Of a DNA stretch of 64,000 nt, positions 1 through 64,000 are shown piece by piece. Source of the DNA: Bacteroidales bacterium. Lineage in GTDB: Bacteria > Bacteroidota > Bacteroidia > Bacteroidales > VadinHA17. The notes below the pieces were generated by a model. That model did no database searches, was not told the DNA's origin, and saw only the letters and a list, made by a program, of their open reading frames with translations. The stretch's first letter is position 1; every line of letters begins with the position of its first letter. The stretch is from NCBI GenBank assembly GCA_021157415.1, contig JAGGWN010000109.1, positions 164 through 64,163 of the forward strand, given 5' to 3'. Made by a program: the position numbers and the translations under genes.

Positions 1-32
1 AAGCCTCTAATATAAAAAAAAAGACAGTTCTT

Positions 33-977
33 TTATCTGTATTTTTTTCCTTCATCAAAATACAAATCGAGGTAACTGTTATATCTCGATTCGGCGATCA
101 ACCCTTTTTCCACGGCTTCTCTCACGGCACAACCCGGTTCATGAGTGTGTGTACAGTTGTAATAGTTGCAATCTTTTGCCATTTTGAAGATCTCCGGGAA
201 AAAATGATAGATTTCATTTTTATCAGTATCCACCAGCCCGAAGCCTCTGATTCCGGGGGTATCTATAATATGTCCACCGAAACTTAAAGGAAACATTTGC
301 GCATAAGTGGTTGTGTGTTTTCCGGTTTGATGTGACCGGGATACCGGCCTTATCTTGAGGTTCAGGGAGGGTTCGAGTGCATTGATAAGAGATGTTTTTC
401 CTACCCCCGAGTTTCCTGAAAGCAGGGTGGTACGGTTTATCAAAAGTTCTTTAACTTTTTCCAGATTCTTTCGTCGGGGCACGGAAGTGTGCAAGACTTT
501 GTATCCAATATTTTCATAGATATCCGTCAATTTTTTCAGTTCATGGCTTTCTTTTTCCCCATACAAATCTGTCTTGTTAAAGATAAGGATTACCGGAATA
601 CGGTAAGCTTCTGCCGCTACCAGAAAACGGTCGATGAAGGGGAAAAGGGTTTTGGGTTTTACCAGAGAGGCGATCAGAAAAGCCTGATCAATATTGGCTG
701 CGACAATTTGTGCTTCATAGGATAAATTAGTTGATTTTCGTATGATATAATTTTTTCGTTTCCGGACATGGGTAATCAGTCCCGTTTCCCCCGAAGAATC
801 CGGTTCGAAAGTGACATAATCCCCTACTACTACCGGATTAGAGAGGCGGATTCCTCTAATCCGGAAATTCCCCTTGACGGCGCAGCGGAATTTTCTGTGA
901 TCTTCCGTTTCAACAATGTACCAGCGTCCGGTAGCTTTTGTAACTCTTCCTGTTTCCACCCTAAGAAGTTTCCACAA
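33..977 (-). CDS. rsgA: Ribosome small-subunit-dependent GTPase A
   Basis: 314-aa ORF with circularly permuted GTPase motif order: NKTDL (G4), GNSGVGKTSLINAL (G1), DTPG (G3). It ends in the Zn-knuckle CNYYNCTHTHEPGCAV and has an N-terminal OB-like region (GRWYIVE). There is no ATG at the 5' end. The codon at 975-977 is TTG, and an in-frame GTG lies at 957-959, so the exact start is uncertain. Confidence 0.9.
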   Translation of the reverse strand: MWKLLRVETGRVTKATGRWYIVETEDHRKFRCAVKGNFRIRGIRLSNPVVVGDYVTFEPDSSGETGLITHVRKRKNYIIRKSTNLSYEAQIVAANIDQAFLIASLVKPKTLFPFIDRFLVAAEAYRIPVILIFNKTDLYGEKESHELKKLTDIYENIGYKVLHTSVPRRKNLEKVKELLINRTTLLSGNSGVGKTSLINALEPSLNLKIRPVSRSHQTGKHTTTYAQMFPLSFGGHIIDTPGIRGFGLVDTDKNEIYHFFPEIFKMAKDCNYYNCTHTHEPGCAVREAVEKGLIAESRYNSYLDLYFDEGKKYR

Positions 978-1046
978 AGGTAGGTATTTTGTTGAGCCTT
1001 TGTGACGGGAACAGGAATAAGTCCGGAAATATTTGACAGGATGTTA

Positions 1047-2639
1047 TCAGAAAGGAAGGCTGCCTGTTATTTGCACGAGGATGATGATCAATACCATGGC
1101 AAAAGGATATACGGTAGCATAAGCAATCTGTGGGGCGTTGGATCCGGTCAGGGAATCTACGGCAGCCAGTCCGGGAGTGCTGGTCATGCCTCCGGTCAGG
1201 GTCCCCATAAGTTTTAGCGGGTTGATTTGGAAAAGCCGTTGTCCGGCCCAGGCTCCTGTAATCATCGGCAACAGGGTGATGGCTGCTCCGATAAAAAACA
1301 GCTTAAAGCCATATTGCTGGAAAGTGGCAGAAAGATGCTGTCCTGCGTGTGTCCCCACGGTGGCCAGGAAAAGCAGCAATCCGAGTTGTTTTAGCAGTTG
1401 TGTGGCAGCACCCGACATCGTCCAAATCACAGGGCCTGTTTTTCCGATGCCTGACAGGATCATGGCGGTAATTAATATCCCTCCCGTAAGGCCCAGACGA
1501 AAAGTGAAATTACCGCTAAAGCCGATGCTTATTTTTCCCAGCAAGACTCCCAGCACGATACCTGCCGCAACAGGGAAAAAATCTGTGTCCGAAAGCTTTT
1601 TATCTTCGTTTCCCAACAAATACATTATGTTTTTCATCTGACTCCGGGAACAGGCCACAATCAGTTTATCCCCGAACCGGATATGAGTGTCCGGGGAAGG
1701 GACAATGTCAATACCGCTTCTCCGGATCCGTGTTACCGTAGCATGAAAGTGATGCCACAGATTTAGTTCTGCCAGGGTTTTGTTGATAACCTTTTTGTTG
1801 GTGACCAGTACGGAGCGGACTTCATAGTCTTTTCCGAGAGGGATTTCTTTTTCTGTCGGGGGGCCGATCAACAGGCGGAATTTCTCCAATGATTCGGCCG
1901 ACCCTACTGCCCGAATAATGTCTCCTTTCTCTAGGTGAGTATCTACACCGGGCGTTATGGCCGTTTTCCCTTTTAATACGCGGGAAATATTGGCCCCGGT
2001 CATAGAACGGATTTTTAATTCTCCAATGGATTTTCCAAGGACGCTCTCGTTTTCTACTACAAAATTCTGACGAAGCACTTCCGGGTATTGCTCCCTTTTT
2101 TCATCTTCCAGCGCCTGTTCTGCTTTTTTAAGATCTATCTTAAAAATAACGGGGTAAAGACGGACGAAAAGGATCACTCCTAAAACGCCGAAGGGATATG
2201 CAATACCGTATCCGATGGAAGCCAGGGGAGAGTGTGTGGCATCAATAGCTGCTGCAAGACCGGGGGTGCTGGTGAGGGCTCCGGTAAACAAACCCACGGA
2301 CAGGCGATAATCAATTCCCAGTCCCCACCCCAGAAGAATCGCTGTAAGCCACCCGGTAATAACCAGTACAAGTGTAGTAAGTATCAATTGTTTCCCCTGT
2401 TTCCGGAAAGAAAAGAAAAACCCCGGTCCTGCCTGTAACCCAATTGTAAATATGAACAGTACCAGGCCGATATATTGAAAATCCTTCGGAACCAAAATTC
2501 CGTAATGGCCAAAAAACAGGGCCACAAAAATGACTGCCGAAGCATCCAGGGAAATACCTTTAATTTTGATATTCCCTAAAATAAAACCAAGCGCAATGAT
2601 CAGAAACAATACAAAATAACTTTGCGTCAGCAAGTCCAT
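1047..2639 (-). CDS. AAE-family (AspT/YidE/YbjL-type) transporter with two internal TrkA-C/RCK_C domains
   Basis: Two polytopic membrane halves flank two soluble repeats (VVENESVLGKSIGELKIRS... and VTNKKVINKTLAELNLWHH...), which is the YidE/YbjL duplication architecture. I moved the start to the ATG at 2637-2639 (MDLLTQSYF...), because the 38 upstream codons of the track ORF are not membrane-like and run into the divergent gene. Confidence 0.8.
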   Translation of the reverse strand: MDLLTQSYFVLFLIIALGFILGNIKIKGISLDASAVIFVALFFGHYGILVPKDFQYIGLVLFIFTIGLQAGPGFFFSFRKQGKQLILTTLVLVITGWLTAILLGWGLGIDYRLSVGLFTGALTSTPGLAAAIDATHSPLASIGYGIAYPFGVLGVILFVRLYPVIFKIDLKKAEQALEDEKREQYPEVLRQNFVVENESVLGKSIGELKIRSMTGANISRVLKGKTAITPGVDTHLEKGDIIRAVGSAESLEKFRLLIGPPTEKEIPLGKDYEVRSVLVTNKKVINKTLAELNLWHHFHATVTRIRRSGIDIVPSPDTHIRFGDKLIVACSRSQMKNIMYLLGNEDKKLSDTDFFPVAAGIVLGVLLGKISIGFSGNFTFRLGLTGGILITAMILSGIGKTGPVIWTMSGAATQLLKQLGLLLFLATVGTHAGQHLSATFQQYGFKLFFIGAAITLLPMITGAWAGQRLFQINPLKLMGTLTGGMTSTPGLAAVDSLTGSNAPQIAYATVYPFAMVLIIILVQITGSLPF

Positions 2640-2847
2640 GGTGCAATGTTTTGGGTTGACAAAAATAATCATTGTCTGATTATTAAAAAGATAAGAAAAG
2701 TCATGTTTGAAGCTTTTCAGCATTTTATGATTTGATTTGAGCCAGGGGGACATTCTTTTCAGTGGGCTCCGTAACCCGGCCTCTTGTCAGACAGGGGGAA
2801 AAATTGTACTTTTATATTTGGGGAAATTGGAAATAACTGGTTTTTTC

Positions 2848-3759
2848 ATGGAGGTACGTATTGTCTCTTTATCGGCCTGGGGAACGCAGGTGCTTTTAGA
2901 CCTGGAACTGGATCTTTGGATCGCAGGGTGCTCTCATGATGCACTTATTGTCAGCGATGAAATACAAAATATTCCGGTGATAACGACTCCTGAAAGAGAT
3001 ATCGTTTCACCAGATAAGTTTATACATTCCCATCCTACAATGACAGAAATCCTGCTGTCTCCGTGGAATGTGAAGATGGATCTTCTCAGAAATATAAGAC
3101 CGACTCACATTATCACGGAAGGAATGCTTAATTTATCGGGTTTGTCCTCCCAAGAAGCAGAGCAAATTCTTGAGCAGGACGGATTGCAGGGATGCCGTCT
3201 TCTTGATATTTATTCCATGTCCATAGATGATATTTTTGATGAAGTCATGATGATGGCCGGGGTATTCGGTTATGAAGACCGGGGGAAGGTTCTGGTGAGA
3301 GATTGCAGGAGGGAAATAACGAAGGCCCTTAAAAAGTACGGAATCAAACGTCACACTCCGGCAGTTGGGATTTTACGTAGATGGCCGTCGTTGCAGCTGG
3401 CCGGACGCTGGGTGTCAGATCTGATTAAAATAATAGGTGGGGCACCGTTGATCTACGGGGACGATTTATATATTTATCCTGATTTTTATTTTGAAAGAAG
3501 CCCTGACATTATCATCGGGGGAGAACCTTGGGCTACTTTGCCGGAAAATAAGGAAAAAATCAGATATCTTGATAAAAATAAATTGTTTTCTATTTTCACC
3601 TGCGACAAACCTCCCAAACAGTATGTTGTTGACGGGCCGGTATTCTATAACCGGAGCTGTACCGGACTTATTACGTCTTTAAAAATTCTGGGGGAAATAT
3701 TAAAAAATGATCCCAAAATGAATGAGAGAAAAGGAATATACTGGGATATAGCCGGTTAG
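2848..3759 (+). CDS. Periplasmic-binding-protein-like (BtuF/FecB-type) protein lacking a signal peptide
   Basis: The start was moved to ATG 2848 (MEVRIVSLSAWGTQVLLDLELD..WIAGCSH). That N-terminus resembles the IVSL.PS.TE.L..LGL.D.LVG.SH opening of class-8 substrate-binding proteins. No hydrophobic leader is present. The family assignment is by motif recall only. Confidence 0.4.
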   Translation: MEVRIVSLSAWGTQVLLDLELDLWIAGCSHDALIVSDEIQNIPVITTPERDIVSPDKFIHSHPTMTEILLSPWNVKMDLLRNIRPTHIITEGMLNLSGLSSQEAEQILEQDGLQGCRLLDIYSMSIDDIFDEVMMMAGVFGYEDRGKVLVRDCRREITKALKKYGIKRHTPAVGILRRWPSLQLAGRWVSDLIKIIGGAPLIYGDDLYIYPDFYFERSPDIIIGGEPWATLPENKEKIRYLDKNKLFSIFTCDKPPKQYVVDGPVFYNRSCTGLITSLKILGEILKNDPKMNERKGIYWDIAG

Positions 3760-3837
3760 GTCAGAAATAGTTTTTCATTTTCCTTATTTACGGAAATGCT
3801 CCACTCCGAAGTACTCCTCTGAAAATGTTTCCGTGTA

Positions 3838-5229
3838 TTATGGATTGGATGTATAGACCAAAGATCTCCAGGGAAATAACTGAAACGAACAGGAATCCCC
3901 TATTTCTGTAGTTTGTCCGGAAAAATATTCTGTAAAAATATCCTTTTGATCCCGGTAGTGGATGGTAACTTTAATTTTGTTGGAGGAAAGGTTCTGGATT
4001 ACAAGTACTTTATCAGATCCTTTCTTGCGAATAAAGGAAAATACCTGATCTTCTTTGTTGTTGGGAAGAATCTCAATTTTTCCGCCTGCATTTCCATTCC
4101 ATAAAGCTTGTTGTGAATGCTTCAACTGGATCAGTTGTCGGTAAAAAGGGCTCCAGGATGTGGTGTCGTTCCAGGGGATGGTATCTTTGTCAAAGAAACG
4201 AAGTTTTTTGTTTAAGCCGGCTTCCTGTCCCGAATAGATCAGGGGCATACCGGGAACGGTAAAATCAAGAATGGCAAAGGCCTTCACCCCTTTTCCATAT
4301 CTTTCAAAAACGGTTCCGTTCCAGGAGTTTTCGTCGTGATTGGTAATACAATTCAGCCGGTAAGCATCGGGAGGATATATTTTTTGCTGCCGGAGAAAAT
4401 AAGAGGATAAAGCAGAAGCATTATCTTTTCCCTGAGCGATGTGTTCGGTTAAGTGCATCAATTCCCAGGCATAATTCATATCGAAAGAGTGTTCCAGTAA
4501 AGCAGTATGTTCTTCATCCTCGGCCAGCATGAAAACGGGTTTGACAGATTGTAAGACAGAACGGGCAGAATCCCAGAAAGCCACCGGTATATGTCCCGGG
4601 TAATCACAACGAAATCCGTCAATATCGGTTTTATTTATCCAAAACTTCATATCATTGACCATAGCAGCCCATAAATGATGGTTGGAATAATTAAGCTGGA
4701 TCACATCGGTCCAGTCGTAGGGGGAGACAAAATGACCGGTCGAATCATGTTCATACCAGTCGGGATGAGTCTTGGTCCAGGTATGGTCCCAGGCGGTGTG
4801 ATTGGCCACCCAGTCGAGTAAGACATGGAACCCCATGGCATGTGCCTTTGCCACCAGATGTTTCAGATCGTTTATGCTGCCATATTCAGGGTTGGTGTGA
4901 ACATAATCCCGAATGGAGTAATAACTACCCAGTTGACCCTTCCTGTTTGTTTTACCAATGGGATAGATGGGCATGAGCCACAGAATATCCACGCCCAGCG
5001 CCTTCAGGCGTGGCAGGTGTTCCTCAAACGCACGGAAGGTCCCTTCGGAGGTATATTGTCTGATATTCACCTCGTACAGTACTGCTTTTCTGCTCCATTC
5101 CGGATGTTGCACGGTGGTCCGGAAGGGCTGATCTCTCACTTTTTTTGCGGTCGGATGACAGGAAACGAACAGTAGGGATAAAGTAACAGAAACAGCATAC
5201 AGGACTTTTTTCAAATCATTTGTTTTCAT
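3838..5229 (-). CDS. GH13 alpha-amylase family lipoprotein
   Basis: Lipobox LSLLFVSC. GH13 conserved regions are present: VLLDWVANHTA (region I), DGFRCDYPGHIP (II, nucleophile Asp), FMLAEDEE (III, acid/base Glu) and ITNHDENS (IV). Confidence 0.85.
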   Translation of the reverse strand: MKTNDLKKVLYAVSVTLSLLFVSCHPTAKKVRDQPFRTTVQHPEWSRKAVLYEVNIRQYTSEGTFRAFEEHLPRLKALGVDILWLMPIYPIGKTNRKGQLGSYYSIRDYVHTNPEYGSINDLKHLVAKAHAMGFHVLLDWVANHTAWDHTWTKTHPDWYEHDSTGHFVSPYDWTDVIQLNYSNHHLWAAMVNDMKFWINKTDIDGFRCDYPGHIPVAFWDSARSVLQSVKPVFMLAEDEEHTALLEHSFDMNYAWELMHLTEHIAQGKDNASALSSYFLRQQKIYPPDAYRLNCITNHDENSWNGTVFERYGKGVKAFAILDFTVPGMPLIYSGQEAGLNKKLRFFDKDTIPWNDTTSWSPFYRQLIQLKHSQQALWNGNAGGKIEILPNNKEDQVFSFIRKKGSDKVLVIQNLSSNKIKVTIHYRDQKDIFTEYFSGQTTEIGDSCSFQLFPWRSLVYTSNP

Positions 5230-5370
5230 GAGACGCAGGATTCATTAAAAAAATAAAAATAGGCAAAATTTTTTGTATTTTGACGAATTTTTTTCTTTTG
5301 CCGCTTTATCTGCCGAAGCCTTGCTAAAGGCGAATATTGTCTAGTGGAAGCTCCGGGAAAGAGAGGCAGT

Positions 5371-5415
5371 AAAACAAGAAAAACCGGACCTATAAGATCC
5401 GGTTTTTCTTGTTTT
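5371..5415 (-). terminator. Rho-independent terminator downstream of fbaA
   Basis: Perfect 18-bp stem (5371-5388 pairs with 5398-5415) with a 9-nt loop. The 3' arm on the minus strand ends in UUUUUCUUGUUUU. It lies 14 nt after the fbaA stop codon. Confidence 0.7.
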
Positions 5416-5428
5416 ATTCTGTATTGTC

Positions 5429-6502
5429 TCAACCCAGGCGGTTGATGGCATTGAGGTCCTCAAAGGCTTCGGTGAGTCGTTTGACGAATTGTTCTTCGCC
5501 GGTGCGCAGCCATTTCCGGGGATCGTAGTATTTCTTGTTGGGCTTATCCTCTCCTTCAGGGTTGCCGATTTGGGCCTGCAGATAATCTTTATACTGCTCG
5601 TAATAACCCTTTACACCGCTCCAGAAAGCCCACTGCATATCCGTATCCAGGTTCATCTTAATGACCCCGTAAGAGATAGCTTCCTTGATCTTCGATTTTT
5701 CGGAACCCGAACCTCCGTGGAAAACAAAATTCACGGGTTTTTCGCCGGTATTGTATTTTTTTTGAATGTATTCCTGCGAATTTTTCAGTATTACCGGTTC
5801 CAGATGGACATTTCCCGGTTTATAAACCCCGTGAACATTCCCAAAAGAAGCAGCAATGGTAAAACGGTCGCTGATCTTTTTAAGCTCTTCATAAGCGAGG
5901 GCGACGTCTTCCGGCTGAGTGTACATCTTGGCATTGTCCACACCGGTATGATCCACACCATCTTCTTCTCCGCCAGTGACGCCCAGCTCTATTTCCAGGG
6001 TCATGCCGATGCGGCTCATTCTCTCAAGATATTTTCTGCTGATCTCAATGTTTTTTTCGAGCGGTTCTACCGAGAGGTCCAGCATATGAGAGCTGAACAA
6101 CGGTTTGCCGTGGTCTTTGTAATACTTTTCTCCGTAATCCAGCATGCCGTCCACCCAGGGAAGCAGTTTTTTTGCACAATGGTCGGTATGCAGGATCACG
6201 GGTATGCCGTAATGTTCAGCCAGCAGATGCACATGTTGTGCACCGGAAACCGAGCCGAGAACAGCTCCGGTCTGTCCTTCAACAGGAAGGCCTTTCCCTG
6301 CATAGAATGCGCCACCTCCGTTAGAGAACTGAATGATCACCGGAGAGTTGATCTTGGCAGCCGTTTCCATAACAGCATTGACAGAATTTGTTCCTACCAC
6401 ATTGACGGCAGGTATTGCAAAATTGTTGGTTTTTGCGTAGTTGAACAGTTCGGTAACCTCGTCACCGAAAAGCACGCCTGCTCTGAATTTTTTTTGTCCC
6501 AT
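5429..6502 (-). CDS. fbaA: Class II fructose-1,6-bisphosphate aldolase
   Basis: 357-aa ORF with characteristic class IIa strings: IPAVNVVGTNSVNAVMETA, SPVIIQFSNGG, LHTDHC, LEIELG.TGGEEDGVD, FGNVHGVYKPGNV and FVFHGGSGS. Confidence 0.95.
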   Translation of the reverse strand: MGQKKFRAGVLFGDEVTELFNYAKTNNFAIPAVNVVGTNSVNAVMETAAKINSPVIIQFSNGGGAFYAGKGLPVEGQTGAVLGSVSGAQHVHLLAEHYGIPVILHTDHCAKKLLPWVDGMLDYGEKYYKDHGKPLFSSHMLDLSVEPLEKNIEISRKYLERMSRIGMTLEIELGVTGGEEDGVDHTGVDNAKMYTQPEDVALAYEELKKISDRFTIAASFGNVHGVYKPGNVHLEPVILKNSQEYIQKKYNTGEKPVNFVFHGGSGSEKSKIKEAISYGVIKMNLDTDMQWAFWSGVKGYYEQYKDYLQAQIGNPEGEDKPNKKYYDPRKWLRTGEEQFVKRLTEAFEDLNAINRLG

Positions 6503-6581
6503 AATCTTATTGTTTAATAATACATTTGCTCATTGCGCCGTAAAAGTAAAAATAAAAGCGCTAAAAAAGCAGTCCTAAGTA

Positions 6582-8897
6582 TTATTTAGTTGGTATTGAT
6601 ACTTTTTCTTCCGGCGATATTGAATATTTATCAGCATAAATATACACCGGCAAAGTGTTGGCTCCCTGATGTTCAATGGTTATTTCCTGCTGAGAGACCG
6701 TAAAGCGGAAAATATGATTATGAAACCGGATTTGAAATTCGTAGGACACCCATTGCGGGGGAATACGGGGTTCAAGATAAAGGTTCCGGTTACGTATTTT
6801 CAGTCCGGCAAAACCTTCAACCAGTGCCAGCCAGGTGCCGGCCATACTGGTAATATGCAATCCCTCGGAAACTTCTTTGTTATAGTCATCCAGATCGAGG
6901 CGGGAAGTACGCAGATACAGGGCGTAAGCTTTTTCAAGATTACCGGTACGGGATGCCAGGACAGAATGTACGCAGGGAGAGAGCGAAGACTCATGAACCG
7001 TTCTGGGCTCGTAGAAGGAGAAATTGCGTTTTACCGTATCGCGGTCAAAATGTTCCTCAAAGAAATAAAGACCCTGCAACACATCTGCCTGTTTTATGAA
7101 ACAGGATCGCAGAATGCGGTCCCAGGACCAATGCTGGTTCAGGGGAAGTATGGCGGGATCAAGTTGATCAACGGTAATTTGCTCCTTGTCCAGATAGCCA
7201 TCCTGCTGCAGAAAGATGCCCTTTTCCTGATCCTCCGGAAAATACATTTTTTCAGCAATTTCTTTCCAACGGCTTATCTCTTCTTTTTCTCTAAAACGGA
7301 CTTTCTCTATCAACTTTTTCCATTTGTCCGGAGCATCCTGTTTGATCTTTTCAACGGATTCGAGAGAGAACAAAAGGGTCCAGCGGGCGATGTAATTGGT
7401 ATACCAGTTGTTGTTCACATTGTTTTCGTATTCATTGGGTCCTGTAACTCCCAGGATCACATATTTATGCCTGGGCTCTGAATAATTAACCCGTTGGCTC
7501 CAGAACCGTGATAGGGCGATTAATACCTCCAGGCCGTAATCAAAGAGATAGTCGTAGCGTCCAGTATAGTTGATATATTTGTGAATAGCGTATGCGATGG
7601 CTCCGTTCCGGTGGATTTCTTCAAAGGTGATCTCCCATTCGTTGTGACATTCTTCCCCGTTCATCGTAACCATTGGGTAGAGCGCTGCCCCGTCGATAAA
7701 GCCAAGTTTTCCGGCGTTGTCAATAGCTTTGGGCAGATGGCGGTACCTGTATAACAAGAGGTTACGGGCAATCTCTCTTTTTCCGGAATAAAGATAAAAA
7801 GGAAAAGCGAATGCCTCGGTGTCCCAATAGGTGCTTCCGCCGTATTTTTCTCCGGTGAAGCCTTTGGGACCGATGTTCAGGCGTTCATCTTTGCCGGTAT
7901 AGGTTTGATGAAGCTGGAAAATATTAAACCGTATGCCCTGTTGTGCCGCCAGATCGCCATGGATCAAAAAATCTTTTTCTTTCCAGATGGCTGCCCATGC
8001 TTCTTGGTGGGATATCAGCATCTCTTCAAAACCGGTTTTAACAGCTTCCTGTAATTTATTTTGGGTTGCGTGTATAAGTTGTTCCGGCGAATAATATAAG
8101 GAAGAAAGTATCGCGGCAAACTTGTACAGGATCACCTCATTCCCTTTGTCAGCCATGACGGTAAGATTTTTCTCCAGGTATTTGGGCCGGCGGGTCCAGG
8201 TCTTCTCATGCAATACCTGACTGCCGTCAATCCAAGCATGACAGGTGATTCCCGTAGCTACCCTGAAGTCCAGCTTTTTGGTTTTTACCTGTATGATGCC
8301 GGAGTTGTCATTTGCCCATTGATCTTCTTCTTCCCAAAATTTTTCCCCGTAATTGGATTCTTCGTTTTTAACGTCAGCATCCAGATATGGAGCCAGAGAA
8401 ATGTTTGCCGGTCCTGAGAGCGGACGAAGCATGTACCTGATGGCTCCTGTTTCATCATCAGCCATACTGAGAAAACGGACCACAGATATTTCAACATCAG
8501 TATTTTCGGGGAAATGAGCTGTAAAAGATCGCTTTAATGTTCCCTCTTTCATGTCCAGAATACGTCGGAAGCCGGAAACCGGTATTTTTGCAAGATCCAA
8601 GGGAGTTCCATTTATCTTGATATGAATTCCTATCCAGTTTGGGGCATTGAGGATTTTGGCAAAGTATTCGGGATAACCGTTTTTCCACCATCCCACCTTT
8701 GTTTTATCCGGATAATAAATCCCTGCCAGATAATGTCCCTGCAGCGTGTCTCCCGAGAAATCTTCTTCAAAATTACCCCGCTGGCCCATTTTCCCGTTTC
8801 CGATGCTGAAAATACTTTCCGAAGCGCGGTTGTGTTCCGTTTCAAAGCCTTCTTCTATGATTTTCCATGCGTCAGGTTTAAACCGTTGGTGATTCAT
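6582..8897 (-). CDS. GH65 disaccharide phosphorylase (maltose/kojibiose phosphorylase type)
   Basis: About 770 aa with the GH65 N-terminal beta-sandwich, the (alpha/alpha)6 core (GFTGEKYGGSTYWDTEAF, GVTGPNEYENNVNNNWYTN) and a C-terminal domain. I moved the start to ATG 8895-8897 (MNHQRFKPDAWKI...), 4 nt after the upstream transporter stop, which suggests an operon. Confidence 0.85.
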   Translation of the reverse strand: MNHQRFKPDAWKIIEEGFETEHNRASESIFSIGNGKMGQRGNFEEDFSGDTLQGHYLAGIYYPDKTKVGWWKNGYPEYFAKILNAPNWIGIHIKINGTPLDLAKIPVSGFRRILDMKEGTLKRSFTAHFPENTDVEISVVRFLSMADDETGAIRYMLRPLSGPANISLAPYLDADVKNEESNYGEKFWEEEDQWANDNSGIIQVKTKKLDFRVATGITCHAWIDGSQVLHEKTWTRRPKYLEKNLTVMADKGNEVILYKFAAILSSLYYSPEQLIHATQNKLQEAVKTGFEEMLISHQEAWAAIWKEKDFLIHGDLAAQQGIRFNIFQLHQTYTGKDERLNIGPKGFTGEKYGGSTYWDTEAFAFPFYLYSGKREIARNLLLYRYRHLPKAIDNAGKLGFIDGAALYPMVTMNGEECHNEWEITFEEIHRNGAIAYAIHKYINYTGRYDYLFDYGLEVLIALSRFWSQRVNYSEPRHKYVILGVTGPNEYENNVNNNWYTNYIARWTLLFSLESVEKIKQDAPDKWKKLIEKVRFREKEEISRWKEIAEKMYFPEDQEKGIFLQQDGYLDKEQITVDQLDPAILPLNQHWSWDRILRSCFIKQADVLQGLYFFEEHFDRDTVKRNFSFYEPRTVHESSLSPCVHSVLASRTGNLEKAYALYLRTSRLDLDDYNKEVSEGLHITSMAGTWLALVEGFAGLKIRNRNLYLEPRIPPQWVSYEFQIRFHNHIFRFTVSQQEITIEHQGANTLPVYIYADKYSISPEEKVSIPTK

Positions 8898-8901
8898 TCT
8901 T

Positions 8902-10446
8902 TCAGTTTTTTTCTGTATGATACATTTTCTTTCGGGGATCGTCAACATCGTTCACCCAAAAAACGAGACCGGCTGCCAGGATCATGGATACTCCCCCCAG
9001 CACCAGAGCATAAATAGCCTGGTCGGCAAACAGATGCCGTACCATAAATCCCAGGATACTGGCTGCGAGTATCTGCGGGATAACGATAAAAAAATTAAAT
9101 ATGCCCATATACGTACCCATTTTTTCGGGCGGAAGTGAACCTGTAAGGATGGCATAAGGCATGGAGAGTATACTGGCCCAGGCAAAGCCGATACCCAGCA
9201 TGGGGATGATCAGTAATACCGGGTTTTTGAACAGAAAAATGGAAGCCAGTCCCACGCCGCCGGCGATCAAAGCAACGGCATGGGTTGTTTTTCTCCCCGT
9301 TTTCTTTGCAAGTACAGGGAGCAGAAAGGCTACTATGGCAGCAAAACCATTGTAAACGCCAAAGAGGACTCCCACCCAGTTAGCCCCTGTGTTGTACAGT
9401 GCCGATTTGGTGTCATTGGTGCCGTATATAAAACTGGTTACTCCGGCTGTGGTATAGATCCACATGGCAAAAAGAGCAAACCAGGAGAAAAATTGCACCA
9501 CGGCCAGTTGTTTCATGGTTGCCGGCATATTGTTAAGGTCGGTAAGTATGGTTACCAGGCCATTGGATCTGTGCAGGGAGAGTTTGTATATGCCGGCAAT
9601 GATCATTAACAGGCCGTAGGCTGCCAGGCCTATTGAAAGGATATATACCTCGGCTTCGGCTTTGATGTACCAAGTCAGCAGACTAAGAAGAAGTCCTGCA
9701 AAAATCCAGATAATACCCGTTTTATAAAACGTAGGGATTTTTGCCGTTTCACGGACCGGTTTATGGTCTTCGGTCCTTTGTTGTTCTTCTGCTGCATTGA
9801 ATTTTTTTAATTCTTCCGGAGAGTATTCCCGGGTAGTGATAACGGTCCAAAGAACAGACAGAAGAAAAATGCTGCCTCCTATATAAAAGGACCATTTAAC
9901 ATTGGGGGGAATCCTGGCATCACCCAAAGGAACGGTAGAAACGTTAAACCAATTGGTCAGGACATAAGGCAGGAGAGAAGCGATGACGGCTCCCGTTCCT
10001 ATGAAAAAACTTTGCATGGCAAAACCAGTGGTACGCTGTTCGGAGGGCAGCATATCCCCGACAAAGGCCCGAAAAGGTTCCATGGAGATGTTGATGGAAG
10101 CATCCATGATCCAGAGAGTGCCGGCGGCGATCCACAATGTAGGCGAGTTGGGCATAAAGAAAAGAGCCGTAGAGGCCAGGAGGGCACCGGTCAGGAAGTA
10201 GGGCCGTCGTCGTCCCAGACGACCCCAGGTGTTGTCGCTCATATGCCCGATGATAGGCTGTATGATCAGGCCCGTAACAGGGGCAGCAATCCATAAAATC
10301 GGAATCTTGTCTATGGGGGCATCCAACGTTTCAAAAATCCTGCTTACATTGGCGTTTTGCAATGCAAAACCAAACTGGATCCCAAAAAATCCAAAACTCA
10401 TATTCCATATTTGCCAAAAATTTAACCTGGGTTTTGATCGTGCCAC
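8902..10446 (-). CDS. GPH/SLC45-like MFS sugar:cation symporter (probable maltose/maltodextrin importer)
   Basis: 12-TM profile. The N-terminus FWQIWNMSFGFFGIQFGFALQNANVSRIF and the motif GRRRPY after TM2 are typical of this sugar symporter family. The start codon is GTG (10444-10446). The gene sits directly upstream of GH65. Confidence 0.8.
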   Translation of the reverse strand: MARSKPRLNFWQIWNMSFGFFGIQFGFALQNANVSRIFETLDAPIDKIPILWIAAPVTGLIIQPIIGHMSDNTWGRLGRRRPYFLTGALLASTALFFMPNSPTLWIAAGTLWIMDASINISMEPFRAFVGDMLPSEQRTTGFAMQSFFIGTGAVIASLLPYVLTNWFNVSTVPLGDARIPPNVKWSFYIGGSIFLLSVLWTVITTREYSPEELKKFNAAEEQQRTEDHKPVRETAKIPTFYKTGIIWIFAGLLLSLLTWYIKAEAEVYILSIGLAAYGLLMIIAGIYKLSLHRSNGLVTILTDLNNMPATMKQLAVVQFFSWFALFAMWIYTTAGVTSFIYGTNDTKSALYNTGANWVGVLFGVYNGFAAIVAFLLPVLAKKTGRKTTHAVALIAGGVGLASIFLFKNPVLLIIPMLGIGFAWASILSMPYAILTGSLPPEKMGTYMGIFNFFIVIPQILAASILGFMVRHLFADQAIYALVLGGVSMILAAGLVFWVNDVDDPRKKMYHTEKN

Positions 10447-10486
10447 AAAATATGTTTTTAATTAAAAAATAGTTGATTTCCGAAGC

Positions 10487-10494
10487 CAAAATTA
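10487..10494 (-). promoter_or_regulatory. Candidate Bacteroidota -7 promoter box (TAATTTTG on the minus strand) for the transporter-GH65 operon
   Basis: The plus strand reads CAAAATTA, which is TAATTTTG on the minus strand and matches TAnnTTTG. It lies about 41 nt upstream of the GTG start at 10446. This is a motif match only. Confidence 0.25.
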
Positions 10495-10652
10495 AAGATT
10501 CTCAGGTAAAATAAAACTCTTTATCCTCTTTATTTACAGGAAGATTCGTTTATTCAAGGAAAAAATCTCTTACATGTGTTGTTTCAAACGTTTTCGACCA
10601 ATGATAATAAAACAGAAAAAAATTAAAAAAAAAATGCAAAAAGCAGATGTCA

Positions 10653-12509
10653 TTACCGGATCATGACCTTTTTCAGGAAAACACCTGTTGACAATCTGAA
10701 TTGCAGGAAATATGTACCCGCAGGTAAATCGTGAATATCGAGGATGATATCCGTGTATTTTGGGTCTTTCTTTATTTTGCAGATTCTCCCGGAAATGTCC
10801 AGAAGTCTGATGGGAGCGATGAGTTGACCGGCAGGCAGATGGATATGTATCCGGTTATGGGCAGGGTTGGGCCATATCCGGAGCATATCAGGAGTCGTTT
10901 TTTTGAAGAAAGTTGGGGGTAGGACAATCACCGTTATCCATGCAGTGTCGCCGGCACATCCGCTGATATTAGTAAAAAACACACCGATACTGTCTTGTCC
11001 GGGAGTTGTCCAGGTGATGATGGTCCCCGGGCCGGTGGTAGGCCATAAAGGATAACCTCCTTTGATCAGCCAGGTGTAATATCCATCCTGTGGAGGGCAA
11101 ATGAAATACCAGACGGTGTCATACAGGGCTACCTGTGTGTATCCGCAAATTTTTCCCGTGATTACAGGTTCAGGCTCTGTGAGTCGGACGCTGTCGGTGG
11201 CCGTATTGCCGATAGCGTCGGTGACGGTTATGTGATACCATACCCAGGCGCTGAGGCCGATGGCCAACGTGTCGGCAGAGGGAGGATCGTTGTCCCATCG
11301 CCAATGGTAGGGCGGGATTCCTCCGTAAGCCTTTGCCAGGGCCCAGCCGTCTTTTCCTCCAAAGCAGGTAACATTTCCACTGTCAACGACCCGGACAGTC
11401 AAAGGCTGTCCCGGAATAAACGGTGAGACAAAATGGACCACATGCCAGTCATTATCCCAGGTATGGGCAGAGTCGTTCCATAACTGTCCCGTTTCTGCTT
11501 TCAGGACGTTGCAGTGATCATAATCGTAAAAATATTGGTAATTGTCTTGCCATGTGGTGGAACCGGAATGGAAAATCTGAAATAAAATTAAGGTGTCATT
11601 TCCCGCTTCATTTTGATAATACAGATATCTTACCGCCTCTTCCCAATGATCCGTGTCCCAAATTTGATAGTCCTGTACTGTCAGGGTTCCGTCTTTGTAT
11701 AAATAACTAATCATTGTTTGATTAATCCACTGGTCTGAAGCTGTGTCCCATTTTGTCAGCACTTCTTTTGTGTGACGGCCGGCATCATCGTAATAAAAAG
11801 ATCGTTTGGAGATGTTTATCCACCGGGAAGTTGCCGAATCATACTGTTGTTTAACGGATGCCGTATCCAGGGATTGTTCCCAAAAATCGAGGGTTCTGTA
11901 AGCAGGGGCCCATTTTTCACGCACAGTATCCCACAAAGCTGATTGGGAAAGAGTAGGATGACCTATCGTATCATATTCAATATCATTCCGGGAAGAATTT
12001 ATCCATGTATTGACGGATTCGTACTTCTGGGAAAGATTCGTTGCCAGCCATCCTTCTTGTGTGTACAGGTAAAAATTTCTGTAAGCACTGTCCCAGGACA
12101 GTGTTGCGGAGCTATGATAAAAGGTATAGGATTCCAATAAACGGCCGGATGAAGAATATTTATTCTCGATCCGGGATTGGGGCATCCAGGTATGCTCTTG
12201 TTGGTTTCGGTTTTCGTACCAGATTGTTTTGCCTTCCCGGTTGTATCCCCAAAAACAACCCCGGTTGAGTATCCAGGATGAATCAGTGACAGACCAGGAA
12301 AAAAAATAGGTTGAATCCTGCAGGAAACGGCCGGGGCAGGTTGTTTCAAAGCCTTTTTTCTCCGTCTTGCCCGGATGTTTCATAGGATACTCTTTGAGAA
12401 GAGTATGGATGTAAGAAGTATCGGGTTGAGAGGCTTCCTGTATTTTAGATAGGACCGGAAATACAGGGAGAAAGCAAAAAACAATGATCCACCCGGCTAA
12501 TCTTATCAT
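10653..12509 (-). CDS. T9SS-secreted protein with Trp-rich degenerate repeats, one SprB-type repeat and a C-terminal sorting domain
   Basis: Signal peptide present. Residues about 70-350 contain repeated W..n....Y(Y)D/W.D patterns. There is a SprB-like repeat, VTCFGGKDGWALAKAYGGIPPYHWRW. The C-terminus (LRIWPNPAHNRIHIHLP...LPAGTYFLQF....KKVMIR) matches the type-A T9SS CTD pattern. Confidence 0.7.
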   Translation of the reverse strand: MIRLAGWIIVFCFLPVFPVLSKIQEASQPDTSYIHTLLKEYPMKHPGKTEKKGFETTCPGRFLQDSTYFFSWSVTDSSWILNRGCFWGYNREGKTIWYENRNQQEHTWMPQSRIENKYSSSGRLLESYTFYHSSATLSWDSAYRNFYLYTQEGWLATNLSQKYESVNTWINSSRNDIEYDTIGHPTLSQSALWDTVREKWAPAYRTLDFWEQSLDTASVKQQYDSATSRWINISKRSFYYDDAGRHTKEVLTKWDTASDQWINQTMISYLYKDGTLTVQDYQIWDTDHWEEAVRYLYYQNEAGNDTLILFQIFHSGSTTWQDNYQYFYDYDHCNVLKAETGQLWNDSAHTWDNDWHVVHFVSPFIPGQPLTVRVVDSGNVTCFGGKDGWALAKAYGGIPPYHWRWDNDPPSADTLAIGLSAWVWYHITVTDAIGNTATDSVRLTEPEPVITGKICGYTQVALYDTVWYFICPPQDGYYTWLIKGGYPLWPTTGPGTIITWTTPGQDSIGVFFTNISGCAGDTAWITVIVLPPTFFKKTTPDMLRIWPNPAHNRIHIHLPAGQLIAPIRLLDISGRICKIKKDPKYTDIILDIHDLPAGTYFLQFRLSTGVFLKKVMIR

Positions 12510-12635
12510 ACACTACTTATTTTCACCCAATTTAATAAAAATGATTGAAAAACAGAAAAGAGGGAAGTCTGGTATGAATAGTTTCCGGCGTAAAAAGTTA
12601 AAAAATTCCCTACATCATTCCGTTTTTCCGACTTT

Positions 12636-13355
12636 TTATATTTCCATTTTAATCCGGTAGTTCTTCAATTCCCTGTCCAGGGTTTTGGCTTTACCAGTGA
12701 TCCTATCCAGTGCCTTCCAGAAGTCGGGACCGTGGTTCTTATGGACGGTATGTACCAGTTCGTGGAGGATAACATAATCTATCAGGTGCGAGGGAAGTTG
12801 CATCAGGTGGATGTTGAGGTTAATATTCAGAGCGGCGGAACAGCTCCCCCAGCGTGTTTTCATGTTTTTCAGAAAGATTTTTCGATAGATAAACCCGTGC
12901 TGGGCAGCTAGTTGGCTCACACGAACAGGCAGATAGAGCCGGGCTTCCGTACGCAGGGTTTCAATGTACAAGCGGCTGATTATGTGTTTCATTTTCGGAT
13001 CATTGACAGAAAGGGAAGAAGGATAAAACAATGTCGTGATGCCCTCTTGTATTTTCCCTGAAAACCCATCTCTTTCGGCCGGTGTAAGGAAAAGTTTGTG
13101 ATGCCGGGTAAAAACATTTTCCCCGGGCTGAAAAGTCTGCCCAGGGGAGGTGTTTTCATGCATGTTGTGAAGTGCCCGCCGGACCCAGTCTTTCTTTTTC
13201 TCTAAAAACCTGATCCCTTCCCGGTAAGACACCACATAAGGTATTATGACCTGCACCCTTTCTGTTTCCGAGATGCGGATACTTATCCGCCTTGCACGAT
13301 AGCTTTTTCGAAAAATAACCGGTCCGATCCCGGGAAAAGAATAAATTTTTTCCAT
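12636..13355 (-). CDS. YgjP-like (DUF45/M48-family) metal-dependent hydrolase
   Basis: 239 aa. It has the typical RKSYRARRISIRI... N-terminus, a TRWGSCS motif and a C-terminal zinc site, HELVHTVHKNHGPDFW. Confidence 0.8.
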   Translation of the reverse strand: MEKIYSFPGIGPVIFRKSYRARRISIRISETERVQVIIPYVVSYREGIRFLEKKKDWVRRALHNMHENTSPGQTFQPGENVFTRHHKLFLTPAERDGFSGKIQEGITTLFYPSSLSVNDPKMKHIISRLYIETLRTEARLYLPVRVSQLAAQHGFIYRKIFLKNMKTRWGSCSAALNINLNIHLMQLPSHLIDYVILHELVHTVHKNHGPDFWKALDRITGKAKTLDRELKNYRIKMEI

Positions 13356-13583
13356 GTAGCTGTGCTTAAAAAAATCACGGGGTTAAAAATCGTTAATTTC
13401 CATCAAATATCATCCTTGTTTTTCCGTTATTTTTCTATATTAGCAGCTCTTTGTATTAAACATGCTGCTGCTTTTTTTTAGGGGATAACAGGTGGTTGCC
13501 AAAGATTTCAAAAAAGGGCAAAGCATGATCCGGCATGTATTAACGGGAGGTAAATTTTGAATAGGACAAAAACATCAGGAAAG

Positions 13584-14957
13584 ATGAAACGATATATTCT
13601 TTTAATAATTCTTCTGATAATTCCTGTTACAGGTCGTAGCCAGGAGAAAAAATGGTCGCTTGAAGATTGTATTCAGTATGCGATTGATAACAATATTCAG
13701 ATCAAGCAGCAGGAGTTGAATACCAGATTGAGTGAGAATGCCTTAAAGCAGTCCAAACTAAACCGGTTACCCAATCTAAACGCAGGGACGAATTATTCGT
13801 TTTCTACGGGACGGGTACTGGATATGACCACCTATCGTTTTACCAACAACTCAGTGAACTATGTTGGAACCAATGCCGGTACCAATATGAATCTGTTCAG
13901 CGGGTTTAAGACTAAAAACACTATCAAACAGAACAAATACCGGCTGATGGCCAGCATGGCTGAACTGGACCGGGTTAAAAATGACATTTCCATGAATATT
14001 GCCCTGGCTTATCTGCAAATCCTCCTGGATAAGGAGTTGTTGGAGGTGGCTCGTCAGCAGGTAGCTATCACCAGTTTACAGATTGACCGTACCCGCAAGC
14101 TGGTGGAAGCGGGGAGCATCCCTCTGGGCAACCTGTTGGAGATACAGGCACAGGCAGCTTCCGAGGAAATGCAGGAGGTCAATGCTTCCAATGCCCTGGA
14201 CATAGCATACCTGAATCTTACACAGATCCTCGACCTGGATTCTGTTGCCGGGTTTGATATCATTGTCCCTGAAATGGAAAATCCTGACAGTAATTTCCTG
14301 ATCCCGGGGGTCAGCGAAGTTTTTTCTGACGCTATGAATGTGATGCCCCAGATAAAAAGGGCGGATTATCAATTGAAAAGTTCCGAGCTGGCTCTGAAGA
14401 TTGCCAAAAGCTCGAGAAGTCCGAGGCTGAACCTTTCCGGCAGTTTCAATACGAGTTATTCGGACAATCGTCAAAAAGTGCTGGGTGTTGATCCCGTGGA
14501 GGGAATTATTTATGGGGATTATCCTTTCTGGAATCAAATGGGAGATAACCGGTATTGGGGTGTCGGACTGGGTCTGAGCATTCCCATATTCAACAACTGG
14601 CAGGTTGAACGGGGCGTGAAAGATGCAAAAATCAACATAGAAAATGCACAATTGCAGCTCCAAAACGAAAGAAACCGTTTGTACAAAGAAATACAACAAG
14701 CTTATGCCGACGCCAGAGCTGCTTTGAAAAGGTATTTGGCTACCCGGAAAACCGTTTTATCCATGGAGGAATCATTCCGGTATACCTCTGAGAAATTTGA
14801 TGTAGGCCTCGTAACGAGTGTGGACTATAATACAGCCAAGAACCAGCTTACAAAAGCCCGTTCGGATATGTTGGGGGCCAAATATGAGTTTATTTTCAAA
14901 GTGAATGTGCTTAACTTTTACAGGGGGAAACCCTTTAGTTTGAATATACAATTTTAG
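13584..14957 (+). CDS. TolC-family outer membrane efflux protein
   Basis: Signal peptide MKRYILLIILLIIPVTGRSQ. The opening (LSLEDCIQYAIDNNIQIK) and the two-repeat coiled-coil/barrel organisation are those of the OEP family. I moved the start to ATG 13584, because the track ORF begins at a TTG. Confidence 0.85.
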   Translation: MKRYILLIILLIIPVTGRSQEKKWSLEDCIQYAIDNNIQIKQQELNTRLSENALKQSKLNRLPNLNAGTNYSFSTGRVLDMTTYRFTNNSVNYVGTNAGTNMNLFSGFKTKNTIKQNKYRLMASMAELDRVKNDISMNIALAYLQILLDKELLEVARQQVAITSLQIDRTRKLVEAGSIPLGNLLEIQAQAASEEMQEVNASNALDIAYLNLTQILDLDSVAGFDIIVPEMENPDSNFLIPGVSEVFSDAMNVMPQIKRADYQLKSSELALKIAKSSRSPRLNLSGSFNTSYSDNRQKVLGVDPVEGIIYGDYPFWNQMGDNRYWGVGLGLSIPIFNNWQVERGVKDAKINIENAQLQLQNERNRLYKEIQQAYADARAALKRYLATRKTVLSMEESFRYTSEKFDVGLVTSVDYNTAKNQLTKARSDMLGAKYEFIFKVNVLNFYRGKPFSLNIQF

Positions 14958-15171
14958 CAGAAATTATGTTTTTTGCAGGATATTAAAATACAGATAAATG
15001 AAACAAACATAAATTTTCTTAATTAGTAATACACACAGGAATAAGATTAAAAAAATTCCTGTGCATGAACAGAGCACAGCGAGCTCACGAACAGTTTTAC
15101 GGTGAATAACCGGTTACATGGGTGAAGAAAAATTTTATTTTCTTCATAATAAAATAAAAATTTTTAGACAT

Positions 15172-16452
15172 ATGAAAAAAAATAAAGCTTTATACATTTT
15201 GGTCGGAGTGACGGTTTTAGCGATAATCCTGGCTGTCATTGGTAAAAAAGCCGGCTGGTTTGGAAAAGAGATGACCTATAAAGTAGCAGTGGAAAAAGGG
15301 AAATACCGTACTATCATTGCAACGGTCAGTGCCAACGGAAAGATTCAACCGGAAACGGAAGTAAAGCTGACACCGGATGTTTCCGGTGAAATTGTCGAAC
15401 TGAATGTAAAGGAAGGGGACTATGTGCATGCAGGTGATCTGCTGGTGCGTATAAAACCGGATGTGTACATCTCGGCACGTGACAGGGCAGCAGCAGCGGT
15501 CCATTCGGCGAAAGCGCGGCTGACTCAGGCAGAAGCAAGATTCATTCAGGCCAGACAGAATTATGATAGAAACAAGAAACTGTATGAGCATCAGACCATC
15601 TCAGAGGCTGATTTTGAGAATGCGGAATCTGACTATAAAATGACCAAAGCGGATGTTGATGCAGCACGCTACTCTCTGTTAAGTGCCCAAGCCAGCCTGA
15701 AAGAAGCGGAAGAAAATTTGATCAAAACAAAAATCTATGCGCCGATGTCGGGGACGGTTTCAAAGCTAAACGTGGAGAAAGGAGAGCGCGTGGTTGGAAC
15801 CTCTATGATGGCCGGTACTGAGATGATGCGTATTGCTGACCTGAGCACCATGGAAGTATTGGTGGAGGTGAATGAGAATGATATCATACGCGTGAAAACG
15901 GGAGATACCGCCATCGTTGAAGTGGATGCTTATCTGGGGGATAAATTCAGGGGGACAGTGACCGAAATTGCCAACTCAGCATCAACCTCCGGAATATCCG
16001 TAGACCAGGTTACCAGTTTTAATGTGAAAGTCCGGTTGTTGCGGGATTCATACAAGCATCTTATTTCAGAAATCAATCCACATCCTTTTCGTCCCGGGAT
16101 GTCGGCCACCGTGGATATTCAGACAGACCGGAAAGAACATACTCTTTCATTACCCATACAGGCTGTGACAACACGTACAGATACATTGTCTTACGGAGAA
16201 AATGAAGACGAGATTCTGACTGAAGATGAAAGAACCAAAGAGGTGGTTTTTATCGTTCAAGGGGATTATGCCCTCCAGCGTGAAGTGAATACCGGAATCC
16301 AGGATGATAATTTTATTGAGATAGTAAAAGGAATTACCGATCAGGAGGATGTGGTTGTGGCTCCATATAATATTGTTGCCAAAAAGCTTCAGGATAGTAC
16401 CCGGGTTGAAGTAGTTCCCAAAAAAGAACTTTTCAAGGCCGGGAAAAAATAA
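15172..16452 (+). CDS. Efflux membrane-fusion (periplasmic adaptor) protein, HlyD/MacA type
   Basis: N-terminal TM anchor, lipoyl-like hairpin halves (GEIVELNVKEGDYVHAGDLLVRI ... IYAPMSGTVSKLNVEKGERV) and a long coiled coil between them. I moved the start to ATG 15172 (MKKNKALYILVG). Confidence 0.85.
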   Translation: MKKNKALYILVGVTVLAIILAVIGKKAGWFGKEMTYKVAVEKGKYRTIIATVSANGKIQPETEVKLTPDVSGEIVELNVKEGDYVHAGDLLVRIKPDVYISARDRAAAAVHSAKARLTQAEARFIQARQNYDRNKKLYEHQTISEADFENAESDYKMTKADVDAARYSLLSAQASLKEAEENLIKTKIYAPMSGTVSKLNVEKGERVVGTSMMAGTEMMRIADLSTMEVLVEVNENDIIRVKTGDTAIVEVDAYLGDKFRGTVTEIANSASTSGISVDQVTSFNVKVRLLRDSYKHLISEINPHPFRPGMSATVDIQTDRKEHTLSLPIQAVTTRTDTLSYGENEDEILTEDERTKEVVFIVQGDYALQREVNTGIQDDNFIEIVKGITDQEDVVVAPYNIVAKKLQDSTRVEVVPKKELFKAGKK

Positions 16453-16466
16453 ACTCCAGCGAGAAC

Positions 16467-17183
16467 ATGTGTTTGATCCTGAATATTGAAACCTCTTCCG
16501 ATATTTGTTCCGTGGCTCTGGGGAAAGGCGAAAAGACACTGGATATTCTTGAAAGTCGTGAGGAAAGAGATCATGCCAGGGTTCTTACTTTGCTCATCAA
16601 TAAAATTCTGAAAAACAATAAGCTGGAAACGAGTGATCTGCATGCGGTCGCTGTAAGCAAAGGGCCCGGCTCCTATACAGGATTAAGGATAGGTGTTTCT
16701 ACCGCCAAGGGGCTGGCCTATGGGTTAAATATTCCACTCATTGCCGTATCCACGCCGGAAGCAATGGTTGCAGAAGCTTTGACAACAATACGGCAAGAAA
16801 TGCCGGAGATTCCCCCAAATGCATGGTTGTGTCCCATGATTGATGCCCGGCGCATGGAAGTGTATCTTTCGTTTTATGATTTGTCCGGCAAGCAGCAAAC
16901 TGATATTCGGGCAGCGGTGATTACTTCCGGGTCATTCGAAAAGATCCTGAAAGAGCGTATGGTGTTTTTTTTCGGAACAGGAAGTGAGAAATGCAGGAAG
17001 GTACTTCCCCACCACAATGTCAGGTTTCTTGAAAATATCAGACCTTCGGCAGAATCCATGACCTCTTTGTCTTATGAATGCTTTCAGTCACAGGCCTTTG
17101 AAGATGTTGCCTACTTTGAGCCTTTCTACCTGAAAGAATTTATAGCTACAATTCCTAAAAATAAATTAAAAACGGACCGGTAA
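16467..17183 (+). CDS. tsaB: tRNA t6A37 threonylcarbamoyl-transfer complex dimerisation subunit TsaB
   Basis: The N-terminus ILNIETSSDICSVAL and the strings AVAVSKGPGSYTGLRIGVSTAKGLA and PLIAVSTPEAM are diagnostic of TsaB/YeaZ. Confidence 0.85.
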   Translation: MCLILNIETSSDICSVALGKGEKTLDILESREERDHARVLTLLINKILKNNKLETSDLHAVAVSKGPGSYTGLRIGVSTAKGLAYGLNIPLIAVSTPEAMVAEALTTIRQEMPEIPPNAWLCPMIDARRMEVYLSFYDLSGKQQTDIRAAVITSGSFEKILKERMVFFFGTGSEKCRKVLPHHNVRFLENIRPSAESMTSLSYECFQSQAFEDVAYFEPFYLKEFIATIPKNKLKTDR

Positions 17184-17208
17184 TTGCAGGAGAACTAATA
17201 AAAAGGGG

Positions 17209-18012
17209 ATGAAAATAAGTATGATGTTTCGTAGTGTTTTATTTTTAATGATACTTGTACCATGGGCCGGGGTTTTTACAGTTCGTGGAGAAGAACCGGT
17301 GAGATATGGTCCGGGGGAAAAGCTGCATTATAACATTAATTTTGCATTCGTGCCGGCGGGCGATGCTTATCTTTTTGTTAAGAGGGATACCCTGGGCGGA
17401 AAGGAAATATGGCACATTAAACTATTAGGCAGCACTTCCGGACTGGCCGACGTGATATACAAGGTACGCGACCGGTATGAATGTTATATGGATCCGTTTA
17501 CTCAGTTCCCTCTTAAAGCAATACGGGATATCCACGAAGGGAACTATAAAAAGTACAATGAAGTGATTTTTAACCACAATGCCCGGGAAGATTCTTCTAT
17601 TGTTTACAGTCAGGCACGGGGAAAGGTGGTGGTTCCGAAAAATATATATGATGTGCTTACCGGGTTTTATTATTTCAGGGAACATTATGCAGGATATCCT
17701 TTCAAAAAACGGGAGACGGTGCTTATACAGACCTATTTCACAGACGAACTGTGGCCTTTAAAAATTCGTTATCTTGGGAAAGAAGTTGTAAAAATCGGAA
17801 AGAAGAAAGTCCGGTGTCTTAGATTCGGTCCTGTGACAGAAGTCGGAAGAGCATTCAAAAAAGAAAATGATATGTCTATGTGGCTTACCGACGATGATAA
17901 TTTCTTGCCGGTAAAGATTTGGGTAAATCTTAAAGTGGGCTCATTCCGGATTAATCTGGCGGATTACGAAGGGTTGCGTTACCCTATATCGGCTTTTATA
18001 AGTAAGGAGTAG
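17209..18012 (+). CDS. DUF3108-like secreted protein
   Basis: Signal peptide present. The beta-rich sequence (GEKLHYNINFAFVPAGDAYLFVK...) resembles DUF3108 family members by recall. Confidence 0.55.
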   Translation: MKISMMFRSVLFLMILVPWAGVFTVRGEEPVRYGPGEKLHYNINFAFVPAGDAYLFVKRDTLGGKEIWHIKLLGSTSGLADVIYKVRDRYECYMDPFTQFPLKAIRDIHEGNYKKYNEVIFNHNAREDSSIVYSQARGKVVVPKNIYDVLTGFYYFREHYAGYPFKKRETVLIQTYFTDELWPLKIRYLGKEVVKIGKKKVRCLRFGPVTEVGRAFKKENDMSMWLTDDDNFLPVKIWVNLKVGSFRINLADYEGLRYPISAFISKE

Positions 18013-18096
18013 AGGACTTAAGCAAAAGGCCAAAGAATACATTGGGTAATTCCGGTAATTCCATTATTTTTGTGAAAATAATAAGAAAAAGAACAT

Positions 18097-18666
18097 ATGG
18101 CAACCACAGCGGATTTCAGAAACGGATTGTGTATTGAATTTAACAATGATTTATACACCATTGTTCAGTTTCAGCATGTCAAACCCGGCAAAGGGCCGGC
18201 ATTTGTGCGAACCAAGTTAAAGAGCCTTACTACCGGCAGGGTGATAGACAATACGTTTTCGTCCGGGCACAAGGTGACGGTGGCCCGGATAGAACGGCGG
18301 CCTTACCAGTTTCTTTACAAGGATGATATGGGATATCATTTCATGCACCGTGAAACCTTTGAGCAGGTCTCCATTGAAGAAGGGTTGATCCCCAATCCCG
18401 ATCTGATGAAAGAAGGACAGGATGTAGAGATCGTTTTTCATGCCGAGACAGAAACCCCTCTTTCCGTTGATCTCCCCCCCTATGTTGAGTTGGAAGTAAC
18501 CTATACCGAACCCGGCATAAAAGGAGACACCTCTTCTACCACCGCCATGAAACCTGCCACCCTGGAAACCGGAGCTACCATTAGTGTTCCATTGTTCATC
18601 AATCAGGGAGAAAAAATAAAAGTCGATACGAGGACCCGTTCTTACGGGGAAAGGGTAAAAGGATAA
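18097..18666 (+). CDS. efp: Translation elongation factor P
   Basis: 189 aa. It carries the [18 protein letters not shown] loop with the conserved Lys, and has the three-domain length typical of EF-P. Confidence 0.95.
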
Positions 18667-18680
18667 CTTAAACTGTTTTT

Positions 18681-19910
18681 ATGGCCAGTAATGCAACCCA
18701 GAAGAGGCTGGAGGATTCAAAGTTAAAACTGAATGCCCTGCTGGAGGTGACACAGGCGATTAATCAGAATAAATCGCCTGAAGAGTTACTGACCCTTATG
18801 GAGAGATTCCTGGTAAAGGACCTGAATATTGGGAAAATAGCCATTTTCAAAAAAAACGGGGAGTGGAATTGTATCTATCATTCGGGGTGTGATATCAGTG
18901 ATTGTGATAAAATTAATATTGAACAACAGCTGCTGCCGGTCAGGGAGATCACTTCGGTGGTGGGAGCGACCGGCGAGGATGCCATTACCGGGTTTGATTA
19001 TATCATCCCCGTGATCAACAACAATGTGACAATGGCTTATGTGCTGATCGGAGATATCGAAGAGGGAGAAGGGATCAGCCCGCTGATCAAACACTTTAAT
19101 TTTATCCAGACCATTACCAATATTGTGTTGGTTGCCATTGAGAACATCCGGTTGTTCCAGGAGAGTCTTGAACAGGAACGCATGAAGAAAGAGCTGGAAC
19201 TTGCCAAAAAAATGCAAACCCTCCTGATCCCCGATAATAGTATTCTGCCCTCTAATCACTGTCTGCGTGTGTGTGGGTTTTATCAACCACACTTTTCAAT
19301 CGGAGGCGACTATTATGACTGTATTCAACTGAGCAGACATACCTATGGTTTTTGTATTGCAGATGTCTCGGGAAAAGGAATCTCGGCAGCTCTGCTTATG
19401 GCCAATTTCCAGGCCAACCTGAGGGCGTTATATACGTATGATATACCACTGAAAAACCTAATACGCACCTTGAATCAACGAGTAGTGGAAAGTGCCAACG
19501 GAGAAAAATTCATTACACTTTTCCTGGCAAAATACAATTGTGCAACCCACATACTTGAATATGTGAATGCGGCTCATAACCCCCCGGTGGTTTATCTGAC
19601 GGAAGATGATAAAATATTGAAACTTCACAGCAATACAGTGGGTATTGGTATGCTGGATGAAATGCCCGATGTCGTGAAAGAGACCATAAAACTCAACCAG
19701 CGTACCAAGATCATCTGTTATACCGACGGATTGTCTGAACTTCCGGATAAAAACGGGAAAGAAATCGGTACAGTCTCCATTGAAAAGAACATAAGTAACC
19801 GGAAGGATATTCATCACAATATCCAGTCTCTGATCCGGGAAGAAGACATTACCCCGGAGAACTCACGCTGTTTTGATGATGTCTCGATACTGGGTGTTGA
19901 GATTTTTTAG
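18681..19910 (+). CDS. GAF-domain / PP2C (SpoIIE-RsbU type) serine phosphatase
   Basis: The N-terminal 150 aa or so are GAF-like. The C-terminal half has PP2C/SpoIIE motifs: GGDYYD, FCIADVSGKGISAALLMA, ICYTDGLSE and DDVSILGVE. It starts 14 nt after efp. Confidence 0.8.
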   Translation: MASNATQKRLEDSKLKLNALLEVTQAINQNKSPEELLTLMERFLVKDLNIGKIAIFKKNGEWNCIYHSGCDISDCDKINIEQQLLPVREITSVVGATGEDAITGFDYIIPVINNNVTMAYVLIGDIEEGEGISPLIKHFNFIQTITNIVLVAIENIRLFQESLEQERMKKELELAKKMQTLLIPDNSILPSNHCLRVCGFYQPHFSIGGDYYDCIQLSRHTYGFCIADVSGKGISAALLMANFQANLRALYTYDIPLKNLIRTLNQRVVESANGEKFITLFLAKYNCATHILEYVNAAHNPPVVYLTEDDKILKLHSNTVGIGMLDEMPDVVKETIKLNQRTKIICYTDGLSELPDKNGKEIGTVSIEKNISNRKDIHHNIQSLIREEDITPENSRCFDDVSILGVEIF

Positions 19911-19913
19911 TTT

Positions 19914-19936
19914 CAGGAATCAGTCCTGGATTCCTG
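19914..19936 (+). terminator. Possible hairpin terminator of the PP2C gene, overlapping the convergent gene's 3' end
   Basis: CAGGAATC (19914-19921) pairs with GATTCCTG (19929-19936) around a 7-nt loop, followed by TTTGGGAATTTTC. The stem is only 8 bp and the U-tract is interrupted. Confidence 0.3.
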
Positions 19937-21383
19937 TTTGGGAATTTTCTGCATTTCCCGCTTTGCTGTAATGCAGGTCCAGTGCAACCAGTACAGCCAG
20001 AAAGCTCCAGAAAGGAATAGCTGCTTTGTCCGTATCCAGAAAATTATTCATCAAGCCATGGATAAAATAGGTACTTAATCCGGTCAATAAGGCGACAGAC
20101 AGATTGCTTACCCACCTTTCTTTTGCTCTGGAATAAACCCTCAATCCTGTCATAAATGCGAGGATAAACACTCCGAGAACCGTGAGAAAACCCGGGAGCC
20201 CGCTTTCCGCCAGCGGACCAAGGTATTCACTATGGGCATTACCCCGGTCTCCGAAATCAGTGCTGATGATCGTACGGTCCTTGGAATTCTGGAAAGGAGC
20301 ATACTGAAACATATAGGTCCCGGGGCCCCATCCCAGTACCGGTTTTTTACCAAACATACGAAGGGCGCATTTCCACCGGTTTATTCGTTCCATGTTAGAA
20401 GCATCCGTCTGAATATTTGCGATGGAACTGATATGTTGGGCAAAACTGGTGGAAGACTCCTGTTTGTTTCTTTCCAGTTCCTGCAGGACCATAGTGCGGT
20501 AGGAAAAGAAAAGACCTGCAAGAACAACGGAGAACAGCGCAATGGTTACGAATCGAACACGAAGTTTTACGAGGACAAAAATACCGAAAGCCAGGGCAAG
20601 ACTGAGCCAGGCAGCCCGGCTGTAACTGAAGATGAGCGCTGTGAAAAATAAAAGAAACAAAAAAAACACAATCCATCCGGGGGCCAGACGTGTCTTCTTC
20701 CGGACGAAAAACATTCCTCCGAGTACCGGAATAAACATGGTCAAAATGGCCCCATAGGCAGTGTGGTCATTGTAAAACGGTTTCATGGCCGAATGCGCTG
20801 CTTTCTGGTTGATTAACCCTGCCTGTGTCTGATTGAAAAGAGTAAAAAGAACTACCAGAGCCAAAGGGATCATATAAAGCCAGAGAAAACGGGGGATATT
20901 CCCGGGACTTTTAAAAATTTCATATGCGAAAAAATAGGCCCCGGCAATAAACCAGACATGTGCAATAAAAAATTTTAACGATACCAAAGGCATCGTGCTG
21001 GTGAGGGAAGAGATCAGCATCCATATTAAATAGATCGCAATAGCGATGGTCAGGGGGTGGAACAAAAATGACCTTTCAGAAGTTCCTTTCAGGGAGATAC
21101 GATAGATAAGAATGAAAAGAAGCAAAATCAGCAAAGGCTCGGAAGGAACAGAGAGATTAAATGGCAATTGCGGAAAAAATTCCTGGAGAGGAATGGATAG
21201 TGGCGTGAGAAAAACAATGCTGAGATAAAAAATATCCAGGCGGTAAAAGGCCAGGAAAAGAAATAGCAAAACCAACGGTAGTAAAAAGGCAGGATAAATT
21301 TCATAAAATATGAAAATCAGTTCCGTAATCAGGAATAAGGCGGAAAGGCTGTAAAACCAATATGTTTCCTTTTTAGCCGGCAC
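19920..21383 (-). CDS. O-antigen ligase (Wzy_C/WaaL-like) family membrane protein
   Basis: About 10-12 TM segments, with the characteristic central loop YSRAAWLSLALA in a Wzy_C-type position and a large periplasmic loop after it. The start codon is GTG. Confidence 0.7.
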   Translation of the reverse strand: MPAKKETYWFYSLSALFLITELIFIFYEIYPAFLLPLVLLFLFLAFYRLDIFYLSIVFLTPLSIPLQEFFPQLPFNLSVPSEPLLILLLFILIYRISLKGTSERSFLFHPLTIAIAIYLIWMLISSLTSTMPLVSLKFFIAHVWFIAGAYFFAYEIFKSPGNIPRFLWLYMIPLALVVLFTLFNQTQAGLINQKAAHSAMKPFYNDHTAYGAILTMFIPVLGGMFFVRKKTRLAPGWIVFFLFLLFFTALIFSYSRAAWLSLALAFGIFVLVKLRVRFVTIALFSVVLAGLFFSYRTMVLQELERNKQESSTSFAQHISSIANIQTDASNMERINRWKCALRMFGKKPVLGWGPGTYMFQYAPFQNSKDRTIISTDFGDRGNAHSEYLGPLAESGLPGFLTVLGVFILAFMTGLRVYSRAKERWVSNLSVALLTGLSTYFIHGLMNNFLDTDKAAIPFWSFLAVLVALDLHYSKAGNAENSQTGIQD

Positions 21384-21398
21384 AGTGCAGCGGTTTAT

Positions 21399-22403
21399 TT
21401 ATTCTGTTCTCGAACGGATAGCTTCCATGATCAGCAATAAAATCACCGCAAACAGAAATACCGAAAGAGTGGTGGCCATGACAATAAGAGACCGTTTTGG
21501 TGTTGCTTTTTTGTCCGGGATTTCTGCTTTTTTGACAATGTAAATGTGCGGGAGATCCTGTTCTGCATCGACGCGTGCTTCCGAGTATTTTATCCGCAGG
21601 TTGCTCAGCTGTTCAATGGAGTAAGTGATTTTATCCCGGAGTGTCAGAGAAGAACCGCCGTATTTGGACAGGATCTGTAATTTATGCTGAATATTATTCA
21701 GTGTATTTTGGTCATTGTTTCGTACTGCTTCGGCAAAAGCTTCATTGAGCCCTCTGGACTGGGAAGACACATCATAAACCCCCAGATTGCTAAGATAGAC
21801 CAGGGAGTCCTGTAACACATTTACTTCCTGTTGCAACTTAAAATATTCTTCCCGGACAAGGGCAAAAGCTTTTTGTGCTTTCTCTTTCTGTAAAACGGTA
21901 ATGGTGGAATCCAATAATGTTGCCAACGTATTGGCCATGTCGGCAGCCAAGACAGGATCCGTATCAAGCACCCGGATGCGCACAGCCATATATTCGGTTT
22001 TCCGAAATGAAATATTTTTTTTCAGCTTATTTTGCAATTTGGTGTATTTGTATTTTTCCGTGGGTTTGATATCGTAATGCTCAAACAGATTGAATGTATG
22101 TACCAGTTTTTTCCGGATACGGTCAGATTGCAGAATTTGTAATAACCGTTCGGTTTCCTCTTCATCCCCGAAAGAGAGAATATCCTTGTTTCCCACCCAC
22201 TGGGTTGAAATCAGCGTTTTGGAAACGGAAGAAGAAGCAGAAGGGTATAAAATGACCTCTGCGGCAAACCGGGGAGTGATCAGAAGAGAAACAACTACCG
22301 AGGCAACTATCCCTACAATGGTTACGATCAGGATGGGACGGCGATATTTCCACAGAAATGAAAAAAAATCAAAGGTCCTGAATTTTGCATTATCTTCTTT
22401 CAT
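21399..22403 (-). CDS. Wzz-like polysaccharide chain-length determinant
   Basis: N-terminal TM segment (ILIVTIVGIVASVVVSLLITP), a long coiled-coil periplasmic region and a C-terminal TM segment (LIVMATTLSVFLFAVILLLIM). This is PCP-1 topology. Confidence 0.65.
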   Translation of the reverse strand: MKEDNAKFRTFDFFSFLWKYRRPILIVTIVGIVASVVVSLLITPRFAAEVILYPSASSSVSKTLISTQWVGNKDILSFGDEEETERLLQILQSDRIRKKLVHTFNLFEHYDIKPTEKYKYTKLQNKLKKNISFRKTEYMAVRIRVLDTDPVLAADMANTLATLLDSTITVLQKEKAQKAFALVREEYFKLQQEVNVLQDSLVYLSNLGVYDVSSQSRGLNEAFAEAVRNNDQNTLNNIQHKLQILSKYGGSSLTLRDKITYSIEQLSNLRIKYSEARVDAEQDLPHIYIVKKAEIPDKKATPKRSLIVMATTLSVFLFAVILLLIMEAIRSRTE

Positions 22404-22447
22404 GAGAGTTTTTGGTTTATTAAAAAGGCTGTTTTAGAAAAGGAACG

Positions 22448-23743
22448 TTAATTTTTTAATTTTATTAAGTAATAGTTTTTTTTCCCTTTCTGAATCAGGA
22501 TATATTTATGGCTGATAAGGTCATCTGACATGATTTGTTTGTCGGGATCGGTTATTTTTTCTTTGTTGATGGATAAACCACCGCCGCTGATCAGTCTGCG
22601 AAGCTCCCCTTTGGAGGGGAAAACGCCGGTTTTTTCCACCAGCAGTTCCGTAACCGGAGGGTTTGATTCCAGAAGAGAAGCATCGATTTCGAAAGTGGGT
22701 ACTCCTTCGAATACATCCAGAAACGTGGCTTCATCCATATGCTGCAGCGACTCAGTGGTTCCTTTTCCGAAAAGAATGCGGGAAGCTTCTTCTGCTCCTT
22801 TGAGTGCTTCTTTCCCGTGAACCAGTTCCGTGATTTCGCGGGCCATGGTCTTTTGCAACAGACGCGTGTGTGGAGCCTCTCTGTGCTGCCGGATGAGATT
22901 ATCGATTTCTTCTTTTGAGAAAAGGGTAAAAATTTTAACGAACCTTTCCGCATCTTCATCCGACACGTTCAACCAGAACTGATAGAACTTGTACGGGGAC
23001 GTTCGTTTGGGATCCAACCATACATTGCCTGACTCCGTTTTTCCGAACTTTCCCCCGTCCGCCTTGGTGATCAACGGGCTCGTCAGGGCAAAGGCTTCCC
23101 CTCCGAGCTTGCGGCGGATTAACTCGGTACCGGTCACAATATTTCCCCATTGATCGGAGCCCCCCATCTGCAGTTTGCAGTTCATGGTCTGGTAGAGATG
23201 AAGAAAGTCGGTGCCCTGCACCAGCTGGTAGGAAAACTCCGTAAAGGACATTCCGTTTTTATTGGCAGGATCCAGCCGTTTCCGGACCGATTCCTTGGAC
23301 ATCATATAGTTTACGGTGATATGTTTTCCGATATCACGGATAAAATCCAGGAAAGTATAATCCTTCATCCAGTCATAGTTATTGACCATTACGGCATCGT
23401 TGGATTTTCCGGTGTTGAAATCCAGAAAGTGCATCAGTTGCCGTTTGATAGCTTCCTGGTTATGGCGCAGGCTCTTTTCGTCCAGCAGGTTTCTCTCCTG
23501 CGACTTGCCCGAAGGGTCTCCGATCATACCGGTAGCTCCACCAATCAGTACTAGAGGCCGGTGTCCTTTCATCTGAAAGTGTTTCAATAACATGATACCT
23601 ACCAGATTGCCGATGTGTAAAGAATCGGCGGTTGGATCAAAACCGATATAGCCGGTTGTCATTTCTTTTTTAAGTTGTTCTTCCGTTCCGGGCATGATGT
23701 TGTGAACCATACCCCGCCAGCGTAACTCTTCTACAAAATTCAT
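22448..23743 (-). CDS. tyrS: Tyrosine--tRNA ligase
   Basis: HIGN motif (DSLHIGNLV), KFGKT (the KMSKS equivalent), GGSDQWGNI, and a C-terminal S4 domain. Confidence 0.95.
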
Positions 23744-23850
23744 AGTTTTTTCAAGTTTTGGACAGGAGCAAAGATAAGTTCAAAATCTGCAATAGAAAAT
23801 AGGGTCTGCGACAATAACGGCACAAACTTACGTCAAAGCAATAACGGTTT

Positions 23851-24387
23851 TTAGATTGTAAGAGGTTTTTTTTGCACCGGGCCTGCTTTTTCCAAAGGCT
23901 TTTGGATATCAAAATGAAGACACATAAAGAGCGTGGGAGCGAAGCGGGCAATAGGTTCGTAAAGCAAGGATTCTCTGACTTTATTCTGAGGCATAAAATG
24001 AGTTTTCCGGTCTGTCGCGTTAATCAATAACAGCAAAAGACTCAGAACAAATGCAACCTTCGTAATACCCAGCAGGATTCCCGCCAGCCGGTTGATGAAA
24101 CCCAGTGCCACCGCCTTTACCAGCTTGTCCAGCGCTTTTGCCAGGAGATGAACCAGGATAACGATTACTACGAAAGTAATCGCAAACGAAACAATATGCA
24201 GGTAGCGGGTGGTCATATGGAATTTTTCCACCAGAATATCGGAGGTGTAAAAGGAAAAACGCAGTGCACCATATAGGCCCAGAAACAAAGCTGCCAGGGA
24301 GGCTGTTTCAATAATAAGACCGTTTTTAAACCCCTTTAATGCACCCCATAACAAAAAAATTGCCAGAACCAGATCAATGTAATTCAT
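23851..24387 (-). CDS. cvpA: CvpA-family membrane protein
   Basis: 178 aa with 4 TM segments. The opening MNYIDLVLAIFLLWGALKGFKNGLI is typical of colicin V production protein CvpA. Confidence 0.8.
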   Translation of the reverse strand: MNYIDLVLAIFLLWGALKGFKNGLIIETASLAALFLGLYGALRFSFYTSDILVEKFHMTTRYLHIVSFAITFVVIVILVHLLAKALDKLVKAVALGFINRLAGILLGITKVAFVLSLLLLLINATDRKTHFMPQNKVRESLLYEPIARFAPTLFMCLHFDIQKPLEKAGPVQKKPLTI

Positions 24388-24512
24388 ACCGGTGATATTA
24401 GGTTATACAAATTAAAGGTATTTTTTTGGATTTGCCCAAAACCGGATGGTTTGGAACAATTGAAAAACAGTATTAATGGTGTTTTTGTATAATTAGTTAT
24501 CAAATAGTTTCT

Positions 24513-24520
24513 TATATTTG
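24513..24520 (+). promoter_or_regulatory. Candidate -7 promoter box TATATTTG for the AbrB-like gene
   Basis: Exact match to the Bacteroidota TAnnTTTG consensus. It would place a transcription start about 7 nt downstream, at the left edge of the 42-bp palindrome. Confidence 0.35.
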
Positions 24521-24524
24521 TGAT

Positions 24525-24566
24525 AACAATCTCACCTACGTAGGCCCCTACGTAGGTGAGATTGTT
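24525..24566. repeat. Perfect inverted repeat with 20-bp arms and a 2-nt spacer; each arm contains the palindrome CCTACGTAGG
   Basis: AACAATCTCACCTACGTAGG-cc-CCTACGTAGGTGAGATTGTT, read directly from the sequence. It ends 21 nt before the ATG at 24588. It is either an operator or a 5'-leader hairpin. Confidence 0.9.
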
Positions 24567-24587
24567 GGGAATTAAAAAGGCAAAGTT

Positions 24588-24779
24588 ATGGCACAAGGAA
24601 AAAAGAAACCGGAAAAAAGCTATGTCAGACATTTGACAAAGATTGCCGGTGGCACCAGTTATGCACTGGTCATCCCCATGGATTATATCAAAAACCTGGG
24701 ATGGAAGGACCGGCAGAAACTGGTTGTCCGGAAATATGGGGAAAGATTAATCATAGAAGATTGGGAACCGGAAGCCTGA
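24588..24779 (+). CDS. Small AbrB/MazE/SpoVT-type DNA-binding protein (orphan, antitoxin-like)
   Basis: 63 aa. The string KIAGGTSYALVIPMDYIKNLGWKDRQKLVVRKYGERLIIE fits the swapped-hairpin SpoVT-AbrB pattern (S..v.iPk.....lg...gd.l). There is a purine-rich stretch, AAAAAGG, 9-15 nt upstream of the ATG. Confidence 0.65.
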   Translation: MAQGKKKPEKSYVRHLTKIAGGTSYALVIPMDYIKNLGWKDRQKLVVRKYGERLIIEDWEPEA

Positions 24780-24820
24780 TCTTGCTGATTCCGGAGATAT
24801 AGCATGATTCTTACAGAAGA

Positions 24821-25507
24821 TCAGCGAGAAAGGCTGTTATAGTATTTTACCACCTTTATCAGGTCCTTCTCTCTGGAAACGGAAATGTGGTTCTTTTTGA
24901 TAAACGTTATTATCTCCCTACGCTTATCCTGGAGGTAATCAGGCAGTGTTTTTTTGTTCCGGATCAGGAACAGGGGTTGATCCTTTTTCTTCAGGTAGAA
25001 AATATCTTTTTGGGATTCAAACCGAGCCGGTTTTGGATCCTGGTAAGGTTTGGCTTTTTCGGCTTCCTGAAAATGAACCAGATGTTTGGCCAGAAGCTGA
25101 CAATATCCGTCCTCAAGCAATTCATAATAACTGCCTTTGTTTGAATTTTTCTTGTTTTTCAGATAAAGGAATGTTCTGCCATCCAGTATGATCTTTTTTA
25201 TATTCTCCCTGGGGGCCAGCCAATACGTTTTGTTTTTTATCTGATATTCCATTTCGTCGGAATACAGATCATACCGGACCTTGCCCCGGTAACGGGTTCC
25301 GTCTTTCATATAGATATCTGCTTCAAGATAGTCGGGGAAAAGATAGGGGGATCCTTGTATGTCGCTGTAAGTGAGGATTCCTGCATAAGGATTGGTCGCT
25401 TCCTGATGTACACGAAAATCATCCAGCAAACGGATATTTTCATCCTGGGCCCATGCCAGTGTGCCTGCCGAAAAAAGTAATGAAAGGAAAACTATTTTTT
25501 TGATCAT
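24821..25507 (-). CDS. Secreted hypothetical protein
   Basis: I moved the start to ATG 25505-25507 (MIKKIVFLSLLFSAGTLAWAQ, a signal peptide). I recognise no family. The C-terminal half is Lys-rich. Confidence 0.5.
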   Translation of the reverse strand: MIKKIVFLSLLFSAGTLAWAQDENIRLLDDFRVHQEATNPYAGILTYSDIQGSPYLFPDYLEADIYMKDGTRYRGKVRYDLYSDEMEYQIKNKTYWLAPRENIKKIILDGRTFLYLKNKKNSNKGSYYELLEDGYCQLLAKHLVHFQEAEKAKPYQDPKPARFESQKDIFYLKKKDQPLFLIRNKKTLPDYLQDKRREIITFIKKNHISVSREKDLIKVVKYYNSLSR

Positions 25508-25636
25508 CTTGTTGGTATTTAATGAAATCAATTACGTATAACCTCCGGCAACAGATGGTACAAAATGTTTTTAATTATATAACAAAAAAAATACCATTGT
25601 TGTATTTACAAAAATATAAATTAAATGTGATTACGG

Positions 25637-26560
25637 TTAATTTTCAAAAGGGTTGTTTTTTTCAAAATCCGGCAGGTAATGATCGCGGCTGGAGAAAGTC
25701 TGTGTGTAGAGGGTTTCAATCCCAAGGGAGAGAGCATAATCCAGGAGTTTCCGATATTCCCTGGCATGCAGTGACCGGTTGATCTCCGGGAAACGTGCTG
25801 CGTTATGTTGCGGAGAGTATTGTGACATAAGACTGACAGGGATCTCTTTGGAAATACCGGCGATTACCTCCAGACATTTCCGGCTGTTCTCAGGCAATCC
25901 CGGCAGGACCAGATGCCGTACCAGCAGTCCTTTTGCGGCGATGCCCTCTGCATCTGTTTGCAGTGGACCTGTCTGCCTGTACATTTCCTGCAGTACGCCG
26001 GGGATAATCTCCGGATAATCGGCAGCACCCGAATAACGGCGGGCCGATCCCTGTTCCATATATTTGATATCCGGCATATAAATGTCTATCAGCCCCCGGA
26101 TATCTTTCAGTGCCTCAACCGAATCATACCCTCCGGAATTATAGATCACCGGGATGATAAGTCCTCTCGCGCGTGCCAGAGTAATGGCGTCAGCCATTTG
26201 CCACAACACATGAGAAGGCGATACGAAGTTGATGTTGTGGGCTCCTGCCTCCTGAAGACGGAGCATCGCATCAGCAATAACTTCAGGGCTCATTTCCCGG
26301 ACCGCGGATTTGTCAAAGTGCTGGCTGATCTGCCAGTTCTGACAAAAAACACACCGCAGATTACAGCCGGCAAAGAAAATGGTGCCGGAGCCCCGGCTGC
26401 CTGAGATGGGAGGTTCTTCCCCGTAATGTAACCCGCTATGTGCTACCAGGGCGTGGGCTGCCGTACGACAATACGATACCTCTCCGGCCAGCCGGTTGAT
26501 CTTGCAATGTCGGGGACAACAGTCACAGGAAACAAGCCGTTTGGAGAAAAAGTTACCCAT
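25637..26560 (-). CDS. Radical SAM enzyme, PflX-like (homologue of pyruvate formate-lyase activating enzymes)
   Basis: N-terminal Cys cluster CDCCPRHCKINR....YC, then HYGEEPPISGSRGSGTIFFAGCNLRCVFCQNWQIS with the CxxxCxxC SAM cluster. Confidence 0.85.
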   Translation of the reverse strand: MGNFFSKRLVSCDCCPRHCKINRLAGEVSYCRTAAHALVAHSGLHYGEEPPISGSRGSGTIFFAGCNLRCVFCQNWQISQHFDKSAVREMSPEVIADAMLRLQEAGAHNINFVSPSHVLWQMADAITLARARGLIIPVIYNSGGYDSVEALKDIRGLIDIYMPDIKYMEQGSARRYSGAADYPEIIPGVLQEMYRQTGPLQTDAEGIAAKGLLVRHLVLPGLPENSRKCLEVIAGISKEIPVSLMSQYSPQHNAARFPEINRSLHAREYRKLLDYALSLGIETLYTQTFSSRDHYLPDFEKNNPFEN

Positions 26561-26596
26561 GGCTGCGAAAATAAACGATTTGTCTGAATTACATAG

Positions 26597-26668
26597 TAGC
26601 CCCGACAGGAATCGAACCTGTATCTACGGTTTAGGAAACCGCTATTCTATCCGTTGAACTACGGGGCC
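26597..26668 (-). tRNA. tRNA-Arg (anticodon CCT)
   Basis: The reverse complement folds as a cloverleaf: acceptor GGCCCCG/CGGGGCU, U8-A9, D-arm GUUC/GAAU, anticodon stem GCGGU/ACCGU, loop UU-CCU-AA, T-arm ACAGG-UUCGAUU-CCUGU and discriminator A. CCA is not encoded. Confidence 0.9.
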
Positions 26669-26743
26669 GAAAACGGAGTGCAAAGATAAAATATTTTCAG
26701 GACAATATCAGATACTGCTTCTTTAAGGGAGATTCCACGATAT

Positions 26744-27355
26744 TTATCTTCCAAAACGGAAAGAGAAACAGACGCCCAGGAAATTGTTGGTCACCTGGGG
26801 TTCTCCGAATGTTGAGGGTTTGTCTGTCATGGAACTGTAATGGTAGAACACATTGGTACCGATGTCTATCCGTTTAACAATGTTGAAATCGTATCCGTAT
26901 CCTACATTCAAAGCGAATCCACCATTGGTGCTACCGGAGGAACCGTCGGAGGAAACACTCGTTACGGCATAGTTAATATCTGCATTCAGATAGGTTTTTC
27001 CCTTGCCGAAATAATAGGAAAAACCACCCCCTAATTGAGGAACGGAGACAAGATCGGAATAGCCTCCGTCTGAAACTTTGGGTTGCACATTGATCAGCAT
27101 ACCAAAAACCAGATATAAGGCTAAACGCGGATTTAGCTGATTTCCTGCCTGAATACTGAAAGGAACGGTTGGCCCGGTGATATTGAAGTAATCTCCAAAA
27201 TTTGTTTTCCCTGTGGCAAGTCCCAGATTTACCCGGGTGAAAAACCCTTTTTGTTTTTCTTTCAGTTCGGGGAGAACCACCTTTTGTTGAGAAAAAGCCG
27301 GATAATCAAAAGATAAACACAGAAGGAAGAAAAGGAAGATTGAGATTTTTTTCAT
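26744..27355 (-). CDS. Small outer-membrane beta-barrel protein
   Basis: Signal peptide present. There is an alternating aromatic/hydrophobic strand pattern (GFALNVGYGYDF, IGTNVFYHY) and the protein ends ...FSFRFGR, as in 8-10-stranded OM barrels. Confidence 0.55.
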   Translation of the reverse strand: MKKISIFLFFLLCLSFDYPAFSQQKVVLPELKEKQKGFFTRVNLGLATGKTNFGDYFNITGPTVPFSIQAGNQLNPRLALYLVFGMLINVQPKVSDGGYSDLVSVPQLGGGFSYYFGKGKTYLNADINYAVTSVSSDGSSGSTNGGFALNVGYGYDFNIVKRIDIGTNVFYHYSSMTDKPSTFGEPQVTNNFLGVCFSFRFGR

Positions 27356-27518
27356 GTCAATTCAGGTTAAAATTGGAAAACAATATACCCAAAAATCATT
27401 TACTTATCAAAATATTGTGTTTCATAACATAAATTACAGGACTATATTCGGAAGAGGAAATGAAAAATTTGTAACTTAGAGTCATTATGTTGTCATTGTC
27501 GTTTTTCTAACTTCCATT

Positions 27519-29105
27519 ATGAATTCAATGAACCGTTTTGTTTTCCTTTTGGTAGTATCTCTTCTTTTACCGGTGCATATCCTTTCCGGTCAGGAACTGG
27601 CTTCTGAAAAACGTATGGCGCTTGTGATAGGGAATGGGGATTATTTGGTGGGACCGTTGCCTAATCCGGTCAATGATGCGCGCTCCATGGCCCGGGCTCT
27701 CAGGAGTGTTGGTTTTGATGTGATGTTGCGTGAAAATGTTTCCAACCAGACAGAGATGAAACGGGTGATTCGTGAATTCGGCCAGAAATTAAAAAACTTT
27801 GATGTGGGGTTGTTCTATTTTGCCGGTCATGGTATCCAAAAAGACGGGTATAATTTTCTGGTACCCGTAAATGCCGAAATCAATAATGAGGAGGAAGTGG
27901 AGTATGAGTGTGTAGATGCCGGTTTTGTGGTGGCTTTGATGGATGCGGCGGATTCAAGGGTTAACATTATTATATTGGATGCCTGCCGGAACAATCCTTT
28001 TGCCAGGAGTTTCCGCTCGACACGCCAGGGACTGGTCAGCATGAATGCTCCGGCAGGTACGATCATCGCCTATGCTACCTCTCCAGGAAAGACAGCGTTG
28101 GACGGATCCGGAGTGAACGGGCTTTATACGCAGGAGTTGCTCTACCAGATACAAAGGTCAGGTTTGAAAATAGAGGATGTTTTCAAAAATGTGCGGATTG
28201 AAGTAATGCGGAAAAGTGACAGTCAGCAGGTTCCCTGGGAGTCTTCCTCCTTAACCGGAGATTTTTATTTCAAACCGACACAGGGACAATTGGCTTCCCG
28301 GATTTCTGCCGCCAATGCCGGAAATATGGAAAATGGAGTTTTTTGGAAAGCCAATCAAAAGGATATCTTCATGAAGATCAACGGTCAGGAAATGATTAAT
28401 CCGAAAACCTATCCTTTCGGCAATGATCTGATTGCTGAAAACCCGCAGACACAGGAAAGATATTTGCTCAGGAATTACTGGAAAAACCGGGATGGCCGTT
28501 TTCGTCCGGCGGAAAAACTTCCTGCTACACAAGCCGATTATTATGTTAAAGATAACCATTCCGCAGAAGGAACGGCAGAAGCCGGATCTTTCGGAACGGT
28601 CAGAGATAGCCCCTCTGCGCAAAACATTTCACAGAACAACACTGATGGAGAAATATTATGGAAAGCCGACCCCGACGGGAATCTCTGGGTCACTTTGAAC
28701 GGAACAGACATAAGTAAAAGGATAAAGTATAAGCGGGAGGGAAACCACCTTCTGGTACATGATCCGGTTCATAATCTGCAATACCGTTTGACAAATTTTT
28801 TTCAGCTGATGGATAAAACCTGGAGGAAGGCAGTCCCTGTTAATGATCAGGAAGAAACCCTGACCACTCTTCCTGTGCAAAACGCAGGCGCGGCTCCTGA
28901 AAAAATCCGGTGGCGGGCTTTGCATGATGGCACTTATTATCTTTATGTTGATGGAAAAGAGATCAGTAAGGAAACCACTTACCGGCTTGACGGATATGAT
29001 CTGAAAGTTTTTCATCCGCCGACAGGAAGAACTTTTCTTTTAAAGAATTTTGTTAACCGGTTGGATAACAAAATACGTAAGGGTACATTGATACAAGGCA
29101 GATAA
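27519..29105 (+). CDS. Secreted caspase-like (peptidase C14) protein with three C-terminal repeats
   Basis: Signal peptide present. Caspase/metacaspase core: ALVIGNGDY, NPVNDARSMA, FYFAGHGIQ (catalytic His) and IIILDACRNNPF (catalytic Cys). Residues about 274-522 form three roughly 60-aa repeats. Confidence 0.8.
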   Translation: MNSMNRFVFLLVVSLLLPVHILSGQELASEKRMALVIGNGDYLVGPLPNPVNDARSMARALRSVGFDVMLRENVSNQTEMKRVIREFGQKLKNFDVGLFYFAGHGIQKDGYNFLVPVNAEINNEEEVEYECVDAGFVVALMDAADSRVNIIILDACRNNPFARSFRSTRQGLVSMNAPAGTIIAYATSPGKTALDGSGVNGLYTQELLYQIQRSGLKIEDVFKNVRIEVMRKSDSQQVPWESSSLTGDFYFKPTQGQLASRISAANAGNMENGVFWKANQKDIFMKINGQEMINPKTYPFGNDLIAENPQTQERYLLRNYWKNRDGRFRPAEKLPATQADYYVKDNHSAEGTAEAGSFGTVRDSPSAQNISQNNTDGEILWKADPDGNLWVTLNGTDISKRIKYKREGNHLLVHDPVHNLQYRLTNFFQLMDKTWRKAVPVNDQEETLTTLPVQNAGAAPEKIRWRALHDGTYYLYVDGKEISKETTYRLDGYDLKVFHPPTGRTFLLKNFVNRLDNKIRKGTLIQGR

Positions 29106-29293
29106 CTTCTTGTTGTTAGAACAATAACCCTCATGTTACAGAAATATGCGTTTACGGACAGATATTTTTAAATTTATAAAGGGTTTATTTTCAGAAGCAT
29201 TCCGGGTTATTAACAATTTGTTGTGAATAAGTATTTCGAAAAGGTTGTTTATGTAATGCTTCTATTTTATAATTTGAGTTCCGGAATAAATTC

Positions 29294-29740
29294 ATGTCAC
29301 CTCATCATAATTCAGTGGTATATAGTGACTTTCAAATAGACTGGGAAGGTAAAAAACTCATTATTGTAGAAGATGATGAGGCAAGTTACCAATATTTTGA
29401 GTCTTTGCTCCGAAGAACCGGGATCCGGATTGTATGGATAAAAAACGGTTTGGATTTTATGAATTATGTGCAGGAAGAAAAGAACCCGGCTGATATTATC
29501 ATCATGGATGTTCTGATCCCCTTGAAAAACGGTATTGATGCGACACGTTTTATCAAGCGGCTATATCCTAAAATACCGGTGATCATTGTTACGGCATATG
29601 CTTCCAGGGAAATCCGGGAAAAATCTTATATGACGGGGTGCGATGCTTATCTGACCAAGCCGGTTTTACCGCATACCTTACTCAAGACATTGAATGAGTT
29701 TATTGAAGCAGGAGGGGTAAGAAGATTCCAGGAAAATTAG
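29294..29740 (+). CDS. Stand-alone response-regulator receiver domain (CheY-like)
   Basis: LIIVEDDE acidic pocket, IIIMDVLIP phospho-acceptor Asp, VIIVTAY and YLTKP. There is no output domain and no adjacent kinase. Confidence 0.85.
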   Translation: MSPHHNSVVYSDFQIDWEGKKLIIVEDDEASYQYFESLLRRTGIRIVWIKNGLDFMNYVQEEKNPADIIIMDVLIPLKNGIDATRFIKRLYPKIPVIIVTAYASREIREKSYMTGCDAYLTKPVLPHTLLKTLNEFIEAGGVRRFQEN

Positions 29741-29770
29741 TTTAGGATATTCCTTTTGTTAGCCTGACCG

Positions 29771-29806
29771 AAAAAAAAGAGACATCTGATTGACGTCTCT
29801 TTTTTA
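29771..29806. terminator. Bidirectional intrinsic terminator between convergent genes
   Basis: A8-GAGAC...GTCTC-T6: a 6-bp GC-containing stem extended by A/T pairing, with an A-run upstream and a T-run downstream. It lies between the stops at 29740 (+) and 29829 (-). Confidence 0.6.
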
Positions 29807-29828
29807 TGTATGCAGAAAGATATGTTTG

Positions 29829-32800
29829 TTATTTTTTACCGGGAGCCATCTGTAATCCGGCCCCGGATAGTTCAAGATAAGTTCTGTAATATTGGTTCAG
29901 ATCATTTTCAATGGATTTGGCTGTTTCCGGGTGATAAGGTTTACAGGCCATGCTTATTTGCTGCATGATCTGTAGGTCAACTTTCTTTTGATAGTCAATG
30001 GTTCCGGCCAGATTAGGCGGGAAGGAGTAGAAATAATTCAATTCTTTTTTCAGGTCCGACACATAATCGAATGCCAGGGTATCGGCCTTGGCATTGTTTC
30101 CTGCCTGGTAATAAGCATCTATCATTCCCACGGTAAAGATGTCATACGGTAGTTTGTTTTTAGGGAGTAACTCCATACAGTGGTCAAGAACAGCTACGGC
30201 AGAATCTTTTTTCCCTTCAGCGGCCAGTGATTTGGCAAGTCGGCTGAACGCGTTTCTCACCTTGATTATGTTTATCGTACGACGGGTATAATAATCGAGA
30301 TAGACGTCCGGTTCGTTCATCCTTCCCCAGCGGAATTTGTGCATAAGATTTTCATAGAGTCGGTCAGTATTGACCCTTCCGTAGTTGATATAATCTTCCC
30401 TCGGGGTTTTGATAGGTACAAGCCGGTAAGCAAACCCCTCCATCTGAAAGTAATCTTCCATGCCGAGGGCATCGTCATGGCCTCCCGTGACATAATATAC
30501 CGGTCGTTTCCAGTTAAAATGAGCCAGCAGGTCCATGACCATCATAGAGCTTTTCATGATATAGTTTTTCTTGACATCGATCTTCAGATCAGAGACGATT
30601 TTGTCCGCATCAGACGGGCTTACCGTACCGTTGGACACGACGGTGGCATTGTTTACGGGGACGCTGAATTTTTTTGCAGGAAGGAAGTCAATTCTTTCAC
30701 CACCCTGCAGGGAGAGTTTTGTTCCCGGGTTGTCACTGGCCAAAAAATCAATCGCTGTCTTCAGATTCAGATATCCTTTAATGCTTTTGTTTGGCACCAG
30801 GTAAAGCATATTGTTGGTTCCGTCCAGATATTTTTCCTGTGGCAGGGATAGCGGCAGCGGATCTGAGTCATAAACTTTTCTTTTCATCTGGTCGATATAC
30901 CAGTCGGTATTGAACAGCATCAGGTTAACAACCCGTATATCCGTACGTACCCCTTCCACCTCCTGAATATACCATAACGGGAAAGTGTCATTATCGCCAT
31001 TGGTGAACAGGACCGCATCCTTTTCGCATGAGTTGAGATAATCATAAGCCAGGTCTCTGGCGGTGTATCTGCCGGATCTGTTGTGGTCGTCCCAGTTTTG
31101 CTGGCCCATGATGGCGGGGACAGAGACTGCCAGTACACCGGCAAAGACAGCGCTGACCGATTCCGAGAGAAATTTCCGGAACAGATAAAACAACCCCAGC
31201 ACACCCAGACCGATCCATATGCTGTAAGCGTAAAAGGATCCCACATAAGCATAATCCCTTTCACGGGGCTGGTTGGGTGTTTGGTTCAGATAAAGAACGA
31301 TGGCGATACCGGTCATGAAGAATAAAAGAAGGACCACCCAGAAGTCACGTGGTGTCTTTTTCCATTGGACCATCAATCCGAGAAGACCCAAAAGAAATGG
31401 TAACATAAAATACCTGTTTCGTCCCTTGTTGTGGACATATTTGTCCGGTAAATTATCCGTAGGTCCTATGCGTGGTTCGTCTATGAATTTTATGCCGCTG
31501 ATCCAATTGCCGTCGAGAGGTCCTCCCAGCCCCTGGATATCATTTTGTCGGCCGGAAAAATTCCACAGGAAATATCTCCAGTACATGAACCCTAGTTGAT
31601 AAGAGAAGAAAAACCGAAGGTTTTCCCCAAAAGTGGGGACTTCAATAGTCTTTTTGGTCCCATTCCGTTCAGTGACCTGTACCTTGCGTCCTTTTACCTT
31701 GCCCCACTGTTTGTAAACCTTAATATGGTCGGCCTGGCTGCTGTACATGCGTGGAAAAATGGTGGTGGCATGAGGATCGTAGACATAGGATTGTGCGTAT
31801 TGGGAAATAACGTATTTCCCGTTTCTCCGGATGTAGGTGGGTTTTCCTTTCTTGAGCCCGGTAACAGGTGCGTTATAATACTGACCGAAAAACAACGGGC
31901 GGGTGCCATACTGTTCACGGTCGATATAAGCCAGCATGGAGAACACATTATCCGGTTTGTTTTCGTTCAGGGGAGGATCGGCATTGGCCCGGATCAAAAT
32001 CAGGGCAAAAGAAGAGTAACCGATCAGAATCATGGTGAGGGATGTGATCAGCGTCATCAGGGTCTGACGACTTTTCTTGCCAATGGCTATGACCGCAAAA
32101 ACCAGAATGGTTGTAATGATAAGGTCCAGGAAAAAGGAGGAACTGATGAAAGGCAATCCGGACAGGACAACTCCCGTACTGGCAAAGATCAAAATGGTTT
32201 TGATGTCTTTATTTTTCAGCAGGAGATAGATTGTGGTCATAAGACTGCCGAACAGTATGATCATATGGAGAAAAAGCCCTGTGTTGTATGGCAGTCCCAG
32301 CATATTCACGGTAAACAATTCAAATTGGGAAGATACCTTGAACAGGCCCTGGATAATACCATACATGATGAGCACAAGCACGATAAAAGATGCGCTCAAA
32401 ACAACGACCAATCCTTTTGTGGTCGGTTTGTATTTTTTGAAATAATAGACCAGGGCGATGGCCGGAATGGCCAGCAGGTTTAACAGGTGCACTCCGATAG
32501 AAAGGCCCATAAGATAAGCAATCAGAATCATCCAGCGATCAGCGTGTTTTGGGTCGGTGGATTCTTCCCATTTCAGGATAGCCCAGAATATGACAGCTGT
32601 AAAAAGAGAAGAAGTGGCATATACTTCACCCTCTACAGCAGAGAACCAAAATGAGTCGGAAAAGGTATAAGCCAGGGCTCCTACAACTCCACTAACCATG
32701 ATAGCGATGGTTTTGCCGGTGGAAAGGCCGGAATCTCCGTTTACAATCTTTCTGGCCAGATGAGTGATGGTCCAGAAAAGAAACAAAATGGTTAGGGCGC

Positions 32801-33059
32801 TGGCCAGGGCTGACATGGAGTTGACCATGCGGGCGGCCAGTTCGGTATGGGGGCCTGCGAAGAGTGTGAAGAAACGCGCCAGGATCAGGAAAAAAGGAGC
32901 GCCCGGAGGGTGTCCCACCTCCAGTTTGAAAGCAGATGCGATGAACTCTCCGCAGTCCCAGAGACTGGCAGTTGATTCTATGGTGGATAAATAGACATAA
33001 GCAGCTATAACAAAAACAACCCAGCCTGTAATGTTGTTTATCCGTTTGAATTTTTTCAT
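29829..33059 (-). CDS. DUF2723-family giant polytopic membrane protein (GT-C-like glycosyltransferase fold) with a TPR-like C-terminal tail
   Basis: The N-terminus TGWVVFVIAAYVYLSTIESTASLWDCGEFIASAFKLEVGHPPGAPFF is the DUF2723 signature. There are more than 12 TM segments, then a soluble region of about 450 aa. I moved the start to ATG 33057-33059 (MKKFKRINN). Confidence 0.85.
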   Translation of the reverse strand: MKKFKRINNITGWVVFVIAAYVYLSTIESTASLWDCGEFIASAFKLEVGHPPGAPFFLILARFFTLFAGPHTELAARMVNSMSALASALTILFLFWTITHLARKIVNGDSGLSTGKTIAIMVSGVVGALAYTFSDSFWFSAVEGEVYATSSLFTAVIFWAILKWEESTDPKHADRWMILIAYLMGLSIGVHLLNLLAIPAIALVYYFKKYKPTTKGLVVVLSASFIVLVLIMYGIIQGLFKVSSQFELFTVNMLGLPYNTGLFLHMIILFGSLMTTIYLLLKNKDIKTILIFASTGVVLSGLPFISSSFFLDLIITTILVFAVIAIGKKSRQTLMTLITSLTMILIGYSSFALILIRANADPPLNENKPDNVFSMLAYIDREQYGTRPLFFGQYYNAPVTGLKKGKPTYIRRNGKYVISQYAQSYVYDPHATTIFPRMYSSQADHIKVYKQWGKVKGRKVQVTERNGTKKTIEVPTFGENLRFFFSYQLGFMYWRYFLWNFSGRQNDIQGLGGPLDGNWISGIKFIDEPRIGPTDNLPDKYVHNKGRNRYFMLPFLLGLLGLMVQWKKTPRDFWVVLLLFFMTGIAIVLYLNQTPNQPRERDYAYVGSFYAYSIWIGLGVLGLFYLFRKFLSESVSAVFAGVLAVSVPAIMGQQNWDDHNRSGRYTARDLAYDYLNSCEKDAVLFTNGDNDTFPLWYIQEVEGVRTDIRVVNLMLFNTDWYIDQMKRKVYDSDPLPLSLPQEKYLDGTNNMLYLVPNKSIKGYLNLKTAIDFLASDNPGTKLSLQGGERIDFLPAKKFSVPVNNATVVSNGTVSPSDADKIVSDLKIDVKKNYIMKSSMMVMDLLAHFNWKRPVYYVTGGHDDALGMEDYFQMEGFAYRLVPIKTPREDYINYGRVNTDRLYENLMHKFRWGRMNEPDVYLDYYTRRTINIIKVRNAFSRLAKSLAAEGKKDSAVAVLDHCMELLPKNKLPYDIFTVGMIDAYYQAGNNAKADTLAFDYVSDLKKELNYFYSFPPNLAGTIDYQKKVDLQIMQQISMACKPYHPETAKSIENDLNQYYRTYLELSGAGLQMAPGKK

Positions 33060-33210
33060 TTTTGTAATATTCAAGTTTATGATAACCGGAAAGGCCGACA
33101 AATTATTTTATTTTCATGACGAAAATAATGCTTTTTTTCATGCATGGTGGCAAAAGTAATATAAAAGGGTATTTTTGTTTTTTTCAAAGGTAGGATTACC
33201 GGATCACATT

Positions 33211-36153
33211 ATGAAAGGTAAGAAAAAAATATTTTGCCGGGGCAGCGGATTGACTATAATCTTTTATTTCTTGACAATCAACACATTTGCACAATTCTAT
33301 GATAACGGGCAGGATCCGGCAAGCCTGAAATGGAAACAAATCAATACGAAGCACTACCGGATTCTTTTTCCCGGAGATTTTTTATCCAAAGCACAGCACC
33401 TGGCCAATCTTTTTGAGTGCACCTATTCCTATGAAAATCATAGTCTGCACAGCATTCCGCGTAAAATAACCGTGATTGTTCATGATCAGTCTGTGGTTTC
33501 GAACGGTATGGTGGTATGGGCACCGCGAAGGGTAGAGTTATATACGGTCCCGGATCCGAACGCTTATCCTGATGATGCATTGGATCAACTCGCATTTCAT
33601 GAATTGCGACATGTAGTGCAGATGGAGAAACTGAATGTTGGTTTTACACGCATACTGAGTTATCTCGCAGGCGACATGGCAGCAGGTAGCATGGTGATTA
33701 TGGTTCCTCAATGGTACATGGAAGGGGATGCGGTTACGCAGGAGACCTTATTGTCTCATAGTGGTCGCGGCAGATTGCCTTCGTTTGAAAAGGGACTACG
33801 TGCTCTGACTCTGGAAAGGGGGAAGGCCTGGAATTATAATAAATCGCTGATGGGTTCCTATAAGGATTATGTTCCCGGAAAATATGAGTACGGTTATCAG
33901 GTGGTGGCTTATTCCCGATATAAATATGGAGCCGGCCTTTGGGATAAGGCTTTGTCGCAGGTGGCCGGAAAACCCTATTCCGTTAATCCGGTGAATTTGT
34001 CTCTTCGAAAACAGGCCAACCTGACCAAGAGAAGGTTGTATGATTCCGCTTTTTTTTATCTGCAGAGGGAATGGGCCAGGAAAGACAAAGAGAACGAAAT
34101 CACCCCTTTCAGAAAACTGAATATCCGTAAAAAGAAAGCCTTTGTCAGTTATCGTTTTCCGAGATATGTCAATGACTCACTGGTATTGGTGGAAAAATCA
34201 GGGATCGATCAGATCAACCAGTTTGTGTTGATCGATAGCAAAGGAAATGAACGTGTAATACATATTCCCGGTTATTATGAGCCGGTCAGATTGTCGGAAG
34301 CATCCGGAAAAATTGTCTGGGCAGAGACTATTTATGACGAAAGATGGTATAATCGGAGTTTTTCAGACCTTAAAATATATGATATAAAAAAACAAAAAGA
34401 ATACCGGTTAACACGGCGTGCCCGTTATTTTGCGCCTGATATTTCTCCAGACGGAAAGAAAATTGCTGCAGTGCGAATAGAGACAGATAACCGGAATTTT
34501 ATTGATGTTCTGAATGTTTCCAATGGACAAATTCTCCGGTCGTTTTCCCTTCCCGGAAACAGGACATTTCTCAAACCGACCTGGAAAAATAACTGCTCTT
34601 TACTGGTTATTGTCTTATCTGACCAGGGAAAAAGCATACAGGAACTGAACGTTCGAACCGGAATATGGCATGAATGGATACATCCAACCTTTTATGATAT
34701 TCAATCGGTAAGTGCTTCCGGGAAATATCTCTTTTTTCATGCCACTTATTCAGGGATTGATAATATTTATGCACTGGATACGGTAAGCAGTGACATCTGG
34801 CAGGTAACCCGTTCACGTTTTGGAGCCTCGGATGTGTGCGTATCACCAGACGGCAAAAAAATTGTCTATGATGATTATTCATCGAACGGGTATAATGTAG
34901 GTGAGATTCCGGTGGATCCTGCCGGCTGGACCCCCTTGGAGAAAACGAAGGATATGTCCCTGCATATGTATGATTCATTATCGGACCAGGAAAAGGGGGT
35001 GATCCGTAAGCGGAATCTGCCCGACTCGATGTATTGGGTAAAACCATATTCCCGGTTGACGCATTTAATAAAAGTTCATAGCTGGCTTCCTTTTTATTTT
35101 GATTATGATAATATCAGTCTTGAGAATATTCCTGTTTATCCGGGCGTGGTCTTATATTCTCAGAACTATCTGAGCACACTTGAAGGTTCCCTGGGATATG
35201 CATACAGGGAGCGTGAGCATCAGTTTATCACCAGTGTGACTTATCAGGGACTGTATCCTGTTTTTAAGTTCATGGAAGAATACGGGGGTTCTCCGATGGT
35301 ATATCAGGACTCTGTAGCCACCCCTTTGCCGGAACACCTTCCACCCCGGAGCAATTTTACTATGCAGGCATATGTTCCGATAAACCTTACCACCAACCGG
35401 TATGACCGGGGATTACGGCCTTCGGTGGATTTTCATTTTACCAACAGTTATGTCTGGTCGGATCCATTGCATGCATACAATAAAAACAGGATATTCCTTT
35501 CCTACAGGTTGTATTACTATAATTTACTGAAGATGAGTCATCGGGATATACTGCCGCGTCTTGGATTTATGCTGGATACGAGATTTCTGCATGCTCCGTG
35601 GAATAAAGAAGAATACGGAACCATGGCCTGTTTCCTGGGTAAACTGTATTTGCCCGGGATCATGAAACACCATACTCTTTCACTGCAGGGAGGCTATGAA
35701 GAACAAAATCCGGCCAGGTTTTATTTTCTGAATCAGCTTCATTATCCCCGGGGATATCACTACTGGTTGTCTGAAAAATTAAAAACCTTGCATGTTCATT
35801 ATGATTTTCCTATAATATATCCTGATTTTTCCTTGGGATCATTGCTTTATATACCCCGTTTATCGGGGACTATACTGTATGAAATGGCACAAGGAGAAAA
35901 AAGTTACAATTACCAAAATCATGATTTTTTAAATCTTAGGAATTTCCAAAGTTACGGCGGGGAACTTACGGTAGATTTCAGTGTTTTCAGGATAGCTTTT
36001 CCTTTAAGCCTTGGTTTTTGGACAGTATTTAATCCCGACATGGGTCGTGTGAATACCGGTTTTGATTTCAGTATCAATGTTTACGGCTTACGGATAAACC
36101 GTCAGCGCAGGCCGTTGTTGCCCGGGAGCATTGTTACAAGATTGCAGGAATAA
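33211..36153 (+). CDS. Large secreted protein: HExxH gluzincin-like domain + PD40/TolB-type beta-propeller + C-terminal putative beta-barrel
   Basis: Signal peptide (start moved to ATG 33211). FHELRHVVQ is followed 36 residues later by WYMEGDA, giving an HExxH...E arrangement as in peptidase-MA-type folds. PD40-like repeats are present (FAPDISPDGKKIAAV, VCVSPDGKKIVYDD). The last 380 aa or so have an alternating aromatic strand pattern. I recall no named family. Confidence 0.6.
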   Translation: MKGKKKIFCRGSGLTIIFYFLTINTFAQFYDNGQDPASLKWKQINTKHYRILFPGDFLSKAQHLANLFECTYSYENHSLHSIPRKITVIVHDQSVVSNGMVVWAPRRVELYTVPDPNAYPDDALDQLAFHELRHVVQMEKLNVGFTRILSYLAGDMAAGSMVIMVPQWYMEGDAVTQETLLSHSGRGRLPSFEKGLRALTLERGKAWNYNKSLMGSYKDYVPGKYEYGYQVVAYSRYKYGAGLWDKALSQVAGKPYSVNPVNLSLRKQANLTKRRLYDSAFFYLQREWARKDKENEITPFRKLNIRKKKAFVSYRFPRYVNDSLVLVEKSGIDQINQFVLIDSKGNERVIHIPGYYEPVRLSEASGKIVWAETIYDERWYNRSFSDLKIYDIKKQKEYRLTRRARYFAPDISPDGKKIAAVRIETDNRNFIDVLNVSNGQILRSFSLPGNRTFLKPTWKNNCSLLVIVLSDQGKSIQELNVRTGIWHEWIHPTFYDIQSVSASGKYLFFHATYSGIDNIYALDTVSSDIWQVTRSRFGASDVCVSPDGKKIVYDDYSSNGYNVGEIPVDPAGWTPLEKTKDMSLHMYDSLSDQEKGVIRKRNLPDSMYWVKPYSRLTHLIKVHSWLPFYFDYDNISLENIPVYPGVVLYSQNYLSTLEGSLGYAYREREHQFITSVTYQGLYPVFKFMEEYGGSPMVYQDSVATPLPEHLPPRSNFTMQAYVPINLTTNRYDRGLRPSVDFHFTNSYVWSDPLHAYNKNRIFLSYRLYYYNLLKMSHRDILPRLGFMLDTRFLHAPWNKEEYGTMACFLGKLYLPGIMKHHTLSLQGGYEEQNPARFYFLNQLHYPRGYHYWLSEKLKTLHVHYDFPIIYPDFSLGSLLYIPRLSGTILYEMAQGEKSYNYQNHDFLNLRNFQSYGGELTVDFSVFRIAFPLSLGFWTVFNPDMGRVNTGFDFSINVYGLRINRQRRPLLPGSIVTRLQE

Positions 36154-37572
36154 TCAGCTTATCTCATTAGCTGTCCGGGTTATTTCAGACCAGGCTTTAC
36201 GCACATGTTCTTCACGGGTATATGTCTGGCCGATCATGAAACGAATGGTGAATTTTCCGTGCAGACGCGTGTGGGTAAAATACACTTTTCCCGAGCGGTT
36301 CAGTTCGTCCAAAAGTTGCTGGTTTATTCGGTTCAGGGTTTCTTCATCCTTGCCGGAAGGATGATACCTGAAACAGACAGTATTGAGGGGGGCTGGTGCC
36401 AGGAGTTCAAAATCAGGGGCCTCCTCCACGTTTTGCTTAATCATTCGTGCCAGGCGTATGTGTTCACGGATGATTTCCTGCATTTTCCGTTTTCCGTAAT
36501 TTCGCAGAACGAACCATAGTTTCAGGGCCCGGAAACGGCGGCCGAGCTGTATACCCCAATCACGGTAGTCATTGACATGACCATGCGTTTTTGTCTTCAG
36601 ATATTCCGGGAGGATCTCAAAAGTGCGGATCAGAGCCTCTTTGTTTTTCACGAAGTAGGCAGAGCAATCAAAGTTGGTGAACAGCCATTTATGGGCATTA
36701 AAGACAAAAGTATCTACGTCTTCGATCCCTTCGATCATAAAGCGATATTCCGGCAGGATAAGGGCTGAGCCGGCCAGGGCGGCATCCACATGTACCCACA
36801 GGCCGTATTCTTTGGCTACACTGGTAATATCTTTCAGAGGGTCAATGGCCGTGGTACTGGTGGTTCCCAGGGTGGCTACCACTGCCAGGGGACGGAATCC
36901 CCGGTTGAGGTCGTTTAAAATAGCTTTCCTCAGAGATTCCGTATCCATACTAAAATCTCTCTTCACAGCACATTTCACCAGGTTTTCTTTTCCAAAGCCT
37001 GCGATTTTAACCGCTTTTTCTATGGAAGAATGAGTTTCTTCAGAAGCGTAAATCCTGAATTTTTCCTTGCCGGAGAACCCTTTTTCGTTAATGGCAAAGC
37101 GGGTATATTGTTCCCGTGCCGTCAGCAAGGAAGTGAGTGTAGCCGTAGATGCAGTATCCTGAATGACTCCATCGAAAGAGGAGGGGAGACCGGTGAGATG
37201 CCTAAGCCATTGCATCATTTTTTCTTCGAGTTCGGCAGCGGCCGGTGAAGTTTCCCATACCATACACTGCGCACCCAATGTGGCCGTGAGCATTTCTGCC
37301 AGTACAGACGGATAACTGCTGTTAGCAGGAAAATACGCAAAGAAATCCGGACTCTGCCAGTGGGTCATCCCAGGGATGATTTTCTCTTCGAAATCTTTCA
37401 GGATCTCTCCCATGGGCTCTCCTTGTTCAGGAGGAGTATCCGGAAAAAGAGATAATATCTCACCGGGTTTCACGCCGGATTTCACCGGGTATTTTTCAAT
37501 ATTTTCGTAGTAATCGGCCATCCAATCGACCACCTGATGGGCAAATTTTCTGAAATCTTTGATATCAAGCAT
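36154..37572 (-). CDS. Pyridoxal-phosphate-dependent aromatic-L-amino-acid (Tyr/Trp/DOPA) decarboxylase, group II
   Basis: 472 aa. HWQSPDFFAYFPAN, SPAAAELE, VVATLGTTSTTAIDP, HVDAALAG and FNAHKW (PLP-Lys) are the group II decarboxylase (DDC/TDC) signatures. Confidence 0.85.
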   Translation of the reverse strand: MLDIKDFRKFAHQVVDWMADYYENIEKYPVKSGVKPGEILSLFPDTPPEQGEPMGEILKDFEEKIIPGMTHWQSPDFFAYFPANSSYPSVLAEMLTATLGAQCMVWETSPAAAELEEKMMQWLRHLTGLPSSFDGVIQDTASTATLTSLLTAREQYTRFAINEKGFSGKEKFRIYASEETHSSIEKAVKIAGFGKENLVKCAVKRDFSMDTESLRKAILNDLNRGFRPLAVVATLGTTSTTAIDPLKDITSVAKEYGLWVHVDAALAGSALILPEYRFMIEGIEDVDTFVFNAHKWLFTNFDCSAYFVKNKEALIRTFEILPEYLKTKTHGHVNDYRDWGIQLGRRFRALKLWFVLRNYGKRKMQEIIREHIRLARMIKQNVEEAPDFELLAPAPLNTVCFRYHPSGKDEETLNRINQQLLDELNRSGKVYFTHTRLHGKFTIRFMIGQTYTREEHVRKAWSEITRTANEIS

Positions 37573-37644
37573 GATAAAACAGAGTTGAAGGCTTCATATC
37601 CCTGACTTTGTTCTCCCTCAGCGGAGAGAGCGAAACAAGGATTA

Positions 37645-38427
37645 TTATAGTTTTTTGATGTTTCGAAAGAACATCAGCAGGGAGAGCCAGTAGCCGTTGG
37701 ATGCCTGACTGGTTTCAGACAGAGCAATTACGCCGTGCTCTCCTTCTGCCTGGGAGGGTACAAAAATAGTTTTTTTGTCATCCGGAATATTTTCGGAAAT
37801 TTTGACCAGATAAGGGTATTCAAATTTAGCTCCGGCGACCAGTGTTAATTTGTCATATCCCTGTAAAAAGTCACGGACCGAGATTTGCGGTTTAAAGAAC
37901 TCTCCGGGACTGAATGCTACCACGGCTTTTACATCCGGATTGTTTTTGGCTGCAAGCAGACACAGGGAAGCGGAAAAAGAGCTCCCGAACAGGACGACCG
38001 GTCGGTGGCTTTTTTGAACGGCAAAACGGATTGCTCCTACAATATCCTTAAGACAGTCGCTTTTTTTGGGATAAAGATGAAGAGAATCGGCCCTCCTGGC
38101 GGTTTCATTGGACACATAATGACTTTCTTTACCCTGGCGCAAGTCGACAGCCAGACAGTTATATCCGATCCTGACCAAACGCGGGGCGATATTTCTGTAT
38201 TCTCCACGGCTGGCATCTTCATCATGAAAAAGCAGGATATAGGACTCATCTGCATTACCGGGGTAAAGATCAGCAGTAACCTGCAAAGAGTCGGTAGCAG
38301 GAAAGATAATCTTATCCTGAGCTTTGATTGGCAGAATGAGATTCCAAAATAACAAGAATGAGAGAATCAGGGTTTTAGGCAAATTCCCCGAGAATAATAA
38401 TGTGATTGTTCTTTGCTTCAATGACAC
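37645..38427 (-). CDS. Secreted alpha/beta-hydrolase (dienelactone-hydrolase-like)
   Basis: Signal peptide LILSFLLFWNLILPIKAQ and nucleophile elbow VVLFGSSFSAS. The start is uncertain. A GTG at 38427 gives a 53-nt overlap with atpC, and an in-frame TTG at 38380-38382 would give an 8-nt overlap. Confidence 0.6.
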   Translation of the reverse strand: MSLKQRTITLLFSGNLPKTLILSFLLFWNLILPIKAQDKIIFPATDSLQVTADLYPGNADESYILLFHDEDASRGEYRNIAPRLVRIGYNCLAVDLRQGKESHYVSNETARRADSLHLYPKKSDCLKDIVGAIRFAVQKSHRPVVLFGSSFSASLCLLAAKNNPDVKAVVAFSPGEFFKPQISVRDFLQGYDKLTLVAGAKFEYPYLVKISENIPDDKKTIFVPSQAEGEHGVIALSETSQASNGYWLSLLMFFRNIKKL

Positions 38428-38617
38428 CTCCGTTTAATTCTACTGTTTTTTCAACTCCATCCTTGGTGATATAACGTACCGAACCCTCCTGCAGCGAGGA
38501 AATGATTGGGGCATGGTTGCGCAGGATCTCAAAAGATCCTTTGGTCCCCGGCACCTGTACTAATCTGACCTCTCCGGCAAAGACCTTTTTTTCTGGTGTT
38601 ATGATTTCAAGATACAA
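38375..38617 (-). CDS. atpC: F1 ATP synthase epsilon subunit (short form, beta-sandwich only)
   Basis: 80 aa. LEIITPEKKVFAGEVRLVQVPGTKGSFEILRNHAPIIS matches the N-terminal domain of epsilon. The C-terminal helical hairpin is absent. The gene lies immediately downstream of atpD. Confidence 0.85.
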   Translation of the reverse strand: MYLEIITPEKKVFAGEVRLVQVPGTKGSFEILRNHAPIISSLQEGSVRYITKDGVEKTVELNGGVIEAKNNHIIILGEFA

Positions 38618-38634
38618 GGCAGTAGGGTTTTAGT

Positions 38635-40161
<1,527 letters not shown>

Positions 40162-40223
40162 TTATGTTACAAACTTAAAATTTAAATATTTCCTATGCTT
40201 AGATGGTTTAATGTAAAACTTTT

Positions 40224-41198
40224 CTATTTTGTCCTTGATATCAGATTGGTGATAAGTTCTTCCAACCACAGCCTTCTTTCTGAGCTGACTTCTGTTTTTG
40301 CCAGCTCGTTCATTCCTTTCCGAAAATAGTCAGCTATGATATTTTTGGTTATTTCCTGAATATTTACAGAATCGTAAAAATTCTTGATTGTGGAAATGTA
40401 CTCCCGGTCATCTGATAAGGGCGAGTTTAGTATCTCCACCATTTCTTTTTTTCTGTCTTCGGGCAGGTGTCCAAGCGTATAGACCAGTAAAAAAGTTTTT
40501 TTATTACAGAGAATATCCCCGCCAATTGTTTTCCCAAAAGTTTCAGTATCTCCGTAACTATCGAGAAAATCATCCTGGATTTGAAAGGCCAGACCCAGAT
40601 ATCTTCCGCTCTTATAAAGATGGTTGATTTGTTTTTCAGTTGCTCCGGCAATAATTCCCCCGATTTTCATTGCTCCGGCCAGAAGAACTGCTGTTTTCAT
40701 CTCAATCATAGTCAGATAGTCCTCTACTGTAATTTCCAGGATGTTTTCATAATTCATATCCAGTTGCTGGCCTTCACATACCTTAAGGGCCGTATCATTG
40801 AAAATTTCCAGCAGCCGGTACAGTCTGTCCCGGGGTGCTTTCAGCAAATACCTGTATGCATAGATCGAAAGAGCATCTCCCGACAGGATTCCGATATTTA
40901 CGTTCCACCGGGTATGTACGGTGGAATGATTTCTGCGCAAGGCAGCCTTATCCATGATATCGTCATGGATCAGTGTGAAGTTATGAAACAGCTCAATGCT
41001 AATAGCAGGAGCCAGGGCATCCTCAATATTATCTTTGAACAGATTTGCTGTCATAAGGGTCAGTACCGGACGAATCCGTTTGCCTCCCAGGTTGAGTATG
41101 TAACGGATAGGTTCGTATAATTCAACAGGAGTCTCCGGGATATCCAGTTCCTGAATAATCTTATTCACTCTTTCGGATAACTCGTTAAATGTATACAT
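40224..41198 (-). CDS. Polyprenyl diphosphate synthase (trans-isoprenyl diphosphate synthase family)
   Basis: First Asp-rich motif LIHDDIMD, second FQIQDDFLD, and GKRIRP near the N-terminus. Confidence 0.9.
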   Translation of the reverse strand: MYTFNELSERVNKIIQELDIPETPVELYEPIRYILNLGGKRIRPVLTLMTANLFKDNIEDALAPAISIELFHNFTLIHDDIMDKAALRRNHSTVHTRWNVNIGILSGDALSIYAYRYLLKAPRDRLYRLLEIFNDTALKVCEGQQLDMNYENILEITVEDYLTMIEMKTAVLLAGAMKIGGIIAGATEKQINHLYKSGRYLGLAFQIQDDFLDSYGDTETFGKTIGGDILCNKKTFLLVYTLGHLPEDRKKEMVEILNSPLSDDREYISTIKNFYDSVNIQEITKNIIADYFRKGMNELAKTEVSSERRLWLEELITNLISRTK

Positions 41199-41224
41199 GG
41201 TACCTCAACAGACTAATTTTTTAA

Positions 41225-42109
41225 TTATTGTTTTAGTGCTTCGGCTCCTCCTACAATATCCAGGATCTCTTTGGTGATGGCCGCCTGGCGTGCCTTGTTA
41301 TAATGCAGGGTAAGTTCTTTGATCAGTTCATTGGCATTATCGGTAGCCTGGTGCATGGCTGTCATCCTGGCTCCGTGTTCTGCAGAAAAGGAATCCAGCA
41401 AAACTTTATAAAACTGTATCCTCAGGGTTTTTGGAATCAGGTCATTTATCAGTTCGTCCCGGGTGGGTTCAAAAATATAATCCACTTTTATACCGGATTC
41501 TTCTCTTTTTTCCTTCTTTCCAACAACGGGCAGGAAAGTTTCGTGGGTAAGTAGATGTACGGCGGCATTCTTAAACTGGTTGTATATAAAGTCGATCCGG
41601 TCATATTTTCCTGAAAGGAACAGATCGGTAAAATGGGTTTCCAATTCAACGACTCCTGTAAAATCAAGTTTATCAAAAATTTCGGTATTGAACCCTTCCA
41701 TCGGATATTTTTTTGATTTCAGAAAATCAGCTCCCTTTTTTCCGATGGCAAAGAATGAGAGTTGTTTTTGCTTCCATTGTGTGGCATATTCGGTAGTAGC
41801 CACCTCGAGGGCTTCAGCGATGGCATTGTTGTTAAAAGCACCACAAAGGCCCCTGTTTGAAGTTACCAGGATGAGAAGTACTTTTTCGGGGGGACGATCC
41901 TGCATCAAGGGATTCTCCACATCATTTTCCAGACCCTGGCGGATGCTGGCCATAATGTGTTCGAGTTTGTTGGCATAGGGCCGGAGCATAAGAATTTTCT
42001 CCTGATTTTTTCTCAGTTTGGCTGCGGCCACCATTTTCATAGCCTGAGTGATCTGCCTCGTTGACTTGACACTGGTGATTCTGGTTCTTATTTCTTTTAA
42101 TCCTGCCAT
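41225..42109 (-). CDS. atpG: F1 ATP synthase gamma subunit
   Basis: The N-terminus MAGLKEIRTRITSVKSTRQITQAMKMVAAAKLRK and the C-terminus ITKEILDIVGGAEAL are canonical gamma. Confidence 0.92.
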   Translation of the reverse strand: MAGLKEIRTRITSVKSTRQITQAMKMVAAAKLRKNQEKILMLRPYANKLEHIMASIRQGLENDVENPLMQDRPPEKVLLILVTSNRGLCGAFNNNAIAEALEVATTEYATQWKQKQLSFFAIGKKGADFLKSKKYPMEGFNTEIFDKLDFTGVVELETHFTDLFLSGKYDRIDFIYNQFKNAAVHLLTHETFLPVVGKKEKREESGIKVDYIFEPTRDELINDLIPKTLRIQFYKVLLDSFSAEHGARMTAMHQATDNANELIKELTLHYNKARQAAITKEILDIVGGAEALKQ

Positions 42110-42128
42110 AAAATAGTGAAAAATGAAA

Positions 42129-43712
42129 TTACTCTTCTTTATATTTAGATGTCAGGTCGGAAATGATCTTCTCGAGTTTTTTGGCTACATCCTCCGGAAA
42201 CTCTCCTTTTTTGATGGTTTTCAGGATGTCCTTATGTTTGATTTCCAACAGTTCCAGGAATTCTCCCTCAAAATCCTTCACCTTGCTGATAGGCACATCC
42301 CGTAATAATCCTTTTGTTCCGGCAAAAATGATAGCGACCTGTTTTTCCACGGGTACCGGAGAGTACTGATTTTGTTTTAGAATTTCAACATTTTTAGCTC
42401 CTTTGTCAAGGATTGTTCGGGTAGAGGCATCCAGATCGGAACCGAATTTAGAAAAAGCTTCCAGTTCCCGGTATTGGGCCTGATCGAGTTTCAGAGTGCC
42501 TGCCACATTTTTCATGGATTTAATCTGAGCGGCCCCTCCTACACGGCTGACGGAGATTCCCACATTGATGGCCGGACGTACCCCGGCATTGAAAAGATCG
42601 GATTCCAGGAATATCTGACCGTCTGTGATAGAGATTACATTGGTCGGGATATAGGCGGAAACGTCGCCGGCCTGGGTTTCAATGATCGGTAAAGCAGTGA
42701 GCGATCCGCCACCTTTCACCATCTTCTTAATAGATGGCGGCAGATCATTCATTTGGGCGGCTATTTCATCCGATTCGATAATTTTGGCAGCGCGTTCCAG
42801 AAGACGGGAATGCAGGTAGAACACATCGCCGGGATAAGCTTCACGTCCCGGAGGGCGACGCAGCAACAGGGATACTTCACGGTAGGAGACTGCTTGTTTG
42901 GAAAGATCGTCATAGATGATCAGTGCTGCTTCACCGGTATCGCGAAAGAATTCACCAATGGAAGCACCGGCAAAAGGAGCATAAAACTGCAGGGCTGCCG
43001 GGTCGGAGGCGGTAGCTGCGACGATTACGGTATAATCCATGGCCCCATAATCTTCCAGGGTCTTGGCAATATTGGCTACGGTTGAACCTTTTTGGCCGAT
43101 GGCTACATAAATACAATACAGTGGTTTTCCGTCCAGGAAGTTTTGTCGTTGGTTGATGATCGTATCAATGGCGATGGCAGTCTTCCCGGTTTGCCGGTCG
43201 CCAATGATCAGTTCACGCTGTCCCCGTCCTATGGGGATCATGGCATCAATGGCTTTGATACCTGTCTGTACAGGCTCATTCACCGGTTGCCGGAAGATCA
43301 CGCCGGGAGCTTTTCTCTCGAAAGGCATTTCGTACAGGTCTCCTGTGATGGGGCCTTTGCCGTCCAAAGGCTGTCCCAGCGGGTTGATTACCCTACCCAG
43401 CAGAGACTTCCCTACCATGATGGAGGAGATGCGGTGAAGTCTTTTGACTGTGTCTCCTTCCCTGATGCCTTCGGAAGGTCCCAGGAGTACGGCTCCCACA
43501 TTGTCTTCCTCAAGGTTCATAACAATTCCCTGTATCCCGTTTCCAAATTCAATAAGTTCGTTGGCCTGTACATTTGAAAGTCCGTAAATACGGGCGATGC
43601 CGTCTCCTACCTGCAGAACGGTTCCCACTTCTTCCATGGAAATCTGTGAGGTGATCCCTTCGATCTGTTGTTTTAATATTTCTGATACTTCACTGGGTTT
43701 GATTGTAGCCAT
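42129..43712 (-). CDS. atpA: F1 ATP synthase alpha subunit
   Basis: Walker [16 protein letters not shown], plus [19 protein letters not shown] and [10 protein letters not shown]. Confidence 0.97.
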
Positions 43713-43727
43713 AATGGAATCTCTTTT

Positions 43728-44270
43728 CTATTTTGTTCTGGTAAGTTCTTTCTTCATGTTTTGTAAAGCCGAGTGGACACTTGCGTCAAACCGGATATCT
43801 TCAATGTTCAGGATGAAGCCTCCGATAATTTCCGGATCGGTTAGGGTGGTGAGTTGGATATCGGACTTAAGTCTTTCACTCAGCCGTTTTTGAATTTCCC
43901 CAACAATAGTTTTATCAATTGTCTTGGTGGTTGTCAATTGGACATAGGTAATTCCCTGCAGTTTTTTATATTGATCAATAAAATCGCGTGCAATGTCAGG
44001 AAGGAAGATTTCTCGGTTGTTTAGCAGGATAAGATTGAGAAATTGTGTTGTAAGAGGCTGTATAAAAGGATAAAATGAGTGTTTCAGCACATTTATCTTC
44101 TCCGCTTCGGTGATGACAGGGCTATCCAGAACATCCCTGAATTCCGGATTGTCCTGTATGGCAGACTGAATCAGGTTGATATCCCGGAAAGCTTCGTTCA
44201 GCATCCCTACATCACGGGCGGCCAAATAAAAGGCTTTGGCATATCTAACGGCTATTTGGCTGACATTCAT
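43728..44270 (-). CDS. atpH: F1 ATP synthase delta (OSCP) subunit
   Basis: 180 aa. The N-terminus VRYAKAFYLAA and the C-terminus GGFILNIEDIRFDASVHSAL fit the OSCP pattern. It sits between atpF and atpA. Confidence 0.85.
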   Translation of the reverse strand: MNVSQIAVRYAKAFYLAARDVGMLNEAFRDINLIQSAIQDNPEFRDVLDSPVITEAEKINVLKHSFYPFIQPLTTQFLNLILLNNREIFLPDIARDFIDQYKKLQGITYVQLTTTKTIDKTIVGEIQKRLSERLKSDIQLTTLTDPEIIGGFILNIEDIRFDASVHSALQNMKKELTRTK

Positions 44271-44289
44271 TGATTATTGTGTGAAAGAG

Positions 44290-44784
44290 TTAATTTAACC
44301 GGATATCTTCCAGATATTTTTCGATCAGTTTCTTTTGCTCGGTATCCGCAGATAGTTTTTCGCGAAGGATTTTTTCGGCAATATCCACCGACAGTTCAGC
44401 CACTTGTTTTTTTATTTCGTCCAGAGCCGTGGCTTTTTCCTGGCGGATATTCAGCCGGGCCACTTCTATGATCTTATTGGCTTCCTGGGAGGCTTCTTGT
44501 TTTGCTTTATCCACAATCTGGATTTTTATCTCCCTGGCTTCCTTCAGGATTTTCTCCTTTTCAATGCGAGCTTCCCGGATGATTGCTTCGTTATCAGTTT
44601 TCAACTTTTCCATTTCAGCCCTGGCTTTTTCTGCAGTGCTTAATGCTTCTGAGATAGATTCCTCCCTTTCCCTGAGGGAGTTGAGAATCGGTTTCCAGGC
44701 AAATTTTTTCAGAATGATTAACAGCAAAGTAAAGGAAACCAGCATCCAGAATAATAAGCCTACATCAGGGGTTACAAGTTCCAT
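44290..44784 (-). CDS. atpF: Fo ATP synthase b subunit
   Basis: Single N-terminal TM segment (LLFWMLVSFTLLLIILKKFAWKPI), then a long charged helix. Confidence 0.85.
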   Translation of the reverse strand: MELVTPDVGLLFWMLVSFTLLLIILKKFAWKPILNSLREREESISEALSTAEKARAEMEKLKTDNEAIIREARIEKEKILKEAREIKIQIVDKAKQEASQEANKIIEVARLNIRQEKATALDEIKKQVAELSVDIAEKILREKLSADTEQKKLIEKYLEDIRLN

Positions 44785-44836
44785 GATATTTTGTTTTTAA
44801 TAAGACATTGTTTCAAAAGAAGAAAGAAGCAAAGCA

Positions 44837-44855
44837 GTTCAGCCAATCGCTGAAC
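44837..44855 (-). promoter_or_regulatory. Intra-operon hairpin between atpE and atpF
   Basis: GTTCAGC-caatc-GCTGAAC, a 7-bp stem with a 5-nt loop. On the transcribed strand it is followed by a U-rich tract (UGCUUUGCUUCUUUCUUCUUUUG). Confidence 0.35.
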
Positions 44856-44872
44856 CACTTTGCAAGGTTTCA

Positions 44873-45145
<273 letters not shown>

Positions 45146-45158
45146 TTAATATATAGAA

Positions 45159-46301
45159 CTAATGGTGAGGTTTTTCCATTGCCAGACCAACATATAAGGC
45201 AGATAATAAAGTAAATACGTATGCCTGGATAAAGGCAACCAAAATTTCGAGTAAGGTCAGGAAAACCGTAAAAGGAACCGAAACAAACGATATTCCATAA
45301 CCACCCAGTAAACTCATTTCCCCGAAAATAAATATCAGAGCAAAAAATCCCAGGGCCACTATATGTCCGGCAATTATATTGGCAAAAAGCCGGATTACCA
45401 GGACAATATGTTTGATGAAAAGACTCAGGAATTCAATCAGGGGTAACAAAGGAATCGGAAACTTCAGCCACCAGGGGACGCCGGGGGTGTTAAAAATATC
45501 TATCCAGAAATATTTTGTAGAACTTAAAATAACAAGTGCAAAAGTAAACAAGGCCATGACAGTGGGGATCGCAACATTTCCCATCACATTGGCCCCTCCC
45601 GGAGGGATGGGGATCAGCCCAAAGATATTGTTGAAAAAAATGAAGAAAAACAATGTCAGGAGATAGGGCATGTATCGTTCATATTTTTCGCCGATAGAAG
45701 GCCTTGCCACTTCGTCCCGGATAAAGAGGATCAAAGGTTCCATAAGATTTTGCATACCATGAGGAGCCTCATTTCTATGCTGTTTGTAAGCATTTGCAAT
45801 AGAGACAAAGAGCCAGATCATAAACAACATGGTGAAAAGAAAGGCTACGGTGACTTTCGTTATCGAAAGGTCAAGAGGCTTGACAATAGAACCGTCCGGC
45901 AGTTCCTCAACGATTTTTCCGTGATATTTTTCTTCTGTAGAGATTTTGAACCCCTTGTAATTGCTTTCTCCGTGATGGAGTTTAGAGCTGAAAAATATAT
46001 GCAGGCCTTTGTCTTTACTATATAAAATGACCGGTAAGGGGATACTGCAATGATAATCCTTGTAAGTAAAAAGATGCCATTCATAGGAATCCATGATGTG
46101 ATCCATGATCATTTCTCTGGCATCAAAGGATCGGGGCGTTTGTTCCTGTGCAGAGGCAGACTCCTTTTTTTCTTTGCTTTCCGTATTATGTGACAGCATC
46201 GCTGACGATAAAACAATTATCGTCAATGTTGCAAGAAAAAAAACAGAGGTTATTTTTAAGCGTTGTTTCACCACAGAAGCTTTTACAGAGTAGTGGAGCA
46301 A
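45159..46301 (-). CDS. atpB: Fo ATP synthase a subunit (with N-terminal extension)
   Basis: The C-terminal half has the a-subunit signature LVIRLFANIIAGH (essential Arg) and five TM helices. The track ORF begins at a TTG (46299-46301), so the true start is uncertain. Confidence 0.85.
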   Translation of the reverse strand: MLHYSVKASVVKQRLKITSVFFLATLTIIVLSSAMLSHNTESKEKKESASAQEQTPRSFDAREMIMDHIMDSYEWHLFTYKDYHCSIPLPVILYSKDKGLHIFFSSKLHHGESNYKGFKISTEEKYHGKIVEELPDGSIVKPLDLSITKVTVAFLFTMLFMIWLFVSIANAYKQHRNEAPHGMQNLMEPLILFIRDEVARPSIGEKYERYMPYLLTLFFFIFFNNIFGLIPIPPGGANVMGNVAIPTVMALFTFALVILSSTKYFWIDIFNTPGVPWWLKFPIPLLPLIEFLSLFIKHIVLVIRLFANIIAGHIVALGFFALIFIFGEMSLLGGYGISFVSVPFTVFLTLLEILVAFIQAYVFTLLSALYVGLAMEKPHH

Positions 46302-46342
46302 AAATAAAAAAAAAACAGTATTAACTACCTGATATGAATTTC

Positions 46343-46720
46343 TTATTTATTTTTTTTTGCAGAAAGTATTGAAGAATATGTTACCAGTGAATATCCGGTA
46401 TACAGAACCAATACATAAACAAGGAAAAGGGCATTGTTTGTTTTGACCAGGATCAGATAAAGCAGTATAAAAACAAAAAGAAGAAAAAACTTGATGCCGG
46501 TGAGTAAAATGAAACGGTTGATAAAACGGGCTGTTTTATCATTTTTTTTACGAAGAAGCAAGAAGGCAAACCCGAGATATAAAAAAAGGAAAAAACCAAT
46601 CAAAGCAGGAATTACGGAAAGATAAAGCTTTGAAAAACACTGATGGAGGATCACTGCCGCAACAATAAAAAAGAATGTGGTAATGGAGATGTGTATCAAA
46701 GGTCTTCTATACAGGGACAT
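46343..46720 (-). CDS. Small 4-TM membrane protein in the AtpI position of the atp operon
   Basis: 125 aa with four hydrophobic segments, directly between the AtpZ-like gene and atpB. I recognise no motif. Confidence 0.5.
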   Translation of the reverse strand: MSLYRRPLIHISITTFFFIVAAVILHQCFSKLYLSVIPALIGFFLFLYLGFAFLLLRKKNDKTARFINRFILLTGIKFFLLFVFILLYLILVKTNNALFLVYVLVLYTGYSLVTYSSILSAKKNK

Positions 46721-46725
46721 AGGTC

Positions 46726-46989
46726 TTATTTTAGAAAATCTTTTATGGCTACATAAATTGCCAGGGAAACTGAGACAATGGACAACAGCAAGGTAAAGAA
46801 AGGAAAAGAAAGGTTCAGCTTTTGGTCCAGTTTTAATCCTCCGAAAACACCGAGAAAAATGATCACTCCCATTTCGAGTGCCATGCTGGAGTATTTAACA
46901 TAGTTATCAAGCTGTTTTTTTGTCTTCCGCAGCGGCAGTTTTTGATTTGTTTTTTTCTTCCTGGTGGAAGATTTTTGAGCTTCTGTCAT
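46726..46989 (-). CDS. AtpZ/AtpI-family small membrane protein
   Basis: KKQLDNYVKYSSMALEMGVIIFLGVFGGLKLDQKL resembles the ATPase_gene1 (AtpZ) family core. It has two TM segments. If the ATG at 46989 is used, it overlaps the bactofilin 3' end by 83 nt. Confidence 0.7.
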   Translation of the reverse strand: MTEAQKSSTRKKKTNQKLPLRKTKKQLDNYVKYSSMALEMGVIIFLGVFGGLKLDQKLNLSFPFFTLLLSIVSVSLAIYVAIKDFLK

Positions 46990-47332
46990 CGGTCATATTA
47001 CAATTGCCTGTAAACTTCGAGCCGGGTTCTATAGCCAGTTTATTGGTCATGATATCGCCATTGATACGGGCTGTTTTTCTCAGGGATAGTAGTTCGGAGA
47101 CGGTTATTTTTCCTTCAATAAATCCAAAAACTTCAGCATTTTTGCACGTAATCTCTCCTTTTACCTTTCCGGTTTCACCGATAACCAATTTCCCTTTGGT
47201 GGTAATGTTTCCTGTAAGACTACCTTCGATACGTATTCCTTCATTGGAATTGATGTCTCCGGTGATTTCCGTTCCTGCGGTAATAAAATTTACAATTACA
47301 TTGTTGCTATCTGTGCCGTTATATTTAGCCAT
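46907..47332 (-). CDS. Bactofilin (polymer-forming cytoskeletal protein)
   Basis: Repetitive beta-helix pattern: TEITGDINSNEGIRIEGSLTGNITTKGKLVIGETGKVKGEITCKNAEVFGFIEGKI...INGDI. The C-terminal tail is charged. Confidence 0.8.
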   Translation of the reverse strand: MAKYNGTDSNNVIVNFITAGTEITGDINSNEGIRIEGSLTGNITTKGKLVIGETGKVKGEITCKNAEVFGFIEGKITVSELLSLRKTARINGDIMTNKLAIEPGSKFTGNCNMTDDRSSKIFHQEEKNKSKTAAAEDKKTA

Positions 47333-47431
47333 TTTTATTTAATTTTATGTGTGTGATATTGTTTATTCTTCACTTACAAATTAAGGGTATAAAGGTAGAA
47401 AAAACCCTTGGTTTTCCAATACTGCCGGGTT

Positions 47432-48433
47432 TTACTTTTTCTTTCCGTCGTATGCCCATTTCAGATACAGGGCACCCCAGGTAAATCCGCCTCCGAAGGC
47501 TGCGAGGATAAGATTATCTCCTTTTTTTAGTTGGTCTTCCCATTCGTACAGGCACAGAGGAATGGTTGCGGTAGTGGTATTTCCGTATTTCTGTATATTG
47601 ATCATTACTTTTTCCTTAAGGAGTCCCATTCTTTTGGCGGTGGCTTCAATAATTCTCATGTTGGCCTGATGAGGGACCAGCCAGTTGAGTGTTTCAGGAG
47701 TCAGATTATGTTTTTTCATCATTTCAACGGACACATCCGCCATACGTGATACGGCAAATTTAAAAACCACTTTTCCATCCTGATAGACGAAATGTTCCCG
47801 GTTTTCAACGGTTTCATGAGAAGGCGGTCTGACAGAGCCTCCTGCTTTCATATAAAGATATTTTCTGCCGGAACCGTCCACATGAAAGATATGATCCATT
47901 ATGCCAATCTCTTCCTCGGTAGGTTCAAGAAGAACCGCAGCTGCAGCATCTCCGAAGAGAGGACAGGTTGTGCGGTCGGTATAGTCGGTGATAGCAGACA
48001 TTTTATCGGTTCCGACAACCACTACCTTCTTGTATTTCCCGGACTCAATAAATTCAGCTGCTGTTTGTAGCGTAAAAAGAAAGCCGGAACAAGCCGCATT
48101 GATATCAAAACTCCATGCATTTTTGATACCGACCTTGTCACTGATAATGTTTGAGGTAGCCGGAAAAAGACGGTCGGGTGTAACAGTAGCACATAAAAGC
48201 AGGTCTATGTCCTCAGGGGAGGTTCCGGTTTTTTCCAGTAATCCCCTGACGGCTTTGGCTCCCATGTAAGAAGATCCTCGTTCTCCTTTCAGGATTCGTC
48301 TTTCTTTGATCCCGATGCGTTGCATAATCCATTCGTCAGAAGTGTCTACCATCTTAGACAGTTCTTCGTTGGTAAGTTTATAATCAGGGACCCAGGCGTG
48401 AACGCCGGTGATGGCAGCATGAATTTTATTCAT
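47432..48433 (-). CDS. fabH: 3-oxoacyl-ACP synthase III
   Basis: Active-site INAACSGF (Cys), VPHQANMRI (His) and [10 protein letters not shown] (Asn). Confidence 0.93.
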
Positions 48434-48434
48434 T

Positions 48435-49379
48435 TTATTTGAAAGCTTTTAAGATTTTATTGGTTAAATCCGCCCTGACAATTTCCAGGGCCTGGTGTAA
48501 CATGTTTTTTATGGCAGTTTCATTGGAGATCCCATGACCTATAATAACATTTCCGTTAACGCCAAGAACAGGGGTTCCTCCGTATTTTTCAAAGTTAAAA
48601 CGTTCCAGAAAATCATCTTTTATTCCTCTGGCTTTGGCAATAAAATAAAAAGATTCGGCTTCTTTCAGGACAACATTACCAATAAAACCGTCACAAACCA
48701 CTACATCCGTTTTATCAGAAGTAAAAAATTCGTTGCTTTCAATATTTCCCACAAACCGGTAACGGCGGGTGTCTTTCATCATTTCGTAAGCGGACCGTGT
48801 GACCAGGTTTCCTTTGGTAGATTCTGCCCCGATATTCAGGAGGGCAACACGGGGTTCGGGGATTTTGAATACATATTGAGCATACAGGGATCCCAGGAGG
48901 CCGTATTGAAAAAGAACATCAGGTCTGGAATCGGGGGCAATACCCACATCCAGTATTATGGTTTGTCCGTTGTGGAGATTGGGCAAGGTAGCAGCAATCG
49001 TGGGGCGAATCACTCCCGGGATGGTTTTGACAGTCATGGTTGTCCCTACGAGCATAGCTCCGGTATTCCCTGCGCTGGCAAAAGCGTCCACTTTCTTTTG
49101 TTCCAGGAGCTTGAACCCTATAACAATACTGGATTCTTGTTTTTGGCTAAAGGCTTTGGTGGGATGATCCCCCATTTCTATTACTTCTGGGGCATGAACA
49201 ATATCCGCACAGTCTTTCAGTACGGGATATTTTTTCAGTTGTTTATGGATGATCTCTTTATTGCCGACCAGAACGATCCGGACGTCCTCAGGAAGCGTTT
49301 TCTTGGCAAGTTCCGCTCCGGCCAAGATAGCGTGTGGAGCATAATCACCGCCCATCACGTCCAGTCCTATACGTATCAT
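48435..49379 (-). CDS. plsX: Phosphate acyltransferase PlsX
   Basis: [19 protein letters not shown] and LLNIG motifs. Its stop lies 1 nt before the fabH start. Confidence 0.93.
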
Positions 49380-49391
49380 TATACGAAAAGA

Positions 49392-49577
49392 TTAAACTGA
49401 GGCTTCTTTCTCAATCACTTGCCTGCCACGATAAAAACCGCATTCCGGACAAACATGGTGATACTGTACGGTAGCACCGCAATTCGGGCAGGTCATTACC
49501 GTAGGAATTGCAGCTTTGTAATGCGTTCTTCTTTTGTTCCTTCTTTGCTTCGATGTTTTACGTTTTGGATGTGCCAT
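49392..49577 (-). CDS. rpmF: 50S ribosomal protein L32
   Basis: MAHPKRKTSKQRRNKRRTH..., with a CPNCG....H.VCPECGFY zinc ribbon. Confidence 0.93.
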   Translation of the reverse strand: MAHPKRKTSKQRRNKRRTHYKAAIPTVMTCPNCGATVQYHHVCPECGFYRGRQVIEKEASV

Positions 49578-49584
49578 AATGCTT

Positions 49585-50124
49585 CTAATTTATATTTTTT
49601 AATATTCCTTTTAATGCTGACCAACGTTCGTCATTGGTTTGTACATTTCCCTCCACAGACAATTCTTCCAGCTTTTTTAACATAACCGGATTACAGGTAG
49701 GATGACCTTCCTCATCATTCGGATGTACTCTGCGTAAAGGCAGAGCAAGATGGATAAATTCGTATATATACTGACTGATATTTAAAAAATAATCATCTTC
49801 GGGTATGGTGAGAGCATTGGCTGATTCCTCAATTCTTTCGTGACCGAATTTCACATACAGCGAGTATGTGAAATGAACAGGCAAATCAAACATTTCAAGA
49901 CAGCGGTCACAGGGAACCCTCACCGTTCCGTCAATGAAAAAATCAAATGTCAGCATGCGTGTGGACTTATGCAGGATTACCTCTATATGAAGTTGACCTT
50001 CTTTGATTTCGGATTCCGGGAAAATTTCAAAGAACGAACTATCTATTTCGAAATCAAAAATATGGTCACCTTCTTTTAATCCTTTGAAGGGAATTCTAAA
50101 CCTATCCGCATACCTCACACTCAT
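49585..50124 (-). CDS. yceD: YceD/DUF177 family protein
   Basis: 179 aa upstream of rpmF, the conserved yceD-rpmF-plsX-fabH order. CDRCLE motif present. Confidence 0.8.
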   Translation of the reverse strand: MSVRYADRFRIPFKGLKEGDHIFDFEIDSSFFEIFPESEIKEGQLHIEVILHKSTRMLTFDFFIDGTVRVPCDRCLEMFDLPVHFTYSLYVKFGHERIEESANALTIPEDDYFLNISQYIYEFIHLALPLRRVHPNDEEGHPTCNPVMLKKLEELSVEGNVQTNDERWSALKGILKNIN

Positions 50125-50160
50125 CCCTCAAAAATATTTCGTGCAAAAGTAGAAATTTAT

Positions 50161-50201
50161 ATGATAACAAAAAAAATATTCCCGGTTATCATCATGATAA
50201 C
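50161..50201. repeat. Three copies of the octamer ATGATAAC/GTTATCAT (one direct copy plus a 17-bp palindrome)
   Basis: ATGATAAC at 50161-50168. GTTATCAT-C-ATGATAAC at 50185-50201. The repeat sits in the 134-nt gap between the GH13/T9SS gene stop and the yceD start. Confidence 0.8.
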
Positions 50202-50258
50202 ATGATTCATAGTGATGTGCCGTATTATGCCTTTACCGGATCATAAGTTCAATATGCT

Positions 50259-53060
50259 TCAATAAATCACCACTTTATGAGAGTATATCTCTTTTGGGGT
50301 CTGTATCATTATAAGGTAGAGCCCGGGAGGCACGTTTCGGTTACCTCCGGAAAGGGAGAGGGAGATATCATTCTTTCCGGGATTCACATGAAAAAATTCA
50401 GTATAACGGGTACTGCCATCCATGCTCAGTAACTTTATTTGTGCAGGCTGATTTGTAATTGCCGAAAGAGACAAATGCAAAACAGATTGTACCGGGTTTG
50501 GATAAACCTCCAAACGGCTATTCTCGTTTTTTTGCGGGCGGATTCCTGCCGTAATGTCCGGAGGGGTGAGTTTTTTAGTTGTATAAATTCTATAGGCTCC
50601 GGGCGAGAAGGTGAAATGATAGTCAGGATTTGTGATTACCAGAGAATCTCCGCTAAAATATTCGTACCAGGTTCCTGTGGAAGGGAATGTTAAGGTAGCG
50701 GTTTTCTCAGTCACATCAAAGTTCCCGGTTATCAGGAGGTTCATGCTGGTGTCACGGATGGTGATCGTTTTTATCGCATCTGAGGTATTCAATATAAAAT
50801 CAGAACTCTGAAAAACGGGTTGCTCTTTTTTTAAACGGATCAGTGCTCCCATTACCTGATACAGTTTTCTCCTTTTCATATCGTTGTAATAATCCCAGCG
50901 AATGGGTTTATTCCCTGTGCGTCCGTTGTATTCGATCGAATAATCATATCCCATCTCTTCAAATTGCCAGATCATTTTAGGTCCCGGCACAGTAAAGAAA
51001 AAAGCAGAAATCAATTCAATTCGTTGGAGGGCTGTGGGAAGATTTTTGATGTTGTAGTCTCCCGAGGCATTCCCATAGGTCAGATTATTATACATGAGCC
51101 TTTCTTCATCATGACTCTCCATATAACCCACGATGTTCGGGCTGGACCACTCTCTGTTTTTCCATGAGATCCACCCAAAGTCCCAGTTACCACAAGGACC
51201 TGACGGGTAACCCATGGATGCCTGACCATATTGGCAGTTCAGGTTTCCCCATAGCAACATCCCATAGGCGGACAGTTCCTTTTCTTCGCTGTTTTCCGTA
51301 AAATGTTCAAGGATCAGAATCGCATCGTTTTTTACTTTCCGGATGGAATCAGCGTAGTTTTCCAATATCCGAATGCGGGAAGCATCGTAAGCCCATCCGT
51401 TTCCCGGCGTATTGGTGAATCCTTTGGTGAAGTCAAACCGGTATCCGTCCATATGGTATTCGTTGATCCAGTACCGGGTTACACGGATGACAAAATTTTT
51501 TGTTGCCGGACTTTCATGATTAAAATCATAACCCCAGCTATAATCCGTATTGGGAGAGGTTGTATTGTACCAGGGGTTTTCCGGGGAAGGTTCTCCCCAT
51601 TGTCCGGCATCAGGATCGAAATAAAGTTTTACCAAAGGGCATTGGCCCATGGAATGATTCAAAACAATGTCCTGAATTACTGCGATTCCAAGGGCATGGC
51701 AAGTGTCGATAAAAGCTTTCAGATCATTTTTTGGGCCGTAATACTTATCCGGGGCAAAATAATAATCGGGATTGTAGCCCCAGCTTTCGTTCCCCTCAAA
51801 TTCATTGATAGGCATCAGTTCGATAGCATTAATTCCAAGTCTTTTCAGGTATTCCAGTGTGTCGATAAGTGACCGGTAGGTATGTTGCGCGGTAAAATCC
51901 CGAACTAATAATTCGTAGATCACAAGATTATTGTTTTTCGGAGGTTGGAACCCGGTATGTTTCCATGGATAAGGCGTTTGTGCAGTTTGCAGTATGGATA
52001 CAATGCCTTCGGTTTTGCCTGTGGGATAAGGCTTCAGCCCCGGATAAACCCATTTGGGAATCCAGGGGTCGTTCCACGGATCCAGAATCTTGTCGGCAAA
52101 GGGATCGCCGATGCGGATTGTCCCGTCCACCAGATACTGAAAAGAATATTCCTGTAACGGCTGCAGATGGTTGATACGGATCCAGTAATGTTTTCCGTCA
52201 GGGGTACGTTTCATATAACTACTGTCACAGGGCAGCCAGTTGTTAAAATCCCCGATGACAAAAACATACTCTTTAAAAGGAGCATAAAGAGAAAGAATTA
52301 CGGAGGAATCGTTCAGATAATTTATACCTTCTGAGATTCCTTCGGGAAGGTCTTCCGTAACCACGGGAGGGCGTACGTAAAAGTAGAAAGAATCGGTTAC
52401 GGAGCCGGTGATGTCATAAGCAGTAAAATAAGCCGTATGACCTCCCGTTTGGTACATTTCCAGGTTTAGGGTTAAATCACTATTGGTTGTACCTGAAATA
52501 TAGGTTTTATCTATAAACAGATTCATGCTGTCGGCTTTGGTGGCAGTGGCGTCCATGTACAAAGTGTCTCCTGTTTTCAAAATTAGTGATGATTCTTGTG
52601 GTATTAGGATGCTCACATTCAGCCCTTCGGGAAAGACATTCACGAAAAGATCGGAAGTTTGTTTGGTGGCATCGGCACTTCGGAAAACAAAAGCCATCTT
52701 TGCTATTGTGTCGTTTGTGTTTACACTGTAAAAAGTACGGATATCAGGCGAGATATCCAGTTCGTAGGTATAATTTCCCAGATAGATGAGTTGTGGCTGT
52801 GCAGAATTATCCCCCCACGACCCGATCACGTTTTGCCATCCTTCTTTTCCTTTCAGGATTACACCGGTATGGGTGTAGATATCTCCTGTAAAGTTTTTCA
52901 GGGCACCGGAGACCTTGTCGGAATGGAAATAAACTTTTACAGGTTGTGTTTCAACAGGAACTTCCGGGTCGGTAGTAACCACCTGTGCCTGAAGAGAAGA
53001 AAAAGCCAGAAAAAAAGCCAGGAAACTAAAAATGCTTTTTGAAAGATCTGTTCGTTTCAT
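50259..53060 (-). CDS. GH13-family alpha-glucan hydrolase (pullulanase/amylase-like, with CBM48-like module) carrying a T9SS C-terminal sorting domain
   Basis: Signal peptide and N-terminal beta-sandwich regions. An E-set/CBM48-like segment is present (GDFNNWLP...DGKHYWIRI). GH13 regions: AVIQDIVLNHS, DGYRFDFTKGF, ILEHFT and YMESHDEE. The C-terminus LEVYPNPVQSVLHLSLS...PPGLYLIMIQ....HKVVIY is a type-A T9SS CTD. Confidence 0.85.
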   Translation of the reverse strand: MKRTDLSKSIFSFLAFFLAFSSLQAQVVTTDPEVPVETQPVKVYFHSDKVSGALKNFTGDIYTHTGVILKGKEGWQNVIGSWGDNSAQPQLIYLGNYTYELDISPDIRTFYSVNTNDTIAKMAFVFRSADATKQTSDLFVNVFPEGLNVSILIPQESSLILKTGDTLYMDATATKADSMNLFIDKTYISGTTNSDLTLNLEMYQTGGHTAYFTAYDITGSVTDSFYFYVRPPVVTEDLPEGISEGINYLNDSSVILSLYAPFKEYVFVIGDFNNWLPCDSSYMKRTPDGKHYWIRINHLQPLQEYSFQYLVDGTIRIGDPFADKILDPWNDPWIPKWVYPGLKPYPTGKTEGIVSILQTAQTPYPWKHTGFQPPKNNNLVIYELLVRDFTAQHTYRSLIDTLEYLKRLGINAIELMPINEFEGNESWGYNPDYYFAPDKYYGPKNDLKAFIDTCHALGIAVIQDIVLNHSMGQCPLVKLYFDPDAGQWGEPSPENPWYNTTSPNTDYSWGYDFNHESPATKNFVIRVTRYWINEYHMDGYRFDFTKGFTNTPGNGWAYDASRIRILENYADSIRKVKNDAILILEHFTENSEEKELSAYGMLLWGNLNCQYGQASMGYPSGPCGNWDFGWISWKNREWSSPNIVGYMESHDEERLMYNNLTYGNASGDYNIKNLPTALQRIELISAFFFTVPGPKMIWQFEEMGYDYSIEYNGRTGNKPIRWDYYNDMKRRKLYQVMGALIRLKKEQPVFQSSDFILNTSDAIKTITIRDTSMNLLITGNFDVTEKTATLTFPSTGTWYEYFSGDSLVITNPDYHFTFSPGAYRIYTTKKLTPPDITAGIRPQKNENSRLEVYPNPVQSVLHLSLSAITNQPAQIKLLSMDGSTRYTEFFHVNPGKNDISLSLSGGNRNVPPGLYLIMIQTPKEIYSHKVVIY

Positions 53061-53071
53061 GAAATGTTGTT

Positions 53072-54919
53072 TTAACGCAGTTCGAGGATCAAGGGAGTAT
53101 GGGGAAGAACATCAATGACCGGGTGAAGAAGATAGGATTTATGATCAAAAATATTCACTCCATAGGTGTATTTCCCGGTGATTTCATCAAATCTTCCGGT
53201 ATTTAAATGGGTCGTTTTCTTATTCTTGTTGAGGATAACCATAATTGTTTTTTCCGGTATTGATCTAAAGAAAACATATACTCCGTTTTCAGGCATAAAA
53301 TGAATAAGACTTCCTGATTGAACAGCAGGTTCATTTTTCCGCCAATTCAACAACCTTTTCATTTCATCCTGTATTTTTTTGACGGCGGGATTTATATTTT
53401 GCCCGGTAAATGCATTGGCAATATCTCCCGGCCATCCCCCTGGAAAATCTCTGCGAATGGTGCCGTGGTCATTGTCTTTTCTGTTGCTCATAAGCAGCTC
53501 GGTACCGTATAAAATCTGGGGAATACCCCGGGTGGTCAGCAGGAAAGCCATTCCCAGCCGGAAGAGAGCTGTGTCGTTGTGGACTTGCCTAAAAAAACGA
53601 TTCATATCATGATTATCCCCGAAAATGACCAGGTTATCGGGGGCAGGATAGACAAAATCCCGTGCCAGGACATCATAGAGCTTTCTCCATCCGGCATTCC
53701 AGTTTTCTTTTTCTGTCAGACTTTGTGACAGGGCCTGCTGTAGCGGAAAGTCCATAAGACCGGGAAGGCCGGGTTTGTATCCATCCCTGTTGATTTGTCC
53801 TTTTTGCCAATAAGAAACGAAGGATGGATGGGTATTCCATTCTTCTCCTACGATCATAAAATGCGGGTATTCCTCCAGGATCCTGCGTGTCCACCGTGCC
53901 ATGAAATTTTTATCAGGATAAGGATAGGTGTCCATACGAATTCCCTGAAGACCGGCATATTCTATCCACCAGATGCTGTTCTGGATCAGGTACGTGGCTA
54001 AAAAAGGATTTTTCTGGTTTAAGTCAGGCATGGTAGGGACAAACCATCCCTTCGTCAGTTTGATACGGTCGGCCCGGGAGGCGTGAGGATCCATATTAAC
54101 CGAATGAATATGGTTGGTGATAAAATAGTCGGGATACTCATTGATCCAGTCAGAGGAGGGAAGGTCTTTCATCCACCAGTGCTCCGATCCGCAATGATTG
54201 AAAACCATATCCATGATAAGTTTGATACCGTTTATTTGGCATGCATGTCCCAATTGTCTGTACAGATCGTTGGTTCCCAGCCGGGGGTCCACCCTGTAAA
54301 AATCGGTAATGGCATAACCGTGATAAGATTGTTCGGGTTGGTCGTTTTCCAGAACCGGGGTGGACCATAATGCCGTAAATCCCATTTCTTTAATGTAATC
54401 CAGATGATCTATGATTCCTTGAATATCACCTCCGTGTCTGCCGTAAGGTTCTTTACGGTCCAGGCCTTCTTTCATACTTTTCACCTCATCATTGGCAGGA
54501 TCCCCGTTGGCAAAACGATCAGGCATCAATAAGTAAATTACATCCGAAGGACCAAAGCCATCCCGGGAGACAGATCCTGTTTTCCGTTTTTTTAATGCAT
54601 AGACGTATCTGTAAAATCTTTTCCCGCCCTTAGAAAAGTCGATATAAAAGTTTCCCGGGCTGATACCTGATTTGACAGACAGATGCAGAAACAAATAATT
54701 TGGATTATCGGTTTTTGAAACAGAGTCTATTGTAATGCCAGAATATGCAGTAAGAACAACCTGAGATTTTGCTATGTCCTTACCATGGACCAGGATCTGA
54801 AGATACGGGTTTTTCATTCCCACCCACCAGGAAGGAGGTTCGATATGATCGGGAATGTTTTGTCCGTAGATTGAGACGAAAACAAAAGAAAGCAATAAGC
54901 ACAAATACGTACGAAACAT
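53072..54919 (-). CDS. GH13 cyclomaltodextrinase/neopullulanase-like enzyme (SusA-like, periplasmic)
   Basis: Signal peptide. N-terminal domain EPPSWWVGMKNPYLQILVHG (cyclomaltodextrinase N-type). GH13 regions: LIMDMVFNHCG, QGIRMDTYPY, IVGEEW and FGDNHDMNR. Confidence 0.85.
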   Translation of the reverse strand: MFRTYLCLLLSFVFVSIYGQNIPDHIEPPSWWVGMKNPYLQILVHGKDIAKSQVVLTAYSGITIDSVSKTDNPNYLFLHLSVKSGISPGNFYIDFSKGGKRFYRYVYALKKRKTGSVSRDGFGPSDVIYLLMPDRFANGDPANDEVKSMKEGLDRKEPYGRHGGDIQGIIDHLDYIKEMGFTALWSTPVLENDQPEQSYHGYAITDFYRVDPRLGTNDLYRQLGHACQINGIKLIMDMVFNHCGSEHWWMKDLPSSDWINEYPDYFITNHIHSVNMDPHASRADRIKLTKGWFVPTMPDLNQKNPFLATYLIQNSIWWIEYAGLQGIRMDTYPYPDKNFMARWTRRILEEYPHFMIVGEEWNTHPSFVSYWQKGQINRDGYKPGLPGLMDFPLQQALSQSLTEKENWNAGWRKLYDVLARDFVYPAPDNLVIFGDNHDMNRFFRQVHNDTALFRLGMAFLLTTRGIPQILYGTELLMSNRKDNDHGTIRRDFPGGWPGDIANAFTGQNINPAVKKIQDEMKRLLNWRKNEPAVQSGSLIHFMPENGVYVFFRSIPEKTIMVILNKNKKTTHLNTGRFDEITGKYTYGVNIFDHKSYLLHPVIDVLPHTPLILELR

Positions 54920-54929
54920 AGTGATTGCA

Positions 54930-56078
54930 TTAAAACTGATAGGATAAATTCATAAAGGTTATGGCGTTAATGGTGTTGCCACTGAAATCAAAAAAGGTAT
55001 TACAATCCCACGCCGAACCTGTTCCGCCAGGAGTTTTCATTTGGGATGTAATCCAGTCGGGTTCCCAGTAAAAAATTCCTTTTCCCCCTCCGTCAATGAT
55101 TTCCTGCGTTAAAGTTACAAGATAGTTATATTGGCCCTGACGGTTGGCCGGATAATCCGGTAAAAGTTTATTCACATCAATAATATTTCCCAGATTATCT
55201 GCGTTTTGGAGGGTCCATGGATAGGCTGTTTCCATCACCATTACCTCTTTTCCGTATTTCTTGCGGAGTTGGTCCGTATAGTTGCTGATGTTTGCCAAAG
55301 GAACATCTGACCACATATAATAATAAGAAAAACCGATTATGTCGAAATTACCCAGCCCTTTTTCCTGAAGTCCGTCAAACCACGTTATTGCATTTTCCGG
55401 TTGAGCTATATGTAGGATTATTTTGGGATGAACCGTACTTTCCGATCCTGCGTCCCGGATAGCCCGGATAGCGGCATTTATCAAATAAATAAAATCTCCG
55501 GTATGATGCCAACGGTCACCCTGAGGCAGTAAAAAGCCCGGGTTGATTTCATTTCCGGGCTGGACATACTCCGGCATTAAATGGAGCTGATCCAGTTTTT
55601 TCAAGGAGAGATAGGTGTATTGGTAGATACTGTCGTGCAATGTTTTCAGATCAAGATCCTGCCAGGCCACGGGGATGATCTGATGGCCGGGATCAGCCCA
55701 TGTGTCTGAATAATGGATGTCGAGGCATACCTGTAACCCGGATTTTTTGGCACGGGATATTCCAAGTTTCACATCATCAAAATCATTGTACATCCGCGAT
55801 TCTTCAGGCTTGTATATTTCTTTGGTCCATACGGGGTTGTGAAAAAGGCGGAACCGGATAACATTTGCGCCATGAGTCTTGAAGATCATATAAGGATCTT
55901 TAACATATCCGGAATCGCGAAAGATGCCTCCGTGTTCCAGGATCTGGTTGGCAAAGGACAAATCAGCGCCCATAACAAACTGATCCGGAGTGTAGAATGT
56001 TCTTTGGGTACCGGATTCTTCCTTGTTGCACCCGGCAGCCAAAAGTATCAATAATATAGAAATGAAAAGGTAATTCAT
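54930..56078 (-). CDS. GH53 arabinogalactan endo-beta-1,4-galactanase (lipoprotein)
   Basis: Lipobox LLAAGC. GH53 signature strings: GADLSF, ANVIRFRLFHNP, DIHYSDTWADP, VQPGNEINPG (acid/base), GFSYYYMW, VMVMETAYPW (nucleophile) and GIFYWEPDWI. Confidence 0.88.
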   Translation of the reverse strand: MNYLFISILLILLAAGCNKEESGTQRTFYTPDQFVMGADLSFANQILEHGGIFRDSGYVKDPYMIFKTHGANVIRFRLFHNPVWTKEIYKPEESRMYNDFDDVKLGISRAKKSGLQVCLDIHYSDTWADPGHQIIPVAWQDLDLKTLHDSIYQYTYLSLKKLDQLHLMPEYVQPGNEINPGFLLPQGDRWHHTGDFIYLINAAIRAIRDAGSESTVHPKIILHIAQPENAITWFDGLQEKGLGNFDIIGFSYYYMWSDVPLANISNYTDQLRKKYGKEVMVMETAYPWTLQNADNLGNIIDVNKLLPDYPANRQGQYNYLVTLTQEIIDGGGKGIFYWEPDWITSQMKTPGGTGSAWDCNTFFDFSGNTINAITFMNLSYQF

Positions 56079-56133
56079 GATATAAACAGTCAGTCAAAAA
56101 AATAAATGTAAAATAAGAAGAATTGTGGAAAAG

Positions 56134-56170
56134 AAAAAGCGGTTAACTTTTCGGGTTAACCGCTTTTTTT
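56134..56170 (-). terminator. Rho-independent terminator after the SusE/F-like gene
   Basis: GCGGTTAAC (56139-56147) pairs with GTTAACCGC (56155-56163) around a 7-nt loop. It is flanked by A5 and T7 runs and lies 13 nt after the stop at 56183. Confidence 0.65.
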
Positions 56171-56182
56171 AATACACCAACT

Positions 56183-57283
56183 TTAATTTTTCATGATTTT
56201 GTATGTGTAAACAGGTCCGCTCAGATCCAGGGTGATGGTATAGTTTCCGTCGGCTGCAATCGGGATGTTGGCACCACCTGCATCCAGTTTACGGTCGTCT
56301 CCGTCATCTCCATAATTCAAAGCCCAGTCGTCATTGGCTCTGAATTTGATTTCTCCGGCAACCAGGTCAAGAGTAATGGTCCAGACATTATTGACCTTAT
56401 CATAGGTCATATCAACATCAACGCTCCAGTCGTAAGGAGGTACGGACGAACCTATCAGACCCCAGTCTGTTTTCGTGTATGTATAAGTGGTTACATTCAG
56501 ATCGGCTTTGATAAGGAAGTATCCTGGTCCACCCGGGACTTTTATATTATTGCCTCCCCAGTTACCTATCTGCAACGTTCCGGACATTCCGGATGCATCA
56601 GGATCACCAATAGTATTATCCTGTTCCCATGCGGGAACCTTGAGGAATTTTAACTCCGTTGTATCCTGTGAAAACCACAAATATCCTTCATAGACACCAT
56701 TGTCTTTAACCGAATAAATGACGGTATTGGTATTGGCAGGATCCCATTCGCCCCAGGCTGGGTTCCAGTCATCCTGGTAACTCCCCGGTACGTAAAGTTT
56801 GGGATAATCAATCACTTCTTCAAACGGTGTGATGTTCATGGAAATGGGTTGCGAGTAAAGTGTATCCACATCCTTGTGGATAGCTGCGGTAACCCTGACT
56901 TGTACATTAGCCGCTTCTCCCGGAAAAGCATTAAGAGTCAAAAGAGCATTGTTGACCGTTCCCTCCAGGACATCCATACTGGTAGTGTTGGTAATCCCCA
57001 GAATGGCGGGATTGGCAAAATTGTCAGCAGCCAAATCAAGTTCCAGGGTATAGAAAACAGAAGCCTGAAATCCAAAATCTGCAGGGCTCCAGCTGAAAGT
57101 AGTCATGATATTGTCTTCGGTAGAGTCTGTCAGAATATAGCTACTCCCATCGGCGGGGGCAGTTATCTCGGGCGCAGTATATACACCGACCACTGGTTCT
57201 CTCACTTCTTTTTCACATGAAACCAGAAAAGCAAGACCGGCAATCAGTGATAAAATCGGATATATTTTCTGTTTATTCATCAT
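56183..57283 (-). CDS. SusE/SusF-like outer-membrane glycan-binding lipoprotein
   Basis: Lipobox LAFLVSC. It has a SusE-like N-terminal domain (FSWSPADFGFQASVFYTLEL) followed by two beta-sandwich modules ending GEIKFRANDDWALNYGDDG...YTYKI. It is in the canonical position after susD. Confidence 0.75.
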   Translation of the reverse strand: MMNKQKIYPILSLIAGLAFLVSCEKEVREPVVGVYTAPEITAPADGSSYILTDSTEDNIMTTFSWSPADFGFQASVFYTLELDLAADNFANPAILGITNTTSMDVLEGTVNNALLTLNAFPGEAANVQVRVTAAIHKDVDTLYSQPISMNITPFEEVIDYPKLYVPGSYQDDWNPAWGEWDPANTNTVIYSVKDNGVYEGYLWFSQDTTELKFLKVPAWEQDNTIGDPDASGMSGTLQIGNWGGNNIKVPGGPGYFLIKADLNVTTYTYTKTDWGLIGSSVPPYDWSVDVDMTYDKVNNVWTITLDLVAGEIKFRANDDWALNYGDDGDDRKLDAGGANIPIAADGNYTITLDLSGPVYTYKIMKN

Positions 57284-57307
57284 CTTATTTTTTTTAGCAG
57301 TTAAAGA

Positions 57308-59509
57308 TTAATATCCCGGATTCTGAGTAAGGTTTGGATTGGCAGCAATATCTGAAGAAGGAATTGGGAAGACATCATATTTGCTGTCTGTTGATTTTCC
57401 TTCTTTTATACCGCCTTTCCAGGCCCAAACGTAATCTGTGTTACTGAATTTCCCGAAACGTACCAGGTCCGTTCTTCTGTATCCTTCCCAGAACAATTCT
57501 CTGGCCCGTTCGTCCAGGAGGAAGTCCAGGGTAAGGTCGTCGGCTGTAATATCTGCCGAATTATCACCATAAGCCCGTTCCCGTAATGCGTTAACATAAC
57601 CGAGGGCTGTTCCCAGGTCTCCGCCGGAGCCCCCGCGTAAAACCGCTTCGGCATACATCAGATAAGCATCTGCCAGACGGAACAATGGGAAATCGGTATC
57701 AGGGAAGGTAAGGTCTTTGCCTGATGCTCCTGTAGATGTTATGTTTTTGAATTTTGTGATGGCATATCCGTTGGTAAATTCAAACATATCGTCTATATCC
57801 AGGGATTGACCATCGGTATAGAACATACTCCTGCTGTCGGATGCAAATTTTTCTATTGTATATGTATAGTCCGGGGCTCCCAGTTTCAGCGAGATTTTAT
57901 ATTTCCCTGCTTCAGGGATACTGATGTTGGACCCTCCTTCTTCGAGGATACCATCAGCGTCATTATCCCCATAATTCAGAGCCCAATCATCGTTGGCGCG
58001 GAACTTGATCTCTCCTGTGTTTAGCTCAAGAACAACTGTCCAGAGACCGGTAGCCGGGTCATAGGTCATGTTCTGATCCGAATCCCACTGATCAGCGGTA
58101 GCATCACCAATGACACCCCAGTCGGTTTTAACAACCGAATAGATGCGTGTAGTGGTATCCACATCGATTTTGTAATAGCCTGCTTCGGGAACAACAATGT
58201 TGTCTCCGTTTTGATCCAGTGTGCCGTCAGCCCCGTTATCGCCGAAGTTATAATCCCAATTGGGATAATATGAAAATTTGAATTCCGTATTGGCATCTGC
58301 AAAATACAGGTATCCCTGATAGTGATTATCACTGTTTACCGAAGCAAGTACGGTAGTGGAGTCTTCCGGATTCCATCCCTGATAGGAGCCCGGAACAAAT
58401 ATGAGCGGGTAATTTGAGGATCCTTTAGCTGACACCACAGTGCTTTTCAGGTTGGAGATGTCCATAAATTTCCCGACGAATTGTTTGGTGGCTCTGAGAC
58501 CTGCCCACCCTCCGTCGATACCGAAGTCGGCGGGGTTCATAGAGCCTCCGACCGAGGCATGGATGATGAAGGTGGTTCCTCCCCAGGTTTTGGTATGTAC
58601 CCCGTCAAAGGTAATGGGGAAAATGACTCCCTGTGCCTGGTCATTGTCAGCTAAAAACAAGTTTTGATAAGAAGGATCAAGCGTGTAACCGGCATCAATG
58701 ACTTTTTTAGTGTAGGTAATTACATCGGAATAATGATCTTCTCCAACGTAAACTTTAGCATTAAGATAAAGTTTAGCCAGTAACATCCAGTCAGCAGCCT
58801 GATCAGCCCTGCCATATTCATTGGTACGAGGTTCCGGCAACTTATTCTCTATATCAAGCAATTCTGATTCGATATAGTCAAACAAATCCTTTTTACTGAT
58901 TTGTTTCGGAAAGAAAGCACCTACTTTGTCTTTTTCCGTAACAAAAGGAACACTTCCGAACAAATCCAGAGCATGCCAGTAACTTAAAGCTCTCAAGAAT
59001 CTGGCTTCGGCACGGTATTCACGAATCGTTTGTTGATCGGATTCTGAAATTCCGTTTTCTTTCATTTTATCATCCGTGGACTGACGCAGGAATTCATTAC
59101 ATAAGGAAACCTGATAAAAGATCCGGTAATAAAGATTGGTGATAAACTCATTGCTTGCCGACCAGTCCTGCTCATGATAGTCCCGCAGGTTTCCGTCATT
59201 CCAGGCGATAATAGCTTCGTCGGTAGGCAGTTCCTGGGCATACCAGTATGCGCGAAGATATTGACCGAATCCTTCATCCAGTCCACTGAGGTCTCCCATT
59301 CCATGAGGGCCTTGCTGCCCGCTGACAGCGAGGCCTGCATACAATTTGGCAAGCACCTGTTTGTAGGATTCGGGGTTCTTGTAAACTGTAGCAGAAGTAA
59401 CCACATCCGGATCGATAGGAATCGTATCCAGATCTTTTGTACATGATGCCAATGCCAGTATCAGGGCAAATGCACCAATCATCGAAATTTTCAGCTGTTT
59501 TTTATTCAT
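57308..59509 (-). CDS. susD: SusD/RagB-family nutrient-binding lipoprotein with an internal SusE/F-like insertion of about 200 aa
   Basis: Lipobox LALASC. SusD hallmarks: YKQVLAKLYAGLAVSG, EARFLRALSYWHALDLFG, FPLFRLADAYLMYAEA and RARELFWEGYRRTDLVRF. At 733 aa it is about 150-200 aa longer than typical SusD proteins. The extra segment is about aa 355-555. Confidence 0.85.
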   Translation of the reverse strand: MNKKQLKISMIGAFALILALASCTKDLDTIPIDPDVVTSATVYKNPESYKQVLAKLYAGLAVSGQQGPHGMGDLSGLDEGFGQYLRAYWYAQELPTDEAIIAWNDGNLRDYHEQDWSASNEFITNLYYRIFYQVSLCNEFLRQSTDDKMKENGISESDQQTIREYRAEARFLRALSYWHALDLFGSVPFVTEKDKVGAFFPKQISKKDLFDYIESELLDIENKLPEPRTNEYGRADQAADWMLLAKLYLNAKVYVGEDHYSDVITYTKKVIDAGYTLDPSYQNLFLADNDQAQGVIFPITFDGVHTKTWGGTTFIIHASVGGSMNPADFGIDGGWAGLRATKQFVGKFMDISNLKSTVVSAKGSSNYPLIFVPGSYQGWNPEDSTTVLASVNSDNHYQGYLYFADANTEFKFSYYPNWDYNFGDNGADGTLDQNGDNIVVPEAGYYKIDVDTTTRIYSVVKTDWGVIGDATADQWDSDQNMTYDPATGLWTVVLELNTGEIKFRANDDWALNYGDNDADGILEEGGSNISIPEAGKYKISLKLGAPDYTYTIEKFASDSRSMFYTDGQSLDIDDMFEFTNGYAITKFKNITSTGASGKDLTFPDTDFPLFRLADAYLMYAEAVLRGGSGGDLGTALGYVNALRERAYGDNSADITADDLTLDFLLDERARELFWEGYRRTDLVRFGKFSNTDYVWAWKGGIKEGKSTDSKYDVFPIPSSDIAANPNLTQNPGY

Positions 59510-59527
59510 CGTTTTACTCTTTTTCCG

Positions 59528-62479
59528 TTAAAACTTAGCACTAACCCCCAACAGGAAAGTACGGGGTCTGGGATAAACATTATTGTCTATGCCATTGATT
59601 ACTTCGGGATCAAGTCCTTTGTAACGGGTGATTAAAAATGCATTTTGTACTGTACCGTAAACTCTGAGCTGAGCCCATTTTATCTGAGTTATATTGTATC
59701 CCAGGGTGATATGATCCATCCTGAGGAAGGATCCGTTTTCAACATAATAGTCCGAGAAATATTTCGGATTTTCGAATTTAGAATCCAGTAAACTGGTGGT
59801 TACATTCGACAGATAACCGACGGAATTGTATAAACTACTATAGGTCCCATGATTGGAAAACATGTTGTTATAAACATAATTCCCCAGACTGATCCGGCCA
59901 GCGAACGAGAAATCAAAGTTTTTGTAAGTAAATAGAGAGTTGAATCCCATAAAGACATCCGGTGCGGCCTTTTTATAATGATAACGGTCATCTACTGTGA
60001 TCTGGCCGTCGTTATTGCGATCGACGTATAACCCTTCAAGAGGATTTCCGTTTTTATCATATGCCTGTTCGTAAACATAAAAAGCATTGGCCGGATAACC
60101 TACGCTATGAATCTGGATTGTGTTGCCAACCCCCCCGGAGATGCCGCCGGTAAAGACTCCCAAATAGGAGGGATCGTCGGTGGCAGTCAGTTTTGTGATC
60201 TCGTTTTTGTTGTAACTGGCATTGAAACCTATATCCCATTTCATGACTGTTTTTGAAATGGCAGTAGCGTTGATTGCAAACTCAACTCCTTTGTTTGTCA
60301 GGTCCCCGACATTGGTCAGGATTTGGTTGGTCAGATTGGTTCCTGCCGGTACAGGAATGAAGTTCAACAAATCACTGGTTTTCCTGTAATAAGCATCCAG
60401 ACTTCCTGTGATCCTGTTGTTCAGAAAACCGTAATCCAGACCGACGTTATAAGTGGTGGTTTCTTCCCATTTCAGGTTCTCGTCATATCCTTCGGGGCGT
60501 AGCGTAGTGATATAGCTGTTCCCAAATTGATACTGGGCATTGTCAAGACTATAGGTATAACGGGGCAGATAGGGATAATCTCCTCCTATGTCCTGTTGTC
60601 CTGTGATCCCATACCCCAGACGAAGTTTCAGGGTATTCATTGCGTCGGATTTGAAAAAAGGTTCCTTGGCCATATCCCAGGCAAACGCCAGTGAAGGGAA
60701 TAAACCCCAGCGATTTTCCGGAGCAAACCGGGAAGACCCGTCATCACGAAGGGTAAAAGTAAACAGATAACGTTCATTAAAAATATAATTAATACGTCCG
60801 AAAAAGGAGACCAGATAATTTTCCGTGATATAGTCGGAATTTTCATTGATAAGAGTTTCTGCCACATTGGTTGAGTAGGTGGTTCCTTTTCTCCAGTAGT
60901 GCTGCCAGGAATATCCGGCAGTAACATCCAGATGACTGTTAACAGATGCCAGGTCCTTGACATAGTTAAAGTAAAAATCCAGCAAGCTGTTTTTCTTGTT
61001 TTGTGTATAGTGGGTTTTATTGCCTCCACCGTTCAGAGGATCATAAGACCAGGCTGCATTTTCCGGCACGAAATTATTTCCGTCACTTTTGGATATGTCG
61101 TAACCCAGATTCAATTTGGCTGTCAGTTCGTGAAGAAAAGGTAATCTGTAATCAAACTGTGCATTTCCCAGACTCCTGGAAACATTCGAACGATTATCAG
61201 TCATTTCTAACTGTGCCAATGGATTGGACGGAGCTATGGTGATAGGGTCTCCGTTAGGCTGTGTCCACGTGAAATATCCTCCGTACGGGCTATTCTGATC
61301 ATATACAGGCTGTGTTGGATCAAAAGCTATGGCTGAGCCGATAGCGCCCCAGTTTGCAAAACGGTTTTTAATGTACATTCCTTTCACATTCAGATTTATG
61401 TTTAAATCTCCGTTTAAAAGGGATGGATTCAGGCTTAAAGCTCCTGTAGTACGGTTAAGCCCCGAGGTTTTCAGTATTCCGTCCTGATCCGTATATCCGA
61501 TAGAAACACGATAGGGAAGAGCTTTAAGACCTCCGGAGAAACTAAGGTTATGATCCTGACTGAAGGCGGTTTTGAAGATAACATTTTGCCAGTCTGTATT
61601 GGCCGTTCCCAGTAGATTCAGTGCGTTGGGGTTTGCTTCAAAATGTGACTGTATAATGTTTTTAAATTGATCGGCAGAAAGTACGCTTATTTCTCCCGAA
61701 CGGGTGGCCCAGTTTACATTTCCGTTATAGGTCAGGGAGAATGGTTGACCTTTTTTCCCTTTCTTTGTAGTAATCAGAATTACTCCGTTGGAAGCCCGGG
61801 AGCCATAAATAGCCGTGGCCGAAGCGTCCTTCAAAACAGTAAACGTCTCAATGTCGTCGGGGTTGATTGTGTTCAAGGGGTTCCGCATGCCGGAAACACC
61901 TTCATTGTCTATAGGAACTCCGTCAATCACGATCAGTGGATCGTTGCTTGCCGACAGGGACGATCCTCCACGGATACGGATCATGGCCCCTGTTCCCGGG
62001 GCCCCGCCGGCGTTGGTGATCTGAACACCGGCAATTTTGCCGGAAACCAGATCCTGGGGCGAGGTGATCGCTCCGCGGTTAAAGTCTTCGGACGTTACGG
62101 CAGCCACAGAACCGGTGGCATCTTCTTTTTTCACTGTACCGTAACCAATCGCTACTACCTCCTTCAGTGTAACTTCGCTGAACTGGAGGGAGACATTAAT
62201 AACTGTCTGGTTATTTACCTGTACTTCCTGTGTGGTATAACCGACAAACGAGAATACCAGGGTAGCCCCCTTTTGTACCGAAAGTGAATAATTCCCTTCC
62301 GCATCTGTTACCGTACCAATGGTCGTTCCTTTTACTACCACGTTTACACCGGGTATGGGAGAACCGTCGGAAGCGTCGGTAACCTTTCCTTTTACAGCAA
62401 TTTCCTGGGCATACAACAACCCGGAGAGCATTATGCCGCCGAGAAGCAATGCCAACTTGCTTATGAATCCTCTTTTCAT
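59528..62479 (-). CDS. susC: SusC-type TonB-dependent transporter
   Basis: Signal peptide. Carboxypeptidase-regulatory-like domain (VKGKVTDASDGSPIPGVNVVVKGT..GTVTDAEGNYSL). Plug domain (IRIRGGSSLSASNDPLIVIDGVP, FTVLKDASATAIYGSRASNGVILITTKKG). Barrel of about 700 aa ending GVSAKF. Confidence 0.92.
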   Translation of the reverse strand: MKRGFISKLALLLGGIMLSGLLYAQEIAVKGKVTDASDGSPIPGVNVVVKGTTIGTVTDAEGNYSLSVQKGATLVFSFVGYTTQEVQVNNQTVINVSLQFSEVTLKEVVAIGYGTVKKEDATGSVAAVTSEDFNRGAITSPQDLVSGKIAGVQITNAGGAPGTGAMIRIRGGSSLSASNDPLIVIDGVPIDNEGVSGMRNPLNTINPDDIETFTVLKDASATAIYGSRASNGVILITTKKGKKGQPFSLTYNGNVNWATRSGEISVLSADQFKNIIQSHFEANPNALNLLGTANTDWQNVIFKTAFSQDHNLSFSGGLKALPYRVSIGYTDQDGILKTSGLNRTTGALSLNPSLLNGDLNINLNVKGMYIKNRFANWGAIGSAIAFDPTQPVYDQNSPYGGYFTWTQPNGDPITIAPSNPLAQLEMTDNRSNVSRSLGNAQFDYRLPFLHELTAKLNLGYDISKSDGNNFVPENAAWSYDPLNGGGNKTHYTQNKKNSLLDFYFNYVKDLASVNSHLDVTAGYSWQHYWRKGTTYSTNVAETLINENSDYITENYLVSFFGRINYIFNERYLFTFTLRDDGSSRFAPENRWGLFPSLAFAWDMAKEPFFKSDAMNTLKLRLGYGITGQQDIGGDYPYLPRYTYSLDNAQYQFGNSYITTLRPEGYDENLKWEETTTYNVGLDYGFLNNRITGSLDAYYRKTSDLLNFIPVPAGTNLTNQILTNVGDLTNKGVEFAINATAISKTVMKWDIGFNASYNKNEITKLTATDDPSYLGVFTGGISGGVGNTIQIHSVGYPANAFYVYEQAYDKNGNPLEGLYVDRNNDGQITVDDRYHYKKAAPDVFMGFNSLFTYKNFDFSFAGRISLGNYVYNNMFSNHGTYSSLYNSVGYLSNVTTSLLDSKFENPKYFSDYYVENGSFLRMDHITLGYNITQIKWAQLRVYGTVQNAFLITRYKGLDPEVINGIDNNVYPRPRTFLLGVSAKF

Positions 62480-62540
62480 ATAAAAATAGGTTTGGTTAAC
62501 AATTTGTTAAAAAATTTAAAAATACAAAACATAACGGTAG

Positions 62541-62548
62541 CAAAGGTA
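62541..62548 (-). promoter_or_regulatory. Candidate -7 promoter box (TACCTTTG on the minus strand) for susC
   Basis: The plus strand reads CAAAGGTA, which is TACCTTTG on the minus strand and matches TAnnTTTG. It is about 62 nt upstream of the susC ATG. This is a motif match only. Confidence 0.3.
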
Positions 62549-62590
62549 AAGAAAAAATAGACTGTATTATATTAATAATCAATAAATAAA

Positions 62591-62616
62591 TGCAATCGAT
62601 ACCGCAAACGTTTGAA
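62591..62616. promoter_or_regulatory. Two adjacent LacI-family operator-like sites in the susC/lacI-type divergent region
   Basis: TGCAATCGATACCG (62591-62604) and CGCAAACGTTTGAA (62603-62616, with a perfectly palindromic core CAAACGTTTG). Both were compared with the LacI/GalR consensus TGnAAnCGnTTnCA. Confidence 0.45.
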
Positions 62617-62713
62617 AATATATTCTGGAGGACAGTATTTCCTTGCGGGAATTAAAACATTTTATGTAATTTCATGGTTTCAGAAATAATAAATGCTCAA
62701 ATGAATAAGAATA

Positions 62714-63727
62714 ATGGCAGTAACCATAAAAGATATAGCACGGCAACTTGGGATTTCCCCGTCCACCGTTTCACGGGCTTTAAAAGATCATCCGGATATC
62801 AGTCAGGAAACCAAAAACGCCGTCAATGAACTGGCCAGGAAATTACATTATCAACCCGATCCGGTAGCACTGAGTCTGAAAAAAGGCCAAAGCCATACCA
62901 TTGGTGTGATCGTGCCGGAGATTGTTCATTATTTTTTCTCTACGGTGATCAGCGGAATTGAAGATGTTGCGTATAAATCCGGATACCGGGTCGTGATCTG
63001 TCAGTCCAATGAAGATTATAAACGGGAAGTGGAGAATGTGGACGCACTTCTTTACAGTCGGGTTGACGGGATACTGGTTTCGGTTTCAAAAAAAACGATG
63101 AACCTGGATCATCTGAAAAAGGTTCAGGAGCAACATGTTTCCCTGGTAATGTTTGACCGCATTGCAGAGGAATTGGAGACGGACAGGGTATTTGTGGATG
63201 ACAGGGATGCTGCTTACAATGCGGTGAAACATCTTATTGTGAATGGGTATAAAAATATTGTTCATTATGCCGCGCCCCAGCACCTGGGTATAGGAAGACT
63301 GAGAAAAGAAGGTTATGTGAATGCCCTGGAAAAGTATCAGATCCCTGTCCGGGAAGAGTATATTATTAAATGTGATACGATGGACGAGGCACAGCAAATC
63401 ACCGCAGAGACCATGAAGTTACATCCACGGCCTGATGCTTTTTTCTGTGTCAATGACATGACTGCTGCCGGAGTGATGAAAGTTTTGAAAAAGTTAAACT
63501 ACCGCATTCCGGAAGATGTGGCAATCGTTGGATTTACAAATGGAGAGATTTCCAATTTGCTTACTCCTGCTATTACGTCGGTGGAACAGCACGGATTTGA
63601 AATCGGCAAAGAAGCGGCGCAATTAATACTTGACCGGCTTTTGCATCCGGAAAAGGATATCCCTCCCCGCCAAAAAGTGATAAAAACTACCCTGGTAGTT
63701 AAAGGTTCTACGGTGAAAAATATTTAG
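62714..63727 (+). CDS. LacI/GalR-family transcriptional regulator
   Basis: N-terminal HTH VTIKDIARQLGISPSTVSRALKDHPDIS, followed by a periplasmic-binding-protein-like sugar-sensing core (GVIVPEI, DGILV, VNDMTAAGVM). Confidence 0.9.
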   Translation: MAVTIKDIARQLGISPSTVSRALKDHPDISQETKNAVNELARKLHYQPDPVALSLKKGQSHTIGVIVPEIVHYFFSTVISGIEDVAYKSGYRVVICQSNEDYKREVENVDALLYSRVDGILVSVSKKTMNLDHLKKVQEQHVSLVMFDRIAEELETDRVFVDDRDAAYNAVKHLIVNGYKNIVHYAAPQHLGIGRLRKEGYVNALEKYQIPVREEYIIKCDTMDEAQQITAETMKLHPRPDAFFCVNDMTAAGVMKVLKKLNYRIPEDVAIVGFTNGEISNLLTPAITSVEQHGFEIGKEAAQLILDRLLHPEKDIPPRQKVIKTTLVVKGSTVKNI

Positions 63728-63746
63728 CATATAATAAAAAAAAACC

Positions 63747-64000
63747 ATGAAAATCATATCATTGGACCAGGTGGAAAAGTTTAAAGTGGATATGGCGGGT
63801 GCTGAAAAAACCTGGAAACAAATGCCCTTGTCACAGAATGACGGTGTTCCTGTATATTCTTTCCGGGTTTTTACGGTTGAGCCCGGGGGATTTACTCCAT
63901 ATCATCATCATCCTTATGAACACATGAATTATATTATCTCAGGCGAAGGTGCTTTGGTTGATAAGGATAAGAAGGAGATGGCTGTAAAACAAGGAGATTT
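63747..64000 (+). CDS. Cupin-domain protein (5' part, runs off the window)
   Basis: My own translation from ATG 63747: MKIISLDQVEKFKVDMAGAEKTWKQM...VEPGGFTPYHHHPYEHMNYIISGEGALV. This is the cupin_2 motif G..tP.H.H..E....i.sG.g. There is no stop before the window end. Confidence 0.6.
   Translation, partial: MKIISLDQVEKFKVDMAGAEKTWKQMPLSQNDGVPVYSFRVFTVEPGGFTPYHHHPYEHMNYIISGEGALVDKDKKEMAVKQGD

Follow-up and report, generated by a model that had tools for sequence, protein, structure and literature searches.

The closest described counterparts of the protein analysed here are SusD of Bacteroides thetaiotaomicron (PDB entries 3CK7-3CKC) and a Bacteroides vulgatus protein (3JYS), lipoproteins of a TPR-like fold encoded next to SusC. 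SusE and SusF of B. thetaiotaomicron (PF16411; SusF structure 4FE9) are built of tandem beta-sandwich modules, and the N-terminal domains of the SusE type are non-binding. In the model Bacteroides systems, the arrangement of SusE/F, or SGBP-B, proteins around the SusCD core and their contribution are still under study.

The SusG alpha-amylase carries a CBM58 module inserted in its domain B (PMC11267923). In Sca5 of Ruminococcus bromii, the two X25 modules share a single clamshell site, the X25 platform consisting of W620/K654/W661/N684-687, and isolated X25 modules of this bacterium do not bind alone (PMC9112005). The alpha-glucan SusDs of marine Flavobacteriia are of the 'looped' and 'open' types, and their loop near the binding site varies with the composition of the PUL and the presence of SusE (Beidler et al. 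2024, PMC11093988). In the literature searched, which included few subscription-journal texts, no description turned up of a SusD that contains SusE/F or X25 modules as an insert; this absence is no proof.

The window, i.e., the whole 64,000-nucleotide stretch of DNA that was analysed, contains a PUL and a divergent regulator gene:

62714..63727 (+): LacI-family regulator, divergent from the PUL (Pfam LacI, Peripla_BP_1, Peripla_BP_3)
59528..62479 (-): SusC-type TonB-dependent transporter, 983 aa (Pfam CarbopepD_reg_2, Plug, TonB_dep_Rec_b-barrel)
57308..59509 (-): SusD-family lipoprotein, whole gene, 733 aa plus stop (reading frame, Pfam, PDB matches, NCBIfam, AlphaFold, Foldseek)
56183..57283 (-): SusE-like surface glycan-binding lipoprotein, 366 aa (Pfam SusE 72.8 bits, SusF_SusE 38.3 bits; BLASTP)
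54930..56078 (-): GH53 family lipoprotein, 382 aa (Pfam Glyco_hydro_53, E 1.8e-96)
53072..54919 (-): GH13 cyclomaltodextrinase/neopullulanase-like enzyme, 615 aa (Pfam Alpha-amylase, Cyc-maltodext_N, Cyc-maltodext_C)
50259..53060 (-): GH13 enzyme, 933 aa (Pfam Alpha-amylase, Por_Secre_tail, weak CBM_48)

The SusD gene lies directly downstream of the SusC gene and starts 18 nt after its end. The 933-aa GH13 enzyme has a type IX secretion C-terminal sorting domain, and its CBM48 match is weak. All 25 loci listed show the order LacI-SusC-SusD-SusE-(GH53)-GH13-GH13. The SusC-SusD pairing is repeated in the related loci listed, where a LacI-family gene holds the equivalent position. Relatives add GH65 and GH97 genes. 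We infer that the PUL is of the alpha-glucan type (starch, glycogen, or pullulan).

The first-pass annotation had read the SusD-family gene as a SusD with two SusE/F-type modules inside its fold. This reading held: the Pfam and PDB matches to SusD fell into two blocks, with SusF_SusE between them. The region it had marked as inserted, 57845-58447, corresponds to aa 355-555 of the 733-aa frame, and the lipobox that it had reported is present. The parts of the gene are as follows:

58457..59509 (-): SusD N-terminal block, aa 1-351 (matched by PDB structures over aa 42-351 and 26-355)
58415..58456 (-): 14-residue flexible linker leading to the insert, aa 352-365 (low pLDDT)
58124..58414 (-): module A, aa 366-462, X25/SusE-F-type beta-sandwich (Pfam X25_BaPul_like and SusF_SusE, Foldseek, conservation)
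57845..58123 (-): module B, aa 463-555, X25/SusE-F-type beta-sandwich (Pfam, Foldseek, conservation, internal repeat with module A)
57308..57844 (-): SusD C-terminal block, aa 556-733 plus stop (matched by PDB structures over aa 557-733; Pfam SusD_RagB to the protein end)

The whole gene, 57308..59509 (-), is a single unbroken frame of 733 aa. Its N-terminal block holds the signal peptide and lipobox (MNKKQLKISMIGAFALILALASC; LALASC, with C23 invariant among 84 homologues), the TPR-like helices, and the ligand-site equivalents R86, D78, W103, W309, and W335. The Pfam families SusD_RagB (120.7 bits, gathering cutoff 23.1) and SusD-like_3 (39.2 bits, gathering cutoff 27) both matched the 733-aa protein. 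In the PDB comparison, 3jys matched it in two separate blocks (aa 42-351 and 557-733), and the match to 3ck7, SusD of B. thetaiotaomicron, was likewise split (aa 26-355 and 552-733); about 205 residues separate the two SusD blocks. The best family match was NCBIfam NF033071 (starch-specific SusD), which scored 462.5 bits in two stretches. As this is below the cutoff of 725 bits, the protein, judged by its sequence, is not an equivalog of the B. thetaiotaomicron SusD. The full AlphaFold model (pLDDT 85.4, pTM 0.71) consists of a SusD core and an all-beta insert attached via a disordered linker. The core superimposed in Foldseek with a TM of 0.90 to 3jys and 0.83-0.85 to the B. thetaiotaomicron SusD, in agreement with the fold that had been expected. 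The lipobox, the Pfam matches, the fold, and the position next to SusC together place the protein in the SusD/RagB family (SGBP-A).

The residues of the B. thetaiotaomicron SusD that contact the ligand (W98, Y296, W320, R81, D73, N101, D64) were taken from bioRxiv 10.64898/2026.09.16.752182, and their positions were assigned from the PDB alignment. R81, D73, W98, and W320 are identical here (R86, D78, W103, and W335) and Y296 is replaced by W309, so that five of the seven contacts are retained if the last one is counted. R86, D78, W103, and W335 are invariant among the 84 homologues, and W309 is conserved in at least 90% of them. The two contacts not conserved are D64, which corresponds to H69, and N101, which aligns with G106 or N107. 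The SusD core would thus still bind malto-oligosaccharide at the canonical site.

The insert starts with the linker, in which pLDDT falls below 50 at aa 353-364 of the full model and at residues 1-12 of the insert-only model. Module A reaches a pLDDT of 84-95 in the full model, and the insert-only model has a pLDDT of 92.8. SusF_SusE (PF16411) matched two stretches within aa 366-567 at 59.9 bits (cutoff 27.5), and the better of them, aa 466-567, lies over module B. When the insert was searched alone, the sequence comparison led to stand-alone SusE-domain lipoproteins of other organisms (53-60% identity). In the structure comparison, Foldseek gave the tandem X25 pair of R. bromii Sca5 as the top match (7rpy, 1.1e-7) and also found SusF (4fe9, 4.6e-6, TMq 0.51). 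The other top matches were AmyP-SBD and an X25-containing pullulanase, i.e., the top matches are all starch binders. On its own, the insert thus pointed to SusE/F by both sequence and structure, as had been expected. It should be noted that a direct comparison of the insert sequence with PDB chains returned only noise, and that the module profiles reached one PDB entry, BT3088 SGBPdex, and neither SusE nor SusF.

Both modules follow the pattern W...K-x6-W...N, with W379, K411, W418, and N437 in module A and W475, K502, W509, and N528 in module B, all invariant or at least 90% conserved. This arrangement parallels the Sca5 platform, where K-x6-W corresponds to K654/W661; the likeness is one of spacing and conservation. 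Since the insert has neither its own lipobox nor the N-terminal SusE domain (PF14292), it is to be regarded as two SusE-type modules rather than as a SusE protein. For homologues, precomputed annotations also list PF26123 (DUF8037) and PF26120 (CBM_1st_SusF). The lid and the auxiliary binding-type modules are therefore on one polypeptide, as had been proposed, with SusD_RagB, SusD-like_3, and SusF_SusE found on a single chain.

The neighbouring SusE-like protein has its own lipobox and N-terminal SusE domain, followed by two modules paralogous to the SusD insert. The alignment of the insert with the C-terminal half of this protein, noticed at the outset from shared strings that all proved to be present, was reproduced by BLASTP: SusD aa 366-554 aligned with SusE-like aa 159-365 at 45% identity (E 3e-47), and the comparison of the two proteins gave no significant segment outside this alignment. 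The 17-aa string GEIKFRANDDWALNYGD is common to both genes; its DNA is identical at 42 of 51 positions, all nine differences being synonymous, and no long DNA repeat linking the insert and the SusE-like gene was found. Synonymous-only differences without a DNA repeat speak for an old, selected similarity of proteins and not for duplicated DNA. Across the related loci, the insert is 53% identical to SusE of the same locus and 51% identical to SusE of different loci, and 78 of the 79 inserts fall in one clade. A recent origin of the likeness between insert and SusE by gene conversion or DNA duplication was therefore rejected, given the missing repeat, the 9 synonymous differences in 51 positions, and the 53% versus 51% identities. 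As the insert is closer to foreign SusE proteins (53-60%) than to its own neighbour (45%), the claim of a graft stands as far as the insertion into a SusD loop is concerned, but not as a recent graft from the adjacent gene. Judged by sequence relationships, the insert and the two C-terminal modules of the adjoining SusE-like lipoprotein are old paralogues.

The survey of related genomes, which had been suggested from the start, covered the 80 best GTDB species loci and revealed the same insertion in 79 of them. At least 79 species carry it, their families including Prolixibacteraceae, Lentimicrobiaceae, Saprospiraceae, and Lewinellaceae, and the insert-bearing loci share the LacI-SusC-SusD-SusE-GH13 arrangement. 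The locus was also found in an independent MAG at 97% identity. Clustered at 90% identity, the proteins with this architecture form at least 120 clusters, some of them from complete genomes (3.7-6.1 Mb), and the complete genomes of Draconibacterium, Maribellus, and Mariniphaga contain homologues. The protein thus departs from the textbook SusD in its architecture, as first supposed, but it is no rarity. Its insert-bearing relatives are annotated as "RagB/SusD family" or "hypothetical" only, and a separate SusE gene is always retained in their loci. Other relatives have zero, one, or three modules at this loop or carry unrelated inserts. As close relatives vary in this way, the loop appears to be an insertion hot spot.

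We consider it probable that this protein is the lid lipoprotein of an alpha-glucan PUL in which a loop was replaced by a linker and two starch-binding-type modules giving multivalent capture. The architecture, the homologies, the predicted fold, and the conservation across many species are what the analysis established directly. The surface loop about 17 residues past the equivalent of B. thetaiotaomicron W320 would have given way to the 14-residue linker and two tandem X25/SusE-F-type modules. Each of these modules may add a starch-binding platform, or both may form one extended platform. The lid would then act as a multivalent capture device holding polymeric alpha-glucan at the SusC mouth while surface GH13 enzymes cleave it, with the separate SusE protein presumably kept beside it. 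Multivalent capture of alpha-glucan on the transporter lid itself is the likely function, inferred rather than measured.

The unusual length of the protein could in principle be produced by a chimeric contig or a missed frameshift that joined SusD and SusE/F genes. The window probably comes from a MAG, since the closest genome is one, and a paralogous gene does adjoin SusD. But SusD sequence flanks the insert on both sides in one frame, which an end-to-end join cannot yield; the composition is even across both insert junctions (GC 0.44-0.48), and the DNA of the insert and SusE is not repeated. As the architecture recurs in nearly all of the best species loci (79 of 80) and in no fewer than 120 clusters, complete genomes included, there is practically no room for such an artefact, and misassembly was ruled out by the many independent assemblies. 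We also regard it as very improbable that the modules have shifted to another glycan, e.g., beta-1,4-galactan, in which case the SusD would recognise two substrates. The GH53 lipoprotein gene within the locus, which recurs in related loci (L001, L004, L005, L019), would fit such a shift, but many insert-bearing loci have no GH53, all other enzymes of the locus are GH13, with GH65 and GH97 added in relatives, and the insert has retained the traits of an alpha-glucan binder.

It is unlikely, though less so, that the inserted modules have lost glycan binding and serve as a spacer or docking element, e.g., for the SusE-like protein or the T9SS-anchored GH13. The N-terminal domains of the SusE type, being non-binding, offer a precedent for this, and binding in cis might be redundant because SusE is always kept. 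The isolated X25 modules of R. bromii failed to bind as well (PMC9112005). However, the tryptophans, the K-x6-W motif, and the asparagine are equally invariant in free SusE modules and in SusD inserts, indicating the same constraint in both settings, and every one of the closest structural matches is a starch module that binds ligand. Additional binding platforms on the lid remain the preferred reading of the insert.

More tentatively, SGBP-B-type modules carried in cis on the lid might represent a distinct recurrent SusCD design. The loop adjacent to the ligand site would tolerate whole folded domains and would have acquired them in several independent events, be it one, two, or three X25 modules or unrelated domains. 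The modules would move with the lid, handing the polymer on first to the SusD site and, at closure, to SusC. If true, this would be a natural experiment on the placement of auxiliary binding proteins around SusCD and a ready scaffold for the engineering of transporter specificity. In environmental Bacteroidota, at least 79 species have two auxiliary modules covalently fixed on the lid and a free SusE besides. This makes it testable whether it is proximity or avidity at the lid that counts, what number of sites is needed, and whether the loop after the W320 equivalent tolerates foreign domains. In annotation, the unusual length and the split HMM matches of such proteins can be mistaken for errors.

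The architecture is a recombination of two well-known parts. With the B. thetaiotaomicron SusD and 3JYS, the protein shares the lipoprotein nature, the TPR-like fold (TM 0.83-0.90), the SusC-adjacent gene, and, for the former, W98, W320, R81, and D73, with W in place of Y296; in place of the loop, which has about 12 residues in 3JYS and some 35 in the B. thetaiotaomicron SusD, about 205 extra residues stand here. The insert resembles SusE and SusF of this bacterium in its tandem beta-sandwich modules, matched by Pfam and Foldseek, whereas sequence and profile searches of PDB gave no direct sequence match to either. Unlike them, it has no lipid anchor or PF14292 and lies within another protein that holds both of its ends. 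The 'looped' and 'open' SusDs differ in a loop of about 17 residues and not in folded modules. The best structural match, the tandem X25 of Sca5/Sas20 (7RPY) with its Trp/Lys/Asn platform, belongs to a Gram-positive amylosome scaffold protein, unlike the SusD that hosts the insert. As in SusG, a starch-binding module lies within a loop of a Sus outer-membrane protein and not at an end, but the host there is the enzyme, with one module of a different CBM family, whereas the host here is the transporter lid.

The SusD-family gene lies in a contiguous gene set on the minus strand (50259-62479), from which a LacI-family regulator diverges. This set is a starch/alpha-glucan polysaccharide utilisation locus (PUL) and is arranged as follows.

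62714-63727, LacI-family regulator, divergent from the PUL genes
59528-62479, minus strand, SusC-type TonB-dependent transporter
57308-59509, minus strand, SusD-family lipoprotein, 733 aa
56183-57283, minus strand, SusE-like lipoprotein, 366 aa
54930-56078, minus strand, GH53 lipoprotein
53072-54919, minus strand, GH13 cyclomaltodextrinase-like enzyme
50259-53060, minus strand, GH13 enzyme with a type IX secretion sorting domain, 933 aa

The GH53 gene (endo-beta-1,4-galactanase family) stands within an otherwise purely alpha-glucan locus; it is also present in the related loci L001, L004, L005, and L019 and absent from many others. Genes for GH65 (maltose phosphorylase family) and an MFS transporter are found at 6582-10446 (minus strand), ~50 kb from the PUL. 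In L081, a related locus whose SusD carries three modules, such a pair (1-4551) directly adjoins the LacI regulator of the PUL. The window pair is probably part of the same alpha-glucan pathway as the PUL, with the genes of that pathway separated in this genome. The window also encodes a 528-aa protein whose N-terminal region carries a caspase (Peptidase_C14) domain (27519-29105, plus strand) and a 992-aa ORF (33175-36153, plus strand) that gave no Pfam match at E 1e-5 and adjoins a 1090-aa TMEM260-like protein (29829-33101, minus strand).

The first-pass annotation had proposed that positions 57845-58447, which correspond to aa 355-555 of the SusD ORF, encode SusE/F-type modules inserted within the SusD fold and resembling the lipoprotein encoded downstream. 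This observation is real and its interpretation is right. A BLASTP comparison of the two ORFs gave a single significant segment (aa 366-554 of SusD and aa 159-365 of the SusE-like protein, 45% identity, E 3e-47). The Pfam search, as predicted, matched SusD_RagB, SusD-like_3, and SusF_SusE on one polypeptide, the last in two stretches with 59.9 bits against a cutoff of 27.5; an X25 pullulanase-domain match was sub-threshold. Known SusD structures aligned in two blocks: the Bacteroides vulgatus SusD-superfamily protein 3JYS with aa 42-351 and 557-733, and B. thetaiotaomicron (Bt) SusD with aa 26-355 and 552-733, their own spacing between the blocks being ~12 and ~35 residues, respectively. The NCBIfam SusD model was the top match, yet it was split in two and scored 462 bits against a cutoff of 725. 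The GC content was even over both insert junctions.

When the insert alone was searched, its top matches, a few SusD fragments aside, were stand-alone ~345-aa lipoproteins with an N-terminal SusE domain (53-60% identity), which agrees with the SusE/F similarity first proposed. Its identity to other SusD inserts was 47-80%, and its own SusE-like neighbour, at 45%, was among its least similar relatives. Both inserted modules have in common the motif E-x-K-F...W..N.GD..ADG.L...G.NI..PEAG.YKI, an internal repeat. The predicted model of the full protein (pLDDT 85.4, pTM 0.71) shows a SusD core and an insert made up wholly of beta structure (pLDDT 84-95), with aa 353-364 forming a disordered linker. 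The predicted core matched 3JYS with TM 0.90 and Bt SusD with TM 0.83-0.85. The insert-only model (pLDDT 92.8) had only starch binders as its best PDB matches: R. bromii Sca5, through its tandem X25 domain (7RPY, E 1.1e-7); SusF (4FE9, E 4.6e-6, TMq 0.51 across both modules); the starch-binding domain of AmyP; and an X25-containing pullulanase.

The SusD-with-insert architecture is widespread. The full-protein search found at least 120 clusters (90% identity) whose proteins, 730-740 aa long and 62-86% identical to the query, share this domain set; some of the proteins come from the complete genomes of Draconibacterium orientale, Maribellus sediminis, and Mariniphaga anaerophila. In the GTDB scan, for which one genome per species was used, the match covered essentially the whole query (residue 1-22 to 721-733; one ends at a contig end) in all 80 best loci, and 79 of these 80 yielded the insert in a separate parse. 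The top locus, in Bacteroidales MAG JANTHB010000004, is 97% identical and gene-for-gene the same. An assembly artefact was rejected because the architecture recurs in these GTDB loci, the near-identical MAG locus among them, and in complete genomes. Carriers include Prolixibacteraceae (Draconibacterium, Tangfeifania, Maribellus, Mariniphaga), Lentimicrobiaceae, Saprospiraceae, and Lewinellaceae, among others. Homologues, where named, are labelled only "RagB/SusD family" or "hypothetical"; their precomputed Pfam lists already record the co-occurrence of SusD and SusE/F domains implicitly.

The order LacI-SusC-SusD(insert)-SusE-(GH53)-GH13-GH13 was seen again in the 25 loci listed, where a SusE-like gene follows SusD wherever the contig extends beyond it. 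In L007, L014, L015, and L018 (Draconibacterium/Mariniphaga-type), the SusE-like protein encoded just after SusD (365-373 aa) matches that of the window in the N-terminal domain only, its C-terminal half having diverged past BLAST E 1e-8. The SusE ORFs of L005 (178 aa) and L008 (290 aa) are short.

When 79 inserts and the C-terminal halves of 57 SusE proteins were placed in a neighbour-joining tree, 78 of the inserts fell into one pure clade with a very short stem. The median identity was 55.6% between inserts, 56.0% between SusE proteins, and 51.0% and 53.1% between inserts and non-cognate or cognate SusE, respectively. A 17-aa string identical in both window genes differs at nine synonymous DNA positions, and no DNA repeat common to the window insert and SusE genes was found. 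The single insert clade and the alike cognate and non-cognate identities argue that a single, early event in the evolution of this type of locus placed a copy of the two-module unit in SusD; since then, the insert and the neighbouring SusE gene have evolved separately.

The SusD loop at this site is an insertion hot spot. Cluster representatives at 50% identity, searched exhaustively, included 851 SusD relatives (E up to 1e-30), and the segment at the site was measurable in 133 of the best 150. It was shorter than 40 residues in 113 of the 133, and one full-length cluster had two modules there. A few relatives, P0242 (635 aa), P0244 (631 aa), and P0345, have one X25 module there, and proteins of 844-855 aa (P0015, P0016, P0024, P0084, and L081 at 8001-10547) have three SusE/F-type modules; L081 retains a SusE gene after SusD. 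Other relatives carry inserts of 60-185 residues without SusE/F similarity; those of P0271, P0268, P0251, P0263, P0249, and P0284 (83-185 residues) gave no Pfam match. In a neighbour-joining tree of the SusD core only, calculated without support values, the two- and three-module forms made one clade with the three-module form nested within, the nearest neighbours of the clade being the insert-free P0243 and the one-module P0242. The remaining one-module proteins sit elsewhere, which suggests that one-module inserts were gained independently.

Ligand contacts of Bt SusD were taken from a 2026 SusCD cryo-EM preprint (bioRxiv 10.64898/2026.09.16.752182). In the alignment, R81, D73, W98, and W320 are identical in the window SusD (R86, D78, W103, W335), Y296 is replaced by W309, and D64 and N101 are unconserved. 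Among 84 insert-bearing homologues, the four identical residues are invariant, and at least 90% keep W309. Each module has a Trp, a Lys seven residues ahead of a second Trp, and an Asn ~19 residues on (W379/K411/W418/N437 and W475/K502/W509/N528), all invariant or at least 90% conserved and kept alike in SusD inserts and free SusE modules. The K-x6-W spacing is the same as in the Sca5 X25 platform, W620/K654/W661/N684-687 (PMC9112005). This conservation supports the lead that the inserted modules may have retained glycan binding.

We propose that the window SusD serves as lid to an alpha-glucan transporter of the SusCD type, keeps its own oligosaccharide site, and bears, flexibly tethered, one or two extra polymer-binding platforms of the SusE/F kind. 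Several binding sites would thus be gathered on a single subunit over the pore. A gain in avidity for polymeric starch, glycogen, or pullulan would be expected, and the glucan chain would be kept within reach of SusC and the surface GH13 enzymes. The modules lack both the lipid anchor and the N-terminal domain with which free SusE proteins are seated at the membrane; insertion into SusD provides the attachment instead. What is shown is the architecture with its homologies, predicted fold, and conservation; glycan binding by the inserted modules, their site number, and any functional gain are inferred.

The full-text literature searched, which leaves out most subscription journals, contained no description of SusE/F modules within a SusD fold. 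This combination is likewise absent from a 2026 glycoside-transporter review, the 2026 cryo-EM preprint, and a 2024 study with just two classes of alpha-glucan SusD, "looped" and "open" (PMC11093988). Each component is already known: SusD itself, the X25 modules found in SusE/F, and, as a precedent, the CBM58 insertion in SusG, mentioned in PMC11267923. The SusD with SusE/F modules is thus a widespread, apparently undescribed form of a familiar system rather than a system of a new kind, and is of moderate interest to PUL specialists.
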